A stretch of 64,000 nucleotides of DNA. It comes from Selaginella moellendorffii. Lineage: Eukaryota; Plantae; Lycopodiophyta. The stretch spans positions 372,001 through 436,000 of the forward strand of contig NW_003314366.1 in the NCBI RefSeq assembly GCF_000143415.4. The letters are read 5' to 3'. Position numbers and translations under genes: made by a program. Of this stretch, positions 1 through 64,000 are shown in pieces. Every line of letters starts with the position of its first letter. Position 1 is the stretch's first letter. The notes beneath the pieces are model-generated. The model was not told the DNA's origin and did not search any database. It saw only the letters and a list, made by a program, of their open reading frames with translations.

Positions 1-386
1 TAGAGCCGGCTCTTGAACACTTCACCAAGCTACCCCGCTTGTCGGTCTGTGTTCACTCTAGTCTTGGACTTCCCAGTGGGCAGCTCATCACCCAACACTG
101 GGTCCGGCCTTCCTGGGCCAAACTGGCCTTTCCTGGCCAAACTGGCTCCACTGCAGTCCTCCCCCTACTATACTTTGGAGCTCACCAAACCCCCCAGGGT
201 CTGGGAGACGAACGCTTTGGGCTTTCACCCTCTCAGACTCGAACTCGGACTTGGACTCGGACTCGGACTCAGACTCGGACTCGGACTCGGACTCGGACTC
301 GGACTCGGACTCGGACTCGGACTCAGACTCGGACTCGGGCTCGGGCTCGGTCTCGGCCTCGGCCTCGGTCTCGTTCTCGGTCCTGA

Positions 387-418
<32 letters not shown>

Positions 419-1173
419 CCGGTCTCGGTCTCGACTTCGGACTCCATCTCGGACTCCATCTCAGACTCCATCTCGGGTCCATCTCGGACTCCATCTCGGG
501 TCCATCTCGGACTCCATTTCGGGTCCATCTCGGACTCCATCTCGGGTCCATCTCGGACTCCATCTCGAACTCCATTTCGGGTCCATCTCGGGTCCACCTC
601 GGACTCCATCTTGGACTCCATCTCGGACTCCATTTCGGGTCCATCTCGGGTCCACCTCGGACTCCATCTCGGACTCCATTTCGGGTCCATCTCGGGTCCA
701 CCTCGGACTCCATCTCGGACTCCATCTCGGGTCCATCTCGGGTCCACCTCGGACTCCATCTCGGACTCCATCTCGGACTCCATTTCGGGTCCATCTCGGG
801 TCCACCTCGGACTCCATCTCGGACTCCATCTCAGACTCCACTTCGGACTCCAACTCGAGTCCATCTCGGACTCCACTTCGGACTCCAACTCGAGTCCATC
901 TCGGACTCCACTTCGGACTCCAACTCGAGTCCATCTCGGACACTTCCACGTGTCATGTGTTGGTCCTTTTGGGTCCCTTTTTGGAGCCTCGCTTTTTGCT
1001 CGCTTCGTGCTCGTTCCTCGAGCACTTCGTTGGGAGTTCCACTCCTGCTCTTGACTTTTCAAGTCGGAGCTTTTGGTCCTAACGTGTTACGCTCGTTTGG
1101 CTCTCGCTTCAGCCACTACCACGTGGCACCCTTTCCGGCTCCACTTTGGGGCCTAGGGATTTTGTGTCTCACA
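1..1173 (-). mobile_element. Family-A LTR (begins before window), inserted into the RT of element D
   Basis: Collinear with LTRs at 6736-8514, 15770-17489 and 22150-23836; ends ...gattttgtgtctcaca at 1173 and is followed directly by RT coding sequence. Confidence 0.9.
233..940. repeat. LTR-internal minisatellite: (GGACTC)n, (GGTCTC)n, then 12-bp GGACTCCATCTC/GGGTCCATCTC arrays
   Basis: Directly visible; related arrays at ~5070-5290, 7737-8280, 9825-10097, 12925-13750, 16770-17255, 23150-23605 and 25040-26100. Confidence 0.95.
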
Positions 1174-3470
1174 CAGTGGCGATGGTCAAAAAGAAAGATG
1201 GTACATATCATCTCTGCATGAACTACAAGGGATTGAATGATAGGATAGTGAAGAATATATTCCCGATCCCTCGTATCGATGATTTGCTTGATTGTCTTCG
1301 TGGTGCTTGATATTTTTCGAAAATTGATTTGAGGCAAGGGTATCATCAGATTTGTGTCAAGTCAGAAGATGTTCTGAAAATTGCATTTCAGACTAAGATA
1401 GGTCACTACAAGTTTTTGGTGATGCCATTTGGTTTGACAAATGCTCCTGCAACTTTTCAAAGATTGATGAATCAAATCTTACAACCTTATTTGGGAAAGT
1501 TTGCAATTGATTATTTTGATGATATCCTAGTATTTAACTCTTCCGTGGAGGAACATGAGATGCATGTGCAAAGTGTTTTATAACTTTTGAGGGACAATAA
1601 GCTTTACTCAAAGTTATCAAAGTGCGAGTTTTTTTAGAGGAGATTGGATATCTCAGGCATTTAATTTCAGTACATGGAGTGAGAATTGATCCCGCAAAGA
1701 TTCAAGTTATGGTTGATAGGCCTATACCATCAACAATGCATGATCTCCATAGTTTTTTTGGTATGGCTAGAGTTTTTTGATGATTTGTGAAGGACTTTTT
1801 AGAGATAGTAGCCCCTTTAACCGATCTTCTCCAGAACACGTTGAAACATATTACTATTCATGGTTGGGATGAGAAGTGTGAAGTGGCATTTTAACATTTG
1901 AAGTAGTATTATATCTCTACTCTAGTGTTGAAGATTTTTTATCCTGAGAAGCATAGCATACAACTCCTTGTCTTGCATAGGCTAATTCCACTATGTGGCA
2001 TCAAACTTATGGCTTATGTATGCAAGAGGATGCCCAACTTGAAGCAATATGGCTCCAATAGCAATGTCACTTACATCTGTCTCGAAGGAATGGTGACATT
2101 ATCTATATGGATTGAACTTCCATGTGGATTTAGACCATTAGTCTCTCCAATATTTTAATCGACAAAAGGATCTTTGAGGCTGCTTTGCTTGTTGACAAGA
2201 GTTCCTACAGGAAATGTCTGTTAAGATCTGGTACAAGCATGGAGGTGACAATAATGTGGCTGATGCATTATCTAGGATGGTAAATTTTATTTCGTTCTTG
2301 AAGCTATCCAGCAATCTCTTGGATGAGCTTAAAGAGTTTGCTAACTTCGACTCCTTTATCATTGATATTCACGTGAAGGTTTTGTTAAGGGATGCCTCTA
2401 CAAATTTGAAGGGTGATAAGTTTGCGTCATTCAAAATATGAGATGGAATCTTGGTGAAGAAGGGACGTGTAGTGGTTCCTTGTATTGACAAACTCATCAA
2501 ACAGATTTTGGTTCAATGTCATGATATGCCAAGTGCTGTGCATTCTATGTTATTGAGAACGTATATGTTGGTAAAGAGGCATTTCTTTTGGCCTAGGATG
2601 AAGTCAGATGTTGAGAAATACGGACGTGGTTGTTTGACTTGCTAGGCGGTCAAAGTTGATCATCAGAAGCTCATTAGCCTTTATCATCCTTTACATATAC
2701 CTAAGAAAAAGTGGAATAGCATCTCAATGTACTTTATCACTGGTTTGCCTAAAACCTTTTGAGGAAATGATGCTATTTGGGTTGTTGTGGATCATTTGAC
2801 GAAGATGGCTCACTTCTTCCCCATGAAGACAATGATCAAAGCTTCTGAATTTGCTCAATTGTTTATAGACTGGTTATTCAATCTCTATGGTTTGCCGGGT
2901 GACATTGTGAGTGATCGGGATCCCAAGTTCAAGTCCAAGTTTTGGCAAACGGTCTTTGAGAAGCTAGAGACTAAGCTGAGCATGAGTAGTGGTGAACATC
3001 CACAATCTGATGGGCAGACAGAGTGCATAAATTAGCTATTAGAAGATATGCTAAGGACTTTTGTAGGAAACTTGACTCAACAGGGAGTATGGGAGAAGTA
3101 CTTGCCTTTGCTTCAGTTTGCTCACAATAGCACTCATCAATCAGCTATTGGTATGTCTCCCTTTATAGCGATATATGGCTATGAGCCTAGGTCTCCTGTG
3201 AGTTTGAATTTGGCTTTGGTTTGTGTACCTCATTCTTGTGATTTCCTAGAGGATATGCAAGACAAGCTTGAGTTGGCAAAGTTGAACATGAGGCAAGCTT
3301 AAGAGAGAGATAAAAGATTGGCTAATGAGCATTATCGTAATCAAAAGTATAAAGTTTGTGACAAGGTGTTCCTTAAGTTGTTGGATGCATAATGGTCTCT
3401 GAAAGGAGGTGGCAGTGCTAAGTTATCTTCATCGTATTGTAGGCTTTGGACAATTTTACAGTGTGTGGGG
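1174..3470 (+). pseudogene. Degenerate Ty3/gypsy pol (RT-RNaseH-integrase), element D
   Basis: Motifs VKKKDG, FPIPRIDDLLD, KIDLRQGYHQI, VMPFGLTNAPATFQ, YFDDILV, NNVADALSR, CHD...H...CLTC, DIVSDRDPKF, HPQSDGQTE; many stops and frameshifts. Confidence 0.93.
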
Positions 3471-3838
3471 TGTAAGCGACTAAATTTGTTATTCTACTTT
3501 AGTCACTTAACCACACCTTTAACCACTTGGAAGTGTCTCACTCACAACCCCCATAAATCCTATTCTGGACTTAGGGCTTGTTGGCCCCAAGAATGGCATC
3601 CTTGCCACTCAACCATTGCACTTGGTCCCATGTCCGATCCCATGACTGACACCTAAAAGTACCATTGACATATCAGCCCATTACGCTAAGGCCATGCTTA
3701 TTCACCTTTGTCACACTGGTGATCCAACACCACCTGCATCACAGTCCCATCTTTCCAAGACTGGGCCATCCGTCCATGAGTGGTCATTCTAGATCCACTC
3801 CTTAGCATCCTTAGGATGCCCGTAGACATGGACCTTCC

Positions 3839-6087
3839 TGTAAAGAACCAAGTCCCAAAGGTGTCGTAGGCTAAAGGATCCCCGAAAGCATGACCAAAAT
3901 GACAAAGAGTTCATCAGATGGGATCGAGTCAAAGATCGAATCCAAGACTGACTTTGAGACTGTAGCACACGTGGTTTTGACCCTTTATCCTATGGTGATT
4001 TACCATAGGATAACACCAAGAAGCGGAATCTAAACCCTCTTTGTGCCACGTGACAGTTGCCACGTGTCACATGCCACGTGTCCATAGGAACCCGAGGTTC
4101 AAGGCCTTGGGCCACTGAATGAAGGAACGGTGCCAAACTCCCAAGCGTGGAGCCAAGGAGTGATGGAACCGGACCACGGAGCAACTCCCGAGCATACAAC
4201 CCAAGGAGCGAAGGGACAGGAGCTCGAGGCGACTTGGAATAGTCTAGGAGCAACCAGCATCCCAATGCCAGGACCAGCATGCAAAACGGAGCCAAATGGA
4301 GTCTAGTGCTATTTCAGCATATCGGTGGCCTAACGTGAGAGTATGGGTACTCCACCAGCTAGCATGGAATGGAACTTGGGCTTAGACCCAAACCGGACGC
4401 AAAACAAGGACAGGCACGCAAGCAGGAGCTAGACTATGCCTCAAGTTGGTCGGCCATGCCCGACCGACCCACTATCCCTACTATACATTTGGAACCCCCC
4501 ATAGCCCTCCCGCCCCCCCCACCCCCTCCCTTAGTATCAGGAGTTAGTCTCTGGGACAAGCTCGAAACTTACTAAATATGGAATGTTTCTAGATTGCGAA
4601 TTTGGATACGGGACGAACACCATTGTGTTCAGGACGATTTCTACATTCCGTAAATATGCCAAATGAGCAAATCTGGACACTTTCCATAAATAGCATTTAG
4701 GACCAAAATGAGACTAACACAAAGGGCATGATAGCGAGGGTGTTTGGCAGACACGGTAGGCTATCATTTAGCGATATTGAGGGACCAAGCTCAATATCGC
4801 GGAGGTTCCCAACACTAGCAAGTGCAAGTCAACGAATGAGTTTCTCTAACCAGGTCAAATATGCTTGACTAAATAGACACTTAGGAATTCCTTCCTTATG
4901 CTCATTTGGTCAAGTGCACACGCGAGGACTAGTTTCTCAACTAGCTTAGGTGGAGATTGATAACGGGTCCAGCAATACCAACCTCCTGCCATCGTGGCAG
5001 TAAGGTAAGAGTGTCCGTAAGGACTGGCCAACAAGTAACTTTCGATACCTGAAGTCACATTCGCGATAGAGACCGAGTTTGAGATAGAGTCTGGGATCGA
5101 GTCCGAGGCCGAATCAGAGACCAAGTTCGAGATCGAGTTTGAGACAGAGTCCAAGATCCAAATCGGGTCCGAGACCGAGTCTGAAGTCGAGTCCGAGATC
5201 GGGTCTAAGATCGAGTCTGAGATCGAGTCCGAGACCGAGTCCGCAGTCAGGTCCAAGATCGAGTCCGAGATCGAATCCGAGACTAAGTCCAAATACTAAT
5301 ACGGGTCAAGGGGTGAAAGCCCAAAGCATGCGTCTCCCAGGGGGGGGGAGGGCTACAGGGGGTTCCAAAAGTATAGTAGGGATAGTGAGGTCCAGGAACC
5401 AGTCTTGAAGGAACTCTCCAGTAGTGCTTCCAAACTGACTTAAAGTTGAGACTGGGGCCGAGGGGCCTTGGGTGGGAGTGAGCATGGACTTAGGTGGTGC
5501 CGGAGGGGCCACCCAAGGAAGTGCTCAAGAGTAGCTCCCACTCTCGAAAGGGAAACCGACTGCGGTGCTCCCGGCTCATGTGGAGTGGTGCCCCACGTGA
5601 GTACCTTGTGGCTCATTGGTCCTCGCCCTTCCTAGGGGCTTGGGCCTTCTCTTTGGGATAGAAGAAGGGGGGTAGAGGTACCCATACCGGGCTGTTAAGC
5701 CACGGTGTTTTGCCCCGGTGTCCCGAAGCAAGTATTGCACCTAAGGCTTGGGATTTAAAGGGTCCTATGATCAAGCCTTGTTGTACCAAGGGATGTGAGG
5801 AACTTGGAGGCTTGGTGTGCTTGGCTGCTTGTGCCTGTGGGGAGTGTAGCTGAACCTTAAGTCCAGTCTAACCTGGGGAGGGGGATTGGGAGAGATTTGG
5901 GAATCTGTGGATGGATGGCTAACGCTCCATTGCTTGTGTAGTAAGTAGTTGAAACCAAGTAGGACCAAGTAGGAGTTGGTACAATAGGCGAGAACCTTGG
6001 CGAGGGGACTTAACAAAAGCTAAGGTAGTGTTGGTCGGACAGACGAGGTAAGCTGGCAAATTGGAAATGAAAAATTTGTGGCTTACA
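3839..6087 (+). mobile_element. Solo LTR of family B, interrupted by solo LTR C
   Basis: TGTAAAGAACC...GTGGCTTACA; 5-bp TSD CTTCC at 3834-3838 and 6088-6092; homologous to 9792-10868 and 24956-26340. Confidence 0.92.
3961..5068. mobile_element. Solo LTR family C
   Basis: TG...TA ends (probably a mutated CA); TSD GAGAC at 3956-3960 and 5069-5073; shares the CCAAAwGTATAGTAGGGATAG block with LTR B, on the minus strand. Confidence 0.8.
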
Positions 6088-6735
6088 CTTCCCCAATATC
6101 CCTTATTCAGTCCCCACTAAATCCCTTTTGGTCCATGGCCATGTTCGCCAACCCTGCCACTGGATCAAGGCCCGTAGGCCTGACCACTAAGTCCCACTGT
6201 CTTTTGGGACTTCTTCATTATGTGACTGTATTTTTAGTCACTACACTAGAGGACTACTCTTCTTCCTTTCCACAATCTGGGACTTTGGGACAACATTTCG
6301 AAACACCATGGCCTTATGCAAGCCTCATAAGTACTTTCCCACCTTCCGCATTTGGGTGCTCTAGCCATGGGCTTAGAGCAAAGTTTCGTTGAGCCATACT
6401 AGGTATCCAAGTAGGTAGTGTCACCCATGCTTGGACTAAGAGCATCGACCATTCGATCTTCTGAGGGAATTAGAGCCGGCTCTTGAACACTTTACCAAGC
6501 TACTCTACTTATCAGTCCATATTCACTCTAGCCTTGGACTTCCCAATAGTTATGTTATCACCGAACACCTGGGTACAGCCTTCCTAGGCCAAACTAGCCT
6601 TTCCTGGCCAAACTAGCTCCACTGGGGTCCAACCCCCATACTCTCCCTACTATACTTTTGCAACCCCTTGCAGCCCCCCCCGGCCCCCCCACCCCGCTGT
6701 AGGGGACGATCGCTTTGGGCTTTCACCCAACAACC

Positions 6736-7830
6736 TGTAAGCGACTAATTTTTCCATTCCACTTTAGTCACTTAACCACACCTCTGACCACTTGGAGGAG
6801 TCTCATTCACAACCTCCATAAGTCCAATCCAGGACTTGGGACTTGCTAGCCCCGAGAATGGCATCCATGCCACTCAACATTTGCACTTGGTCTAAGTGCT
6901 CCACGTGTCCGATCCCATGACCAACACTCAAAGGTACCACCGACATAGCAGCCTGTTACGCTAAGGCCATGCCCAATCACCTTTGCCACACTGGTAGTCC
7001 AATACCACTTGCATCACCATCCCGTCCCTCCAAGACTGGGCCATCTGTCTGCGAGGGGTCATCCTAGGTCCACTCCTTAGCATCCTTAGGATGCCCACCG
7101 ACAAGGGGAATAGCCTTCCCCAATATCCCTCTGTCAGTCCCCACTAAGTCCCTTTCTGCCCCTGGTCGGGTTTGCCAACACTGCCACTGGATCGAGACCC
7201 ACAGGCCCGACCACTAAGTCCCACAGTCCTCTGGGACTTCCTCACCACACGACTGTGTCCTTGGTCACTACCCCAGAGGCCTGCTCCTCTTCCTTTCCAC
7301 AGTCTGGGCCTTTGGGACAACATTTCGGAACACCGTGGCCTTACGCGAGCCACCTGGGTACTCTCCTCGCCTTCTGCCCTTGGGTGCTCTAGCCATGGGC
7401 TTAGAGCGGGTTCCGTTGAGCCACACCAGGTATCCAAGTAGGTAGTGCCACCCACACTTGGACTAGGAGCATCGGCTAGTCGATCTCCCGGGGGAACTAG
7501 AGCCGGCTCTTGAACACTTCACCAAGCTACCCCGCTTGTCAGTCCGTATTCACTCTAGTCTTGGACTTCCCAGTGGTCAGTTCATCACCCAACACTGGGT
7601 CTGGCCTTCCTGGGCCAAACTGGCCTTTCCTGGCCAAACTGGCTCCACTGCAGTCCTCCCCTACTATACTTTTGGAGCTCACCAAACCCCCCAGGGTCTG
7701 GGAGACGAACGCTTTGGGCTTTCACCCTCTCACGCTCCGGACTCGGACTCGGACTCGGACTCGGATTCGGACTCGGACTCGGGCTCGGGCTCGGTCTCGG
7801 CCTCGGCCTCGGTCTCGGTCTCGGTCCCGA

Positions 7831-7862
<32 letters not shown>

Positions 7863-9791
7863 CCGGTCTCGGTCTCGACTTCGGACTCCATCTCGGACTG
7901 CATCTCGGACTCCATCTCGGACTCCATCTCGGACTCCATCTCGGGTCCATCTCGGGTCCATCTTGGACTCCATCTCGGACTCCATCTCGGGTCCATCTCG
8001 GACTCCATCTCGGACTCCATTTCGGGTCCATCTCGGACTCCATCTCGGACTCCATTTCAGGTCCATCTCGGGTCCATCTCAGACTCCATCTTGGACTCCA
8101 TCTCAGACTCCATCTCAGGTCCATCTCGGACTCCATCTCGGACTCCATCTCGGGTCCATCTCGGGTCCATCTCGGACTCCATCTCGGACTCCATTTCGGG
8201 TCCATCTCGGGTCCATCTCGGACTCCACTTCGGACTCCAACTCGGGTCCACCTCGGACTCCACTTCGGACTCCATCTCAGACACTCCCACGTGTCATGTG
8301 TTGGTCCTTTTGGGTCCCTTTTTGGAGCCTCGCCTTTTGCTCGCTTTCCTGCTCGTTCCTCGAGCACTTCGTTGGGAGTTCCACTCCTGCTCTTGACTTT
8401 TCAAGTCGGAGCTTTTTGTCCAAACGTGTTACGCTCGTTTGGCTCTCGCTTCGGCCACTACCATATGGCGCCCTTCCGACTCCACTTTGGGGCCTAGGGA
8501 TTTTGTGTCTCACAACTCCACCACCCATAGACGAAGTTCGATGTCCTCATCGAACGGTGAACCATTTTATAAAGTAACACCCGCATGTGTTACCATTTCC
8601 ATCCTTGGCGCGTAGCCAATATTTGTCAATGGTGTGACATTGAAGGCTCACCATGCCTTCTCCATATTCGTCAATGGTTGGACATTGAAGGCTCACCATG
8701 CCTTTTGCATATCCTCTAAGGAGGGTAGTCTCTCCAACTTAGAGACTGATTGGACCACATATAGTGGTTCTCTCCTTTTATTGGTTTAGTTCTCGCTAAA
8801 CCTCTTAGAGACCCTTCTCTAAGTCAATCCCACTACTCCTTCTCGAGTAGTCTCAATTTCCATCGATATAACCTTTGCACTTTAGAACTTTGAATTTTGA
8901 CTTCTTGGAGTCAATTTCCTAGGTGTCTCCGACACCTTGCCTTGCACCTTTTGTGCAACTCCACTTCCCATCCTAGGAAGTTCTTTACTCGAGGGCACCA
9001 TTATCCTCTCTTCTATTTCGTGCCAAAGTTCCAGTTATCATACTTTGTGCTAGGGCTGTTCATGGCCCTATCATTTGGCTACCTTACCGCTCCCTCCCTT
9101 GGAGCTTCCACTTTCGCCAAACCGGAGCATTTCGGAATCCCTCCTTGGAAACACACTTCCTTTCCCGCAACTTGTTAGCGTCCAACACATTAGTGTTCCT
9201 CGCCTAACTTTATCACTTGGATTCCCCCCAAGGGATTCCACGGCCCTATCTTGGCCACTCATCTTTTGCTCCTATCCGTTGATTGTTGCACCAAGCAACA
9301 TCGAATCTCTACCTCCCTCCTTGAGGTATTGTTTCGGTTCCATAGCAAAGACTCTTCTTTGCCAAGTCCGGAGGATGTTCACCCCTAGTACGTCTCTTTA
9401 GCATCTTCTGCTATGGGCTCTATCCACGGCCCAACTTCGTGACCCTCCCATGGGTCTTTTATAGAGACTACTTTCCTCGGACTCACTATGCCATCTCACG
9501 GACATAGTTTATTTCCCTTAGGTGCTCTTCCCACTTGGTCATCACGACCAAGCCACACCACCTTAAACAGTTCAATTTCAACATTTTGAACCAGGAACTT
9601 CATTCCTTAGCCAACCAAGGACCTTGTCCTTATCTGGCCATAAGATCATCTAGTGATCTCACCTTGGCACCTTAACAGAGTTGCCAAGAGGTAGTTGGTC
9701 TTTTAGACCTCCAAGTTGTTGACTATAACCCCGGGGGCATCCCCCACACTTGGCGGTGCACCCAAGCCAGCCCTTACGGCCAAGGGTTCAT
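6736..9791 (-). mobile_element. Truncated family-A element: 3' LTR (6736-8514), PPT and part of the non-coding internal region
   Basis: LTR TGTAAG...CTCACA; reverse-complement PPT (actccaccacccat) at 8515; 8515-9791 collinear with 17490-19325. Confidence 0.88.
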
Positions 9792-10870
9792 AGCATGACC
9801 GAAATGATAAAGAGTTCATCAGATGGGACTGAGTTTGAGATCAAGTCCAAGACCGACTTTGAGGCCGAGTTCGAGACAGAGTCCGGGATTGAGTTCGAGG
9901 CCAATTCCAAGATCGAGTTTGAAACCGAGTTTGAGACCGAGTTTGAGACAAAGTCCGAGATCCAAGATTGGGTCTGAGACCGAGTCCGAGGTCCAGTCCG
10001 AGGTTGAGTTTGAGATCGGGTCCGAGGTCGAATCTGAGATCGAGTCCTAGACCGAGTCTGAGGTCGGGTCCGAGATCGAGTCTGAGATCGGGTCCAAGTA
10101 CTAATACAGGTCTGTGTCTCCTGGGGGATGGGGGGGGGGGGGTTATTGTAGGGGGTTCCAAAAGTATAGTAGGGATAGTGAGGTCTAGGAACCAGTCTTG
10201 AAGGAACTCTCTAATAGTGCTTCTCTAATAGAGGTTGAGACTGGGGCCGAGCAGCCTTGAGTGGGAGTGGGCATGGACTCGAGTGGTGTCAAATGGGCCA
10301 CCTAAGGAAGTGCTCAAGAACAACTCCCACTCCCAAAAGGGAAACCAACTACAGTGCTCTTGGCTTATGTAGAGTGGTGCCCAATTTGAGTACCTTGTAG
10401 CTCATTAGTCCTCACCCTTCTTAAGGGCTTGGGCCTTCCCTTTAGGATAAAAGTGGAGGAGTAGGGGTACCCATACTGGGCCATTAGGCCACGGTGTTTC
10501 TCCCCGGCATCCCGAAGCAAGTGTTGCACTTAAGGTTTGGGATTTAAAGGGTCCCATAATCAAATCTTGTTGTACCAAAGGGATGTTAGGAATTTTGAGG
10601 CTTAGTGTGCTTGGCTGCTTGTGTCTGCGGGGAGTGTAGCTAAACTTTAAGTTTAGTCTAACCCAGGGAGGGGGATTAAGAGAGATTTGGGAATTTGTGG
10701 ATGGATAGCTAATGCTCTGTTGCTCATATAGTGAGTAATTGAAACCAAGTAGGAGCTAATATAATAGGTGGGAACCATGGCAAGGAAACTTAACTAAGGC
10801 TAAGGAAGTGTTGGTCTAATAGATGAGGTAAGCTAGCAAAATTGGAAAGGAAAAATTTGTGGCTTACAAT

Positions 10871-10883
10871 TTGGTATCTAAGC
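10871..10883 (+). promoter_or_regulatory. Primer-binding site (tRNA-iMet type, degenerate) of element B
   Basis: TTGGTATCTAAGC next to the LTR end; plant iMet PBS consensus is TGGTATCAGAGC. Confidence 0.8.
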
Positions 10884-10927
10884 TTTTTTCTCAGTTCTAG
10901 CGAAGGATAGAAGTAAATTGTTAAGTG

Positions 10928-12100
10928 ATGGCAAAGGTAAGGCATAAATGAACCAAGGCAGAGACGAAACCTCCCCCAAAGCTAGAGCCTTTGGTCAAAC
11001 AAGAGGCTATAGATGAAAAATCCTTGTAGAAGGAGGACTCTAGTGAGGAAATTTTCAAATAAGAGTCTGGTGGTGAGGTTCGGTCATCCAAGGCTTGATT
11101 AGACGTTCTAGAAGGACAATTAGCATAGACCAATGCCCTGCTGGAGACTCTCGTATGCAAGCTAAAGCATGACAAGAAGCAGAAGAAAAAGCAAAAGACT
11201 GCAAATGCTAGAAGTGCAGAAGGTGCGGAACCTTTAGTAGGGACTGAGGCAGAACCAAATAAGATTGAACAGACCGAAGTGGAATCAATCCCTTAAGCAG
11301 TTCCCAAGTACAAACCAAAGCCCCCACTTATCTTCAAGGGAGTGAATGATTATAAAGTGGTGGAGGATTGGTTTTATGATATGGAGGACTACTCTCGATA
11401 GTTGCAGTTACCGAGCTCAAAGAAGGTCCCATGTGCAAAACCATACTTGGCAGATAATGCCAAGTCTTGGTGGAGAATGACAGAAGCCAACAAAGGACCG
11501 GTGGCCATTTGGGAAATGATGAAGGCAAGGATTCGTGTGACTTACGTTCCTCCGAATGCTACTCTACACCTAAGGGATGAGCTGAGTAGGCTGAAGTAGA
11601 TCATAACTATTGAAGAGTATGTGAATGGGTTTATGGCAAAGAGGATACTTGTCATAGATATAGGTGATATGGATGCATTCCATGCCTTCATATCAGACTT
11701 GCAAACCTGGGCTCATAGCGAGGTGATGCATTGGAATCCGACCAACTATAAGGAAGCATTAGATACAACTATCAAAGTGCATTTCAATGATAATTTGTGA
11801 AAGGGGAACACGATGGGGTTGGGGTCAACGTTTAGCAAAGGGGCCAAACCAAGGGGGACATATGGCAAAGGAAAATTCAAGAAGAGTTTTGCTAAGAATG
11901 AGTCCTCGGGGTTTTGGAAAGGCAAATTCGGTGGCTAGCAAGCAAGTATGTGGGGGAGTCAAACGAAAAGGGACAAACCCACATATAAGAACGTCAAATT
12001 TACTAGTAGCATAGGAAATAACATATGCTTCAACTGCGGTGAAATAGGACACTTTTCGATGGAATGTCCCTACCCAAAGAAGACCAAAGTCAATATGGCT
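10928..12100 (+). pseudogene. gag of element B
   Basis: ATG at 10928; frame broken by stops consistent with C>T decay; KPKPPLIFKG...EDWFYDME...YLADNAKSWW; CCHC knuckle CFNCGEIGHFSMECP at ~12026-12070. Confidence 0.85.
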
Positions 12101-12695
12101 ATTAAGTTGAGTGAAATTTAAACTGAGGTACGTGATCCAATCCCTAGCTCAAAGTTACTCATTACACGAACAACTTTAGTAGAGAGTTATTTGCGACATC
12201 TACTAGCCCTCCGAGGGAAGTTTAGAGGTAGCTTTGTTAAGATCCATATTGACATAGGTGTTTGATGAAAGTGTTTGAGAAACTAAAAGAACACAAGCTG
12301 TATGCTAAAGAGAGCAAATATAACTTTGCTCAACAAGAGGTAAAATTTCTTGGGATGTGGTGGGCAAGAACAAGCTCAAGGTGGACCTTGAGAATGTCCA
12401 AGCAATCTAGGAATGGGAGCGACCATCTAATGTACATGAGTTGAGGGCGTTTCTAGGGCTATGCAACTACTATCAAAAGTTTATCAAACACTATTCGAAA
12501 GTAACCTTGCCCTTAACGTACCAAACGAGTAAAGGGAAGATGGTATGGACAGCAGAATGCAAAACAGCATTTGTCCACCTTAAAGGGAAGTTAAGCAAAA
12601 CTCTTGTGTTGACATTACCAGACTTCAGTAAGGACTTTGAGGTAGAGATGGATGCTTTGGACTTTGTGTTGGGCACAATTTTGAAGCAAGACAAC

Positions 12696-14561
12696 TGTGA
12701 GACACAAATCCCTAAGCCCCAAAGTGGAGCCGAAAGGGTGCCACATGGTAGTGGCCAAAGTGAAAACCAAACGAGTGTAACATATTTAGACTAAAAGCTT
12801 CGACTTGAAAAGTCAAGAGTAGAAGTGGAACTCCCGATGGAGTGCTCAAGGAACAAGCATGAAGTAAGCAATAAGAGAGTCTCTAGAAAAGGGACACAAG
12901 AGGACTAACACATGACACATGGTGGAGTTCGAGATGGACCCGAGATAGGACCCGAGATGTACCTGAAATGGAGTCTGAGATGGAGTTCGAGATGGACCCG
13001 AGATGGACCTGAGATGGAGTCCGAGATGGAGTTTGAGATGGACCGCGATGAAATCCAAGATGGAGTTCGAGATGGAGTTTGAGATGGAGTCCGAGATGGA
13101 GTTCGAGATGGAGTCCGAGATAGGACCCGAGATGTACCTAAGATGGAGTCTGAGATGGAGTTCGAGATGGACCCGAGATGGACCTGAGATGGAGTCCGAG
13201 ATGGAGTTTGAGATGGACTGAGATGGAATTCAAGATGGAGTTTGAGCTGGACCCGAGATGGAGTCCGAAATGGACCNNNNNNNNNNNNNNNNNNNNNNNN
13301 NNNNNNNNNNNNNNNNNNNNNNNNNNNNNNNNNNNNNNNNNNNNNNNNNNNNNNNNNNNNNNNNNNNNNNNNNNNNAGATGGAGTTTGAGATGGACCCGA
13401 GATGGAGTTCGAGATGGACCGAGATGGAGTCCGAGATGGATCCGAGATGGAGTCCGAGATGGACCGAGATGGAGTCTGAGATGGAGTCCGAGATGGACCC
13501 AAGATGAAGTCTGAGATAGACCCAAGATAGAGTCCGAGTTGGAGTCCAAGATGGACCGAGATGGAGTCCGAGATGGAGTCCAAGATGGGCCCGAGATGGA
13601 GTTCGAGAAGGACCTAAGATGGAGTCCAAGGTCAAGACCGAGACCGAGACCAAGACCGAGACCGAGATTGGGACCGGGACTGAGACCGAGACCGAGGCCG
13701 AGGCCGAGACTGAGCCTGAGTTCAAGTCCAAGTCCGAGTTCGAGTCCGAGGGTGAAAGCCTAAAGTGTTTGTCTCCCAGACCCTAGTGAGCTCCAAAAGT
13801 ATAGTAGGGAGAGGACTACAATAGAGCCAGTTTGGCCAGGAATGGGTGGCACTACCTACTTCGATACCTGGCGTGGCTCAACGAAACCTTGCTCTAAGCC
13901 CATGACTAAAGCACCCAAAGGTGGAAGTTAGGGAGAGTACCTATGAGGTTCTCGTAGGGCCACGGTCTTTCGAAATATTGTCCCAAAGTCCTAGACTGTG
14001 GAAAGGAAGAGGAGTAACCCTTTAGTGTGGTGTCCAAGGATACAGTCACATGGTGAGGAAGTCCTAGATGACAGTGGGACTCGGTGGTCTGGCCTGTAGG
14101 GCTTGATCTAGTGGTAGTGTTGACGAACACGGCCATGTATAGAAAGGGACTTGGTAGGGATCGAAAAGGGATATTGGGGAAGGCTATTCCCCATGTCTGC
14201 AGGTATCCTAAGGATGCTAGGGAGTGGATCTGGGATGACTACTCATGAATGGATGGCCTAGTGTTTGAGAGACAGAACTATGATGTAGGTGATGTTATAT
14301 CATTGGTATGACAAAGGTGAATATACATGGCCTTAGCGTAACAGGCTGATATGTCAGTGTTACCTTTTGGTGTCAGTTATGGGACCGGACACGTGGAGCA
14401 CTTGGACTAAATGCAAGGGTTGAGTGGCAAGGATGCCATTCTCGGGGCTAGCCAGACCCAAGTCCAGAATAGGACTTATGGAGGTTGTGAGTAAGACTCC
14501 TCCAAGTGGTCTAAGGTGTGGTTAAGTGACTAAAGTAGAATGGAAAATTTAGTCGCTTACA
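12696..14561 (+). mobile_element. Solo LTR of family A (contains assembly gap)
   Basis: TGTGAGACACA...GTCGCTTACA; TSD ACAAC at 12691-12695 and 14562-14566. Confidence 0.9.
13277..13376. other. Assembly gap (100 N) within the LTR satellite
   Basis: Run of N. Confidence 1.
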
Positions 14562-15585
14562 ACAACCATCTAATAGCGTTCTTCTCGAAAACGTTTGACA
14601 AGGCTTAGCAAAAATGGCCTACCCACGAGAAGAAATTATTTGTGGTGGTCAACGTGCTCAAGGAGTGGTGACACTACCTTGGAACGCACTTCAAAGTTTA
14701 CATGCATAATCTGGCAATGAAACACTTCTTATCGCAGCCTGACCTAAGAGGGAAACAAGGTCGGTGGGCTAATGCATTGGCTGAGTTTGATTGTGAGATT
14801 CTGTATAAGTCTGGGAAGAGTAACATCGTGGCAAATAAGTCGAAAGGCAAATTTGAAATTGACGATATCTAACACAATAGCAACCTTTTGGGATGATGTG
14901 CAGACAACATATAAGAATGATGGTCTAGCACAAGAAGTATTGCTAAGGAATCAAGAGGCGCAAGATGCTCACCAGATAGGTGAGCTACCAATGGAAGAGA
15001 AAATAAGTTATGCAAAATGCAATAGACTCGAATATTATAAACAGATGAGGGTGTATACTCCAGAAGGGGAACTAAGGAAGGTAGCCTTAAAAGAGTGTTA
15101 TGATGGACCTCTTGCAGGACACGGCGGAGTGCCCAAGTTAATGGGTTTACTCAAAAGGAAGTATCACTGGCTAGATATGGCTAAAGACGTTTAAGACTAT
15201 ATAAAGACACGTCCAACATGTCAGTAGGTCAAAGCCGTGACTAAAGCTAGTGGAGGCTTGTTACAAAGCATTTCAATTCCAGATCAACCGTGGAAATGTC
15301 TTACGATGGACTTCATCACGGGACTCTTCCAAAGTGAGGGGTTTGATGTGATATTCATGGTGGTGGACCAGTTTTTGAAGATGGCACATTTCATACCCAC
15401 TACAATAGAAGTGCATGCAGAAGGCATGGCAAAGCTGTTCTTTAAACAAGTGGTTCAAGTGCGGGGAAGGCCAGAAAAGATTATCTCAGATCAAGATATA
15501 ATCTTCACTAATAGATTCTGGAGAGCTCTCCTGGAACAGTATTGCACCAAGTTGAAATTTAGTATAGCCTATCACCCACAAACAG

Positions 15586-15632
15586 GTATTGGGTATTAAG
15601 TCAAGTTTGATGGTAATAGCACTTCTTGATAG
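15586..15632 (+). other. 47-nt GT-AG intron-like insert in integrase motif HPQT/DGQTER
   Basis: ACAG|GTATTG...TTGATAG|ATGGA; removal restores T-D-G-(Q>stop)-T-E-R. Confidence 0.7.
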
Positions 15633-15769
15633 ATGGATAAACGGAAAGGGTGAATAGGTAGCTGAAGGATTATCTGCGATGCTATGTCTCGGGAGACCAG
15701 ACCAATTGGGTAAGTCATTTAGGACTTACAAAAATGTGCTATAACAACTCACCACATTCAAGTATTGGG

Positions 15770-18700
15770 TGTAAGCAACTAAATTTTCCATTCTACTTTA
15801 GTCACATAACCACACCTCCGACCACTTGGAGGAGTCTCATTCACAACCTCCATAAGTCCAATTCAGGACTTGGGACTTGCTGGCCCCAAAAATGGCATCC
15901 ATGCCACTCAACATTTGCACTTGGTCCAAGTGCTCCATGTGTCCGATCCCATGACCGACACTCAAAGGTACCACCGACATGGCAGCTTGTCACGCTAAGG
16001 CCATGCCCAATCACCTTTGCCACACTGGTAGTCCAATACCACATGCATCCCAATCTTGGCTCTCCAAGACTAGGCAAACCATCCGTGAGTGGTCATCTCA
16101 GATCCACTCCTTAGCATCCTTAGGATGCCCACCGACAAGGGGAATAGCCTTCCCCAATATCCCTCTATCAGTCCCCACTAAGTCCCTTTCTGCCCCTAGC
16201 CGTGTTTGCCAACACTACCACTGGATCGAGGCCCACATGCCCGACCACTAAGTCCCACGGTCCTCTGGGACTTCCTCACCATACGATTGTGTCTTTAGTC
16301 ACAACCCCAAAGGACTGCTCCTCTTCCTTTCCACAGTCTGGGCCTTTGGGGACAACATTTCGGAACACCATGGTCTTACGCGAGCCACCTGGGTACTCTC
16401 CCCGCCTTCCACCCTTGGGTGCTCTAGCCATGGGCTTAGAGCGAGGTTCCGTTGAGCCACGCCTGGTATCTAAGTAGGTAGTGCCACCCACACTTGGACT
16501 GGGAGCATCGGCCAGTTGATCTCCCGGGGGAACTAGAGTCGGCTCTTGAACACTTCACCAAGCTACCCCGCTTGTTGGTCTGTGTTCACTCTAGTATTGG
16601 ACTTCCCAGTGGTCAGTTCATCACCCAACACTGGGTCTGGCCTTCCTGGGCCAAACTGGCCTTTCCTGGCCAAACTGGCTCCACTGCAGTCCTCCCCCCT
16701 ACTATACTTTTGGAGCTCACCAAACCCCCTGAGTCTGGGAGACGAACACTTTGGGCTTTCACCCTCTCATACTCGAACTCGGACTCGGACTCGGACTCAG
16801 GCTCAGTCTCGGCCTCTGCCTCGGTCTCGGTCTCGGTCTCGGTCCCGGTCCTGGTCTCGGTCTCGGTCTTGGTCCCGGTCCCGGTCTCGGTCTCGGTCTC
16901 GGTCCCGGTCCCGGTCCCGGTCTCGGTCTCGGTCTCGGTCCCGGTCTCGGTCTCGATCTCGGACTCCATCTCGGGTCCTTCTTGGACTCCATCTCGGATT
17001 CCATCCCGGGTCCATCTCGGACTCCATCTCGGACTCCGTCTCGGTCCATCTCGGACTCCATCTCGGACTCCACTTCAGGCTCCACTTCAGACTCCACCTC
17101 GGACTCCACCTCGGAGTCCACCTCGGAGTCCACCTCGGACTCCACCTCGGACTCCACCTCGGACTCCACCTCGGACTCCAGCTCAGACTCCACCTCAGAC
17201 TCCACCTCGGACTCCATCTCGGACTTCATCTTGGTCCATCTCGAACTCCATCTCAGACACTTCCACGTGTCATGTGTTGGTCCTTTTGGGTCCCTTTTTG
17301 GAGCCTCGCTTATTGCTCGCTTCATGCTCATTCCTTGAGCACTCCATTGGGAGTTCCACTCTTGCTCTCGACCTTTTAAGTCGGAGCCTTTTAGTCCAAA
17401 TGTGTTACGCTCGTTTGGCTTTTGCTTCGGCCACTACCACGTGGCACCCTTTTGGCTCCACTTTGGGGCTTAGGGGTTTGTGTCTCACAACTCCACCACC
17501 CATAGACGAAGTTCAATGTCCTCATTGAACGGTAAACCCGTTTATAAAGTAACACCCACAAGTATTACCATTTCCTTCCTTGGCACCTAGCCAATATTTG
17601 TCTATGGTTTGACCCCAAAGGCTCACCATGCCTTGTCCATCCTCTAAGGGGCATAGTCTCTCCAACATAGAGACTCATTCGGACACCTAGGGTGGTTTGC
17701 TCCCTTTTATAGGTTTAGTTCTCGCTAAACCCGTTTGAGATACTTTCTCTAACTCAATTCCACTACTCATTCTCGAGTAGTCCCAACTTCTATTGACATA
17801 ACCAATTCACCTTGGAACTTTTAATTTTGACTTCTCGAAGTCAATTTCTTTGGTGTCTTTGACACCTTTCACTGCACATATTATGCAACTTCACTTCCCA
17901 TCCTAGGAAGCTCCCCACTTGAGGGCGCCATCGTCCTCCTTTCTATTTTATGCCACTTTTGGCACCAAGTTCTAGCCATTGTAATTTGTGCTAGAGCTAC
18001 CCACAGTGTAAGCAACCAAAGGGAACGACTTGAGAGACGATCCATGGGGTTCAAATATAGAGGGAAAGGGCCCATGAATAAGAGTGCACCCCCTTTTCCA
18101 ATCAGTTAAGGGTCTTGGGATATTTGGGGTTAAGCGTCCTTGGGTTTGAATAGTACTGGGCCCGGTGACCTCCCGGGAAGTCCAAACTTAGGAGTTTACA
18201 TTTGGTATCAGAGCGGTCTCGGGTCCGACTCTGTTGGTTGGCTAAGGGAATCACACCACATGTTGATTGACATCTGGCTGGTCCAGTTTGTTCCCGCTGG
18301 GCTCGACCCGAGGGGTAGGGTGTCAAGAGAGCGGGGCTCTCGGGAGAGCTGCGGCTCTCAGCTTCCGTTCACAAGGGCGTGAACTTGCAGGGAAGCGTGG
18401 TGGATTGTAAGCAACCAAAGGGAATGACTTGAGAGACGATCCATAGGGTTCAAATATAGAAGGAAAGGGCCCATGAATAAGAGTGCATCCCCTTTTCCAA
18501 TCGGTTAAGGGTCTTGGGATATTTGGGGTTAAGCGTCCTTGGGTTTGAATAGTACTGGGCTGGGTGACCTCCCGGGAAGTCCAAACTTAGGAGTTTACAC
18601 ACGGCCCTATCCTTTGGCTACTTCGCCATTCCCTCCCTTGGAGCTTTCACCTTTGCCAACTTGGAGCATTTGGGAATCTTTCCTTGGAAGTCCACTTCCT

Positions 18701-21700
18701 TTCCCGCAATCCGTTAGCATAAAACACATTTGTGTTCCTTGGCTAACTTTGCCATTTGGATTCCTTCCCATGATTCCCATGGCTCTTTTCTTGGCCACTA
18801 GTCTTTTGCTCCTATCCTTGATTGTTGCACCCAGCAACATAGGATCGCTACCTCCATTTTTTAGGTTTCCTTTCGGTTCCATAGCAAACACTTTGCTTTG
18901 CCAAGTCCAGAGGGTGTTCACCCCTAGTACGTCTCTTTAACATTTTCTATCGTGGGCTCTATCCACGGCCCAACTTTTTGAGGCCCTCCCTTGGATCTCT
19001 TATAGAGACTACTTTCCTTGGACTTACTATGCCATAGCATTGATATAGCTCATTTCCCTTAGGTGTTCTTCTCACTTGGTCACCTCAACCAAGCCACACC
19101 TTTATGAATAATTCAAATCAACACTTTGAACTAGGAATCATATTCCTTAACCCAAACAAAGACTTTGTCCTTGTTTAGCCACAAGATCACCTAGTGATCT
19201 CATAATAGGCTTATCAATAGGAACTAAGTCTTCCAGACCCTTCTAAGTTGTTGACTATGACCCCAGGGGCATCCCCCACACTTGGCGGTGCGCCCAAGCC
19301 AGCCCTTCCGGCCAAGGATCCATAGCAACTGAGACTTGGGTGTCCCCATCTCATTCACCACGTCCTTGGTGCCCTTTGCACCAAAGTGTTTAAGTTAGAT
19401 ATGCTGAGCTTTCACTCTAAGAAATCTAACCGTGCATCACGACTCCGAGGCATCCCTCGCTTGGCGGTGTGCCCAAACTAGTCTCCTCACTGAGAGTCCA
19501 TGACCACCGAAATATGAGTGTCCTCATATTCCAAACCATCACCACGCCCTAGTGATTTGGGACTCGAACCCAAGCACTAGAGGGTTGGGACTCGAACCCA
19601 ACCTCCGTATATGCATCTACGGACGGCATCACCCAGGATGCCTGGCATGACTCCCCACGCCGGTGCACCAACTTATACTTAAAGCGTGGTATAGATCATA
19701 GCTTAGGAACCTAGTTCCCCCACACTGCCAAGTCCTCTCACTTGACAAGTCCATGATCATGCATGGACTCTTCCATGCTTGGCCCCATGGCCCACCTTTT
19801 TGAAGTAATCACATTCAACTAGGGTATTTGTTCCCCCGACTTGCCAATCTCGCTTGGCAAGTCCTCCGACCACTGTAACATGGTTCCTGCATAAGCGTGA
19901 AAGTCCTTGACCATTGACTTTCGTTCAAAGCCCTCTCTTTGAACACTCGGGAACTACTTCCCTAACCTTGATAGTGTTGCCTCATGGCAAGCTTCAAGAC
20001 CACGCTTCTGCTGCGCCACTCTGATTTCGCGTGTTCCATGAACCATTTACACTTGGTTTTTCTAGGTACTAAGCTACCTAAAATCATCTTTGGGAACCTT
20101 GAAGGAACTCTGTCCCTTAGCTTGCTAAGGCCTCTCTTTTCGCAAGCTTTATAGTTGCCATATAGTCTAACATGGACAATTCCATATTTTAGACTCTCCA
20201 TGGCATCACAGTTGCTAACAACAACATCCTCGAGCACCCTCTTGATTCTCCACTCCCAACTTGCATAACCACCGTTGGATATGCCCTTCGATTTCTATGG
20301 TTCAGTTCCATCCCAATACTACTTGCCTTTTGGCCCCATATGTTTCCTTTGGTTATTCTCCTCCAAACTAGGCGGATAGCTTTGCACATTTTGCTATGCC
20401 TTAGCAAGTATGCTTAGGGATGAACCTGCTCGATAGCCTAGGGAGTGGTTCCTTAATCTTGGGCATGCTCACTTTATAATCCCACACACCAGGGTTAACG
20501 TTGCTGCTTATGGGCCTTTACATGCCCATCATTAGCTTTGCCAAAATTCCATTTTTAGCTTTATCCAATTTGGGTTGACAGTTTTCTCCTGTCTCCGCAA
20601 CCTTGGATATTTGGATAGCACATTTTATCCATCATTCACTAGGGACTTAGTCCCTTGGGCTTTATCTATTGCCCTCGCGACATCAAACACCACCTCCCGG
20701 TGTCCTAGAGTGTTTTGGTATCCCAAATGATGGCTTATTTGACAATGAACATTCCCTTTTATGACATTGACTTACTATATCGCAACATAAGCAATTTATC
20801 CCTCGTAAGGGTATATCTAACTTCTTTATGCCATTAAGAAGTCTTGGGTAGCTACCTTCTACTAGTTTGACCAATTATCTTGCACTTTTTGCTTAGTTGC
20901 CTCATAGCTGTCAAGTCCTACAACTCATTGCTTGGTGCTTCCACACCTCCATCATTATCTGGGTCACCACACTCCAACCACATGCCTTCCAGCTTAGGCT
21001 ATGCCATTCCCGTTTTTATTGGGATTCCCTTGGCAAGGGGTTCTTAAGAACCCACCAACATAACCTCAAGGTATCACACTTTGGCACATTTGGTGTCTCC
21101 ACACCATCGGCCCCACGAGCCTATCCTTATGACACTACTTACTAGTATCTAGGTCTTTGCCTAGGACAATATAGTTGTTCCTCATGCTAACTATCCATTA
21201 GCACCACACCATAGAGTTTGCACCCAACTCTAGGTCAAAGTTGCTTTCTTCTGGGAATATCTTTCCCACAACTTTAGTATTGCACATTCTGCCCTCAATG
21301 AGATATCTCTTGTTCTCATACTTGGATCTTATGATCCTCCCCATACCTCATGGGGCAGCATACACCTCAGTCTAAATGCTTCAACCAATCCCTTATGACC
21401 ATTCCTTGACCCCACTTGAGTCATCCAGCATTTTTGGACCTTGCTAATCCAACAACCTACGAGGTCTCAATCTTAGAGGTGCCAACTCACTGGAATACAA
21501 CTTCTTGTATTCATGTCCTACTCATAAGGACAATCTTTGCAAGTGTTACTCTAACACTTGATGATTTTCTTGGGGCTAACATTTGCCCCTTAGGACCACT
21601 TGTCCATGTGATGAGAATACCAACTCATCCTCTAAGTACACCCCCACCTCCTTGGGTTGTTCTAGCATTTAGAAGAGGTAGCTTCGGCTACCATTTCAAG

Positions 21701-23836
21701 GACTTGTGTCCTTTTCTGTATTTGACCTCCCGCGGTCATTACTTCTAGTCTCACATTTATGAGCACCCACCTCAACTATATGAGGATAATCTTGTGACTC
21801 CTTTATTGTTTTGGAGTCTTTATCTTTCCCGTGATCCTAACTATAGTTGTTTACCACAACTACATTAGCCAGTTTGCAAAGTCAAATGCTCATCTGGATC
21901 ACATCCTCAACTCTATGAGGAAAACTTTATACTGTTCCCAAGATCCCAAAGTCGTTCCCTTACTGGCCCCTTTTTTATCCACCACATCGCGCCCAAGTTC
22001 ACGCATGAACTTGAGTGGAGAGCCATGTCCTCTCGACATGCTACTTCTCAACGATAGGCCCACTCCTAGGACCTTCCGATGCTAATATCAATGGTGATAT
22101 ACTTGAGCACCAATAAAAGTCAGACTAAGGAACAACTCCGATACCAAATTGTAAGCGACTAAATTTTCCATTCTACTTTAGTCACTTAACCACACCTCCG
22201 ACCACTTGGAGGAGTCTCATTCACAACCTCCATAAGTCCAATTCAGGACTTGGGACTTGCTAGCCCCGAGAATGGCATCCATGCCATTCAACATTTGCAC
22301 TTGGTCCAAGTGCTCCACGTGTCCAATCCCATGACCGACACTCAAAGGTACCACCGACATGGTAGCTTGTCACGCTAAGGCCATGCCCAATCACCTTTGC
22401 CACACTGGTAGTCCAATACCACATGCATCCCAGTCTTGGCTCTCCAAGACTAGGCAAACCATCCGTGAGTGGTCATCTCAAATCCACTCCTTAGCATCCT
22501 TAGGATGCCCACCGACAAGGGGAATAGCCTTCCCCAATATCCCTCTGTCAGTCCCCACTAAGTCCCTTTCTGCCCCTGGCCATGTTTGCCAACACTACCA
22601 CTGGATCGAGGCCCACAGGCCCGACCACTAAGTCCCACGGTCCTCTGGGACTTCCTCACCATACGATTGTGTCTTTGGTCACTACCCCAAAGGACTGCTC
22701 CTCTTCCTTTCCACAGTCTGGGCCTTTGGGACAACATTTCGGAACACCGTGGCCTTATGCGAGCCACCTGGGTACTCTCCCTGCCTTCCGCCCTTGGGTG
22801 CTCTAGCCATGGGCTTAGAGCGAGGTTCCGTTGAGCCACGCCTGGTATCCAAGTAGGTAGTGCCACCCACACTTGGACTAGGAGCATCAGCCAGTCGATC
22901 TCCTGGGGGAACTAGAGCCGGCTCTTGAACACTTCACCAAGCTACCCCGCTTGTCGGTCTGTATTCACTCTAGTCTTGGACTTCCCAGTGGTCAGTTCAT
23001 CACCCAACACTGGGTCTGGCCTTCCTGGGCCAAACTGGCCTTTCCTGGCCAAACTGGCTCCACTGCAGTCCTCCCCCCTACTATACTTTTGGAGCTCACC
23101 AAACCCCCCAGGGTCTGGGAGACGAACGCTTTGGGCTTTCACCCTCTCAGACTCGAACTCGGACTCGGACTTGGACTCGGGCTCAGTCTCGGCCTCCGCC
23201 TCGGTCTCGGTCCCGGTCCCGGTCTCGGTCTCGGTCTCGGTCCCAGTCTCGGTCTCGGTCTCGGTCTCGATCCCGGTCTCGGTCTTGACCTTGGACTCCA
23301 TCTCGGGTCCTCCATCTCGGATTCCATCCCGGGTCCATCTCGGACTCCATCTCGGACTCCATCTCGGACTCCATCTCGGTCCATCTCGGACTCTATCTCA
23401 GACTCCACTTTGGACTCCATCTCGGACTCCAGCTCAGATTCCAGCTCGGACTCCATCTCGGACTCCATCTCGGACTCCACCTCGGACTCCACCTCGGACT
23501 CCATCTCGGACTCCACCTCGAACTCCATCTCGGACTCCACCTCAGACTCCACCTCGGACTCCATCTCGGACTTCATCTTGGTCCATCTCGGACTCCATCT
23601 CGGACACTTCCACGTGTCATGTGTTGGTCCTTTTGGGTCCCTTTTTGGAGCTTCGCTTATTACTCGCTTCATGCTCATTCCTTGAGCACTCCATTGGGAG
23701 TTCCACTCTTGCTCTCGACCTTTCAAGTCGGAGCCTTTTAATCCAAACGTGTTACGCTCATTTGGCTTTTGCTTCGGCCACTACCACGTGGCACCCTTGT
23801 GGCTCCACTTTGGGGCTTAGGGATTTGTGTCTGACA
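15770..23836 (-). mobile_element. Full-length family-A element, apparently non-autonomous (LARD-like); LTRs 22150-23836 (5') and 15770-17489 (3')
   Basis: TSD TTGGG/TCGGG; PBS revcomp (ctccgataccaaat) at 22136-22149; PPT revcomp at 17490; ~4 kb internal region with no recognisable gag/pol ORF. Confidence 0.88.
18007..18599 (+). mobile_element. Cassandra-type TRIM (194-bp LTRs with a 5S rRNA-derived segment)
   Basis: LTRs 18007-18200 and 18406-18599; PBS TGGTATCAGAGC; PPT GGGAAGCGTGGTGGAT; TSD CACAG/CACGG; empty site visible at ~9060; LTR carries GTTAAGCGTCCTTGGG...TAGTACTGGGCTGGGTGACCTCCCGGGAAGTCC (5S A-box/IE/C-box). Confidence 0.92.
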
Positions 23837-24500
23837 TCGGGGTGAGTCTATGGGAAGTCATCAATGGGTGAGTTATTGAAGGTCCTATGGAACTCGGCAT
23901 GGCCGAGTATCATGAAGAGTTACCTACTGTAGAAGCATTCACGACAGAAAGACTCAACATTTAGAATCTAGTGAGGGATTCCTTGGAATAGACTCAATAA
24001 AGGCAAACTAAGTACACAAACTAGAAGCGCCAGGATGTAGAGTTCTAACTTGGGGAGAAAGTGTGGTTGAACACCAAGAACCTAAGGCTACCAAGTGGGA
24101 TCAACCATAAGTTGACCCAAAGGTAAAAATGCATGTATTCCTAGAAATGAATTGATCATGAGTTCCTTAAGCAGGTTTGCAGGGCCTTACGAGATTGAGG
24201 CACGAATCAGTAAAGTGGCTTACTGCCTTGGACTTCCTCGAGAGATGGGGAAGATGCACCCAGTGTTTTATATGAATTTACTCAAGTTGTATTTTGAGGA
24301 TCTACTTCACAAGGACCAAATAAAACCTTTACCTGAGGTTATCCAAGGGAAAGAGGAATACGAAGTCAAGGCCATCTTCAATGTGTGCAAGAGCAAACAA
24401 CAAGGATGCAAAGTGAGGGAGTTCCATGTAAAGTGAAAAGAATTTCCACACTGCAAAGCAACATGGGAACCGGAAGAGAACCTAACAAACGTGGGACCTA
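23837..24500 (+). pseudogene. pol of element B, part 2 (integrase C-terminus, GPY/F module, chromodomain)
   Basis: GEKVWLNTKNLRL, RFAGPYEI, MHPVFYMNLLK, EEYEVKAI...EFHVK*KEFP...ATWEPEENL. Confidence 0.88.
24123..24174 (+). other. 52-nt GT-AG intron-like insert in the integrase GPY/F module
   Basis: CAAAG|GTAAAA...TTAAGCAG|GTTTGCAGGGCCTTAC; removal gives KLTQRFAGPY. Confidence 0.72.
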
Positions 24501-25255
24501 GTGGAGGAATTTTTGCAAGGAAGAACTCTATGTACTTATGTAAAGTTCAATTAAAGTATCAAATTGTGAAGTTGAGTAATGGCATATGTTGGGACCTGAA
24601 GGTGCACCGAATGTAAACTAATTAGCATGAGTTAACTAGGTTGACCAGGCGTAGGGAACTACTCCTGATTCCCCGTGGGGATATTGAATTCGTAAACATA
24701 TTCTACGGAGGTTGGGTTTGAGTCCCAACCCCTAGTAAAGCAAGGCTAGGTTCAAGTCCCAACCCCATACTAGGGCATGGTAAGGTGAGGGGTATAGGGA
24801 CACATATATTCTGTTGCCATGGGCTCTTGGTTGGGGAGGCTAACTTAGGCACACCACTAAGTGGAGGAATGCCCTCGGAAACATAAGCAACAAGTCATAG
24901 GATTAGAAAGAAACATTTGATGTGGGCATTGAACTTCTTCTATGGGTGGTGGAGTTGTAAAAAACCAATTCCCCAAGGTGTCGTAGGCTAAAAGATCCCT
25001 GAAAGCATGACCAAAATGATAAAGAGTTCATTGGATGGGACCAAGTCTGAGATCGAGTCCAAAACTGACTCTGAGACCGAGTTCAAGACAAAGTCCAGGA
25101 TCGAGTCCAAGGCCGACTTCGAAACCAAGTTTGAGACTGAGTTCGAGACAGAATCTGAGATTTGAGATTGGGTCCGAGATCGAGTCTGAGGTCAAGTTGG
25201 AAATTAGGTCCGAGGTTGAGTCCAAGATCGAGTCCGAGACCGAGTCCAAGGTCGG

Positions 25256-26050
25256 TGTAAGCAACCAAAGGGAACGACTCGAGAGACGATCCATGGGGTT
25301 CAAATATAGAGGGAAAGGGCCCATGAACAAGAGTGCACCCCCTTTTCCAATCGGTTAAGGGTCTTGGGATAGTTGGAGTTAAGCGTCCTTGGGTTTGAAT
25401 AGTACTGGGCTGGGTGACCTCCCAGGAAGTCCAAACTCAGGAGCTTACATTTGGTATCAGAGGGGTCTCGGGTCCGACTCTGTTGGTTGGCTAGGGGAAT
25501 CACACCACATGTTGATTGACATCTGGCTGGTCCAGTTTGCTCCCACTGGGCTCGACCCAAGGGGTAGGGTGTCAGGAGAGCGAGGCTCTCGGGAGAGTTG
25601 CGGCTCTCAGCTTCCGTTCACGAGGGCGTGAACTTGCAGGGAAGCGTGGTGGATGGTATCAGAGGGGTCTCGGGTCCGACTCTGTTGGTTGGCTAGGGGA
25701 ATCACACCACATGTTGATTGACATCTGGCTGGTCTAGTTTGCTCCCACTGGGCTCGACCCAAGGGGTAGGGTGTCAGGAGAGCAAGGCTCTCGGGAGAGT
25801 TGCGGCTCTCAGCTTCCGTTCACGAGGGCGTGAACTTGCAGGGAAGCGTGGTGGATTGTAAGCAACCAAAGGGAACGACTCGAGAGACGATCCATGGGGT
25901 TCAAATATAGAGGGAAAGGGCCCATGAACAAGAGTGCACCCCCTTTTCCAATCGGTTAAGGGTCTTGGGATAGTTGGAGTTAAGCGTCTTTGGGTTTGAA
26001 TAGTACTGGGCTGGGTGACCTCCCAGGAAGTCTAAACTCAGGAGCTTACA
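25256..26050 (+). mobile_element. Cassandra-type TRIM with tandemly duplicated internal domain
   Basis: LTRs 25256-25449 and 25857-26050; TSD GTCGG on both sides; internal unit occurs twice (25450-25653, 25654-25856); 5S-derived segment in the LTRs. Confidence 0.92.
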
Positions 26051-26681
26051 GTCGGGTCTGAAATCGAGTCTGAGATCAAGTCTAAGACCAAGTCTGAGTA
26101 CTAATACAGGTCAAGGGGTGAAAGCCCAAAGCATGCGTCTCCCAGAGGGGGGCTGTAAGGGTTCCAAAAGTATAATAGGGATAGATGAGATTCAGGAACT
26201 AATCTTGAACGAACTCTCCAATGGTGCTTTCAAATTGACTTGAGGTTGAAATTGGGACTAAGGGGCCTTGGGTGGGAGTGAGTATCGACTCAGGTGGTGC
26301 CAAATGGGCCACCCAAGGAAGTGCTCAAAAGCAACTCCCTTGTTCGTTTCAAATATTGTACTCAAGCATTTGTAAATTTTGATTTTGACAATCCCAAACA
26401 TTTTTATGTAAATTTTAATTAACTAAGTTTTACAATTCTTTTACACCTACTTTTTTCCTCACCAAGAGATGTTGCATAGAGCACATGACTATAATGTCCA
26501 TTGCTTTGATTATAACTTATAGTCAACCACTAGAAATAAAGCATCCCTGAGCAATTATGTCAAATAATTTTTGTTTATTTGCTCAGACATTATCCAAGTC
26601 CCGCAGAAGCGTTTTACTCGACTAGCATGTCTTTATCTTGAGAACTGATAGGAAGTTTTTATCAAAGAATGCATCGTTCAC

Positions 26682-28267
26682 TCACTTGCGATCCAGCTTC
26701 ATAGCTTTGAGATCTTCCAGCCATCCCTGGAGGCCACAAAACGACTTCCCATTCTCTTTGTCCATAGCTTTCCTCGCAAGGATCTTCAGGTTCTGCACTC
26801 TCTTCTTGATCTTCTTCCCCTCCTCGCTATCCATCACCTTTTTTATGCCGGCCTCGATCTCTCCTCGCTCGATCAATCCCTGCACCACTGTCTTGGAGAA
26901 TCTAACCCCGATCTTCCAGTCCTCCACTATAAACTTACAGTTGGTGTTTTGCTCGCCCCCGTAAGGCCACCCCAGCATTGGAATGCCATTAGCGATGCTC
27001 TCCTGGACGGAATTCCATCCGCAGTGCGTGAGAAACGCTCCCATGGAGGGATGGGCGAGAACTCTCAGCTGTGGCGCCCAGGAAACGATGAATCCCTGGT
27101 TCTTGGTCCTCTCGCAAAACCCATTGTAAGATTCGTTCGAGTGACCACCCACCACCAGCTCAGGTCGAATCACCCACAAGAATGGCTTCTTCGATGCCTC
27201 GAGAGCTCCCGCGAGCTCCTCGAACTGCTCCACGCTCAGCACCGCGATGCTGCCAAACGAGATGTAGAGCACTGATCCAGGCTCCTGCACATCCATCCAG
27301 TGAAGGCAATCCTCGTTCTCGGGTCGAAGCACGACATTCTTCCTGGAATCGTCGAACAAGAACAGTGGCCCCGCGGGGATGAATCGAGGCCCGAGCTCGC
27401 TGGCCATGAAATCGAAGGTGGGCGCCTCGAGGTCGTAGAAGGAATTGACGAGGACCCAGCGCGCGCGCTTCACGACGGGGGAGCGCTTGATGCAAATCTC
27501 CTTCAACACCTCCTGGCCCTCCGAGGCCAGCAGGCAATCGGGCACATCGGCCAGGCGGAGGGGCTTGACTCCTCGGACGTAATCGATGATCACGGCATTG
27601 GCCTCGTCGGGGGAAGCTTTCCCTGCGTCAACAGAGGAGGTTAATTCCAAAGGGAAGAACAGGGGAAATTTGATGGTCCAAGGGAAGAACAGGGTAAATA
27701 CAAGGGAAGAATAGGGGAAACGCTTAATTCCAAGGGAAGAACAGGGGAAGAACGGAGATTCGCACCTCTGCTAGGAAAGATGTGATCTTTCTCCAGAAGC
27801 TCTGGAATGTGGTACTCAAAGCTCGTCCATGCCGCGTTTCCCGACCAAAGAATGATCCTGGGGATTCCAAACACAGCCGCCACATCCTGGGTCCAATCGC
27901 AGATGTAATCCGAGACGATACAGCTGACCGGATCGCCCTCCTCGCCGAGCTTGCGGATCAAATCCTCGAGGCCGCCGGGGAGCTCTCGCGCGGCTGCCGT
28001 GAACCAGTCCCCCACATTTCCTGCGACGTTGGCGTCGACTCCTCGCGGGAGCTTCCACGAGAATGGGATGGAATGGAGGCGCAGAGCTTCCAGCCCCGCC
28101 GGCGCCACCCAGTGCTTGACGAACTCGTCGTGGAGGCTGTCGATATTGACCCAGGAGATTGTGAAGCTTGGATCTTGGGCGATGAACTTACAGAGATGGA
28201 TCATTGGGGAGATATGGCCTTGCGCGGGCGCTGGAAACGCCAAGACATGGACCTTGCGAGAAGCCAT
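26682..28267 (-). CDS. UDP-glycosyltransferase (family 1), copy 1; exons 28267-27766 and 27622-26682
   Basis: PAQGHISP, CIVSD, PSPG box WAPQLRVLAHPSMGAFLTHCGWNS...WPYGGEQ; GT-AG intron 27623-27765 keeps frame; alternative ATG at 28288. Confidence 0.92.
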
Positions 28268-29096
28268 GGTTTCCTTGGCAGGGTTCATCGGTATTTATTA
28301 GAATGGTTTTCTTGGCGGGGAAGGCAACGGATGTTTACACAAGTTGATTTCTCGACAAAGAGAGATTAGCATAAGCGTTGTGAGAGGCAATTCTGCTCTA
28401 GAACGAGACTCACATTGACCCAAGTTGCAATTCATTACAGCTCCTGAATTTGAACAAGCAATGATCCTATGGATAGCTGCCGCATGAATCTTGAGAAGGT
28501 GGCAAAAATCTGTCCCTACACCTGGCGGCTGGGAAGCTTCCGGCCTTTGAGAATATGGTAAGAGCATTTAACATTGGAGCAATCAGATTCATGAGTGCTG
28601 CTCTTGTCCACAAAATGGCCGTGGCTAAGTCCAGCCTAAAATAAGTGCATGATTATCGATCAAGAGAACGCTCGTTGTCTTCTCTTTGGCTGGAAATGAT
28701 GCCTGGTCTGGGCAAATGCAAGTTAGCAAAGATTCCGAGCAACAATACTGTACTCAAGCATTTGTAGAGTTTTTTTTTGTAAACATCGAAAATCCCAAAC
28801 GTTTTCATGTAAGTTTTAATTAACTAAGTCTTACAGTTCTTTTGCATCTGCTTTTTTCCTCACCGAGAAATGTTACATAGAGCACATAACTAATGTCCAT
28901 TTGCTTTGATTGTAACTTATGGTCGGTCACTAGCAATAGAGCATTCTTGAACAATTTTGTCAAGTAATCTTTGTTTGTTTGCTCAGCCATTTCCAACATT
29001 ATCCAAATCCCACGCACAAGCGTTTTACTTGACTAGCATGTGTTTATCTTCAGAACTGATAGATAGAAAGTTCTTATCAAAGAATGCATCGTTCAC

Positions 29097-30756
29097 TCAC
29101 TTGCGATCCAGCTTCATAGCTTTGAGATCTTCCAGCCATCCCTGGAGGCCACAAAACGACTTCCCATTCTCTTTGTCCATAGCTTTCCTCGCAAGGATCT
29201 TCAAGTTCTCCACTCTCTCCTTCATCTTCTTCCCCTCCTCGCTATCCATCACCTTTCTTATGCCGTCCTCGATCTCTCCTCGCTCGATCAATCCCTGCAC
29301 CACTGTCTTGGAGAATCTAACCCCGATCTTCCAGTCCTCCACTATAAACTTACAGTTGGTGTTTTGCTCACCCCCGTAAGGCCACCCCAGCATTGGAATG
29401 CCATTTGCGATGCTCTCCTGGATGGAATTCCATCCGCAGTGCGTGAGAAACGCTCCCATGGAGGGATGGGCGAGAACTCGAAGCTGTGGCGCCCAGGAAA
29501 CGATGAATCCCTGGTTCTTGGTCCTCTCGCAAAACCGATTGTAAGATTCGTTCGAGTGACCACCCACCACCAGCTCAGGTCGAATCACCCACAAGAATGG
29601 CTTCTTCGATGCCTCGAGAGCTCCCGCGAGCTCCTCGAATTGCTCCTCGCTCAGCACCGCGATGCTGCCAAATGAGATGTAGAGAACAGATCCACGCTCC
29701 TGCGCATCCATCCAGTGAAGGCAATCCTCGTTCTCGGGTCGAAGCACCACATTCTTCCTGGAATCGTCGAGCAAGAACAGTGGCCCCGCGGGGATGAATC
29801 GAGGCCCGAGCTCGCTGGCCATGAAATCAAAACTGGGCGCCTCTAGGTCGTAGAAGGAATTGACGAGGACCCAGCGCGCGCGCTTCACGACGAAGGAGCG
29901 CTTGATAGAAATCTCCTTCCACACCTCGTCGCCCTGAAGGTACGTGGGCACATCGGCCAGGCGGAGCGGCTTGACTCCTCGGACGTAATCGATGATCACA
30001 GAATTTGCCTCGTCCGCAGAAGCTCTTCCTGCGCACGAATCGATCAGTCCAAGGGAAGAACAGGGGATGTTAATTCCAAAGAGAAGAGGGCCAAAGGGAA
30101 GAACAGGGGAAATGTGATGGTATTCCAAGGAAAGAACAGGGTAATTCCAGGGAAAACAATGGAAGAACAGGGGAAACTTTTAATTCCAAGGGAAGAATAG
30201 GGAAAACGTTTAATTCCAAGGGAAGAACAGGGAAAGTTCATGATCAAAATAGGCGATTCGTACCTCTGCTAGGAAATATGTGATCCTTCTCCAGAAGCTC
30301 TGGAATGTGGTACTCCAAGCTCGTCCATGCCGCGGTGCCCGGCCAAAGAATGACCCTGGGGATGCCAAACACATCCGCCACATCCTGGGTCCAATCGCAG
30401 AAGTAATCCGAGACGATACAGCTGACCGGATCGCCCTCCTCGCCGAGCTTGCGGATCAAATCCTCGAGGCCGCCGGGGAGCTCTCGCGCAGCTGCCGCGA
30501 ACCAGTCCCCCAGATTTCGCACGACGTGGGCGTCGACTCCTCGCGGGACCTTCCACGAGAATGGGATGGAATGGAGGCGTATCTCTTCCAGCGCCGCCCA
30601 GTGCTTGATGAATTCGTCGTGGAGGCTGTCGATATTGACCACGGAGATTGTGAAGCTTGGATCTTGAGCGATGAACTTGCAGAGATGGATCATTGGGGAG
30701 ATATGGCCTTGGGCGGCCACTGGAACCGCCAAGACATGGACCTTGGTAGAAGCCAT
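29097..30756 (-). CDS. UDP-glycosyltransferase, copy 2; exons 30756-30264 and 30028-29097
   Basis: Same motifs; GT-AG intron 30029-30263. Confidence 0.92.
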
Positions 30757-31671
30757 GATTTTTTTTTGGCAAGGAAAGATTTGTGCGTAAACTGTTTAGA
30801 CTACTAGCCGTCTCTGGAAAAGATTCCTTGGTAGTTTAGTGTTTTGGCCAATTTCTGGAGATTAAGATCCTGATGGTGGTTCCAAGGATTATTATCCCCT
30901 CGCTGGGATTAAGTTTCACAATTCCAAAAGCTAAGGGACTGTAGAGTTTGGATCGATATTTGGGGCAATGATCCCTTGCATGCATGGACAACTGCCACAT
31001 GAATCTTGATCTCTATTAAGTTGGGAAAAATCTAGATATTTCCGTGCATGGCGGCTGGGACGAGCAAAAGAGAGAAGAAAAACATGGTAAGAGCATGTAA
31101 CATTAAGTAAGTGCTCTAAGACATCTCTCTAATCCCGGATTCTTAAAGAAATGCATGACTACAGCGCGCTAATGGTGTCTTCCCTTCGGCCGCAAATGAT
31201 GCCTCGTCTGGGCAAATGCAACTTCGCAAAGATTCCGAGCAACAATGTTGCGCTGAAGTTTGTAAGCATCGACTTTAATATTGGTTCCAAACGTTTCATG
31301 TAGGTTCTAACGAAGCTCTTTCGCATCTAGTCAACTACCCCTATCTGGCAAATGCTAAGAGTCTATCAGAGGGCATTGTGGTGATCCCAGGGGTTCCGCT
31401 AAAGATATCCCCAGTTGGTAGCGGCCATTCGCGAGGAATTCCATCTCCTCGCGGTAATCCCTGCGGATTTCTCAACTCGGAGTCGGATCGAGCAGCCAGG
31501 ATCGCCGCAGGGATGTTGGCACCTCCTGCGCTCTGCGTCTGGCTTTCCAATGCTCATGCGACATCTCTCAGTGAGGAAGAAACCGGCATGGATCAAAGAA
31601 GTTGGCACATTAATTATCTTGAGAACTGGTACAAAGTTCTTAAAGTTCTCTTCAAAGAATAGATCTTTCAC

Positions 31672-33214
31672 TCACTCGCGATGGATCTTCAAACCTTTGA
31701 GATCTTCCAAGAATGCTTGGACGCCACGAAACGATTTCCCATGCTCTTTGTCCATGGCTTTCCTGGCAAGGATCTTCAAGTTCTCCACTCTCTCCTTCAT
31801 TTCCTTCCCCTCTTCGCTATCCATCACCTTTCTTATGCCGTCCTCGATCTCTCCTCGCTCGATCAATCCCTGCATCGCGGTCTTGGAGAATCTAACCCCG
31901 ATCTTCCAGTCCTCCACTATAAACTTACAGTTGGTGTTTTGCTCGACCCCGTAAGGCCACCCCAGCATTGGAATCCCGTGTGTGATGCTCTCCTGGATGG
32001 AATTCCATCCGCAGTGCGTAAGAAACGCTCCCATGGAGGGATGGGCGAGGACTCGCAGCTGTGGCGCCCAAGAAACGATGAATCCCTGGTTCTTGGTCCT
32101 CTCGCAAAACCCATCGTAAGATTCGGTGGACTGTCCGCCGACCACGAGCTCGGATCGAATCACCCACAAGAATGGCTTCTTCGATGCCTCGAGAGCTCCC
32201 GCGAGCTCCTCGAATTGCTCCACGCTCAGCACCGCGATGCTGCCAAACGAGATGTAGAGCACCGATCCAGGCTCCTGCTCATCCATCCAGCCAAGGCAAT
32301 CCTCGTTCTCGGGGCGAAGCACCACATTCTTCCTGGAATCGTCGAGCAAAAACTGTGGCCCCGCGGGGATAAATCTAGGTCCGAGCTCGCTGGCCATGAA
32401 ATCGAAGGTGGGCGCCTCGAGGTCGTAGAAGGAATTGACGAGGACCCATCGCGCGCGCTTCACGACGGGGGAGCGTTTGATGCAAATCTCCTTCCACACC
32501 TTCTCGCCCTGCATGTAATCGGGCACATCGGCCAGGCGGAGGGGCTTCACTCCTCGGACGTAGTCAATGATCACGGAATTGGCCTCCTCCGGGGAAGCTC
32601 TCCCTGGGTACGAATCGGGGAAGAACAGGCGAAATTTGAATAAGGGGAGGAGGGAAAGAACTAATGTTCATGGTCGTACCTCTGCTATGAAAGATGTGAT
32701 TCTTCTCCAGAAGATCTAGAATGTGGTACTCAAAGCTCGACCATCCCGCGGTTCCCGACCAGAGAATGATCCTGGGGATACCAAACACGTCCGCCACATC
32801 CTGGGTCCAATCGCAGAAGTAATCCGAGATGATGCAGTTGACCGGATCACCCTCCTCGCCGAGCTTGCGGATCAAATCCTCGAGGCCGCCCGGGAGCTCT
32901 CGCGCGGATGCCGTGAACCAGTCCCCCACATTTCCCAGCGCGTGGGCATCGGCTCCTAGCGGGAGCTGCCACGAGTATGGGATGGAATGGAGGCGCAGAT
33001 CTTCCAGCCCCGCCGGCGCCACCCAGTGCTTGACGAACTCGTCGTGGAGGCTGTCGACATTGACCAAGGAGATCGTGAAGCTTGGATCTCGAGCGATGAG
33101 CTTGCAGAGATGGATCATTGGGGACATATGGCCTTGCGCGGGCAGGGGAACGACCACGACATGGATCTTGCTACTGGGGGAGGAAGAATCGCTAGAACTT
33201 TGCAAGGATCTCAT
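31672..33214 (-). CDS. UDP-glycosyltransferase, copy 3; exons 33214-32680 and 32603-31672
   Basis: Same motifs; GT-AG intron 32604-32679. Confidence 0.92.
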
Positions 33215-33676
33215 GATTTCTTAGGTCTCTTCCCACTCTGAGAATTGATCCATGCGGATCTTATAACCATAGAACCATCACTTTATCCACGAGAATCTTG
33301 CCCAGCCAGTTGGTTGTTTTCCATTTGATCGTACACATCGACCAGCTTTTGCAGAAGTTGTGTTTATTATGAAACCTTTAAATGCCTTTCCCGGGCAAGT
33401 GTGACTTTTCATTGTTCCAGTTGTCCTCTTAAGTTTTAGTTTAGCATCTATGAAGCTTTCTTTCAATCATCTATTTTAAATTGTTTCTTTATGTTTTTCA
33501 AGTTAGTTCTAACGACGTAACACTGCTCGTTTGGATCTAGTCAAGTAAAACGCTTGCTCGTCCAAAATGCCCAACTCTGGCAAATTATATGAGAGGGCCA
33601 AATCCCTAAAACTAGGGTTGTTGGGAGGAGCAATGCCGCCATCGCCATCGCGGTAAGTCTCCTCTCTCTCGATCGA

Positions 33677-36289
33677 ATGCCGGTCTTCCGGCCGTCGCCG
33701 ATCCTAGCGACGCAGCGCCTGTCACAGCTCGCGCCGCTCAAATGGTTCAAGGCGCCGTCCCGGACAGCCGACAAGCCCGTGTACGTGACCAAGCGGCTGC
33801 TCGAGGGGGAGAAGGCGCGGGATACCTATGGAAGAATGCGCCAGTGTGGGATCCGGCCGTGCGTGCCAGTGATCGTGCTCGCGATCAAGGCTTGCAGCGA
33901 GAGATGGGATCTCATGAGCCTCCACAGCGATCTCGTCGCCACCAAGAACGATCGAGACGTGTCGGTGGCCAACACTCTGATCGACAGCTACGCGCACTTT
34001 GGCCTCGTCGCGGATGCTCGCAAGGTCTTCGATGGGATCCAGTGCCGCGACGCCATCTCGTGGAACACCATGATCAAAGGTTACGTCCAGAACGGCGATG
34101 GCAAGGGAGCTCTCGAGCTCTTCTCGCGGATCCAGGAAGATGGTCTTCTCCCAAACGCGAGAACTTATCTGGCAGCTCTCCAGGCCTGCTCCATGGTCGC
34201 AGCTCGAGAGAAAGGGACAGTGCTCGAAGGTGGCAGGCTTGTCAAGGTGGCTACTTTGGAAAGAGGAGCAGCGATCCATGCCGAGATCGTCAAGAACCAG
34301 TACTCCGGGGACGTGTTCGTCTCCAGCGGTCTCGTGGATATGTACTCCAAGTGTGGAAGCCTGGAGAATGCCAAGCTCGTCTTCGACAAAATGGAGTTCC
34401 ACGACGTGGTTTCCTGGACTGCGATCATCATGGGCCACTGTAACTGCGGCGAGGCCGAGCTCGCTCTCGCCTTGTTCTCGCGGATGAAGGAGGAAGGCTT
34501 CATTCCCGATGGCACAACTTTCGTGGCGGTTCTCAAGGCTTGCGCGAGCTTGGCAGTGAAGGAGACGAGTGGAAGTCATGGAGAAGTGGCTCTGGCGAGC
34601 CTGGAGAAAGGGAGAGCGCTCCACACCGAGCTCAAGAAGCTGGGGATCAAGTCGGACATGGTCTTGGAGAGCTCGCTCGTGGATATGTACGTCAAATGTG
34701 GGAGCTTGGAAGATGCAAGGCTGGTGTTTGAGAGGATGCATCGTCGCGACGCACTCGCGTGGACGAGTATGATATCCGGAACTGCTCAAGCTGGGAATGG
34801 CGAGCTCGCTCTCCAGATGTTTGCTCGCATGCAAGAGGAAGGGATCAGGCCAGACGCTCCAGCTTTCGTCGCCGCTCTTGGTGCTTGCAGTAGCCTCGCG
34901 GCGAGAGAAGGCAAGCGTGTGGAAGGGAAGTTCAAGAAGAGCCTCGTCTTGCAGAAAGGCACGGCAATTCACTCTAAGCTCGCAAAGATAGTGAAGCTCC
35001 CGAATGCTTTTGTGGAGAATGCTCTCGTGGATATGTACGCGAAGTGTGGCAACATCCAGCGAGCTCGGGAAGTGTTTGACGCGATGCTGGAGCGAGATCT
35101 AGTCTCCTGGAACTCCATGATACTGGGACTTGCACAAAACGACGAGTGTGAACCGGCTCTCAAGTACTTCTCGGTCATGCAGCACGAAGGCTTCAAGCCA
35201 GGCACCAGGACGATTGTCGGGGTGTTCAAAGCCTGTGCGGCGATGGTGGCTTTGGAAACCGGTCGAAAGTTTCACGTCGAGGCTCGCATCTCCGGACTTG
35301 ACAATGATCCCACGGTGGCATCCTCGATCGTGGACTTCTACGCCAAGTGCGGTAGTATGAGCGATGCACAAGAGGTGTTTGATTCGCTGGAGACGAGGGA
35401 CTTGGTAACTTGGAACGCCTTGATCGCGGGATACAGCTGCTGCGGAGACAATGAACGAGTCCTGGAACTTTTGGTCAGCGCAGAGAAAGAAGTTGGCTCA
35501 GTGAACGGCATCACTCTCCTCTGTGTTCTCGCGTCCTACAGCCATGCTGGCCTGGTGGAGGAAGGCAAGAGCTTCTTTGAGACAATGAACTCTAGATATG
35601 GTGTCCAACCCGGCGTGGAGCACTGCACCAGCATGGTGGATCTTCTGAGCCGAGCGAATCGTCTGGAAGAGGCAGCGAGCATGGCCAAGAGAATCTCTCG
35701 CGATTCAAGCAAAGTCGCGTGGATTACAGTGCTGGGGGCTTGTTTCAAGTGGAAGAACGTAGAAGTTGGCAAGCTTGCGTTTGACTCGGTACCGAAGGAG
35801 GATGGCGATCCATCGCCTTTCGTGCTCATGTCGAATATCTACGCCGGGGCTGGGATGTGGGAGCAGCGAGCAGCAGTCCGAAAGGCGATGGCGACGAAGT
35901 CTTTGAGCCGAGCACAGGGACAGAGCTCGTCATGGGTCGATGCCGCTGGAACGGTTCACAGATTTTCTTGGGAGAAAGAGAAGAAGATGGAGCATCCTCA
36001 AATGGAAGAGATTGTCGCGAAGTTGAGCCTTTTCCTGGGTGACAAGACGAGGAACGATGATCAAGTTTGCGAGCACAGCGAGAGATTTGCTGCTGGTTGT
36101 GCTCTGGTAAACACAGCGGCTGGAACAGACATCCGGATCTCCAAGAGTGGAAGAGTTTGCGGCGATTGTCACGACGTTTTAGCCGCCATCTCCAGACAAG
36201 GAGGAGGAGGCCGTTTGGTCGTCTGCAAGGACATAAGTTGTGTCCACGCTTTTCGAGACGGGCACTGCTCCTGTGGAGATTTCTGGTGA
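33677..36289 (+). CDS. PLS-class PPR protein with E and DYW-type deaminase domain (organellar RNA-editing factor)
   Basis: Intronless 870-aa ORF; repeated LVDMYxKCG and D.VSW motifs; HSER, CGDCH, terminal CSCGDFW. Confidence 0.95.
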   Translation: MPVFRPSPILATQRLSQLAPLKWFKAPSRTADKPVYVTKRLLEGEKARDTYGRMRQCGIRPCVPVIVLAIKACSERWDLMSLHSDLVATKNDRDVSVANTLIDSYAHFGLVADARKVFDGIQCRDAISWNTMIKGYVQNGDGKGALELFSRIQEDGLLPNARTYLAALQACSMVAAREKGTVLEGGRLVKVATLERGAAIHAEIVKNQYSGDVFVSSGLVDMYSKCGSLENAKLVFDKMEFHDVVSWTAIIMGHCNCGEAELALALFSRMKEEGFIPDGTTFVAVLKACASLAVKETSGSHGEVALASLEKGRALHTELKKLGIKSDMVLESSLVDMYVKCGSLEDARLVFERMHRRDALAWTSMISGTAQAGNGELALQMFARMQEEGIRPDAPAFVAALGACSSLAAREGKRVEGKFKKSLVLQKGTAIHSKLAKIVKLPNAFVENALVDMYAKCGNIQRAREVFDAMLERDLVSWNSMILGLAQNDECEPALKYFSVMQHEGFKPGTRTIVGVFKACAAMVALETGRKFHVEARISGLDNDPTVASSIVDFYAKCGSMSDAQEVFDSLETRDLVTWNALIAGYSCCGDNERVLELLVSAEKEVGSVNGITLLCVLASYSHAGLVEEGKSFFETMNSRYGVQPGVEHCTSMVDLLSRANRLEEAASMAKRISRDSSKVAWITVLGACFKWKNVEVGKLAFDSVPKEDGDPSPFVLMSNIYAGAGMWEQRAAVRKAMATKSLSRAQGQSSSWVDAAGTVHRFSWEKEKKMEHPQMEEIVAKLSLFLGDKTRNDDQVCEHSERFAAGCALVNTAAGTDIRISKSGRVCGDCHDVLAAISRQGGGGRLVVCKDISCVHAFRDGHCSCGDFW

Positions 36290-36318
36290 CTTTGCTGCTT
36301 TTCTCCTAGGGCTTTTTC

Positions 36319-37882
36319 ATGGATCCGGCTTCAGTCCAAGGTATGCTTGATGCTTCGTTCTCTGATGTGAGACTGACTCTTTGTTTTGTTTTGGGTGGTG
36401 GTGTAGCTAACAGAGCAGCTCAAGCTGAAGAATTGGAAGCTCTCCGCTACATTTATGGAGAGGATATCGTTGTTCACGAGCACGAACACTTCTGTGAGGT
36501 ATTTGGTTACGTGGTGAGCGGTTTTGAGCCAGCCAATTTGGTATCCTTTGGCAGATTTCTGTCTACCCGAGTGAAGAAGAGTCGGGAGGTTTGGCTGTGA
36601 AGCTTGGCGTTTATTTCCCGGACGAATATCCGTCACACAGTGAACCGACTTTTGAAGCTGAAGCCGCGTGGCTGTCGGAACAGGACCGCGACAAAGTTGT
36701 CAGTGGATTTCACGAGTTGTACTCGAGCAGTGACGGAGAAGTGATTGTTTTCAAATGGATAGAGTGGATGAAGGTAGGTAGAAGAATCTATGTCGTAGCT
36801 TACGTCTTCCTCTCTGGTTGTAGGAACAACACTGGCTATGGAATTGCGAGAAACGGACGGCACTTGCTGCAAGTACTAAAGAGACAGGTACGCTATTTTT
36901 CCAGCCAAAGCAAGCTTTTGTCTTGAGTTTTGTCTCTCTTTTTTTCTTCCTTGCCAGTAAACGATTCGGGGGAATCAGCCACTGCAGCAGCTCAGTTATT
37001 CCAGCCGTAAATCTCGTTTTTCGTTTCCTGCGGAATCTCTTTTAATTTTCTGTAGTGTGCTGCGCGCGCAGGTTTGAAAAGCCCGAGGATGTTCCGGCTG
37101 AGCTCAACGTGGAGGAACTGGACAAACTCCATGGCATTATTCACGGGTGTCCCTTCACAGAGAAGAAGAGTACGTGATTATAAAATATACGAGCGTCGTT
37201 GTTGTTTCGTTGATTGCGTTGCTGAGATAGTTGTCGTGACTATCAGGTACTTTCCAAGCGCACCTGGCACCCGTCCACTCGGCCGATGAGGTGGAGACGG
37301 TAATGGAAGCACTTCTGCGAAACAGGAAGATTTCAGGGGCAACTCACAACATAATGGCCTTTCGCATCGTTCTTCCCGACAAAAACACTGTAAAGTCGAC
37401 GTGACCCTTGGCGATAACTGCGATAACTGCGGTGTTTGTCAAGGGATTGCTAACTTCTTTCTCTCGCCTTGCCGTGTCAGGTACTTCAAGACTATGACGA
37501 CGATGGAGAAACCGCTGCTGGAAACCGGCTATTGCATCTCCTCCAGATCGTAGGCGCCATTGACGTGGTAAGCTATAACTGCAGCTTTTGTTTTCCTTGT
37601 TCCCCACGGAGATTCCAATCCAACAAAGCTTCCACTGATTGATTTTATGCAAGGTGGTGGTGGTCTCGAGGTGGTTTGGAGGGATCCTACTCGGTCCGGA
37701 CAGATTCAAGCACATCAACAATGCCGCACGGTCTCTCCTCGAGAGTGGTGGATACATAAGAGATTCCCGGAAGAACAGCAACACCTGTTCGTCCAGCAAA
37801 AAAGGTGGGACTTCTTTTTCTCGGCCACTGTTCCGCGAGTGCTGACTCCTCCATTTTTGTTCTCGTAGGGAAAGCTCGATAG
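36319..37882 (+). CDS. IMPACT-like protein (RWD + UPF0029/YigZ domain), multi-exon
   Basis: QAEELEALRYIY, FPDEYPS, FKWIEW (RWD); FTEKKS, ATHNIMAFRI, YDDDGETAAG, VVVSRWFGGILLGPDRFKHINNAAR. Confidence 0.85.
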
Positions 37883-38468
37883 TTACTATCGGGGAGACAC
37901 GAATACAAGGCTTTGCTGGTCCAACAGTCAGTCATCGAGATCCCAACAACAATGTCTCTCTACACGTAGAGAAGTACGATTTTTTCGGACAAACTAGTGC
38001 GTCACATTTTGATTTGATAACGTCTAACAAGATCCGTGAAAGCTTTTGACACCTATTTATCATTACTTTACAGGCAGGTCCATCTCTCTCCATCCATCTT
38101 AACAATTATAATATTCTTCCATGAACCATCGTCCTCCTCTGGGAACTCTACGGAAGATTTGATATTGTCTCTCTTTTCTCGGGTCGTCTCACACTCTTTT
38201 TTTTTCCAGCGATTCTGCTCAGGATTTATTCTCGAGCTGCTTCCGGGGTGGGGAGGCCATACCACTGCAAAAGATCTGGGAACAGGAGAAAAAGGAAAAG
38301 GAGGAGAGAAGGAAATCAGCAGTTCTGTGAAGAGGACGATCTTTCCGCAGTGGAATCAGTGCAGTGAACAAGTTGGTGATGAAAGCAGCGGTTTTTTTCG
38401 ACGAGCTCTCCTCCCTCGCTGCTGTTTCTCGAGAGATGCCGACTAGAGAAAGAAAGCTCGGGCCAAGA

Positions 38469-39224
38469 TCAGGTTCTCCTCCGGCTGGCTGGCTCCTTCT
38501 GCGCATTGTAGTAGACTGCGCCGACTGGAAGTCCCAGGAAGTACTCCTGCGCGAACCAACGGGTGCTGAAGTTGTTCCTCATGAGCGGTGGAAGCATGAG
38601 AACTGGTCCCATTTGCCGGAAGACCACGAAGATGTACCTATGGATTCCAGTCGGGGGCTTGGGGCCGATGTACTGGAGGATCTCTCTCCCTGGAGATGGA
38701 GTAGCGAACAAGAGAGAAAACCAAGCTGGAACTCACGTGACAATGCAAGGAGTGATCATACCTTGGCTAGCGTCGGCTCCACCGGGGATGTCCGCGACGA
38801 TCCTGGGTAGGAAACTCCAGATTCATATCGAAGGAGAAGCAAAAATGGAAGCTTTGGAACTAACCAGTGCACCCATTCTCGCATTGATGGCTCGCTGGGA
38901 CTCGGAGCATCCGGGTCGACCATCACCTGTTTAAGAACAAAGGGTGGTAGCATCAAGTCCTCTAGCTCTGGAGAAGAGATCGAAAGAAGAGAAGGCGGTA
39001 GCTATGGAGGTGAGATTGATTACGAGAGTGTAGAGCGCGCCTTCCTCGTGAGGAGATCCAACTTGGACAATGGGGCGAGCTTGAGTGGCTGAAGGCTTGA
39101 GCTCGCAGCCATTGTTGACTTGTTTGCTACCATAGCAAACGCTCATATCCACGGCCGGAACGAACATATCCAGCACGTCGCCGATCACTCGCCCTAGCAC
39201 CAGCGGATCCATTGATCTCCCCAT
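38469..39224 (-). CDS. MFT: MOTHER OF FT AND TFL1-like PEBP; exons 39224-39024, 38926-38865, 38802-38762, 38689-38469
   Basis: [28 protein letters not shown] (Trp of the MFT clade), GIHRY, C-terminal KEP; canonical four-exon PEBP structure. Confidence 0.92.
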
Positions 39225-39439
39225 CTCTCTTCTTCCCCAAGAACAATCGAGCTACCAAAACAATTCCTAGCTTGAACCCAACGCCACCGAAACCTTACAA
39301 GAGAAATCGCTAGAGCTAAAAAAAATTCCTTCTCCCGGCGAGGTGAGCTTGTGAAACGTAGAGAGAGCGCGGCCAAAAAGACTGGTTATTTTTTAAGCCG
39401 CCGTGTATGTGTGCGTGAAACCTCGCTCCGGAGCAACCA

Positions 39440-39570
39440 GGGCCTGCCACGTGTGATCCCGGACCAAGCCCATTGGGGCCACTTGTCCCCGTCTGCATGC
39501 GTGCATGTGGGCCCTTGCAAGACCGACGCGTGGCAGTGCATTGAAGCTTGGGATGGTGGACACGTGGGCG
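39440..39570 (-). promoter_or_regulatory. ABRE/G-box, RY and CE3-like motif cluster upstream of MFT
   Basis: GCCACGTGT at ~39446, TGCATG x2 at ~39494-39507, ACGCGTGGC at ~39526, GACACGTGG at ~39559. Confidence 0.6.
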
Positions 39571-41316
39571 GTAGGTGAGATCCTTTCTATTAGGGCTACT
39601 TGGCTTGATTAGATAATTTTAAAAAATCTATAAATGGAGAATTTCAAAAGTAATAATTATTGAGTTTAAAAATATCTCATCAGAATTTATTTAGAATAAT
39701 GCTATTTGGTATATACATCAATAATTGAAAAACTACACTCATATTAAACTTAAATTTAGACCTTAATAAAGTGAAATTCACTCCCATATTTATTATGAAA
39801 ATCTGAGGCCTAAACCCACATTATATGTTATGGGTGTAAATTCATAAATGGATATTAAATTAATAAGTATAAAAACTAATTAAATACATAATGATTTGTG
39901 TTTATATTTTAGTTTTAAACCACATTAAAATATTTTTTAATTACTAATATTTTATATAATATTATATATATTAGTTAATTTTAATTATAATTTACATATA
40001 TATATATAAGTTTTACTTAGAGATATAACACTTAGTATGACATTGATATGATTTAAAAGATTAAATGTGCACATTAAATATTACTCAGATATACCCAGCA
40101 AGGAACTTTTTGACTTGAAAATTCATAACTGTAGCAAATGAAAATGTATGTAAATTAAATATAAAATGAAGGATGTGCAACTTGATCTTAGAAAATAAAT
40201 TAAAAAATTATAATTATGAGAAAATATCAAATTTTGGTTTGTTTTAGCATATATCTAAGTATATTCTATGATATTCTTTAATCTATCTTTCTGTTAAATG
40301 CTAATATTCTTATTTATGACTAATACACACTCATGATCACTCTTCCTCTTCCATTTTCTACAGACAAAATCTTAATCAAGTGCATATCCAAATCATGAGT
40401 TTTACACATTCTTTATGCTCATCACATTCATTTAAGAACTTGTCTATAGACAGCATATTCCATAATAGAGCTCTTGATCTAATGAGCATCATGGATAAGT
40501 CATAATTAAGCCAAACCTTGAGAACACAATCTATCCTTCATGGGATTCAAGCTTTGATATGCTCCTTGAGCATCATGTAGTACTAGAGGATCTTTGTGAA
40601 GATCTGAGATTTAGTACAACAAGGCAATCATGGGGTGGAGGTGGTCTTCTGTTGTGGCTGACTTTTAGGCAAGCTGAAATCATCAAAAGGACTCCTGAAA
40701 ATGATCAATTTTGACAGGGAACAAGATAAGATAGTATGTCTTGAAGCTTAGTAATACTCTAATTGACTTGAGATTCACATATTTCTTAGCTATGAAATAT
40801 AGGAAATAAGTATTTTTATTATTTTTATCAATGTTCATGGCTTTGAGGTTATAACAACATGCTAGAGTGTTTGCCAAATGCCTTAACTTATTTAGTTTTT
40901 ATCTAAAAGTGTTGACTTTTACAAGTCATTGGATTAAGCCCTCTATGATCTTGCGTGGATCAGTCTCCCTCAGGCAAAAATACCATTACAAAAAAAATTT
41001 CAGCCTCCTATTCTTGAGCTAGGTATAAGAAGTATCATATTACATCTCCTGTTCCTTGGGAAATTTGAGTTCAAATATCATATTCCTCCCTTGCCAAGAA
41101 CTTCATTGATGATCTAGTATTGCCCACCAAGGCTGGAGCTAAGTGCGAAGCTTAGCATATTTAGACCAATTTTCTGATTTTTTTGCATTATGTTAACTAT
41201 GTTCTAAGGAGGCATATAAATTGCTATTAGATTTGCTTACTTTTAGGAAAGAAAATGTTATCTAAGCCAAATGCTGATTTAATACTATATTGCTTAATCA
41301 AGAGGTTATAATTTAT

Positions 41317-41440
41317 TATAAGCAATCAAATAGAATGGCTTGAAAAACCTTTTATTAAAGTTTAAGATAAAGGAAAAAGGCTCATGAATAAGAGTGTATC
41401 TTTCTTTTTTCAATTGGTGATTATTCTTGATATTTGTTAG
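41317..41440 (+). mobile_element. Highly decayed Cassandra-type LTR relic (second copy ~43525-43630)
   Basis: tataagcaatcaaatagaatggcttga...ggctcatgaataagagtgtatctttc..caattggt aligns to the TRIM LTR 5' half. Confidence 0.6.
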
Positions 41441-42037
41441 ATACCAATCAAATTTAGTTTAGTCCATTGAGAGGATAATCTCAACTTTTAAAAACTTTTC
41501 TGTGCATTGCATAGAGTAATGCCTGGTTTTCTTAATAGTAATGTTATTCTTATTTATTAATCCAATTGACCAAATGGAATTTATAATTATAAACATGTAT
41601 ATAATTTATAAACATAAGATTAATCTTATTGCATATCAACCATTACATGGTAGAATAAAAAAATATCCCAGAAAGTGTTTAGGAAATTTTATAAAAATAT
41701 AAACATGTTTATAAAGTATAAATGCAAGATTAATCTAAATGAATAACCACCGTTAGATAGTAGAATATTCTAGAATATCTAAGTATATTCTAGATATATC
41801 TCAGTCCCTTATTATCTCATTTTTACTTATAATTTTTTAAATATAATGCTTAAGAGTAAAAGTTAACAATATTAGTGTCTTTTGTTATTTCAAAATATTT
41901 TAAATTTTTATATTACAATTAACCTTTATATGTTTAATTTTTTTATTTGCTTAAGAAAACCTGCAGCTTTATATTTAGGGTTAAGATAGTTTAACCTAAA
42001 TATAAAAAAGAAAAAACGACCTTTCATATATAGTTCA

Positions 42038-42262
42038 GGTAATGGAAGCACTTCTGCAAAACAGGAAGATTGTAGAGGCAACTCACAACGTAATGGCCTT
42101 TTGCATCGTTCTTCCCAACAAAAACACTGTAAAGTTGACATGACCCTTGGTGATAACTGTGATAACTGTGGTGCTTGTCAAGGGATTGCTAGCTTCTTTC
42201 TCTCACCTTGCCTTGTCAAGTACTTCGACTATGATGATGATGGAGAAACCACTACTGGAAAC
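42038..42262 (+). pseudogene. Duplicated fragment of the IMPACT-like gene (exon-intron-exon)
   Basis: Matches 37299-37525 including the intron, with CpG>TpG/CpA changes. Confidence 0.85.
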
Positions 42263-42405
42263 TGCCACTGGAAGTCATGTGGATAAAATCATCAGAATCT
42301 ATCTTTATGTTTTACATATAAAATTCATAATTGAATATTAAATTATTAAGTATAAAACTAATAAAAATTTAATGATGGACCTGGGTAAGGTTTTATTTTG
42401 CCTTG

Positions 42406-42551
<146 letters not shown>

Positions 42552-43915
42552 AGGAACTTCTTGACTTGAAAATTCATAACTGTAGCAAATGAAGCTATAT
42601 ATAAACTAAATATAAAATGAATGCAACTTGATCTTTATTACAAAAGAAATTTTCTAAATGAGAAAATATAAAATTTGGTTTGCTTTAGCATATATCTAAG
42701 AATATTCTAGGATATTCCTTGATCTATCTGTTAAATTGCTAATATTCTTACTTTATTCCAGTCAAAAATTAATGGCACTTCCTCTTCCATTTTCCACACA
42801 CATAAAATCTTAATCAATTCCATATCCAAACCATGAGTTTTACACATTCCTTATACTCATCACATGTTGATAATGGATTCATCCAAGAACTTGTCTATAG
42901 ACAGCATATTCCACAAGGAAGCTCTTGATCTGATAAGTATCATGGCTGTATCATGGACAGTGAACAAGATAAGTTGGTATGGCCTTTGAAGCTTAGCAAT
43001 ACTTCAATCGACTTGAGATTCACTTTTTTTTTTAACTAAGCAATATAGAAAATAAATATTTTATTATTATTTTCAAACTTAGCAATATAGGAAATAAATA
43101 TTGTATTATTATTTTCAATGTTCATGGCTTTGAGGTTATAATAACACGCTAGAGTGCTTGCCAATGCCTTAACTTATTTAGCTTTTTTATCTAACAGTGT
43201 CAACTTTTACAAATCATTGGATTAATCCCTTTATAAACTTAGCTAAATAAGTCTACCTCAAGCAAAAATACCAACCATTACAAACGAATCTTTGGCCTCC
43301 TATTCTTGAGCTAGGTCGTGACTATGGCATTACATAAGAAGTGTTCTCTTACATCTGTTCTTTGAGGAATTTGAGTTCAAATGATATATTCCTTCTTTGC
43401 CAACCATTTTGAGAACTTCATGGATGATCTAGTGTTGCCCACCAAGCCTGGAATTAGCCTAGCATATTAAGACCAATTTTCTGTAATTTTTTAACCATGT
43501 TCTTAAGGAGGTATATAAATTGTTGAATGGCTTGAAAAAACTTTATTAAAGTTCAAAGATAAAGGAAAAGGCTAATGAATAAGAGTGCATCTTTCTTTTT
43601 CAATTGGTGATTATTCTTGATATTTGTTAAATACCACTCAAATTTAACTTAGACAATCTCAAAATTTTAAAAAAATTTAACATATGAATCCCAATTTTAA
43701 TATAAAATTTTAAAATATTTTGAATAATACAAGAAAATAATATTGTTATCTTTTCATGTTTATATTTAAAAAATTTATAAGTAAAAATGAGATAATATCT
43801 TTATATTTGTATGCAAACAAAACTAAATTTATAATAATAAATATCAATTAAGTGAAGATTCTGTCATTCCATATACTAATAGTGTACAGAGCTTTTCTCT
43901 CAATAACAGCGTATT

Positions 43916-44550
43916 TCACTTTGTACCACCAACAAAGAAACTGAAAAGCAATGTTCCCATAACTTTGGACTGGCTGACAAGGTTTTCACTGCCACTGGTG
44001 GTGACGAACAAACGCAAAGGCAGGAACATTGATGGGAACACAAGAAGTAATGAGAGCTGAAGCAGCCAAATGCCATGAAAGATTATATAATTGACGTTGA
44101 AAACTTTATCATCACGGCATTGTGATTCTGTGGCACAAACACTTCCATGAGGCTTGAGAACATACAGGCAGTCACCATGAGCCGTAGAAGCATATGATAA
44201 TGTCCTTTCATGCCAACAATCCGTGGAATGCCAATGAAAGAGGAAGAGTTCTTGGGCGAACGCTGCTGCTCCCATGAGACTTACAAAAGCACTTGGCAAG
44301 TGTAGCTTGTAACGTCGTGCATAGATAATGAAGGGATTAGCCAAGGAGATGTGCTCCAGGTCAGGATATCTTCGTGTTGGCTGCACAATGCAGTGGAAAG
44401 TGATGACTCCTGCACTCTTAAGGAAGAGAATGTAAGACTCAGCTGGCTTTGTAATGAGGGGGAGTCGCCCAGATTTCCGGTGGCCTTGAAAACGGGATGC
44501 TGCATTCGTGAGAAAGAGCAAGATGAACGCAATTGTTGGAATTTTGCCAT
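43916..44550 (-). pseudogene. DUF716/TMEM45-like membrane-protein gene remnant
   Basis: DLEH..., AAAFAQELFLFHWHSTD, FHGIWLLQ resemble plant DUF716 proteins; apparent frameshifts. Confidence 0.5.
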
Positions 44551-44909
44551 CTTTGCGTCACATGTTTCCCTGACAAGGCTTGAAATTTAAGGTGATGTAT
44601 CACCAGGTCAAGGACGGTATTCTCACACTCATATCAAAGTCGGTCTTGGTTGGTTGGTTATTCTCATTGATTGACCAGTATCCGAAGATCCTAGACTTTG
44701 ATCAAAGTAAAGTACGGAAAGTTCTGTATCCACCTTGACCACGACTTCATGGAGTTCAATTGCCTGTGTCTGGGTTTGCTTTTGTAACGCACTATTGCTT
44801 GACTAACGTTTGTCAGTTTTTTTTCTCGTTTTTTATTCACATTTGTCATGAGTTCTAAATCCACCACGACCTAATCAGCTTTTTTTTGAGTTCTGGCCAC
44901 ATGAATTTT

Positions 44910-47165
44910 TTAAGAACTGTCAAGACGAGGAAGAAATGATGGAGGAAAAGTAATGCTGAGGCTAATAGATGTGTTCTCATGTTCCTTTGCTCGAAGCTTA
45001 TACCTCCAAATTTGAAGGCTGTCCCACGTGATACCTAAAAATGTGACCCAAAAGCCAATAAACACACCGCAGCCAAATGCCCACACTGAAGCTTCATGGA
45101 AGAGGAAGTCTTTCTCCCAACTTTTGTGACTTGCAGGGTGCTCTTGATCCTTTGTTGCATGGCCACAAGGAGACAATGGAAACCCACAAAGGTTCTTATT
45201 GCCTTGGAATGCAAGTGGAAATCGAGTGTTGATATTGTAAGCAGTTGGGACCAATCCGCTTAAGTTGTTGAATGAAACATTAAAGGCAGACAAAGGCAAT
45301 TCCCCAAACTCGTTTGGGATCCTGCCTTGGAGCATGTTCCACGACAAGTCAAGCGACTGAAGCTTTTTCAAGCTGGAAAGATTGAGAGGTATGGCACCGG
45401 TGAACTGGTTGTGCGAGAGGTTGAGATGCATTAGTCCAACCAGTTGCCCAATTTCTTCTGGGATGACGCCCTCGAGAGAGTTGCTTGAGATGTCTAATGA
45501 AGTCATGTTGTTTGAAACAACGATGGTTGTCCGATCAAACTGTAACCTTGCGCCATTGACCGTGATAACCAGGTTCAACTGAACCCCTGTATAAATGCCA
45601 AGATTCAAATCCCCACTAGTGTTGCCCTTGAAACCTTGAAACTTCCAAAGCTTGCCTGGCAGCTGCCCTATGAGCTTATTGTTTGACAAATCTAAAATTT
45701 GGAGCCAAATGAGATTGGTGATGCAAGCTGGAATCTGGCCAAACAGCTTGTTGTATGCAAAAGACAATATCATAATTCCAGACCAGCTGCAAGTCTCTTG
45801 AGGGATCTCGCCTGTGAAATGGTTCCTACTATAGTCCACGACTCTGAGGTAAGTGGAATTCAAGCTTTTGACTGAAATGGTGCCACTCAACATGTTGTTG
45901 CAAATGACAAAGAAGACCAAACTTGTTAAGTTACTCAAGTCAAGCCGCACCTCACCCGTGAAATTGTTCTGCGCAAAGTTGACAACCTTGAGCTTGGAGC
46001 AATTCCCTAGCCTTGAGCTAATCTCTCCCTGGAACTCGTTCGTTGAGAGATCCAAGTAAACCAGGTTAGTGCATGCACCAAACGTTGGCATTTTGCTCCG
46101 TATCGAGTTTCCGTGGAGGTCGAGATAGCCAAGATTGGTGCATTTGTCGAGTGGAGGAACTTCATTTCTGAGATAGTTGTCACTCAAGTCAAGTGTCTCA
46201 AGACGATCCAGCTGGCTAATGCCTTTTGGAATGCTTCCATCTAGATAGTTTTTGTTGAGGTGCAATTGCTGGAGAGCCTTGATCTCTGTGATTGAATGCG
46301 GAATGCTTCCTGTCAGGCTGTTAACGTCCAAGCGAAGTAGCACGACAGGAGAAGACGCATTAAACATGGGAATGTTTCCTGTAAAGTTGTTGTAATGGAG
46401 CTCTAGGTGCGTTAGAGATGGCATGCCCACCATAACATCAGAAGGAATCGATCCGTTGAGAAAATAGTTTCGCGATAGTCCCAACCACTTTAGCCTACGA
46501 AGACCAGCAAAAGAGCCAGGTAATGGGCCATATAGAAGGTTGTCAGACATGTCTAGAAATGTGAGGCGCGAAAGGTTTCCAAGAGTGATTGGTATAAGCC
46601 CCTCCAAATTGTTCTTAAGAAGTGATAACCTTTCCAATTTCTTGAGCTTACCCAGCGATGGAGATATAGAGCCTGTTAAGGTGTTGTTTTCCAGATTGAG
46701 GAACTGCAGCTTGGAGCAGTTCCCAACACTCGATGGAATAGACCCGCTCAAGAAATTATCAGATAGCCAGAGCTCAGTGAGATTCTGGAGCTGCCCTAAT
46801 GTTGCTGGAATATGGCCAGTCAATTGGTTCCCTCTCAAGTTGAGCTCTGTGAGTGAGGAGCAATTTCCGAGGGTGGTAGGAATTTGCCCCGTTATTTTGT
46901 TAAACGATAGATCGAGCTCTGAAAGATATGAAAGCTGCCCAAGCCTTGGCGTGAGAGTTCCCACCAAGGCGTCATCGAGATCCACAGAGGATAGATGTAT
47001 GGACACTACTTGGCGTTTAGAATTGCAACTAATGCCTCTCCAGCTGCAAATCCCACCCTTGTTTCCTTCATGCCAGTTAGAAAAGGTAGAATTGCTTTGC
47101 AACATGCCTTGCTTGAACTCCAGTAGAATTTCCATGTCCATGATCTTATACAAAAGAAAGAACAC
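44910..47165 (-). CDS. LRR receptor-like protein (LRRNT, extracellular LRRs, island, TM, short tail, no kinase)
   Basis: CSWRGISC cap, many LxxLDLSxNxLxGxIP repeats, FQGNKNLCGFPL, hydrophobic segment VWAFGCGVFIGFWVTFLGI; true start uncertain. Confidence 0.9.
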   Translation of the reverse strand: MFFLLYKIMDMEILLEFKQGMLQSNSTFSNWHEGNKGGICSWRGISCNSKRQVVSIHLSSVDLDDALVGTLTPRLGQLSYLSELDLSFNKITGQIPTTLGNCSSLTELNLRGNQLTGHIPATLGQLQNLTELWLSDNFLSGSIPSSVGNCSKLQFLNLENNTLTGSISPSLGKLKKLERLSLLKNNLEGLIPITLGNLSRLTFLDMSDNLLYGPLPGSFAGLRRLKWLGLSRNYFLNGSIPSDVMVGMPSLTHLELHYNNFTGNIPMFNASSPVVLLRLDVNSLTGSIPHSITEIKALQQLHLNKNYLDGSIPKGISQLDRLETLDLSDNYLRNEVPPLDKCTNLGYLDLHGNSIRSKMPTFGACTNLVYLDLSTNEFQGEISSRLGNCSKLKVVNFAQNNFTGEVRLDLSNLTSLVFFVICNNMLSGTISVKSLNSTYLRVVDYSRNHFTGEIPQETCSWSGIMILSFAYNKLFGQIPACITNLIWLQILDLSNNKLIGQLPGKLWKFQGFKGNTSGDLNLGIYTGVQLNLVITVNGARLQFDRTTIVVSNNMTSLDISSNSLEGVIPEEIGQLVGLMHLNLSHNQFTGAIPLNLSSLKKLQSLDLSWNMLQGRIPNEFGELPLSAFNVSFNNLSGLVPTAYNINTRFPLAFQGNKNLCGFPLSPCGHATKDQEHPASHKSWEKDFLFHEASVWAFGCGVFIGFWVTFLGITWDSLQIWRYKLRAKEHENTSISLSITFPPSFLPRLDSS

Positions 47166-47656
47166 CTTAGGAGTTTCATTTCAGAATCATGTAATCATAC
47201 CTCAGCAGAAAGATTCATGCCAAGTGCGAAGAGAAGTACGATGCCCCAGTGAGAAAACATTTTCTTCTTGTGACAGGATAGAGTTTGCACTAGAAATTTA
47301 AAGATCACCAGACTTTATATCTTGAATGCGACATCAAAGAGTCCAATATTTTTCGCTGCTGGTCCAACAAAAGTCACATATTTGTTCTAGGTCATGTGAC
47401 GAATTGTCTGCTGGTCAAACTCATGCAATTTAAATGTGCAAGCATGCCGTGCTAGTAGTCCATGCCGTGCGAGTCCAAGCATATGCTTTAGTTTATCATG
47501 CCGTGCTTGACTAGTAGTTGAAGCACGGTGTGTTTGCCAGTCAACATTAGAATTTGTTGTTTGTTGGTTATTGTCATTCACAATGTTCATGGAACATATC
47601 TCCACTATATAAGAACCATGCACAACATCTAAGGCATTGAAGAATGGTAGTGATAT

Positions 47657-47772
47657 TGTTAGGCACCAAGTTAAGATAATAGGATAATGAAAGTGCCCTG
47701 CAATCAAGTGATTACCCCTTTAGTCAGTTGGCTTAGGGTGTAAGGGATAAGATCCTAACATTGGTATCAGAG
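47657..47772 (+). mobile_element. Small LTR-like relic (104 bp) followed by PBS
   Basis: TGTTAGG...CCTAACA terminal inverted repeat, then TTGGTATCAGAG. Confidence 0.6.
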
Positions 47773-48883
47773 TAAAATATTTGTATTGTTGCTTGTAACA
47801 ACTGCTTCCTTCTTTAGCTTCTGTGAAGCTGATGCAACATGTGAGACCAACATCAATGGAATTCTCAGCAATTGCAAGAGCACAAATCCCTCTGCAACAT
47901 GTTGTAAATTTGTGAGGAAGATGTCACAAAGTATGTCAGCTTGAGTTCAATTCTAACCATTACTAGAAAATGCCATCGAACTCTTCCCCATCACTATCAG
48001 TGTGGAAGTAAGGCAATTTTTAAATTTGCTTTTTCAAATTCATTATTGTCTCTTCAGGTTATCTTCTTCCCTGATTCATGGTCATGGAATGGTTAAAAAT
48101 AAAATTTATTCTTAAAAAAAAAAAAACTTTCTGGTAGCCCTTTGCTTGTGTCGCGTGTGGGATCAAGGCCGCAGAGGTAGAGATCTTCATCGCCAGAGTC
48201 GAGGTGATCGATGACTATTATGCCATCCATAGCCCCTATGGTGGCATCACTTGCTCTGGCGCGGACGACAGGGATGAGAAAACGCGCCGAGATCTTGAAA
48301 GCGGTACGCGCTAAAGTCAAGCGGGACGTCAAGCGGCAGATGCAAATGCCCAAGTTTAGCAGTTCGCTGGCCGAGATCATCCGGAGATCATCGTAGAAAC
48401 CCAAGTTCACACCGTCCAATGTGGTTTTCAAATCCACTCCAGGTGCTAGAGAGTCTTAAGGACCGGGTGGCATGTTGGGCGGAGCAGGATTTATTCAGAT
48501 GCGCAAGCGCCATTGATAGGACGAGGGAAGTGATGCTTTTGTTTGCAGTTTCGAGCACACGCCATGCACCAGGCCAGAAGCTATAAAGTTCTCGCCGTGA
48601 GGTAAAGAAGTACACAAGTAGTGTGTTCCTCCATGCTTGGGAGGGACTGTCATTTGAAATAATATTCTAGGTGCTTGTGGTAGCGACGTTGTTATATGAA
48701 TTGAGCTTGGATTCTGACCTCAAGAATTCATTGCTAATGTGGTGCATGATCACTCCGTCTGGGCCATCGTAAACAATGACCCATGTCCATTTGAGAAACG
48801 TGTCTTGCTGATCCTCTTTCTGGATTTTGCAAATGGAGCAAGAAAAGACACTATACCTGCTGCAGATCAAGCTCAATGCAGAT

Positions 48884-49157
48884 CAAGCTGACAGTTGACC
48901 TTCTCAACAGCGGTGGCTCCAACACTGTCTCTGTTGCCGAGAAGGTAAGCCCGAGCAAGCCATGCGAACGGCGAAGCACTCAAAGGCGAAGAGCCAATTG
49001 CCCAACAATTTCTCGAGCCTTTCATCATCGACAGCTCGCGTTTAGAGGTCGAAGTCGATCGTTAGCATACGCGCTTCTGGATCTTCGAGAGCTCGGCCTC
49101 TTGCGCCACTATGGAAGCTAGAGAGGTGACGCAGTTCATGAAAGACTGCGCGAACAA
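48884..49157 (+). pseudogene. Deletion-riddled copy of a CABIN1-like exon segment
   Basis: Collinear with 55803-56192 (e.g. ctcgagcctttcatcatcgacagctcgcgtttagaggtcgaagtcgatc) with several internal deletions. Confidence 0.88.
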
Positions 49158-50436
49158 AGCGGGTTCCAGCAGGCCAATCTTCTCGAGCTAGGGCTCTTTT
49201 TTTTCTTTTTTCTGCTGCAAGAAAAGCCATTACACAGCCACCGCTTCGTCTCACTCCTCCTTGTGCTAAAACGCTTCCCTTGTTTTTTAGAAAACGACCG
49301 TTAAATGATCCCATGAGTGATTGAAAGTCCATAGCCAAGAATATGATAGCTCTGGACGACACTGATAACAAGGGTTCTAGTAGCTACTTCCCAAAAATTT
49401 GGGATGATGTTTTCTTTGAATGGTCATGCTACATGACACTTTGGGAGGACGAGAGCACGTGTGGAGAAACAATGAGGAGCGGGGGCACGAGCTGTCACTG
49501 TGTTGACAAAACTGAGTCGATAAGCATCACTTATGGAGAGTGATCCCTACTCCTCAAGTCTCTACCATGAATGTAAGTGTATACATGCTGTTTGCGTACC
49601 TGGGTTCGTTGGGTTCGTTAATTTTTCATTCATTTCATCTTAAGTAGTGTGTGCAGCACGGAATTGGTGGTTTGCTCTGCTTGCGATTCCATCTTAAGTG
49701 GCTGAAGTGCCCTGGCAACTAGCTTTCTAGCCACGGATTGCATTCTAGTGAACAAGATATTAAGTTACGATAGTGCATGCTAAAGATAAGGTTTTTTCCT
49801 TCGCAAGCTGCTCATTCAGTTTCAATCTCGACATTTATAACAGCATGAATCCGGTGATACAATGCTTACACCGAATCATCGTCCAATCTCCGAGGTCACT
49901 GCTTTGAGCTCCAAGATTCTTTGAGCCATGATCAGCAGCAGTTATAGTGTCTTCTCTTGCTCCATTCTGTTTCGATTTCCTATCTGCAAAATCCAGAAGC
50001 AGGATCAGCAGGACACATTTCTCAACGGAGATTGGTCATCGCACCGATTTCTCAGGTAAGCTGAACAGAAATCTCCTTGTAAAAAATTTTGCTTCATAAG
50101 ATGATTATAATTGCCGCGTAGTTGTGCTCCTTACGGATGGCAATACCAACCGGATTTTCCCATCTGTTGATTGGAGATGCTACAAGGTTAACCCCAAGAC
50201 CTCGTCTTGATTGCGGCTAGTCGACTTATGCCTTGGGTTTGTTGATTTCGCGGTTTTGAAAACCCCACGCAGAATTGTATCTAGAAAACAGACGTGCTGA
50301 AGCTACCAGCAGTGACAGCGACGGAAACCCATCTGATTTATGGACAGAAACGTGTCACAGTCTAGTCAAACAAAATGACAAGGCTCTCTTGTTTCGATCC
50401 GTATTTTGATATTTCAGCAGAGCTAGAAGCAGCGGC

Positions 50437-52076
50437 ATGGAAGATCATCTGAAACAGGTAATGGGGATTAGTTCACATGGACAAACTCGTGATTTTTCAG
50501 GGAAAACAGTCTGCTGTGAGCTATGTAATCTGTATGCTTCTTGGGCTTGGCCTCTTGTTCCCCTGGAACAGCATGGTTACTGTCATGGACTACTATTTGG
50601 TTGTGTTTGCGGTGAGTCTGAAAAACATTCTTCAGCATACCAATTGACAAGTTTTTTTCCAGGCATACCATCCCTCTCGAGTCCTGACACTGATATACCA
50701 AGCCTCTGCTTTCTTCACTGTAGCGGTTCTAGCGTACCACGAAGCCAGGGTGGATACCCGCTTCCGAGTTCTCCTGGGCTTCTCACTGTATTTTGTCTCT
50801 TCCTTGATGGTTCCCATTGTGAGTAGATTCTTTCTGCTGATCGACTAATTCACAATGAAGTTTGCAGATAGATTTGGCTAGTCATGGCGGAGGAGGCCTC
50901 GCACCTTACACAGGTCTCTGTGTCTTATGCATGTTATTCGGTCTATGCGATGGCCTCGTGCAAGGTGGACTTGTTGGAGATCTTTCTTACATGCACCCTC
51001 ATCTTCTTCAGGTACTGAGACTTTATATTGTTCATGCTAATCGGCATCTCATGCAGTCATTTTCTGCTGGAGCTGGTGCCTCTGGTGCTGCCACTTCTGG
51101 TTTGAGGCTTGTAACGAAGGCATGCTTTGCCAGCACCAAGGGCGGGCTTCGTAAAGGAGCACGTAAGTTTTCAACGCTTGTCCTGCAAATCAACTAGTGT
51201 GATCGTTTCTACAGTTGTTTTCTTCTTCCTTTCTACGTCTTTCCAGCTCTTGTGCCTACTACTGTATGCCGTAGTTTTTCCAAAGCTGGAAACCATCAAG
51301 AACTATAGAAAAGCTGCTGCATTGGAGGGTGCAACCACAGTTGGTGCTGATCTCGCAGCCGCAGGCATTCACATAGACAAGGTAGTCGGATTAAAAGATA
51401 ATTATCCAACTTACAACTTACAATTGGTGGCTGGTGCTGCATGCAGGATGCAGAAGAATGTCCAACTACTAGGCTGTCCAATTTTCAGCTGCTTACGCAG
51501 AACTTGGACTATGCATTTGATGCTGCTGCAATTTTTGTGCTCACGTTGTCAATCTTTCCAGGATTTCTGGCCGAGGATACTGGGAAGCACAGCTTAGGAT
51601 CCTGGTAAGCAGTTGCTTCTTGGCGGTTTTCATATAGTTTTCTTTTTTCCTAGGTATGTGGTGGTTCTTATCGCCATGTACAACTTTGGAGATCTCACTG
51701 GACGATATTTGCCCCTCGTACCAGCTCTCAAGCTCAAGTCGAGAACCCAAATGTTGGTAGCAGTGATTGCCAGATACTTATTCCTCCCTGCGTTCTATTT
51801 GACAGCCAAGTTTGGCGATCAAGGCTGGATGGTCATGTTGTGCATCCTTCTGGGCTTGAGCAACGGGCATTTGACCACGTCTGTTCTCGTCGCCGCGCCA
51901 AATGGTTACAAGGTGTGTGTGTGTTTGCTTGTGCGATTTTTCTCTATGACCTCTGATATTATGTACAGAAGCCGGAGCAAAATGCATTGGGCAACATCTT
52001 GGTGGTCTTCATACTTGCGGGCGTCACTGTAGGAGTGACACTGGATTGGTTGTGGCTTATCGGTAAAGGCTGGTAG
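50437..52076 (+). CDS. Equilibrative nucleoside transporter (ENT3-like), multi-exon
   Basis: LGLGLLFPWNSM, YHPSRVLTL, VQGGLVGDLSYM, TLSIFPGFLAED, YNFGDLTGRYLP, LGLSNGHLT, DWLWLIGKGW*. Confidence 0.9.
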
Positions 52077-54572
52077 CGCTACCATGAATGACAAGCAGAT
52101 TTAGAGGCCCATTCTCGTGGTTTCCTAAACATGGTGCACAAAGAAGTTGTTCGAATGATGACTGGAAGGACTTTAGTCTCATCGAATATAATTCTTGTTG
52201 CAAACACCCAGAATGGAAGAAACAATGGAATTGTTCAACAAGATGCCTATGCATGACGTTGTGTCACCTTGTCATTTTCAATAATATGGGTTGCTCTTCA
52301 GGTGCATTTAGGTGCATTCAAGGGACATGTACAGCATGTGTAAATGGGATGGGGAACTTCCTCTTCAATGGCTTGTGTTATCAAGCTAATTTAATGGTAA
52401 TGTGTTCACACCACCATATTATTATATTAGATTTTATAGAGTTGATAGTTTAATTTAATAATTTATTCACACCAGAAATTGGCAGCTAATGTAAATATTA
52501 ATGAAAATACTATAACATTAGTGTTGCCAGTGGAACTCTTGTTCCCAGAGCTGGCTCAAGTTCTCACAGTGTTGTGTTGGTAGAAGTGAAAGTAGTGCTA
52601 ATGGTCTTGGCTCAGGATCTAATTGATGGAACTCTTGTTCCTGGTTTTAGAGCTACCGTGAAAGATCTCAGAATGTTATTATTAGTGTCATTGGTAGAGC
52701 TATCATGGGTCTTGGTGGTCCAAAGTGTTTGATTACCATAGGAGCCTCAGACCAACTTGAGTTGCATATAATTAAGTATTTTTATATATACTGTATCATT
52801 TTCTATACATAGTTTATATATCTTATAAAAGTTAAAAGACAAAAACTATACTTCAAAACTATCATTAGTTGATACTAGAAAAAATTATATAAATATTATA
52901 TAATAAAATAGCTGAGACAAGATAGGCTGCTCTAATGACTCCACAAAACTTGCCCAATGTTGGTTCTTCACTGATTGCGTCTACTTGTCTTGGGTGTTGG
53001 ACTCATCCTCATATATAAGTTTAGATGGAGAGCATCAAAATTGGAGTAAAAAGAAAGTAAACAAGGAAGAGAAAGTTAAGGTTTAAATATAAAGAAGAAA
53101 AATATTTCTAACTGATTATTAGGATATTTAGAGTTAAGTATTTTTTGGGTTTGGGGAAAGCTTAATATAAAAAGGGTGTTAAAAAAGCGTGAACTTATAG
53201 GTACCTTGTAAACAACTAAAGATTAAAGAGTTTATAATTCTCAGCAAGCTAGAATGACCAATACACCATGAGGCAAACTCAAGATTTGCCCTTGTTAGAA
53301 CTCCGATATGCACAAAGGTGAGAAAAATCATATTGTTCAGAAGAGCAATGCAAAGGAAGGCTTGTAAGTATCTTGAAGTCTGATGCCTTCTTCTTGCCTA
53401 ACTCCTCCTCATCCTCACTTTAGTTTATCAACGCACACTTTTGCTAGGTGATTAGTTTTTCCACACTTAAAGCACTGCCATTGATAACAGCATGAAAATT
53501 TTTGCTTTCATTTCTATAGAGTTTTAAGGAGTTAAGTTGGTTGCAATGCCTTCCATCGTGAGAAAATTTGCTGCATGGCTTTGGAGTCTGTTTAGGATTG
53601 TCAAAGTTATAGCACATCACTTGTGACACCTCCATATCTTCCAAATCATCAAAGTAAGGTACACAAAGCTTATAAGCAAAGAAAATGAAGAATAAACAAA
53701 AACCAAGATCTTCTAGAATGCCCAGCCAAATTCTTGGCTGCAAGTAGGAATGTGATACTGTGCAAAACCATCAAAACAAAGCCTTTAAAAAAACAAATGT
53801 GCTCTCCTATCATTCTGCCCGAGAGGTCATGGCTGGGAATAGCTGTGGGCTAGCTGCCATGGATATGATGACCATGGTTTTGGCTGCACATTGCTATCTC
53901 TGGCCAGGAAAATACCTTTCACCAGTGATGCAATTGCCACTTTGGCCATAGTAAGATCTAATCCTCTAAAGAGCATCCCCAACAAGAAAATAAAGGATCA
54001 ATCACGGCCGACTATTTGGGATTCAATAATGACCACCGATCAGGCATGTCGGCGTCTATGCGCTTTGCATTCCATGAAAAGATCTCCAGTCTTCTCGAGG
54101 GCTATCACTTTACAAGAGAAGTGATGGGGTGTGGTTGACGATCTCCTTAGCCCTAGATCCATCGTGAATATACTTGCAAGGAGAGAACATTTGGGTGTCT
54201 TGGCATGTATGTTCGGTCGCGAAAATGTCCCATTTATTTCTTTTGAACGATTGAAACATGCTCTATTCTCGGAATGTCGTAAGCAATCAAACATGGTGGT
54301 TTGTAAGCTCGATAGAAGATTGCCCAGTTCTTGCAGGAGCTTATCTAGAATATTTTTCCAGGAACTCGATATTTTTGGTTGCCCATTCTCGGCATATGTT
54401 GTAGTTATTCACTTCCATGTCAGGAAGGCACATCTCCTGAAACAAAGTATAGCATTCTTTTTCTTTGCATTCTCTCCTTTGATCCATCCTTGGCCCTCTG
54501 CGACTGCGAACAAAAGAGCCTTTCCCCTTCTTCATTCTCTCTTCATTTTGTTAGGGTTTCTAGGACTCCGTG

Positions 54573-57500
54573 ATGGTAAGTCGAGCAAGCCTCCATCTTG
54601 TTCTTCTTGTTCTTCTTCTTTAACGCGGTCGCCTTGCCAGTACGCGATCTCAGCTATCAACGAGAGTGAGAATTCCAAAAGCCGATTGGAGCCTTTGGCC
54701 CCCACAAAAGAAGCGCAGGTTAGAATCTCAGGTTAGAAAGAATGTAGCTAGTTGTTTTAAACTTAGTTTTTGTGACATAGGAGTCTCATCTCACGAAGCT
54801 CTACCAAGATGCTTTGTCAAGTCTGCAAAGCGGGGACCTGGCAAATGCTCGGAGTCTCTTCCAGGCGATCATCCAAGATCCTTTGTCCATCAAGTCACAG
54901 GTAACTTCAAACACTTTAGGCTTTTCTTTCCAAATTTGTTCTTTGAGTCCTTATGATTGTTTCTTCGCTGTGTTTCTCCATCTAGCGAGGAAAATCCGAT
55001 GCAATGCTCCACTTGAGGTGAGTGAAAAAAGAAAAAGCTTGGACCTTGATCATCTTTTCTCGTGCAGGTTCTTAACTTACAGAAACTTAGCCGAGACTTA
55101 CGTGAAGCAAGGGCCAGAGTTTTCCGCTGAAGGTCTTCACTATTACTTGCAAGCTGTGGCGATCGACGATAAGGATGTCGTCCTTTGGAATCGTCTGGGA
55201 ACACTCGCCTGCTCGCTTGGAAAGCTCAATATCGCACGCAAAGCGTTTGAGCAGGGTCTTCATTGCAGTCCACGACACTGTAAGAATATATTCATATCTT
55301 TCGTGTGGAAGATCTTACCAGCAGTTCTATTCCGACCAGGGAGTTGCATGGAGAAACTTGTCGAAGTTTTGATCGCCATTGGAGACGAGACAGGCTGCAT
55401 CTCAGTCGTGAAACGTCTGCTTAAGTTCCATCCTTCGCACCCTCGCGCGCTTCATATCAAGAGCGTTATTGAAGGCAAGCACCATGGCACTGGCATTGCG
55501 GGGATGGACGGTTTGGAACCGACGCATACCAACCTTTCGTTTCAACGGAAGAGGAAGCTCGACGTTGTCCCGGACACATCCAAGAGGAAAAAAAGGAAGC
55601 AGTACTCGGTCCAGTTAACGCTACAGGAGCCGTCTTGGCTTCTCCTTGTCAAGGCTACTCTGGAGTCACTGCAAAATAGGCAGCATGGGAAGGTTTTGAA
55701 GAGCGAAGAGCTCAAAGAGAAGAACGGCTGCTATCTTGCCAATTCTCGCGTTTTCTTCTCGGTGCAAGGTCCCGATGGTGGTAGCAGCGGCCAGACTTCT
55801 GCCAAGCTGACAGATGATCTTCTTCTCAACAATAGTGGCTGCGACACGGTCTCTCTTGCCGAGAAGATAAGCCCGAGCAAGCTCTCAGAAGTCGAAGACA
55901 GCCATGCACACGAACGTCGAAGCACTCGGCTACGGAGCCGGATCAAAGGTGAGGAGGCGGTGGCCGATTGTCCCAAGAGCTTGACACAACTTCTCGAGCC
56001 TTTCATCATCGACAGCTCGCGTTTAGAGGTCGAAGTCGATCCTGAGGCTTCAGTTATCACGCACTGCGAGCGAGTAGACGGCTCCTTGGCATACGCGGCT
56101 TCTGCTTCGTCGTCTTCACCCGAGGGCTCGGCCTCTTGCGTCACTGTGGAAGCTAGAGAGGTGACGCAGTTCATGCAAGACTATGCGAACAACAGTGGAC
56201 TATATCACGTTGGACACGCTATTCTCGAGCGCGTTTCTAGCAGTGGTATAGACTGGAAGGAGCAAAGCGAGCTTCTTCTCGAGCTGGAAAAGTATACCAG
56301 GCACTGGGGGAACGGCAGGAGTTCTAGGTGCAATCTCTTCCTGGCCGAGTTATACTTGGATGCTGCGTCTTCTTCTGCCGAGCCAGGCAAGCTCCTCGAC
56401 CACTGCAACTACAACATATGCCGGGTTATCGAGTGGTCGGCTCTGGAAGTTGATTGGGACCAGGAAAATAATGCTCTACGAAGCAGCAGCATCGAAAGGG
56501 ATGCCGGGTGGATTTTCTGGGCTCGGTTTCATTGGGTCTACGGGCGTTACTGCATGCTCGCTGGTAATCCAAAGAAAGGATTCAGCGAGTTTCGAAAGTG
56601 CCTTTGCTTGCTCCAAGCACAACGCGAGCGCTACACGGCGATAGTTTTGCCTCACTGCAAGATGGACAAAAGGATATCGTTGGAAATGGCCGAGCAGAAA
56701 CTATACGAGTTTGAAGTTGGAGATTTGCTGAAAAACACGGTGGCCAAGCTGGACAAGGAAGAGAAGTATTTGGAGCTCATTAAGGTTCTTGAGCCGGCAC
56801 TCTTCTCAGACAGAGCATCCAAAACGTTCAGCGGCAAGTGCACCGATGCTATGCAATCGCAGGAGTTCAAGGCGCTCGGCATGCTTATATCTGCGTGTCA
56901 ACGAGTGAAGCCCGCCAACTTTGTGATCCAGCTGAAGTGCCACCTCAAAAGGCTGGAGATCTTCTGTCACTGTGCTGGAGTTTTCGTCAAACCCGACGAC
57001 GATCTGTCGCTCTCGCCAGGGAGCGCTGCAAGCGGTGAGATGGACGACGACAGGGCCAAGGAGCTTAGAACTTGGAGCAAGAAAATCGCCGAGGAAGTCA
57101 GGCTGCTTTCACGGTGTGCCGCTGCTCTCAAGAAGGCGGACTCCTCTAGACATGTCGACTTACCACTGGGACGTCTCCAGAATGCTCTCCTGGCGGTTCT
57201 GATCCATTTTGGATCGGGATTCTCCTGCAGAAAGCACTCCAACTCGAGTCTCAGCGAGAACCTGGAGACGAGCTTCTTCGTGGACGCGGCCATTGCATTT
57301 TGCAGGGTTCAGCAGCTTCATCCAGCATTGCCCGTGGAGCAACAGGTACACACATTTTTTCTTACATTCATATCACTCACGATCCTTCCTCTAGGTGGGT
57401 CTTCTTGTAACAGTGCATGACATACTGGCTGATCGGGGAGTTTGCGCGGCCGGAGCTTCGTGTGACGAAGGAGAAGGCTCGTTTCTAAAGATGGCTATCA

Positions 57501-60500
57501 AGCATCTCTTGTCGCTGGAGGTGATGCTGAAGCAGCGGGATGCTGAGAGCGAGAACGCACGTACACAAGAAAGCACAGCGACGAGTGGCTCCGTGAGAAG
57601 GTCCGAGTCACTCACTGATTTATCCGAGAAGAAGATTTGCGAGAGCGAGGACCTCGAAAGAAGGAAGGCTGGCGGCCTGGACAAGGCGCTGGATCAGTGC
57701 TTCTTCTGCTTGTATGGTCTCAACCTCAAGTCGGACCTCGAGTCAGGAGCTTCCAGCGATCTGGCCTTCCACAAGACACCGAGTGGTGGCGACTTTCAGT
57801 CGAAAGAGCAATGTGCCGCCGTGCTTCAGTATGTTCTTCCCTACGCTAAAGCGTGCTCGGTAAGTCTTTGGCTGTTTCTACTCTTGTGCTCGACTGATGG
57901 ATTCGATTCCACCTGCAGAAAACCGGCCTGGGAAAGCTGCGAAAGGTTTTGCAAGCCGTTCGTAAGCAGTTTCCTCAGCCACCTTCAAACATCCTGGTGG
58001 GAAATGCCGTGGACGCCTTTATGGACGACTTGTCTTTTGACGAGGACAAGTTCTCGGAGATGGTGATCAACAGAACCAACGTCGACGAGCTTGTCAGCTT
58101 TGCTTTTCCCAAGCAAGAGGAGAATCCCGCTACTGCCGTGGTAATCTATTCCACTCCTACAGAGGAACCAAAGAGTGAAGAGGCTGAAGCAAACACCCAG
58201 TCTTACGTGGAGGTGTACCAGAATCTCTATTTCCTGCTAAGTCAGGTGGAGGAGACGTCGCCGACCGATAGATCGCCTGGTTTCGTGTTCACGAAGGAAG
58301 GGGAGGAGTTTTTTGAGCATGTCTCGAGCCTCTTCAAATACGATCTTCTTTACAACATGCTGCGGTTCGAGAGCTGGCACAAACTCGCAGGCATTTACGA
58401 CGAGGTATTCTTCTTTGTTTAAGACTGATGATCTGATCTCTGTGTGATCTTTTTGGTTGTAGGAAGTTGATCTCCTGCTTAACGACGGTAGCAAGAATGT
58501 AAATGTTCTCGAGTGGCGAAAGAACGCGAGGCTAACGTCCAGAGTGGAAACTAGCCGGAGACGAAGTCGACGCTGCCTTTTGATGAGTTTGGCACTAGCT
58601 CCTCAAGCAAAGCACGAGGTGAGTACTTGTTTCAAGTCCAAATTTGCTGTGATGCTTGATGATGTAGTTCCAGATTCACGAGCTTCTGGCGTTGGTCTAT
58701 TACGAGACTCTTCAGAATACAGTTCCTTCGTATGATCAACGCTCTCACGTTCAAAAGAAAGACGCTCTTTGGACTTCGAGGTGCCTAAATGCGATCAAGC
58801 ACTGCGAGATAGCATATTCACTGAGGTATTTCCTTCTTTATATCTCTCTAGATCTCGTTTTTGAGCTTGTGGTATGCAGACCGGATTGGACGCATTTGCT
58901 TTATCTTGGCAAGCTCTCTGAGAAACTCGAAAAGCCCAGCGAAGAATCCTTTAGCTTGTACAAGAGGGCCATTGAGCTGAATCCTTCAGCTGTTGACTCT
59001 TTATACCGTCTGCATCGCTCACGGCTGAAGCTGCTTTGCAAAGGGCGTTATCACGACATGCAAATCATCGAGGTACTTTGTTTTCCATGTAGCGAGACTA
59101 TAGAAGTTTTTATGATTTCCTTCCCCAGACTGTGGCCAAGTTTTGTTATTCAAGTTCTACAGAAGAGCTCGTCAACAGTAAGCTCAAGCAACCAGACGAG
59201 CAAGTTGGCAACGAGGAAGCTTATCAGAGTGACATAGCGACGGCATGGAGAGCTCTTTTCAAGGACTGTATTTCCGCCATGCAGGCGTGCACTGATGGAG
59301 AATTAAAGCACTTTCACAAGGCTCGTTTCTGCATTGCCCAAGGACTCTACTGCCGAGCGGAAGAACAGGACTGGGAGAGAGCCAAGGAAGAGCTCGCCTT
59401 TTGTTTCCGATCGAGTCGATCGCTCTTCACGATAAATATGTGGGAACTCGACGGCGTTATCAAGAAGAACAAGTAAGTTTTGTTGCAAGGAAAACAACCA
59501 TTTCACAGGTCTTTGTTTTTGCAGGCGCAAGGCAACCGGCCACACTTATGCCAAGAAGACTTTGGAGCTCGGGCTCCCAGAAAGCTCCCGAAAGTTTATC
59601 ACATGCGTTCGCAAGTACCTGTTACTCTACTTCGTTCTCTGCGAGAAGGCTGGAGATTATGTCACATTGGAGCGTGCATATTCCACACTCCGCATAGACA
59701 AGAGGGTAAGAGAGTAGAGAAAAAAATTCGCGTTTTACGTGATCTTCCGATGTCTTGGTCTCGGTTCTTTCAGTTCTCCATTTGCCTCGAAGATATAGCA
59801 AGCGCAGCGCTTTCATCCTACGTGCATGCTTTGGGCGCAACCATCACTCAGGCCGAAAGCTCTTCGTCTTCGTCCTTTAGTTCCTTGCAAGGCCTTCTCG
59901 AAAGAATGTTTAATCTCTTCATGGATCACGGGATATGGTGGGCGGAGACGTCCGAGTCAGAGGGACAAGAAGTGGCTGTCTACTGGTAAGAAAGATCCAT
60001 TGTTTGTTTTTTTTTTCCAAAGATCTAAGCTCTTTTCCTTCAGCTACATCCATCGCTACCTCCATTACCTGGAGAACGACTGTCGCGTGGACGCACTGGA
60101 GCTCGTGAACGAGAGGATACGGAAGCGTTTCAAGCATCAAAAGCTAAGCAATCCTCACTTCTCACAGATTTGCCGGCACGCCACCGTCGCCTGGTGCCGG
60201 GCTCTCTGCTCGGCCCTCGCGTCCGTCACCCCGCTCGAGAGGTTGCCGGACCACACCCCGCAGCTCATCGTCGACTTGCAATACGACGTGCTCCTCTTCA
60301 GCCCCTACGACGCCGACACCACGAGCAAGATCTCCCAAGTCTCTCCATCTCCAGCAGCAGCCAGAGCGGAAGAAAGCGCTGCTCCTCCGGCCTCCGCAGC
60401 CTACATCTCCCGCATCAAAGCCGTGCCGATCGTCCAAGTCTCTCCGGACAACGCCGAGAAAGCTCACAGCTACCTCCGTGCCACCTTCGTGTTCTACCGG

Positions 60501-60909
60501 GAAGTCACGTCGGGGCCATTCCCGAGCGGTATAAACCTCTTCATGGCATCACCCCTGGGAGCAGCGTCCACCGAGCCAGCGGCAGGCATCCAAGCGATCC
60601 CGGGGTTTGATCCTCTCGACCTCAGCACTCCAAGGAAGCTGCTGCTATGGGCTTTTGCGCTGGTTCACGGCCGAGCAGCGAGCATAGCCGACGTTGTCAA
60701 GTACTGCGAGGAGCAAGCCAAGGTAAACCAAAGTTCTGCCAGCTTTTTCGCTCACTCTCGAGGGTTTGTTCTTCCAGACGAGGCTCAAGAAATGGCCTAC
60801 TGCCGCGGCTACCGCGGCCTCTCACGTACCATCGCCGGAAAAGCTGGCGTGCTCCATAGCAAAGTGTGCCGAGCAGGCTGTCGAGATGGAGCAAGAAACC
60901 ATGGTTTAA
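54573..60909 (+). CDS. CABIN1: CABIN1-like TPR protein (HIRA histone-chaperone complex subunit), multi-exon
   Basis: ATG-only first exon, then YAISAINE...[11 protein letters not shown]; [22 protein letters not shown]; [14 protein letters not shown]; LKHFHKARF; stop at 60907-60909. Confidence 0.85.
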
Positions 60910-60972
60910 AGTGACTATAGCTCAAGATCACTCCTGGGAACAATGGACTCAATGGTCTCGTGGTTTTGATTG

Positions 60973-62217
60973 TCAACAGGAAGAAAAGGTGAAAGAAGGC
61001 CAGAGCGTGGCCGTGGGGGAATTGGAGGAGGCCTCGGCGATTTGCGGCGTGAAGATGGGCGCCACCATCGCAGTTGGGCTCCACATTGGCTGCGAGATGA
61101 GTTGCTCCAGTGCTGTGGATGATGATACAACTGATGCCTCCATGATCGACAAGGACGACGACGACGCCACTTGCGGAGATTCCAGCAGTTGATCGACCCA
61201 AAACGACGAGGACGATGGCATTGACGCGCGATTGACCACCAGCGGCGGGGGAGATGGGAAGCTCCTCCTCTCCGGGAGTGGCTGATTGATTTGATGCGCT
61301 TCTGGGGCCACCATGGCCACTGGCGAGCTCAAGTCGCTGAAGAGAAGATCCGAGAGCTTGTTGATGCACCGCGCGGCGTCGATCGAGAGTGGGAATTGCT
61401 GCTGCTGGGCCGAAACCTTGGTGGAATCCGTGGGCGCGATGCAAATCCCCTGTGTGGGCATTTTTGACATTAGCTGCTTATGCTCTGTTTGGGGCGGTAG
61501 CATGGAAGCGCTAGCGCTGCCGCTGGATGCCTGCGCGATCGCAGCGTCCGATCGCTTGGGCTGGTAGGGAAACATCTCGTAGGCGTTCCTGGGATCGTCC
61601 GGGAAGTTGAGCTTGGCGCGAATGCCCCGGAATCGAATGGCGGCCTCGTCGTAGGCTCGCGCGGCGTCCTCGGCGCTGTCGTAGGTCCCCAGCCACACTC
61701 TGGCCTGCTTCACTGGATCGCGAATCTCGGCAGCCCATTTCCCCCAGGGACGCTGCCTCACCCCACGAAACTTGGTCCGGCGATGGCGCCTGGTGGATCC
61801 ATCGCTGGGCTTCTTGGGTTTGAGCGCTCTAGCAGAGCTCGTCTCTGCGAGGCGAATGATAGAATGTAAGATCGTCTGCTAGTCGAGAATTCCCAAGGGA
61901 GAAGAGATCATACCAGAGATGGGCGCCTTGTTGGTTTGATCCGAGTCGGAGCTGGAAGAGGAATCGTGGCTCTTGGCCCGCTTGGATCGCCAATTGGACT
62001 GCGCGGCCCAGCTCAAATCCTCCTGAGCGAGCGCGGGAAGGACACTAGGCTCGTGATTTTGCTGCTGCTCTTGTTGATCATGCCCGGCGTGGGCGAGCGC
62101 ATCCACCATGATCGCCTGCTCTGTTCCAGCCACATCGTAGAACATCCCCTGCATTAGCTCCTCATCGAAGAACGCATCGAATCCACTGCTCTGCGAGCTC
62201 CATTCCTTGTCCTCCAT
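60973..62217 (-). CDS. AP2/ERF transcription factor (group X-like); exons 62217-61914 and 61844-60973
   Basis: [20 protein letters not shown]...[34 protein letters not shown]; intron upstream of the AP2 domain; IMVDALAH resembles the group-X motif; alternative ATG at 62262. Confidence 0.88.
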
Positions 62218-63051
62218 CGATCCCAGGCAGCACGAATTGTAGCGCGCCGGAGAGAAGATCATGGATCGAGGGGAAATTTCCTGGAGTGGAGTGGTTCTTC
62301 TTTGTCTTGACCCTGTTCTTTGGGGATTGGTGTTTCTTCTCACTCCTTCGAAGCCTCCCCCACTGGTTCTTATGTCCCCAATCGTTGCGCGTTGGATCGT
62401 ACGGATGCCCTCCACGTTGCGACACGTGTCAGCGCGGGGACGTCATCCGTGCCACCTGGCTACCTGGCAAGGCCAAATCTTCACGTGCGCATTCGATAAT
62501 GTGCACGTTTGTTGGATAGGAGCGTGTGGTACCGCGTGCGTGGTATCCTGCGGTGGGATATTCTGGGAAGAATCACGGGTGAGTCTAAGGTCTCTGAATT
62601 AAAGGGTGGTCTTCCTTCTAGTTTCTTGGGTCCTTCGAATTTTCGATGGACTTTCAAAGTTCAAAAGAGAAAATTCCCATCGTCTTAAAGTTTGGGGATC
62701 TGGACCAACATTTTTGCCACCCTTGATCAATCTATCACACTCATGGTTTAAGTACTGTGCGTCATAATGGAAGGATTGTGTGTGTTTGCATGACAAACAC
62801 GTGAAATATTTCCATAAACCAACAAAAAGTCGAGTAGATATTGGACAAAAATAAATTAATAAAAAAAAGGAAAGAGAGGAGAAATAAATCTTGTATAAAA
62901 AATAATCACCACATTTTACTCATGCTACGTCCAGCATCGCGTAAACGTTTCTTCCAGAAGGAAACTTCACAAGTTCTCCGCACCCTTCCCTCCCAGCAAC
63001 TCCTTATCACTTATTCTTCCCCCCGTACACTTAGAAAACATATGTACGACG

Positions 63052-64000
63052 CTAGTTACGGCGGTCATCTCGATTCTCCGGCTGGTCGCTGGCCGAGGAG
63101 CTTCCATGCTGCTGCTGCGACGAAGACGACGATGGAGGAGCAGGAGCTGGGGCTGGTGGCGGAGACGAAGACGAGCGAAATGGCCATGGAAACTGGAACG
63201 AGACTCGCCTGTTACTCCGGGGCTCCTCCGCCGGTCTCGAGCTCCCGCTGTCCTGGTGGTGCTGGTGACCATCCAGATTTAAGTTCGCTCCAGATCCCCA
63301 GAGAGTGAAACCACGACCAGGGCCGCCGCCGCCACCGCTAGCAGCAGCACCACCGATCTCGGCATTCGCAGCCCGGCTGGCTTGAGCCCCGCCTCGCCCC
63401 GGTGCAGTGTTGTTATACTCTGGATCGTCGGTCGGCATCTCGTGCCTGCAAACCGGGCAGGAGTTGTGCTGCGCCAACCATGGTAGGATACAGTCGCCGT
63501 GGTAGAGGTGCTTGCACGGCATCTGTCTCACCTCCGACCCCAGCTCAAACTCGTCCTTGCACACCGCGCACTGCCCACCGTCACCGCTCATGTGTTCGCT
63601 GGTGATGCTCACCACTGGCATGGCTTCGATCGCTGTCTTGGACGCCGGTGGAGTGCCATACCTGTTGGGATCATTCTCTGCGAGTTGCTGGATCAGCTGG
63701 TCCAGGCCCGGCCCGAAGAAGTAGTCTCCAAAGTTTGCCGGCAAGCGTCGAGCTCCAGTGCCCGTGTCGAAGAACACCTCCACGTTTCCACCTCTGCCTC
63801 CAAACATGTTCTGGACGAGGATCATGGGATCAAGTGGATCCGCGTGGTCGGCGCCGTCTCTTTGATTCGCACCAGCGCTGTTGTTGTTGTTGTTGTTGTT
63901 GTCTCGACTTTGCTGGAGAATCGCGGACATGGCCTGGAGAACCTGGAAAATTGGAGGATGACGAACACCTTGGTTACCAGCGGGAGGAGTATCGCCATCA
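63052..64000 (-). CDS. RING-H2 E3 ubiquitin ligase (BTL/RNF126-like), 5' end outside the window
   Basis: GTPPASKTAIEAMP, CAVCKDEF...MPCKHLYHGDCILPWLAQHNSCPVCR. Confidence 0.92.
   Translation of the reverse strand, partial: DGDTPPAGNQGVRHPPIFQVLQAMSAILQQSRDNNNNNNNSAGANQRDGADHADPLDPMILVQNMFGGRGGNVEVFFDTGTGARRLPANFGDYFFGPGLDQLIQQLAENDPNRYGTPPASKTAIEAMPVVSITSEHMSGDGGQCAVCKDEFELGSEVRQMPCKHLYHGDCILPWLAQHNSCPVCRHEMPTDDPEYNNTAPGRGGAQASRAANAEIGGAAASGGGGGPGRGFTLWGSGANLNLDGHQHHQDSGSSRPAEEPRSNRRVSFQFPWPFRSSSSPPPAPAPAPPSSSSSQQQHGSSSASDQPENRDDRRN

Follow-up and report, generated by a model that had tools for sequence, protein, structure and literature searches.

Two intron-like inserts lie family-wide within the integrase of a Ty3/gypsy chromovirus of Selaginella moellendorffii

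The integrase of a Ty3/gypsy chromovirus in Selaginella moellendorffii is interrupted by two short inserts that are likely both true spliceosomal introns. The two inserts are real at the DNA level and present throughout the family, and in the literature that we searched we found no earlier report of this layout. The copy that drew attention to them, which we call element B, lies in a window of 64,000 nucleotides (contig NW_003314366.1, positions 372,001 to 436,000 of the forward strand; all coordinates are those of the window). We consider it probable that this family carries two family-wide integrase introns, is copied from unspliced RNA, and depends on a minority of spliced transcripts for its full integrase.

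Element B has the gene order of a Ty3/gypsy chromovirus, gag, protease (PR), reverse transcriptase (RT), RNase H (RH) and integrase (INT), between LTRs and with a primer binding site and a polypurine tract, PR and most of RT being deleted in this copy. All of its own parts are on the forward strand. The 5' LTR (9796..10868, 1073 nt) is missing its first ~50 nt, ends in CTTACA, contains a 13-nt poly-G at 10130 and is 79% identical to the 5069-6090 part of a solo LTR of the same family. Three nucleotides past its end is the primer binding site (10872..10883, TGGTATC), whose motif is of the tRNA-Met type. A decayed gag with a CCHC knuckle and the start of the protease follow at 10928..12259 (PF03732, PF00098; 11 stops in 442 codons), and just after 12259 comes the PR-RT deletion, ~1.1 kb as estimated from homologues. 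The end of RT and the start of RNase H, placed by tblastn, occupy 12260..12695 (PF17919) and abut a nested solo LTR of family C on the reverse strand (12696..14561), which is bounded by the target site duplication (TSD) ACAAC/ACAAC and contains a 100-N assembly gap (13277-13376) within a 12-nt repeat array. The last part of exon 1 (14567..15585; PF17917, PF17921, PF00665) encodes RNase H, the integrase zinc finger and the core with its two catalytic Asp residues, ending in HPQT. Insert 1 (15586..15632) separates it from the first part of exon 2 (15633..15769), in which alignment to homologues places the catalytic Glu of the D,D(35)E triad. A nested 8-kb element on the reverse strand, element C (15770..23836; LTRs 92.6% identical, TSD TTGGG/TCGGG), is not part of family B. 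Beyond it, domain and homologue matches locate the second part of exon 2 (23842..24122), which ends in KLTQR. Exon 2 totals 418 nt (~139 codons), and in 60 homologues the corresponding motifs lie a median of 135 aa apart. Insert 2 (24123..24174) is followed by exon 3 (24175..24554), which encodes the GPY/F (SH3_Tf2-1) region and a C-terminal chromodomain, both above cutoff (PF24626, E 1.4e-10; PF00385, E 1.5e-7). A polypurine-tract-like primer common to elements B and C (24940..24955) and a truncated 3' LTR (24956..26340), with a TRIM-like element inside it at 25256-26050 (TSD GTCGG), complete the element. A reading of the sequence alone had given the feature as one span from 15586 to 24174; about 8 kb of those 8.6 kb belong to the separate nested element.

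This copy of the element is dead: every part in which stops were counted has in-frame ones, and there are frameshifts, the PR-RT deletion and two nested insertions. It has no TSD of its own because both outer ends are damaged. Nevertheless, the solo LTR of the family (3839..6087; 1136 nt once its nested insertion is subtracted) begins with TG and ends with CA (TGT..ACA) and is flanked by a perfect 5-bp TSD, CTTCC, which indicates that the family was inserted by integrase. Integrase-independent insertion conflicts with that duplication.

Both inserts have the features of spliceosomal (U2) introns: GT..AG ends, the length and AT content of host introns, and exact restoration of the frame upon removal. 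Insert 1 is 47 nt long (CAG|GT..AG|AT) and insert 2 is 52 nt long (AAG|GT..CAG|GT), neither a multiple of 3, and the coordinates, lengths, ends and frame-breaking that the sequence-only reading had reported were all confirmed. Upon read-through, a stop is reached four codons into a retained insert 1 and at the junction of a retained insert 2. Insert 2 has AGGT at both junctions (AAG|GTAAAA..GCAG|GT) and a better splice context than insert 1. The AT content of both is 66-67%. By comparison, the eight introns of the host ENT gene in the window range from 43 to 65 nt with 60-65% AT; the first is 43 nt long, in agreement with the earlier claim of host-like size. Two random fillers would both end in GT..AG, sliding allowed, with a probability of ~2e-4. 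An origin by tandem duplication of the flanking exon was unsupported (P=0.38 and 0.73), and the inserts have no similarity beyond chance to each other or to other DNA in the window. In the contig alignment, no further intron-sized insert is listed in 14563-15585.

Homologues define what the uninterrupted protein should look like. In the alignment to protein P0059, residue 799 falls at 15584 and residue 800 at 15632, such that zero residues are lost at insert 1. Within a set of 210 homologues, [DN]GxxE directly follows the HPxT motif in 141 of the 160 that span site 1, and K[LFM]xxx directly precedes [FWY]xGP[FYW] in 60 of the 62 that span site 2. The claim that removal restores frame and motifs exactly therefore stands for the residues, but not for the motif in this copy, which reads DG*TE rather than DGQTE. 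The Glu after DGQ[ST] is the one that completes the well-established D,D(35)E catalytic triad; its spacing from the second Asp is 35 residues in 124/127 homologues and also in Ty3, and is 35 in the window once insert 1 is removed. Insert 1 lies between the second catalytic Asp and this Glu and splits the Glu from both Asp residues, and unspliced RNA would therefore encode a truncated integrase. A retained insert 2 ends translation ahead of the GPY/F region and chromodomain. The window also holds element D (1170-3470), a distant gypsy pol ended by a nested LTR near 3470, which reads HPQSDGQTE and a degenerate KLSSSYCRLW at the two sites. It lacks both inserts, as had been claimed, being contiguous at both sites, but at 36% identity to B in integrase it represents a distant family and not a sister.

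We examined the family at large in two DNA runs of one sample, X1 and X2, with contigs aligned at 80% likeness; the coded organism A of the sequencing runs is assumed to be S. moellendorffii, and an ENT exon in the window is 99% identical to an S. moellendorffii protein, while exact protein matching returned 0 of 4 host ORFs. The copy number is high, with thousands of contigs at both sites. At site 1 (14563-15769), 5815 contigs of X1 and 5790 of X2 aligned, and depth in the insert bin was comparable to that alongside in both X1 (328k vs 542k and 462k) and X2 (25k vs 27k and 24k), where summed depth does not equal copy number. Contigs ~82% alike span insert 1 with 0-1 gaps, and one variant inside it is common to 77 and 71 contigs, the variants listed at site 1 being 40 of 356. 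A 47-nt skip is absent among the 15 of 27 joints listed there. At site 2 (23970-24329), 2071 X1 contigs run through insert 2 with an insert-bin depth of 370k-700k, and a 52-nt skip is absent from the complete list of three joints. The splice dinucleotides of insert 2 are not among the 40 of 45 variants listed at ≥20%. Contigs lose rare variants, and intronless genomic copies are at most rare. In total, both inserts belong to the family and are not unique to this copy.

Outside of this sample, close relatives were not found. The best identity to element B in protein searches was at most 56%, and the 150 best representatives did not exceed 48%; these searches yielded no close family member and no annotated spliced model of the family. 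No viral contig matched a degenerate pattern designed to detect introns at this integrase site in other elements. The pattern's eight matches in metagenome contigs lack integrase similarity and are attributed to chance. Among viral and prokaryote contigs, a related-locus search found no relatives.

The family is very probably SM1-Galahad, a Galadriel-clade chromovirus of S. moellendorffii described by Novikov et al. 2012 (PMC3350952), as matched by sizes and description rather than by sequence comparison; the sequence-only reading had not made this identification. SM1-Galahad has hundreds of copies, none intact, and its reported features can be set beside those of element B: LTRs of 1076/1146 bp (1073/1136 nt in B), a poly-G of 11-25 nt (13 nt), a Met primer binding site, which fits along with the TG..CA ends, and a length of 7.5 kb (estimated ~7.5 kb). 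It was described with a 1295-aa ORF lacking the chromodomain, followed by two short ORFs, one of 316 bp and a final one of 309 bp that contains a chromodomain whose chromo box carries substitutions (PMC3350952). In element B, the first ORF to the stop in insert 1 comes to ~1300 aa (1268-1359, estimated from homologue spacing), and the downstream ORFs are 321 and 310 nt, the second ORF thus being 5 nt off. An ORF ending instead at insert 2 would gain ~139 aa. The introns account for the published three-ORF layout of SM1-Galahad. Its relative SM2-Galahad, also with hundreds of copies, has one intact, uninterrupted ORF of 1577 aa (PMC3350952). Because the SM2-Galahad ORF is uninterrupted and the homologues are contiguous, the most natural reading is that the SM1 lineage gained the introns, and because the published 1295-aa frame is open, there is little room for introns in the PR-RT part. 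The strings 'intron' and 'splic' occur 0 times in the main text of PMC3350952, and no other paper naming SM1-Galahad was found in the open-licence literature.

The window is rich in other mobile elements and in genes. Element C has LTRs of ~1.7 kb and a Met primer binding site at 22140, and it shares its polypurine tract and LTR-end motif with B. Similarity to pol is absent from it by tblastn, and it is likely a non-autonomous partner of Galahad-type families. More copies of its LTR lie at 1-1173, 6736-8514 and 12696-14561. Two TRIM-like elements (18007-18599 and 25256-26050) have LTRs of ~193 nt, Met primer binding sites and 5-bp TSDs, the latter with three LTRs in tandem. Downstream are three tandem UDP-glycosyltransferase copies, 87-91% identical (26350-33200), and an 898-aa PPR-E-DYW open frame (33593-36289); PPR-E-DYW proteins are typically organelle RNA-editing factors. 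From their translations, we take 36300-38950 to hold an intron-rich gene resembling IMPACT on the forward strand and a PEBP/FT-like gene on the reverse. An AT-rich stretch (40000-44000, 26-30% GC), within which segments of 230-590 nt are duplicated at 72-90% identity, possibly represents old non-coding transposon remains. Further along are a 756-aa leucine-rich-repeat receptor-like frame (44910-47180) and a decayed partial duplicate (48884-49157, 64%) of a TPR gene at 55803-56192.

Evidence from RNA differs between the two sites. At site 1, two reads of RNA run X4 aligned, and one of them covers 15540-15583 and 15631-15727 with an empty insert bin. By bin fractions its skip is exactly 47 nt, which equals the GT-AG intron once the boundaries slide across the AG common to both ends; the skip is deduced from bin depths and not from a listed joint, and the read could come from an intronless DNA copy. 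Intron 1 is skipped in 1/1 spanning RNA read, and run X5 has 0 reads at site 1. At site 2, seven records from X4, X7 and X8 aligned (X7 and X8 being RNA by our guess), and all five that reach insert 2 are unspliced. Two of these five, a read of RNA run X4 and a contig of X8, which belong to different studies, leave the reference at 24142 inside insert 2 and probably derive from one transcribed rearranged copy. The unspliced site-2 records may be DNA or genomic RNA, and retained reads are expected if unspliced RNA is the genome. The search for junction reads that the sequence-only reading had proposed thus gave one RNA read that skips insert 1 exactly and none for insert 2, where 0/5 records are spliced.

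Variation among copies suggests that the exons beyond the inserts are still translated. In exons 2-3, 10 of 12 segregating sites are third codon positions when read in the spliced frame (P=5e-4), as do all three in exon 3. By contrast, only 8 of the 23 sites where the dead copy differs from most copies are third positions (Fisher P=0.012 vs segregating sites). Segregating sites are those where the other letter is below 50%, or where there are two other letters, with three sites inside insert 2 excluded; the test is one of small numbers, draws on 40 of 45 variants and uses a threshold picked after inspection of the table, and two X7 contigs show the variants at 10 of the 12 sites. Because the divergent, variant-bearing contigs also enter insert 2, this bias probably arose after insert 2 was gained.

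These observations fit a model in which unspliced RNA would encode Gag-PR-RT-RH with a truncated integrase and would be packaged as genome, which would keep the introns. Splicing of intron 1 alone would yield an integrase core that lacks its GPY/F and chromodomain tail, and splicing of both introns would yield the full chromo-integrase. Weak splicing could then keep integrase below Gag within a single fused gag-pol frame. The sequence-only reading had proposed an unspliced genome and a spliced integrase mRNA. Unspliced RNA is indeed the likely copying template, because the genomic copies keep their inserts. That integrase comes only from spliced mRNA is a weaker part of the proposal, as insert 2 has no spliced record and SM2-Galahad could supply integrase in trans, and the splicing-controlled switch that it offered is likewise conjectural. 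Spliced RNA must be poorly packaged or copied, since otherwise intronless copies would have taken over. Nothing supports the other suggestion of the sequence-only reading, host-gene mimicry. A more specific version of the model is possible, though we hold it tentatively: an autonomous element with two gained host-type introns, in which two-step splicing sets whether no integrase, a chromodomain-less one or the full protein is made, while spliced RNA is kept from reverse transcription. If this were true, splicing would control both how much and where the element integrates.

The chief rival, which we judge unlikely though the strongest of the alternatives, is that the family is integrase-defective, its inserts being lesions that are incidentally spliced, and that integrase is supplied in trans, most plausibly from the intronless SM2-Galahad. 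The intact SM2-Galahad ORF in a family of hundreds of copies, set beside SM1-Galahad with no intact copy in the published description, speaks for such a supply, as does the missing spliced record for insert 2. The parasitism of BARE2 on BARE1 offers a precedent, and the non-coding element C has the polypurine tract and LTR ends of B, such that trans mobilisation probably occurs in this genome. Lesions would not be expected to take the form of two independent, host-intron-sized GT..AG inserts with zero residues lost (the ~2e-4 chance above), however, and the third-position bias in exons beyond the retained stop and the exactly spliced read at intron 1 also weigh against this view. The splicing model and trans supply by SM2-Galahad are compatible with each other. 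Another reading, which we regard as improbable, is that only insert 1 works as an intron, insert 2 being mostly retained, such that integrase lacks the chromodomain, whose exon would be decaying or seldom in use. This would match the contrast between one spliced read of one at site 1 and none of five at site 2 and the published chromo box substitutions (PMC3350952); it sits poorly with the exon-3 segregating sites, all at third positions, and with the better splice context of insert 2, whose unspliced records need not be mRNA. Amplification at the DNA level of an intron-bearing, host-like copy, by segmental duplication or carriage on a DNA transposon, is very improbable. It would need no special packaging for introns to be kept, and element B shows no TSD, its ends being damaged; yet the family's solo LTR has TG..CA ends and a perfect 5-bp duplication, the primer binding site and polypurine tract are present, and there are hundreds of LTR-bounded copies if the family is SM1-Galahad. 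That the inserts are filler DNA private to one dead copy, a reading that the age and heavy damage of this copy would suit, is refuted by their presence in the family at large and has next to no probability.

A close known system is Ogre, a Ty3/gypsy element of the non-chromovirus Tat lineage whose intron is spliced from a subset of transcripts, releasing the downstream enzymes (PMC6317226, PMC3735527, PMC12786077). Element B likely works in an analogous way, with an unspliced genome and a spliced enzyme mRNA. Ogre has one intron of ~274 bp between gag-PR and RT-RH-INT, gating RT, RH and INT together, whereas the two ~50 nt introns of element B are inside integrase and would gate integrase and chromodomain only. 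Element B is not itself an Ogre, as its chromodomain and the position of its inserts within INT rule out. In the Ty1/copia elements BARE1 and EVADE, splicing to a short Gag sets protein ratios, and the packaged RNA of BARE1 is a separate unspliced pool, apart from translated RNA (PMC3735527, PMC5580714, PMC12786077). Their logic is the opposite: the full ORF belongs to the unspliced RNA and is cut short by a stop that splicing creates, whereas in element B retention creates the stop. In the single-ORF Tf1, as reviewed, integrase is kept scarce by degradation. Introns survive retrotransposition in Penelope-like elements (PMC8557442) as in family B, but those are non-LTR elements without a DDE integrase. 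We rejected a Ginger-type DNA transposon or a domesticated integrase as the identity of element B, given its gag, RH, LTRs and many copies. Ginger elements carry introns. Like element B, GingerRoot/Ginger elements (PMC6839031) have a gypsy-type integrase and occur in Selaginella, but they are DNA transposons that have no gag, RT or LTRs, and GingerRoot lacks the chromodomain; element B contains every one of these parts.

According to a 2025 review, introns are generally absent from plant LTR elements, with Ogre and EVADE named as exceptions; splicing in BARE1, CRR and Bagy2 is also on record. No description of an intron inside a gypsy integrase was found in the open-licence literature, and none appears in the consulted parts of PMC2864245, PMC5718144, PMC13148404, PMC7730604 or bioRxiv 2024.04.02.587720.

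Reverse transcription normally removes introns, which a review presents as the classic proof of an RNA intermediate. An intron-keeping, high-copy chromovirus would be a clean natural test of the separation between packaged and translated RNA in an LTR element, and would offer datable intron gains inside a retroelement. The finding also makes clear why no intact copy was reported for a major family in a model lycophyte, and it serves as a warning that ORF-based pipelines will call such intron-bearing families dead.

Follow-up and report, generated by a model that had tools for sequence, protein, structure and literature searches.

Cassandra-type TRIMs in Selaginella moellendorffii and a candidate helper among Galahad-like chromoviruses

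Cassandra elements are non-coding TRIMs with 5S boxes 18 nt apart in both LTRs, the tRNA-Met PBS TGGTATCAGAGC close behind the 5S part, and TGTAA ends. The sequence-only reading of this locus held that the Cassandra helper has not been identified, and this is stated in print: according to Kojima 2024 (PMC10886601), nothing so far points to the family that mobilises Cassandra; the same paper argued that Pol III TRIMs need not have LTRs in common with their helper. Maiwald 2024 left open whether Cassandra had a single or multiple origins. Neither a Cassandra from a lycophyte nor a helper identified by name turned up in our searches. Ajax and Helenus (TRIMp3; PMC10886601) also carry a Pol III promoter fragment within the LTR. 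Ajax differs from the elements described here by its nemertean host and tRNA-Leu PBS; Helenus-1_SMo comes from the same species, but is tRNA-derived, with an LTR of 120 and an internal part of 85. A TRIM with a gypsy partner, SmoRetroS4/SmoLTRA4, has been described in S. moellendorffii (Gao 2016, PMC4717578). Retrozymes (Cervera 2016, PMC4918200), which are non-autonomous, were assigned to Ty3/gypsy from two short terminal boxes alone, the kind of argument that the sequence-only reading used to link the TRIMs to family B; they differ in having hammerhead ribozymes, 4-bp TSDs and no 5S promoter. Among the chromoviruses of S. moellendorffii, Novikov 2012 (PMC3350952) describes SM1-Galahad and SM2-Galahad as Galadriel-related, reports SM2-Galahad as intact (LTRs 99.7% identical, tRNA-Met PBS, 5-bp TSD) and reports that no intact SM1-Galahad was found.

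We analysed one window of 64,000 nt, which contains two TRIM copies, and the finding applies to this window. Its features are listed in Table 1.

Table 1. Elements and signals in the window (positions counted from its first nucleotide).
Feature	Position	Strand	Details
Family B solo LTR	3839..6087	+	TSD CTTCC; 1136 bp excluding nested insert D
Family B main copy, dead chromovirus	9792..26339	+	5' LTR 9792-10868 (5'-truncated), 3' LTR 24956-26339 (3'-truncated); gag-CCHC, PR/RT largely deleted, RNase H, integrase, SH3, then PPT; contains A solo LTR (12696-14561), A full element and TRIM2
Family B chromodomain	~24359-24490	+	Pfam Chromo, E 1.1e-07
Family A full element, non-coding (LARD-like)	15770..23836	-	5' LTR 22150-23836, 3' LTR 15770-17489
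A leader, diverged TRIM-like unit	21852..22149	-	PBS, internal domain, hairpin, GTGGTGGAT, ~110 nt like TRIM LTR start
TRIM1, Cassandra-type	18007..18599	+	LTRs 18007-18200 / 18406-18599; internal 18201-18405; PBS 18203-18214; PPT up to 18405; host: internal region of A
T4 run, predicted Pol III terminator	18493..18496	+	LTR 88-91; sole run of at least four T, once per LTR
5S-type Pol III internal promoter	18527..18569	+	box A, 18-nt spacer, box C; LTR positions 122-164
TRIM2	25256..26050	+	LTRs 25256-25449 / 25857-26050; host: 3' LTR of B
TRIM2 pre-PPT hairpin	25818..25835	+	7-bp stem, AGGG loop
Hairpin counterpart in A	17511-17530	-	
Hairpin counterpart in B	24916-24933		
Old TRIM LTR relic	41317..41436	+	120 identities in 169 aligned bases; differences mainly C>T and G>A
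Second old TRIM LTR relic, in local duplication	~43514-43626		113 identities in 167 aligned bases; differences mainly C>T and G>A
Family E	47657..47772	+	104-bp LTR and tRNA-Met PBS; possible 5S-less relative of TRIM LTR (weak)

Both TRIMs were confirmed as real elements: each is shorter than 1 kb and has two LTRs, a PBS, a PPT and a TSD, with no coding region. The termini, PBS and PPT quoted for them earlier are present in the sequence as written, and their nesting in A and B sequence is correct. TRIM1 consists of an internal domain of 205 bp between LTRs of 194 bp (593 bp in total). Its LTRs differ at 7 of 194 positions (K2P 0.037). TRIM2 (795 bp) has LTRs of the same length that differ at 2 of 194 positions (K2P 0.010) and encloses two tandem internal domains with no LTR between them; the PPT of one directly abuts the PBS of the next. 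The 5-bp TSDs ascribed to both copies hold for TRIM2 (GTCGG/GTCGG, 5/5), while those of TRIM1 agree at only 4 of 5 positions (CACAG/CACGG); another A copy, in which the site is empty, has CATGG there. A preference of the TRIMs for A or B as target was considered and found unsupported: there are only two insertions, and the gene-rich part of the window holds two old relics as well.

The earlier assignment to Cassandra was supported by the 5S box spacing, the canonical PBS, the fern-like size, the placement of the T4 run and a weak similarity to Cassandra L001 outside the promoter. The 5S-type promoter, of which only the promoter half is present, occupies the identical place in all four LTRs, with an 18-nt spacing of boxes A and C in each. 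Compared with the pattern of Kalendar 2020, box A has one mismatch in 4/4 LTRs, and box C has one in 3/4 and three in the 5' LTR of TRIM1; an exact published query would therefore miss these TRIMs. Rfam 5S scores were 28.9–31.0 bits, under the gathering score of 38, with 3/4 LTRs at E ≤ 0.1. The T4 run lies at +17 to +20 from the predicted start and 34 nt ahead of box A (32 nt in L001), and its position, taken by itself, is compatible with the 18-nt terminal repeat cited for Cassandra. The TRIM PBS matches that of Cassandra at 12/12 and 11/12 positions. Three fern Cassandras (AY860310/11/13; Maiwald 2024 Suppl. Table 2) have totals of 565–606, LTRs of 187–208 and internal domains of 190–193, against 593, 194 and 205 here. 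The present elements are unlike the listed Cassandras in their lycophyte host, which is missing from that table, in the doubled internal domain of TRIM2, and in the fusion of a diverged TRIM-like unit into the long non-coding family A. Folding was not significant for either the LTR (z +0.79) or the internal domain (z -1.36). ARAGORN found no tRNA, so the elements were not assigned to Helenus. Taken together, TRIM1 and TRIM2 are supported as Cassandra-type elements, non-coding and bearing a 5S promoter in every LTR, from which RNA polymerase III likely transcribes them. An existing catalogue may already list the element under a neutral name.

Family B, which the sequence-only reading proposed as helper itself or through a close relative, has the gypsy gene order gag-(PR-RT)-RH-IN, followed by a chromodomain at the C-terminus, and is a chromovirus. 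Its main copy lacks the RT core and has 11 in-frame stops in gag. Its LTRs are 12–19% apart in the short stretches compared, versus 1.0% and 3.7% for the TRIMs, and this copy is much older than both. An autonomous partner would be a coding-competent copy active when the TRIMs moved; the B copy in the window is not such a copy. A search for an intact B-like integrase gave matches of 46–50% (4/47 candidates), and in a second search integrases reached at most 47% to that of B among the best 150, none being closer than 50% in either search; since the database was clustered at 50% and transposon proteins were masked, this is weak evidence of absence, although the lack of an intact B-like element among the matches counts against a helper from the group of B. 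Of the ten nearest matches to B, 3/10 were named, none Selaginella. In its structural features B looks like SM1-Galahad: in Novikov 2012 (PMC3350952), the latter has LTRs of 1076/1146 (1136 in B), SM1- and SM2-Galahad have a poly-G tract, a tRNA-Met PBS and a CCHC knuckle as in B, and in Galahad the chromodomain is in a different frame from the integrase core, again as in B. The mean identity reported there is 95%, in contrast to the 12–19% between the B copies here, and the section on these elements does not mention the 12-bp LTR satellite.

The terminal signals said to tie the TRIMs to B were compared across the families in the window. The TRIM 5' end matches B at 11/14 positions. In the gene-rich part of the window, at least 11/14 was reached by 3 of 1087 14-mers starting with TGT and by 2 of 80 starting with TGTAA, and comparable scores were obtained with E (10/14), A (9–10/14) and the reverse complement of the 3' end of A (11–13/14); the match to B is therefore above background, yet not specific. 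The TRIM 3' end fits A (10/14) as against 9/14 for B and is not diagnostic of B; nor is the iMet-type PBS, which A matches at 10/12, equal to B, and which is of tRNA-Met type in 5/6 S. moellendorffii chromovirus families described in PMC3350952. The PPT likeness to B stands at 8/10 after a 1-nt shift and falls to 4/11 when right-aligned; the PPT of A is identical to that of the TRIMs, and an apple element fits the TRIM PPT/LTR junction better than B. Family A matches the PBS, PPT and 3' end as well as B does; B has the best same-end 5' match in the window. The TRIM spacers differ by 1 nt from those of A and B at both ends (LTR-PBS spacer 2 nt, versus 3 nt in A and B), and 5-bp TSDs occur in 93.4% of plant LTR elements. 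Within the window, blastn of the TRIMs against B gave no match with E < 0.1, and extended LTR or internal identity at the level of the Gao 2016 pairs (79–98%) was not found between them. A resemblance to the TATA region of the B solo LTR holds for TRIM2 (0–1 of 500 shuffles) but does not hold for TRIM1 (35–67 of 500).

Family A is inserted in the integrase of B (TSD TTGGG/TCGGG). Its LTRs differ by a K2P of 0.035 (unique part) to 0.054 (whole), which, compared with the 0.037 of TRIM1, indicates movement at similar times. No pol was detectable in A with 159 polyprotein queries (best E 0.011). A is homologous to B over 33 of the 36 nt before the LTR and over 179 columns at 73%, and the two have an LTR satellite in common. 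Fused at the PBS of A and joined directly to its LTR is the TRIM-like leader, with 196 identical positions among 278 aligned pairs in 340 columns. It was detected by nhmmer with E 0.0047 (best E 1.0 in the reversed-window control; E 0.83 with an internal-only profile). With PBS and PPT removed, the TRIM internal domain aligned to the A leader better than 1000/1000 shuffles (TRIM1) and 995/1000 (TRIM2), and this was its top place among 2474 windows; the B leader was at background (521/1000). Internal domain plus LTR start scored 89–93.5 on the A leader, compared with 61–64.5 for the best unrelated window (n=1272). This match, based on one A copy, was weaker under strict scoring (41–43 of 1000). 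In the MAFFT alignment, the first 140 columns agreed with the pairwise alignments and the hairpin region was misplaced. In A, a TRIM unit likely displaced the original leader through recombination at the PBS. The present leader could also stem from a nested insertion followed by deletion, which needs no co-packaging.

A hairpin precedes the PPT at an equal distance in TRIM, A and B. Tetraloop stems of 7–10 bp were present in 5/6 ends, with the loop 25–29 nt from the edge (background 1.4%), the hairpin and the distance window having been picked after the data were seen; the TRIM1 hairpin has a 6-nt loop. TRIM and B also have a 7-mer at equal distance (background 0.7%). Folding gave weak z-scores for the 3' ends (-1.1 to -2.7; B +0.5). 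A purine-tetraloop hairpin can be seen by eye in sequences published for barley, apple and Saruma. These two features, the A leader and the pre-PPT hairpin, were not listed in the sequence-only reading and carry the remaining support for the group of B.

The best explanation, and in our judgement a somewhat probable one, is that an intact, Galahad-like chromovirus of the group of B mobilises both A and the Cassandra. It builds on the observed anatomy, TSDs, nesting order, decay of the B copy, A-B homology and the TRIM-like leader in A. The earlier proposal of B or a close relative survives in this wider form only. Its narrower version, a subset in which family B, itself SM1-Galahad-like, serves as dedicated helper, draws on the top same-end 5' match in the window, the shared hairpin position and the TATA-region likeness of the TRIM2 LTR; we consider it unlikely in view of the missing RT, the gag stops and LTR distance of the copy, and the lack of an intact SM1-Galahad in Novikov 2012 (PMC3350952). 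Two other tRNA-Met chromoviruses, Fogey and Diluvium, are reported intact and recent and count against the B-group reading. They belong with a broader alternative, possible but less likely, in which the mover is a short-LTR gypsy of SmoLTRA4, Diluvium or Fogey type, or opportunistically any active element with tRNA-Met PBS and 5-bp TSD. Generalist mobilisation has been argued for beet, and the E LTR can be aligned to that half of the TRIM LTR which lacks the 5S part (0/500 shuffles under soft scoring, 1–4 under mid, 0–17 under strict), with a PBS match of 11/12 and the 5' match given above; Gao 2016 (PMC4717578) lists for S. moellendorffii a gypsy element that is autonomous and has an LTR of 104 bp, which is a match in size only. 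Against this, E was not significant by nhmmer (E 4.7), its ends are TGTTA/TAACA, and the A leader and the hairpin shared with A and B are left unexplained. SmoRetroS4 has the LTR length of family E (104 bp); as an identity for the present TRIMs it was rejected on that LTR length, a total of 393 bp and no reported 5S, and it has 98% LTR identity to its partner. A Ty1/copia helper of the Lyco lineage is very improbable: Lyco elements have a tRNA-Met PBS and 5-bp TSD in 100% of 11 elements, and the flowering-plant TRIM partners in Gao 2016 (PMC4717578) are all copia, but the sole Selaginella partner there is gypsy, and every sequence link found among the elements of the window points to gypsy-group elements.

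A separate question concerns Cassandra membership and not the helper. The TRIMs might derive from an independent, Ajax-like capture of 5S sequence by a local Selaginella LTR element and would then not be homologous to fern and angiosperm Cassandras. The likeness to E and to the LTR remnant in the A leader ends just before box A, multiple Cassandra origins have been discussed in print, and a fern LTR primer matched the TRIM at 15/26, no better than chance (14.8% of 2000 shuffles). Conversely, the part of the LTR that precedes box A can be aligned with L001, a single reference (6 and 9 of 1000 shuffles), the T4 run is co-located, and the TRIM sizes are within or adjacent to the range of the three fern Cassandras. 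We regard independent capture as rather unlikely.

In the preferred reading, with a chromovirus of the B-containing group as helper, transcription would start near LTR position 72, pass the T4 run in the 5' LTR without stopping and terminate at that of the 3' LTR, yielding an RNA of ~420 nt with an 18–20-nt terminal repeat. tRNA-iMet would prime at the TRIM PBS, and the Gag, RT and integrase of the helper would read the hairpin-plus-PPT module and the TGTAA/TTACA ends. An intact chromovirus of that group, likely the helper of A too, would copy and integrate the TRIMs in trans; the live helper would be a relative such as SM2-Galahad. A TRIM unit would have recombined into A at the PBS, and A would have gone on transposing with the TRIM-like leader; therefore, the helper of A likely accepts TRIM-type cis-sequences. 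A more far-reaching joint proposal is tentative and, as a whole, doubtful: that Cassandra is as old as the vascular plants, that the lycophyte element is a true homologue riding on Galahad/Galadriel-type chromoviruses, that A is a fossil left when co-packaged Cassandra and chromovirus-group RNAs recombined, and that the purine-tetraloop hairpin 24–29 nt before the 3' LTR is a shared recognition signal.

Should the homology beyond the 5S promoter prove true, a Cassandra in a lycophyte would place the origin of the family as early as the ancestor shared by all vascular plants. Through its chimeric leader, A connects the TRIM by sequence to a chromovirus group that has a name and, in SM2-Galahad, an intact candidate; the genome is small, and the helper question thus becomes testable.

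The two non-coding LTR elements with a 5S promoter, TRIM1 and TRIM2, are of the Cassandra type. Their description in the sequence-only reading was confirmed but required correction on several points: the halves of the TRIM1 target-site duplication (TSD) are unequal (CACAG/CACGG; GTCGG/GTCGG in TRIM2), and the internal domain of TRIM2 is doubled. The first of these domains runs from its PPT straight into the PBS of the second, and the LTR that would separate them is missing almost exactly; TRIM2 thereby differs from the usual LTR-internal-LTR arrays. Empty insertion sites of the TRIMs are visible in other copies of family B, a decayed chromovirus (main copy and solo LTR), and of family A, an 8-kb non-coding LTR element nested in B. 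As judged from sequence, two decayed relic LTRs show that the TRIM family is old and also present among genes. Nested LTR elements fill bases 1–26400, and the remainder of the window is gene-rich. The glycosyltransferase adjoining the repeat cluster is 87–97% identical to seven Selaginella moellendorffii proteins (best 7 of 25 matches), which makes this lycophyte the most likely source of the window.

Positions and properties of the features in the window
Feature	Position	Description
A/B LTR satellite	e.g. 232–941, 5069–5282, 22150–23836	6/12-bp, up to 56 copies, within LTRs of A and B
Third gypsy pol	1174–3470	Decayed (RT, RNase H, integrase), without visible LTRs; lies between two pieces of A LTR
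Family D	3961–5068	1.1-kb solo-LTR-like insert within B solo LTR; TSD GAGAC
14-nt GGGTGAAAGCCCAA	~5310 and 23135	In A and B LTRs
Family B main copy	9792–26339	gag with CCHC, RNase H, integrase, SH3, chromodomain
Start of B 5' LTR	9792–9795	Truncated, within an A internal region
Assembly gap	13277–13376	100 N, in satellite of A solo LTR
TRIM1	18007–18599	LTRs 194 bp, 7 sites different; internal domain 205 bp
TRIM2	25256–26050	LTRs differ at 2 sites; two internal domains
TRIM2 internal repeat	25450–25856	3 differences/202 aligned bases
UDP-glycosyltransferases	26350–33200	Three genes in tandem, 87–91% alike, directly 3' of repeat cluster
PPR protein	33593–36289	E + DYW domains (Pfam), organellar RNA-editing type
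Local duplication	40099–43626	Carries both TRIM LTR relics; flanks a (TA)n run
TRIM LTR relics	41.3 and 43.5 kb	68–71% identical; changes mostly C>T and G>A
Family E	47657–47772	104-bp LTR, TGTTAGG/CCTAACA ends, tRNA-Met PBS

In every TRIM LTR, box A is at position 122 and box C at position 152. The 18 nt between them equal the spacing of the Cassandra pattern as given in Kalendar 2020 (PMC7215508), from which each box departs by one mismatch, or by three in box C of the TRIM1 5' LTR. The Rfam 5S scores, obtained in 3 of 4 LTRs (28.9–31.0 bits), are below the gathering score. Box A of a 5S gene is taken as +51, so the TRIM start is predicted at LTR position 72. Some 20–25 nt upstream of it is a TATA-like stretch, and the only T4 run of the LTR is at +17..+20. 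Together, the start and the single T4 run give a predicted RNA of 419 nt with an 18–20 nt terminal repeat; a short terminal repeat in Cassandra RNA is described in a passage of Kojima 2024 (PMC10886601). The Cassandra used as reference, the single match found, is on a metagenome contig (L001:641-1094, minus strand) and is rearranged with internal deletions. Its T4 run precedes box A by 32 nt, compared to 34 nt in the TRIMs, and the TRIM LTR upstream of box A aligned with this one reference better than 994/1000 and 991/1000 shuffles. The TRIM sizes are like those of the three fern Cassandras entered in Maiwald 2024 Suppl. Table 2A (PMC10853983).

The B main copy is dead, because its gag contains 11 stops, all that tblastn recovered of the RT region is its last 36 codons, and no catalytic motif is present. 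Its two truncated LTRs, paired by inference from gene order, differ by K 0.13 and 0.19 over two short unique stretches (36 and 128 bases), and the solo LTR diverges from them by 0.12–0.17. SM1-Galahad fits B as a structural match only (LTR length, 1136 in B; poly-G; chromodomain in a separate frame). In the passages of Novikov 2012 (PMC3350952) on these families, no intact SM1-Galahad copy was found; the sister family, SM2-Galahad, is intact, and its LTRs are 99.7% identical. The same B copy took two A insertions, which, with the truncated B start in an A internal region, points to a long period in which both families were likely mobile. The long stop-free frames created by the LTR satellite are probably not genes.

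No pol was detectable in family A. Common to A and B are 33/36 nt upstream of the 3' LTR, an internal alignment of 179 columns at 73%, and the satellite inside the LTRs. From these features we infer that A would be a non-autonomous client of B-like machinery. The first 300 nt behind its PBS (the leader) are colinear with the TRIM from its internal domain through hairpin and PPT to the LTR start. Once PBS and PPT were left out, the internal-domain similarity was reached by 0/1000 and 5/1000 shuffles under soft scoring, by 0–6 under two other schemes, and by 41–43/1000 under strict scoring, compared to 372–991/1000 for the B leader. With the LTR start included, the A leader scored 89–93.5, far above the best of the other windows (61–64.5; 1272 windows), and ranked alongside the relics; nhmmer gave E 0.0047 with the LTR start and E 0.83 when restricted to the internal domain. 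The TRIM-like unit is ~30% diverged while the A LTRs differ by 3.5–5.4%, which makes it likely that A was copied with this unit aboard.

At the other end, the last 45 nt of TRIM matched the true 3' end of A (1/1000 shuffles for each of two copies), whereas the alignment with the B 3' end was not significant (118/1000). TRIM and B nevertheless share a 7-mer placed equally far from the LTR. A tetraloop hairpin is located 28–29 nt before the LTR in TRIM2, both A ends and B (background 1.4%), and the A copies differ in it by a two-sided change; a similar AGGA-loop hairpin was seen, by eye only, in the angiosperm sequences printed in published work. The 14-nt GGGTGAAAGCCCAA also occurs, by eye, in an apple TRIM sequence of Kalendar 2020 Table S3 (PMC7215508), and may be a convergent tetraloop.

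The termini, PBS and PPT, which had been read as a pointer to B, turned out not to be B-specific. The 5' end agrees with TRIM at 11/14 positions in B (2 ends), 9–10/14 in A (5 ends), 10/14 in E and 6/14 in D, whose ends do not match; the 3' end agrees at 10 in A (5 ends), 9 in B (2 ends) and 7–8 in E. Against the PBS 12-mer, E matches at 11 and A and B at 10. The PPT is identical in A and B and one base longer than in TRIM; those of Rosaceae and Spartina Cassandras match at 9/11 without a shift, and an apple sequence in Kalendar 2020 Table S3 (PMC7215508) has, by eye, an identical 13-nt PPT/LTR junction. As stated in the sections concerned of Novikov 2012 (PMC3350952), tRNA-Met PBSs occur in all five of SM1, SM2, Fogey, Diluvium and Cranky, and SM-Tcn1 has none. 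In the entries of Neumann 2019 Additional file 5 (PMC6317226), tRNA-Met and 5-bp TSDs dominate in chromoviruses and most copia lineages. This goes part of the way to what would refute the sequence-only reading, namely many unrelated gypsy/copia families matching these signals equally well. As described in the sources, Tcn1 is excluded as helper by self-priming, and Selgy and TatI by 4-bp TSDs and other tRNAs.

The proposal that B or a close relative supplies the enzymes is partly supported: the A leader and hairpin, features not listed in the sequence-only reading, link the TRIM to B's group, while this copy is dead and the signals are non-specific. We regard a helper within B's group as somewhat probable; B itself takes a minor share of this and is an unlikely helper. 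A short-LTR gypsy or a generalist is a lesser but real possibility. Family E, whose LTR equals that of SmoRetroS4/SmoLTRA4 in length, shows weak similarity to the half of the TRIM LTR that lacks the 5S part. It may be a 5S-less relative of this LTR but failed nhmmer. A copia helper, with which the tRNA-Met PBS and 5-bp TSDs would also agree, appears very improbable.

With a helper of B's group, the TRIM transcript would likely be made by Pol III and packaged by chromovirus Gag of this group. tRNA-iMet would prime, followed by strand transfer across the short repeat and PPT priming, and integration would yield the 5-bp TSD. The A leader could have arisen in one of two ways: strand transfer at the PBS when both RNAs were packaged together, or a nested insertion with deletion; by either route, A would have kept moving with a TRIM-derived leader. 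The strand-transfer route, if true, would prove a shared particle, whereas nested insertion would indicate only compatibility.

Among the papers listed by our literature search, none reported Cassandra in a lycophyte or a helper for it; the element may be catalogued, for example in Repbase, under another name. Gao 2016 (PMC4717578) lists 8 TRIM subfamilies for Selaginella, and the name Cassandra is absent from all 8 'Smo' places. The TRIMs would thus represent a Cassandra-kind element in a lineage without an earlier report, and offer a testable lead to the long-missing helper.
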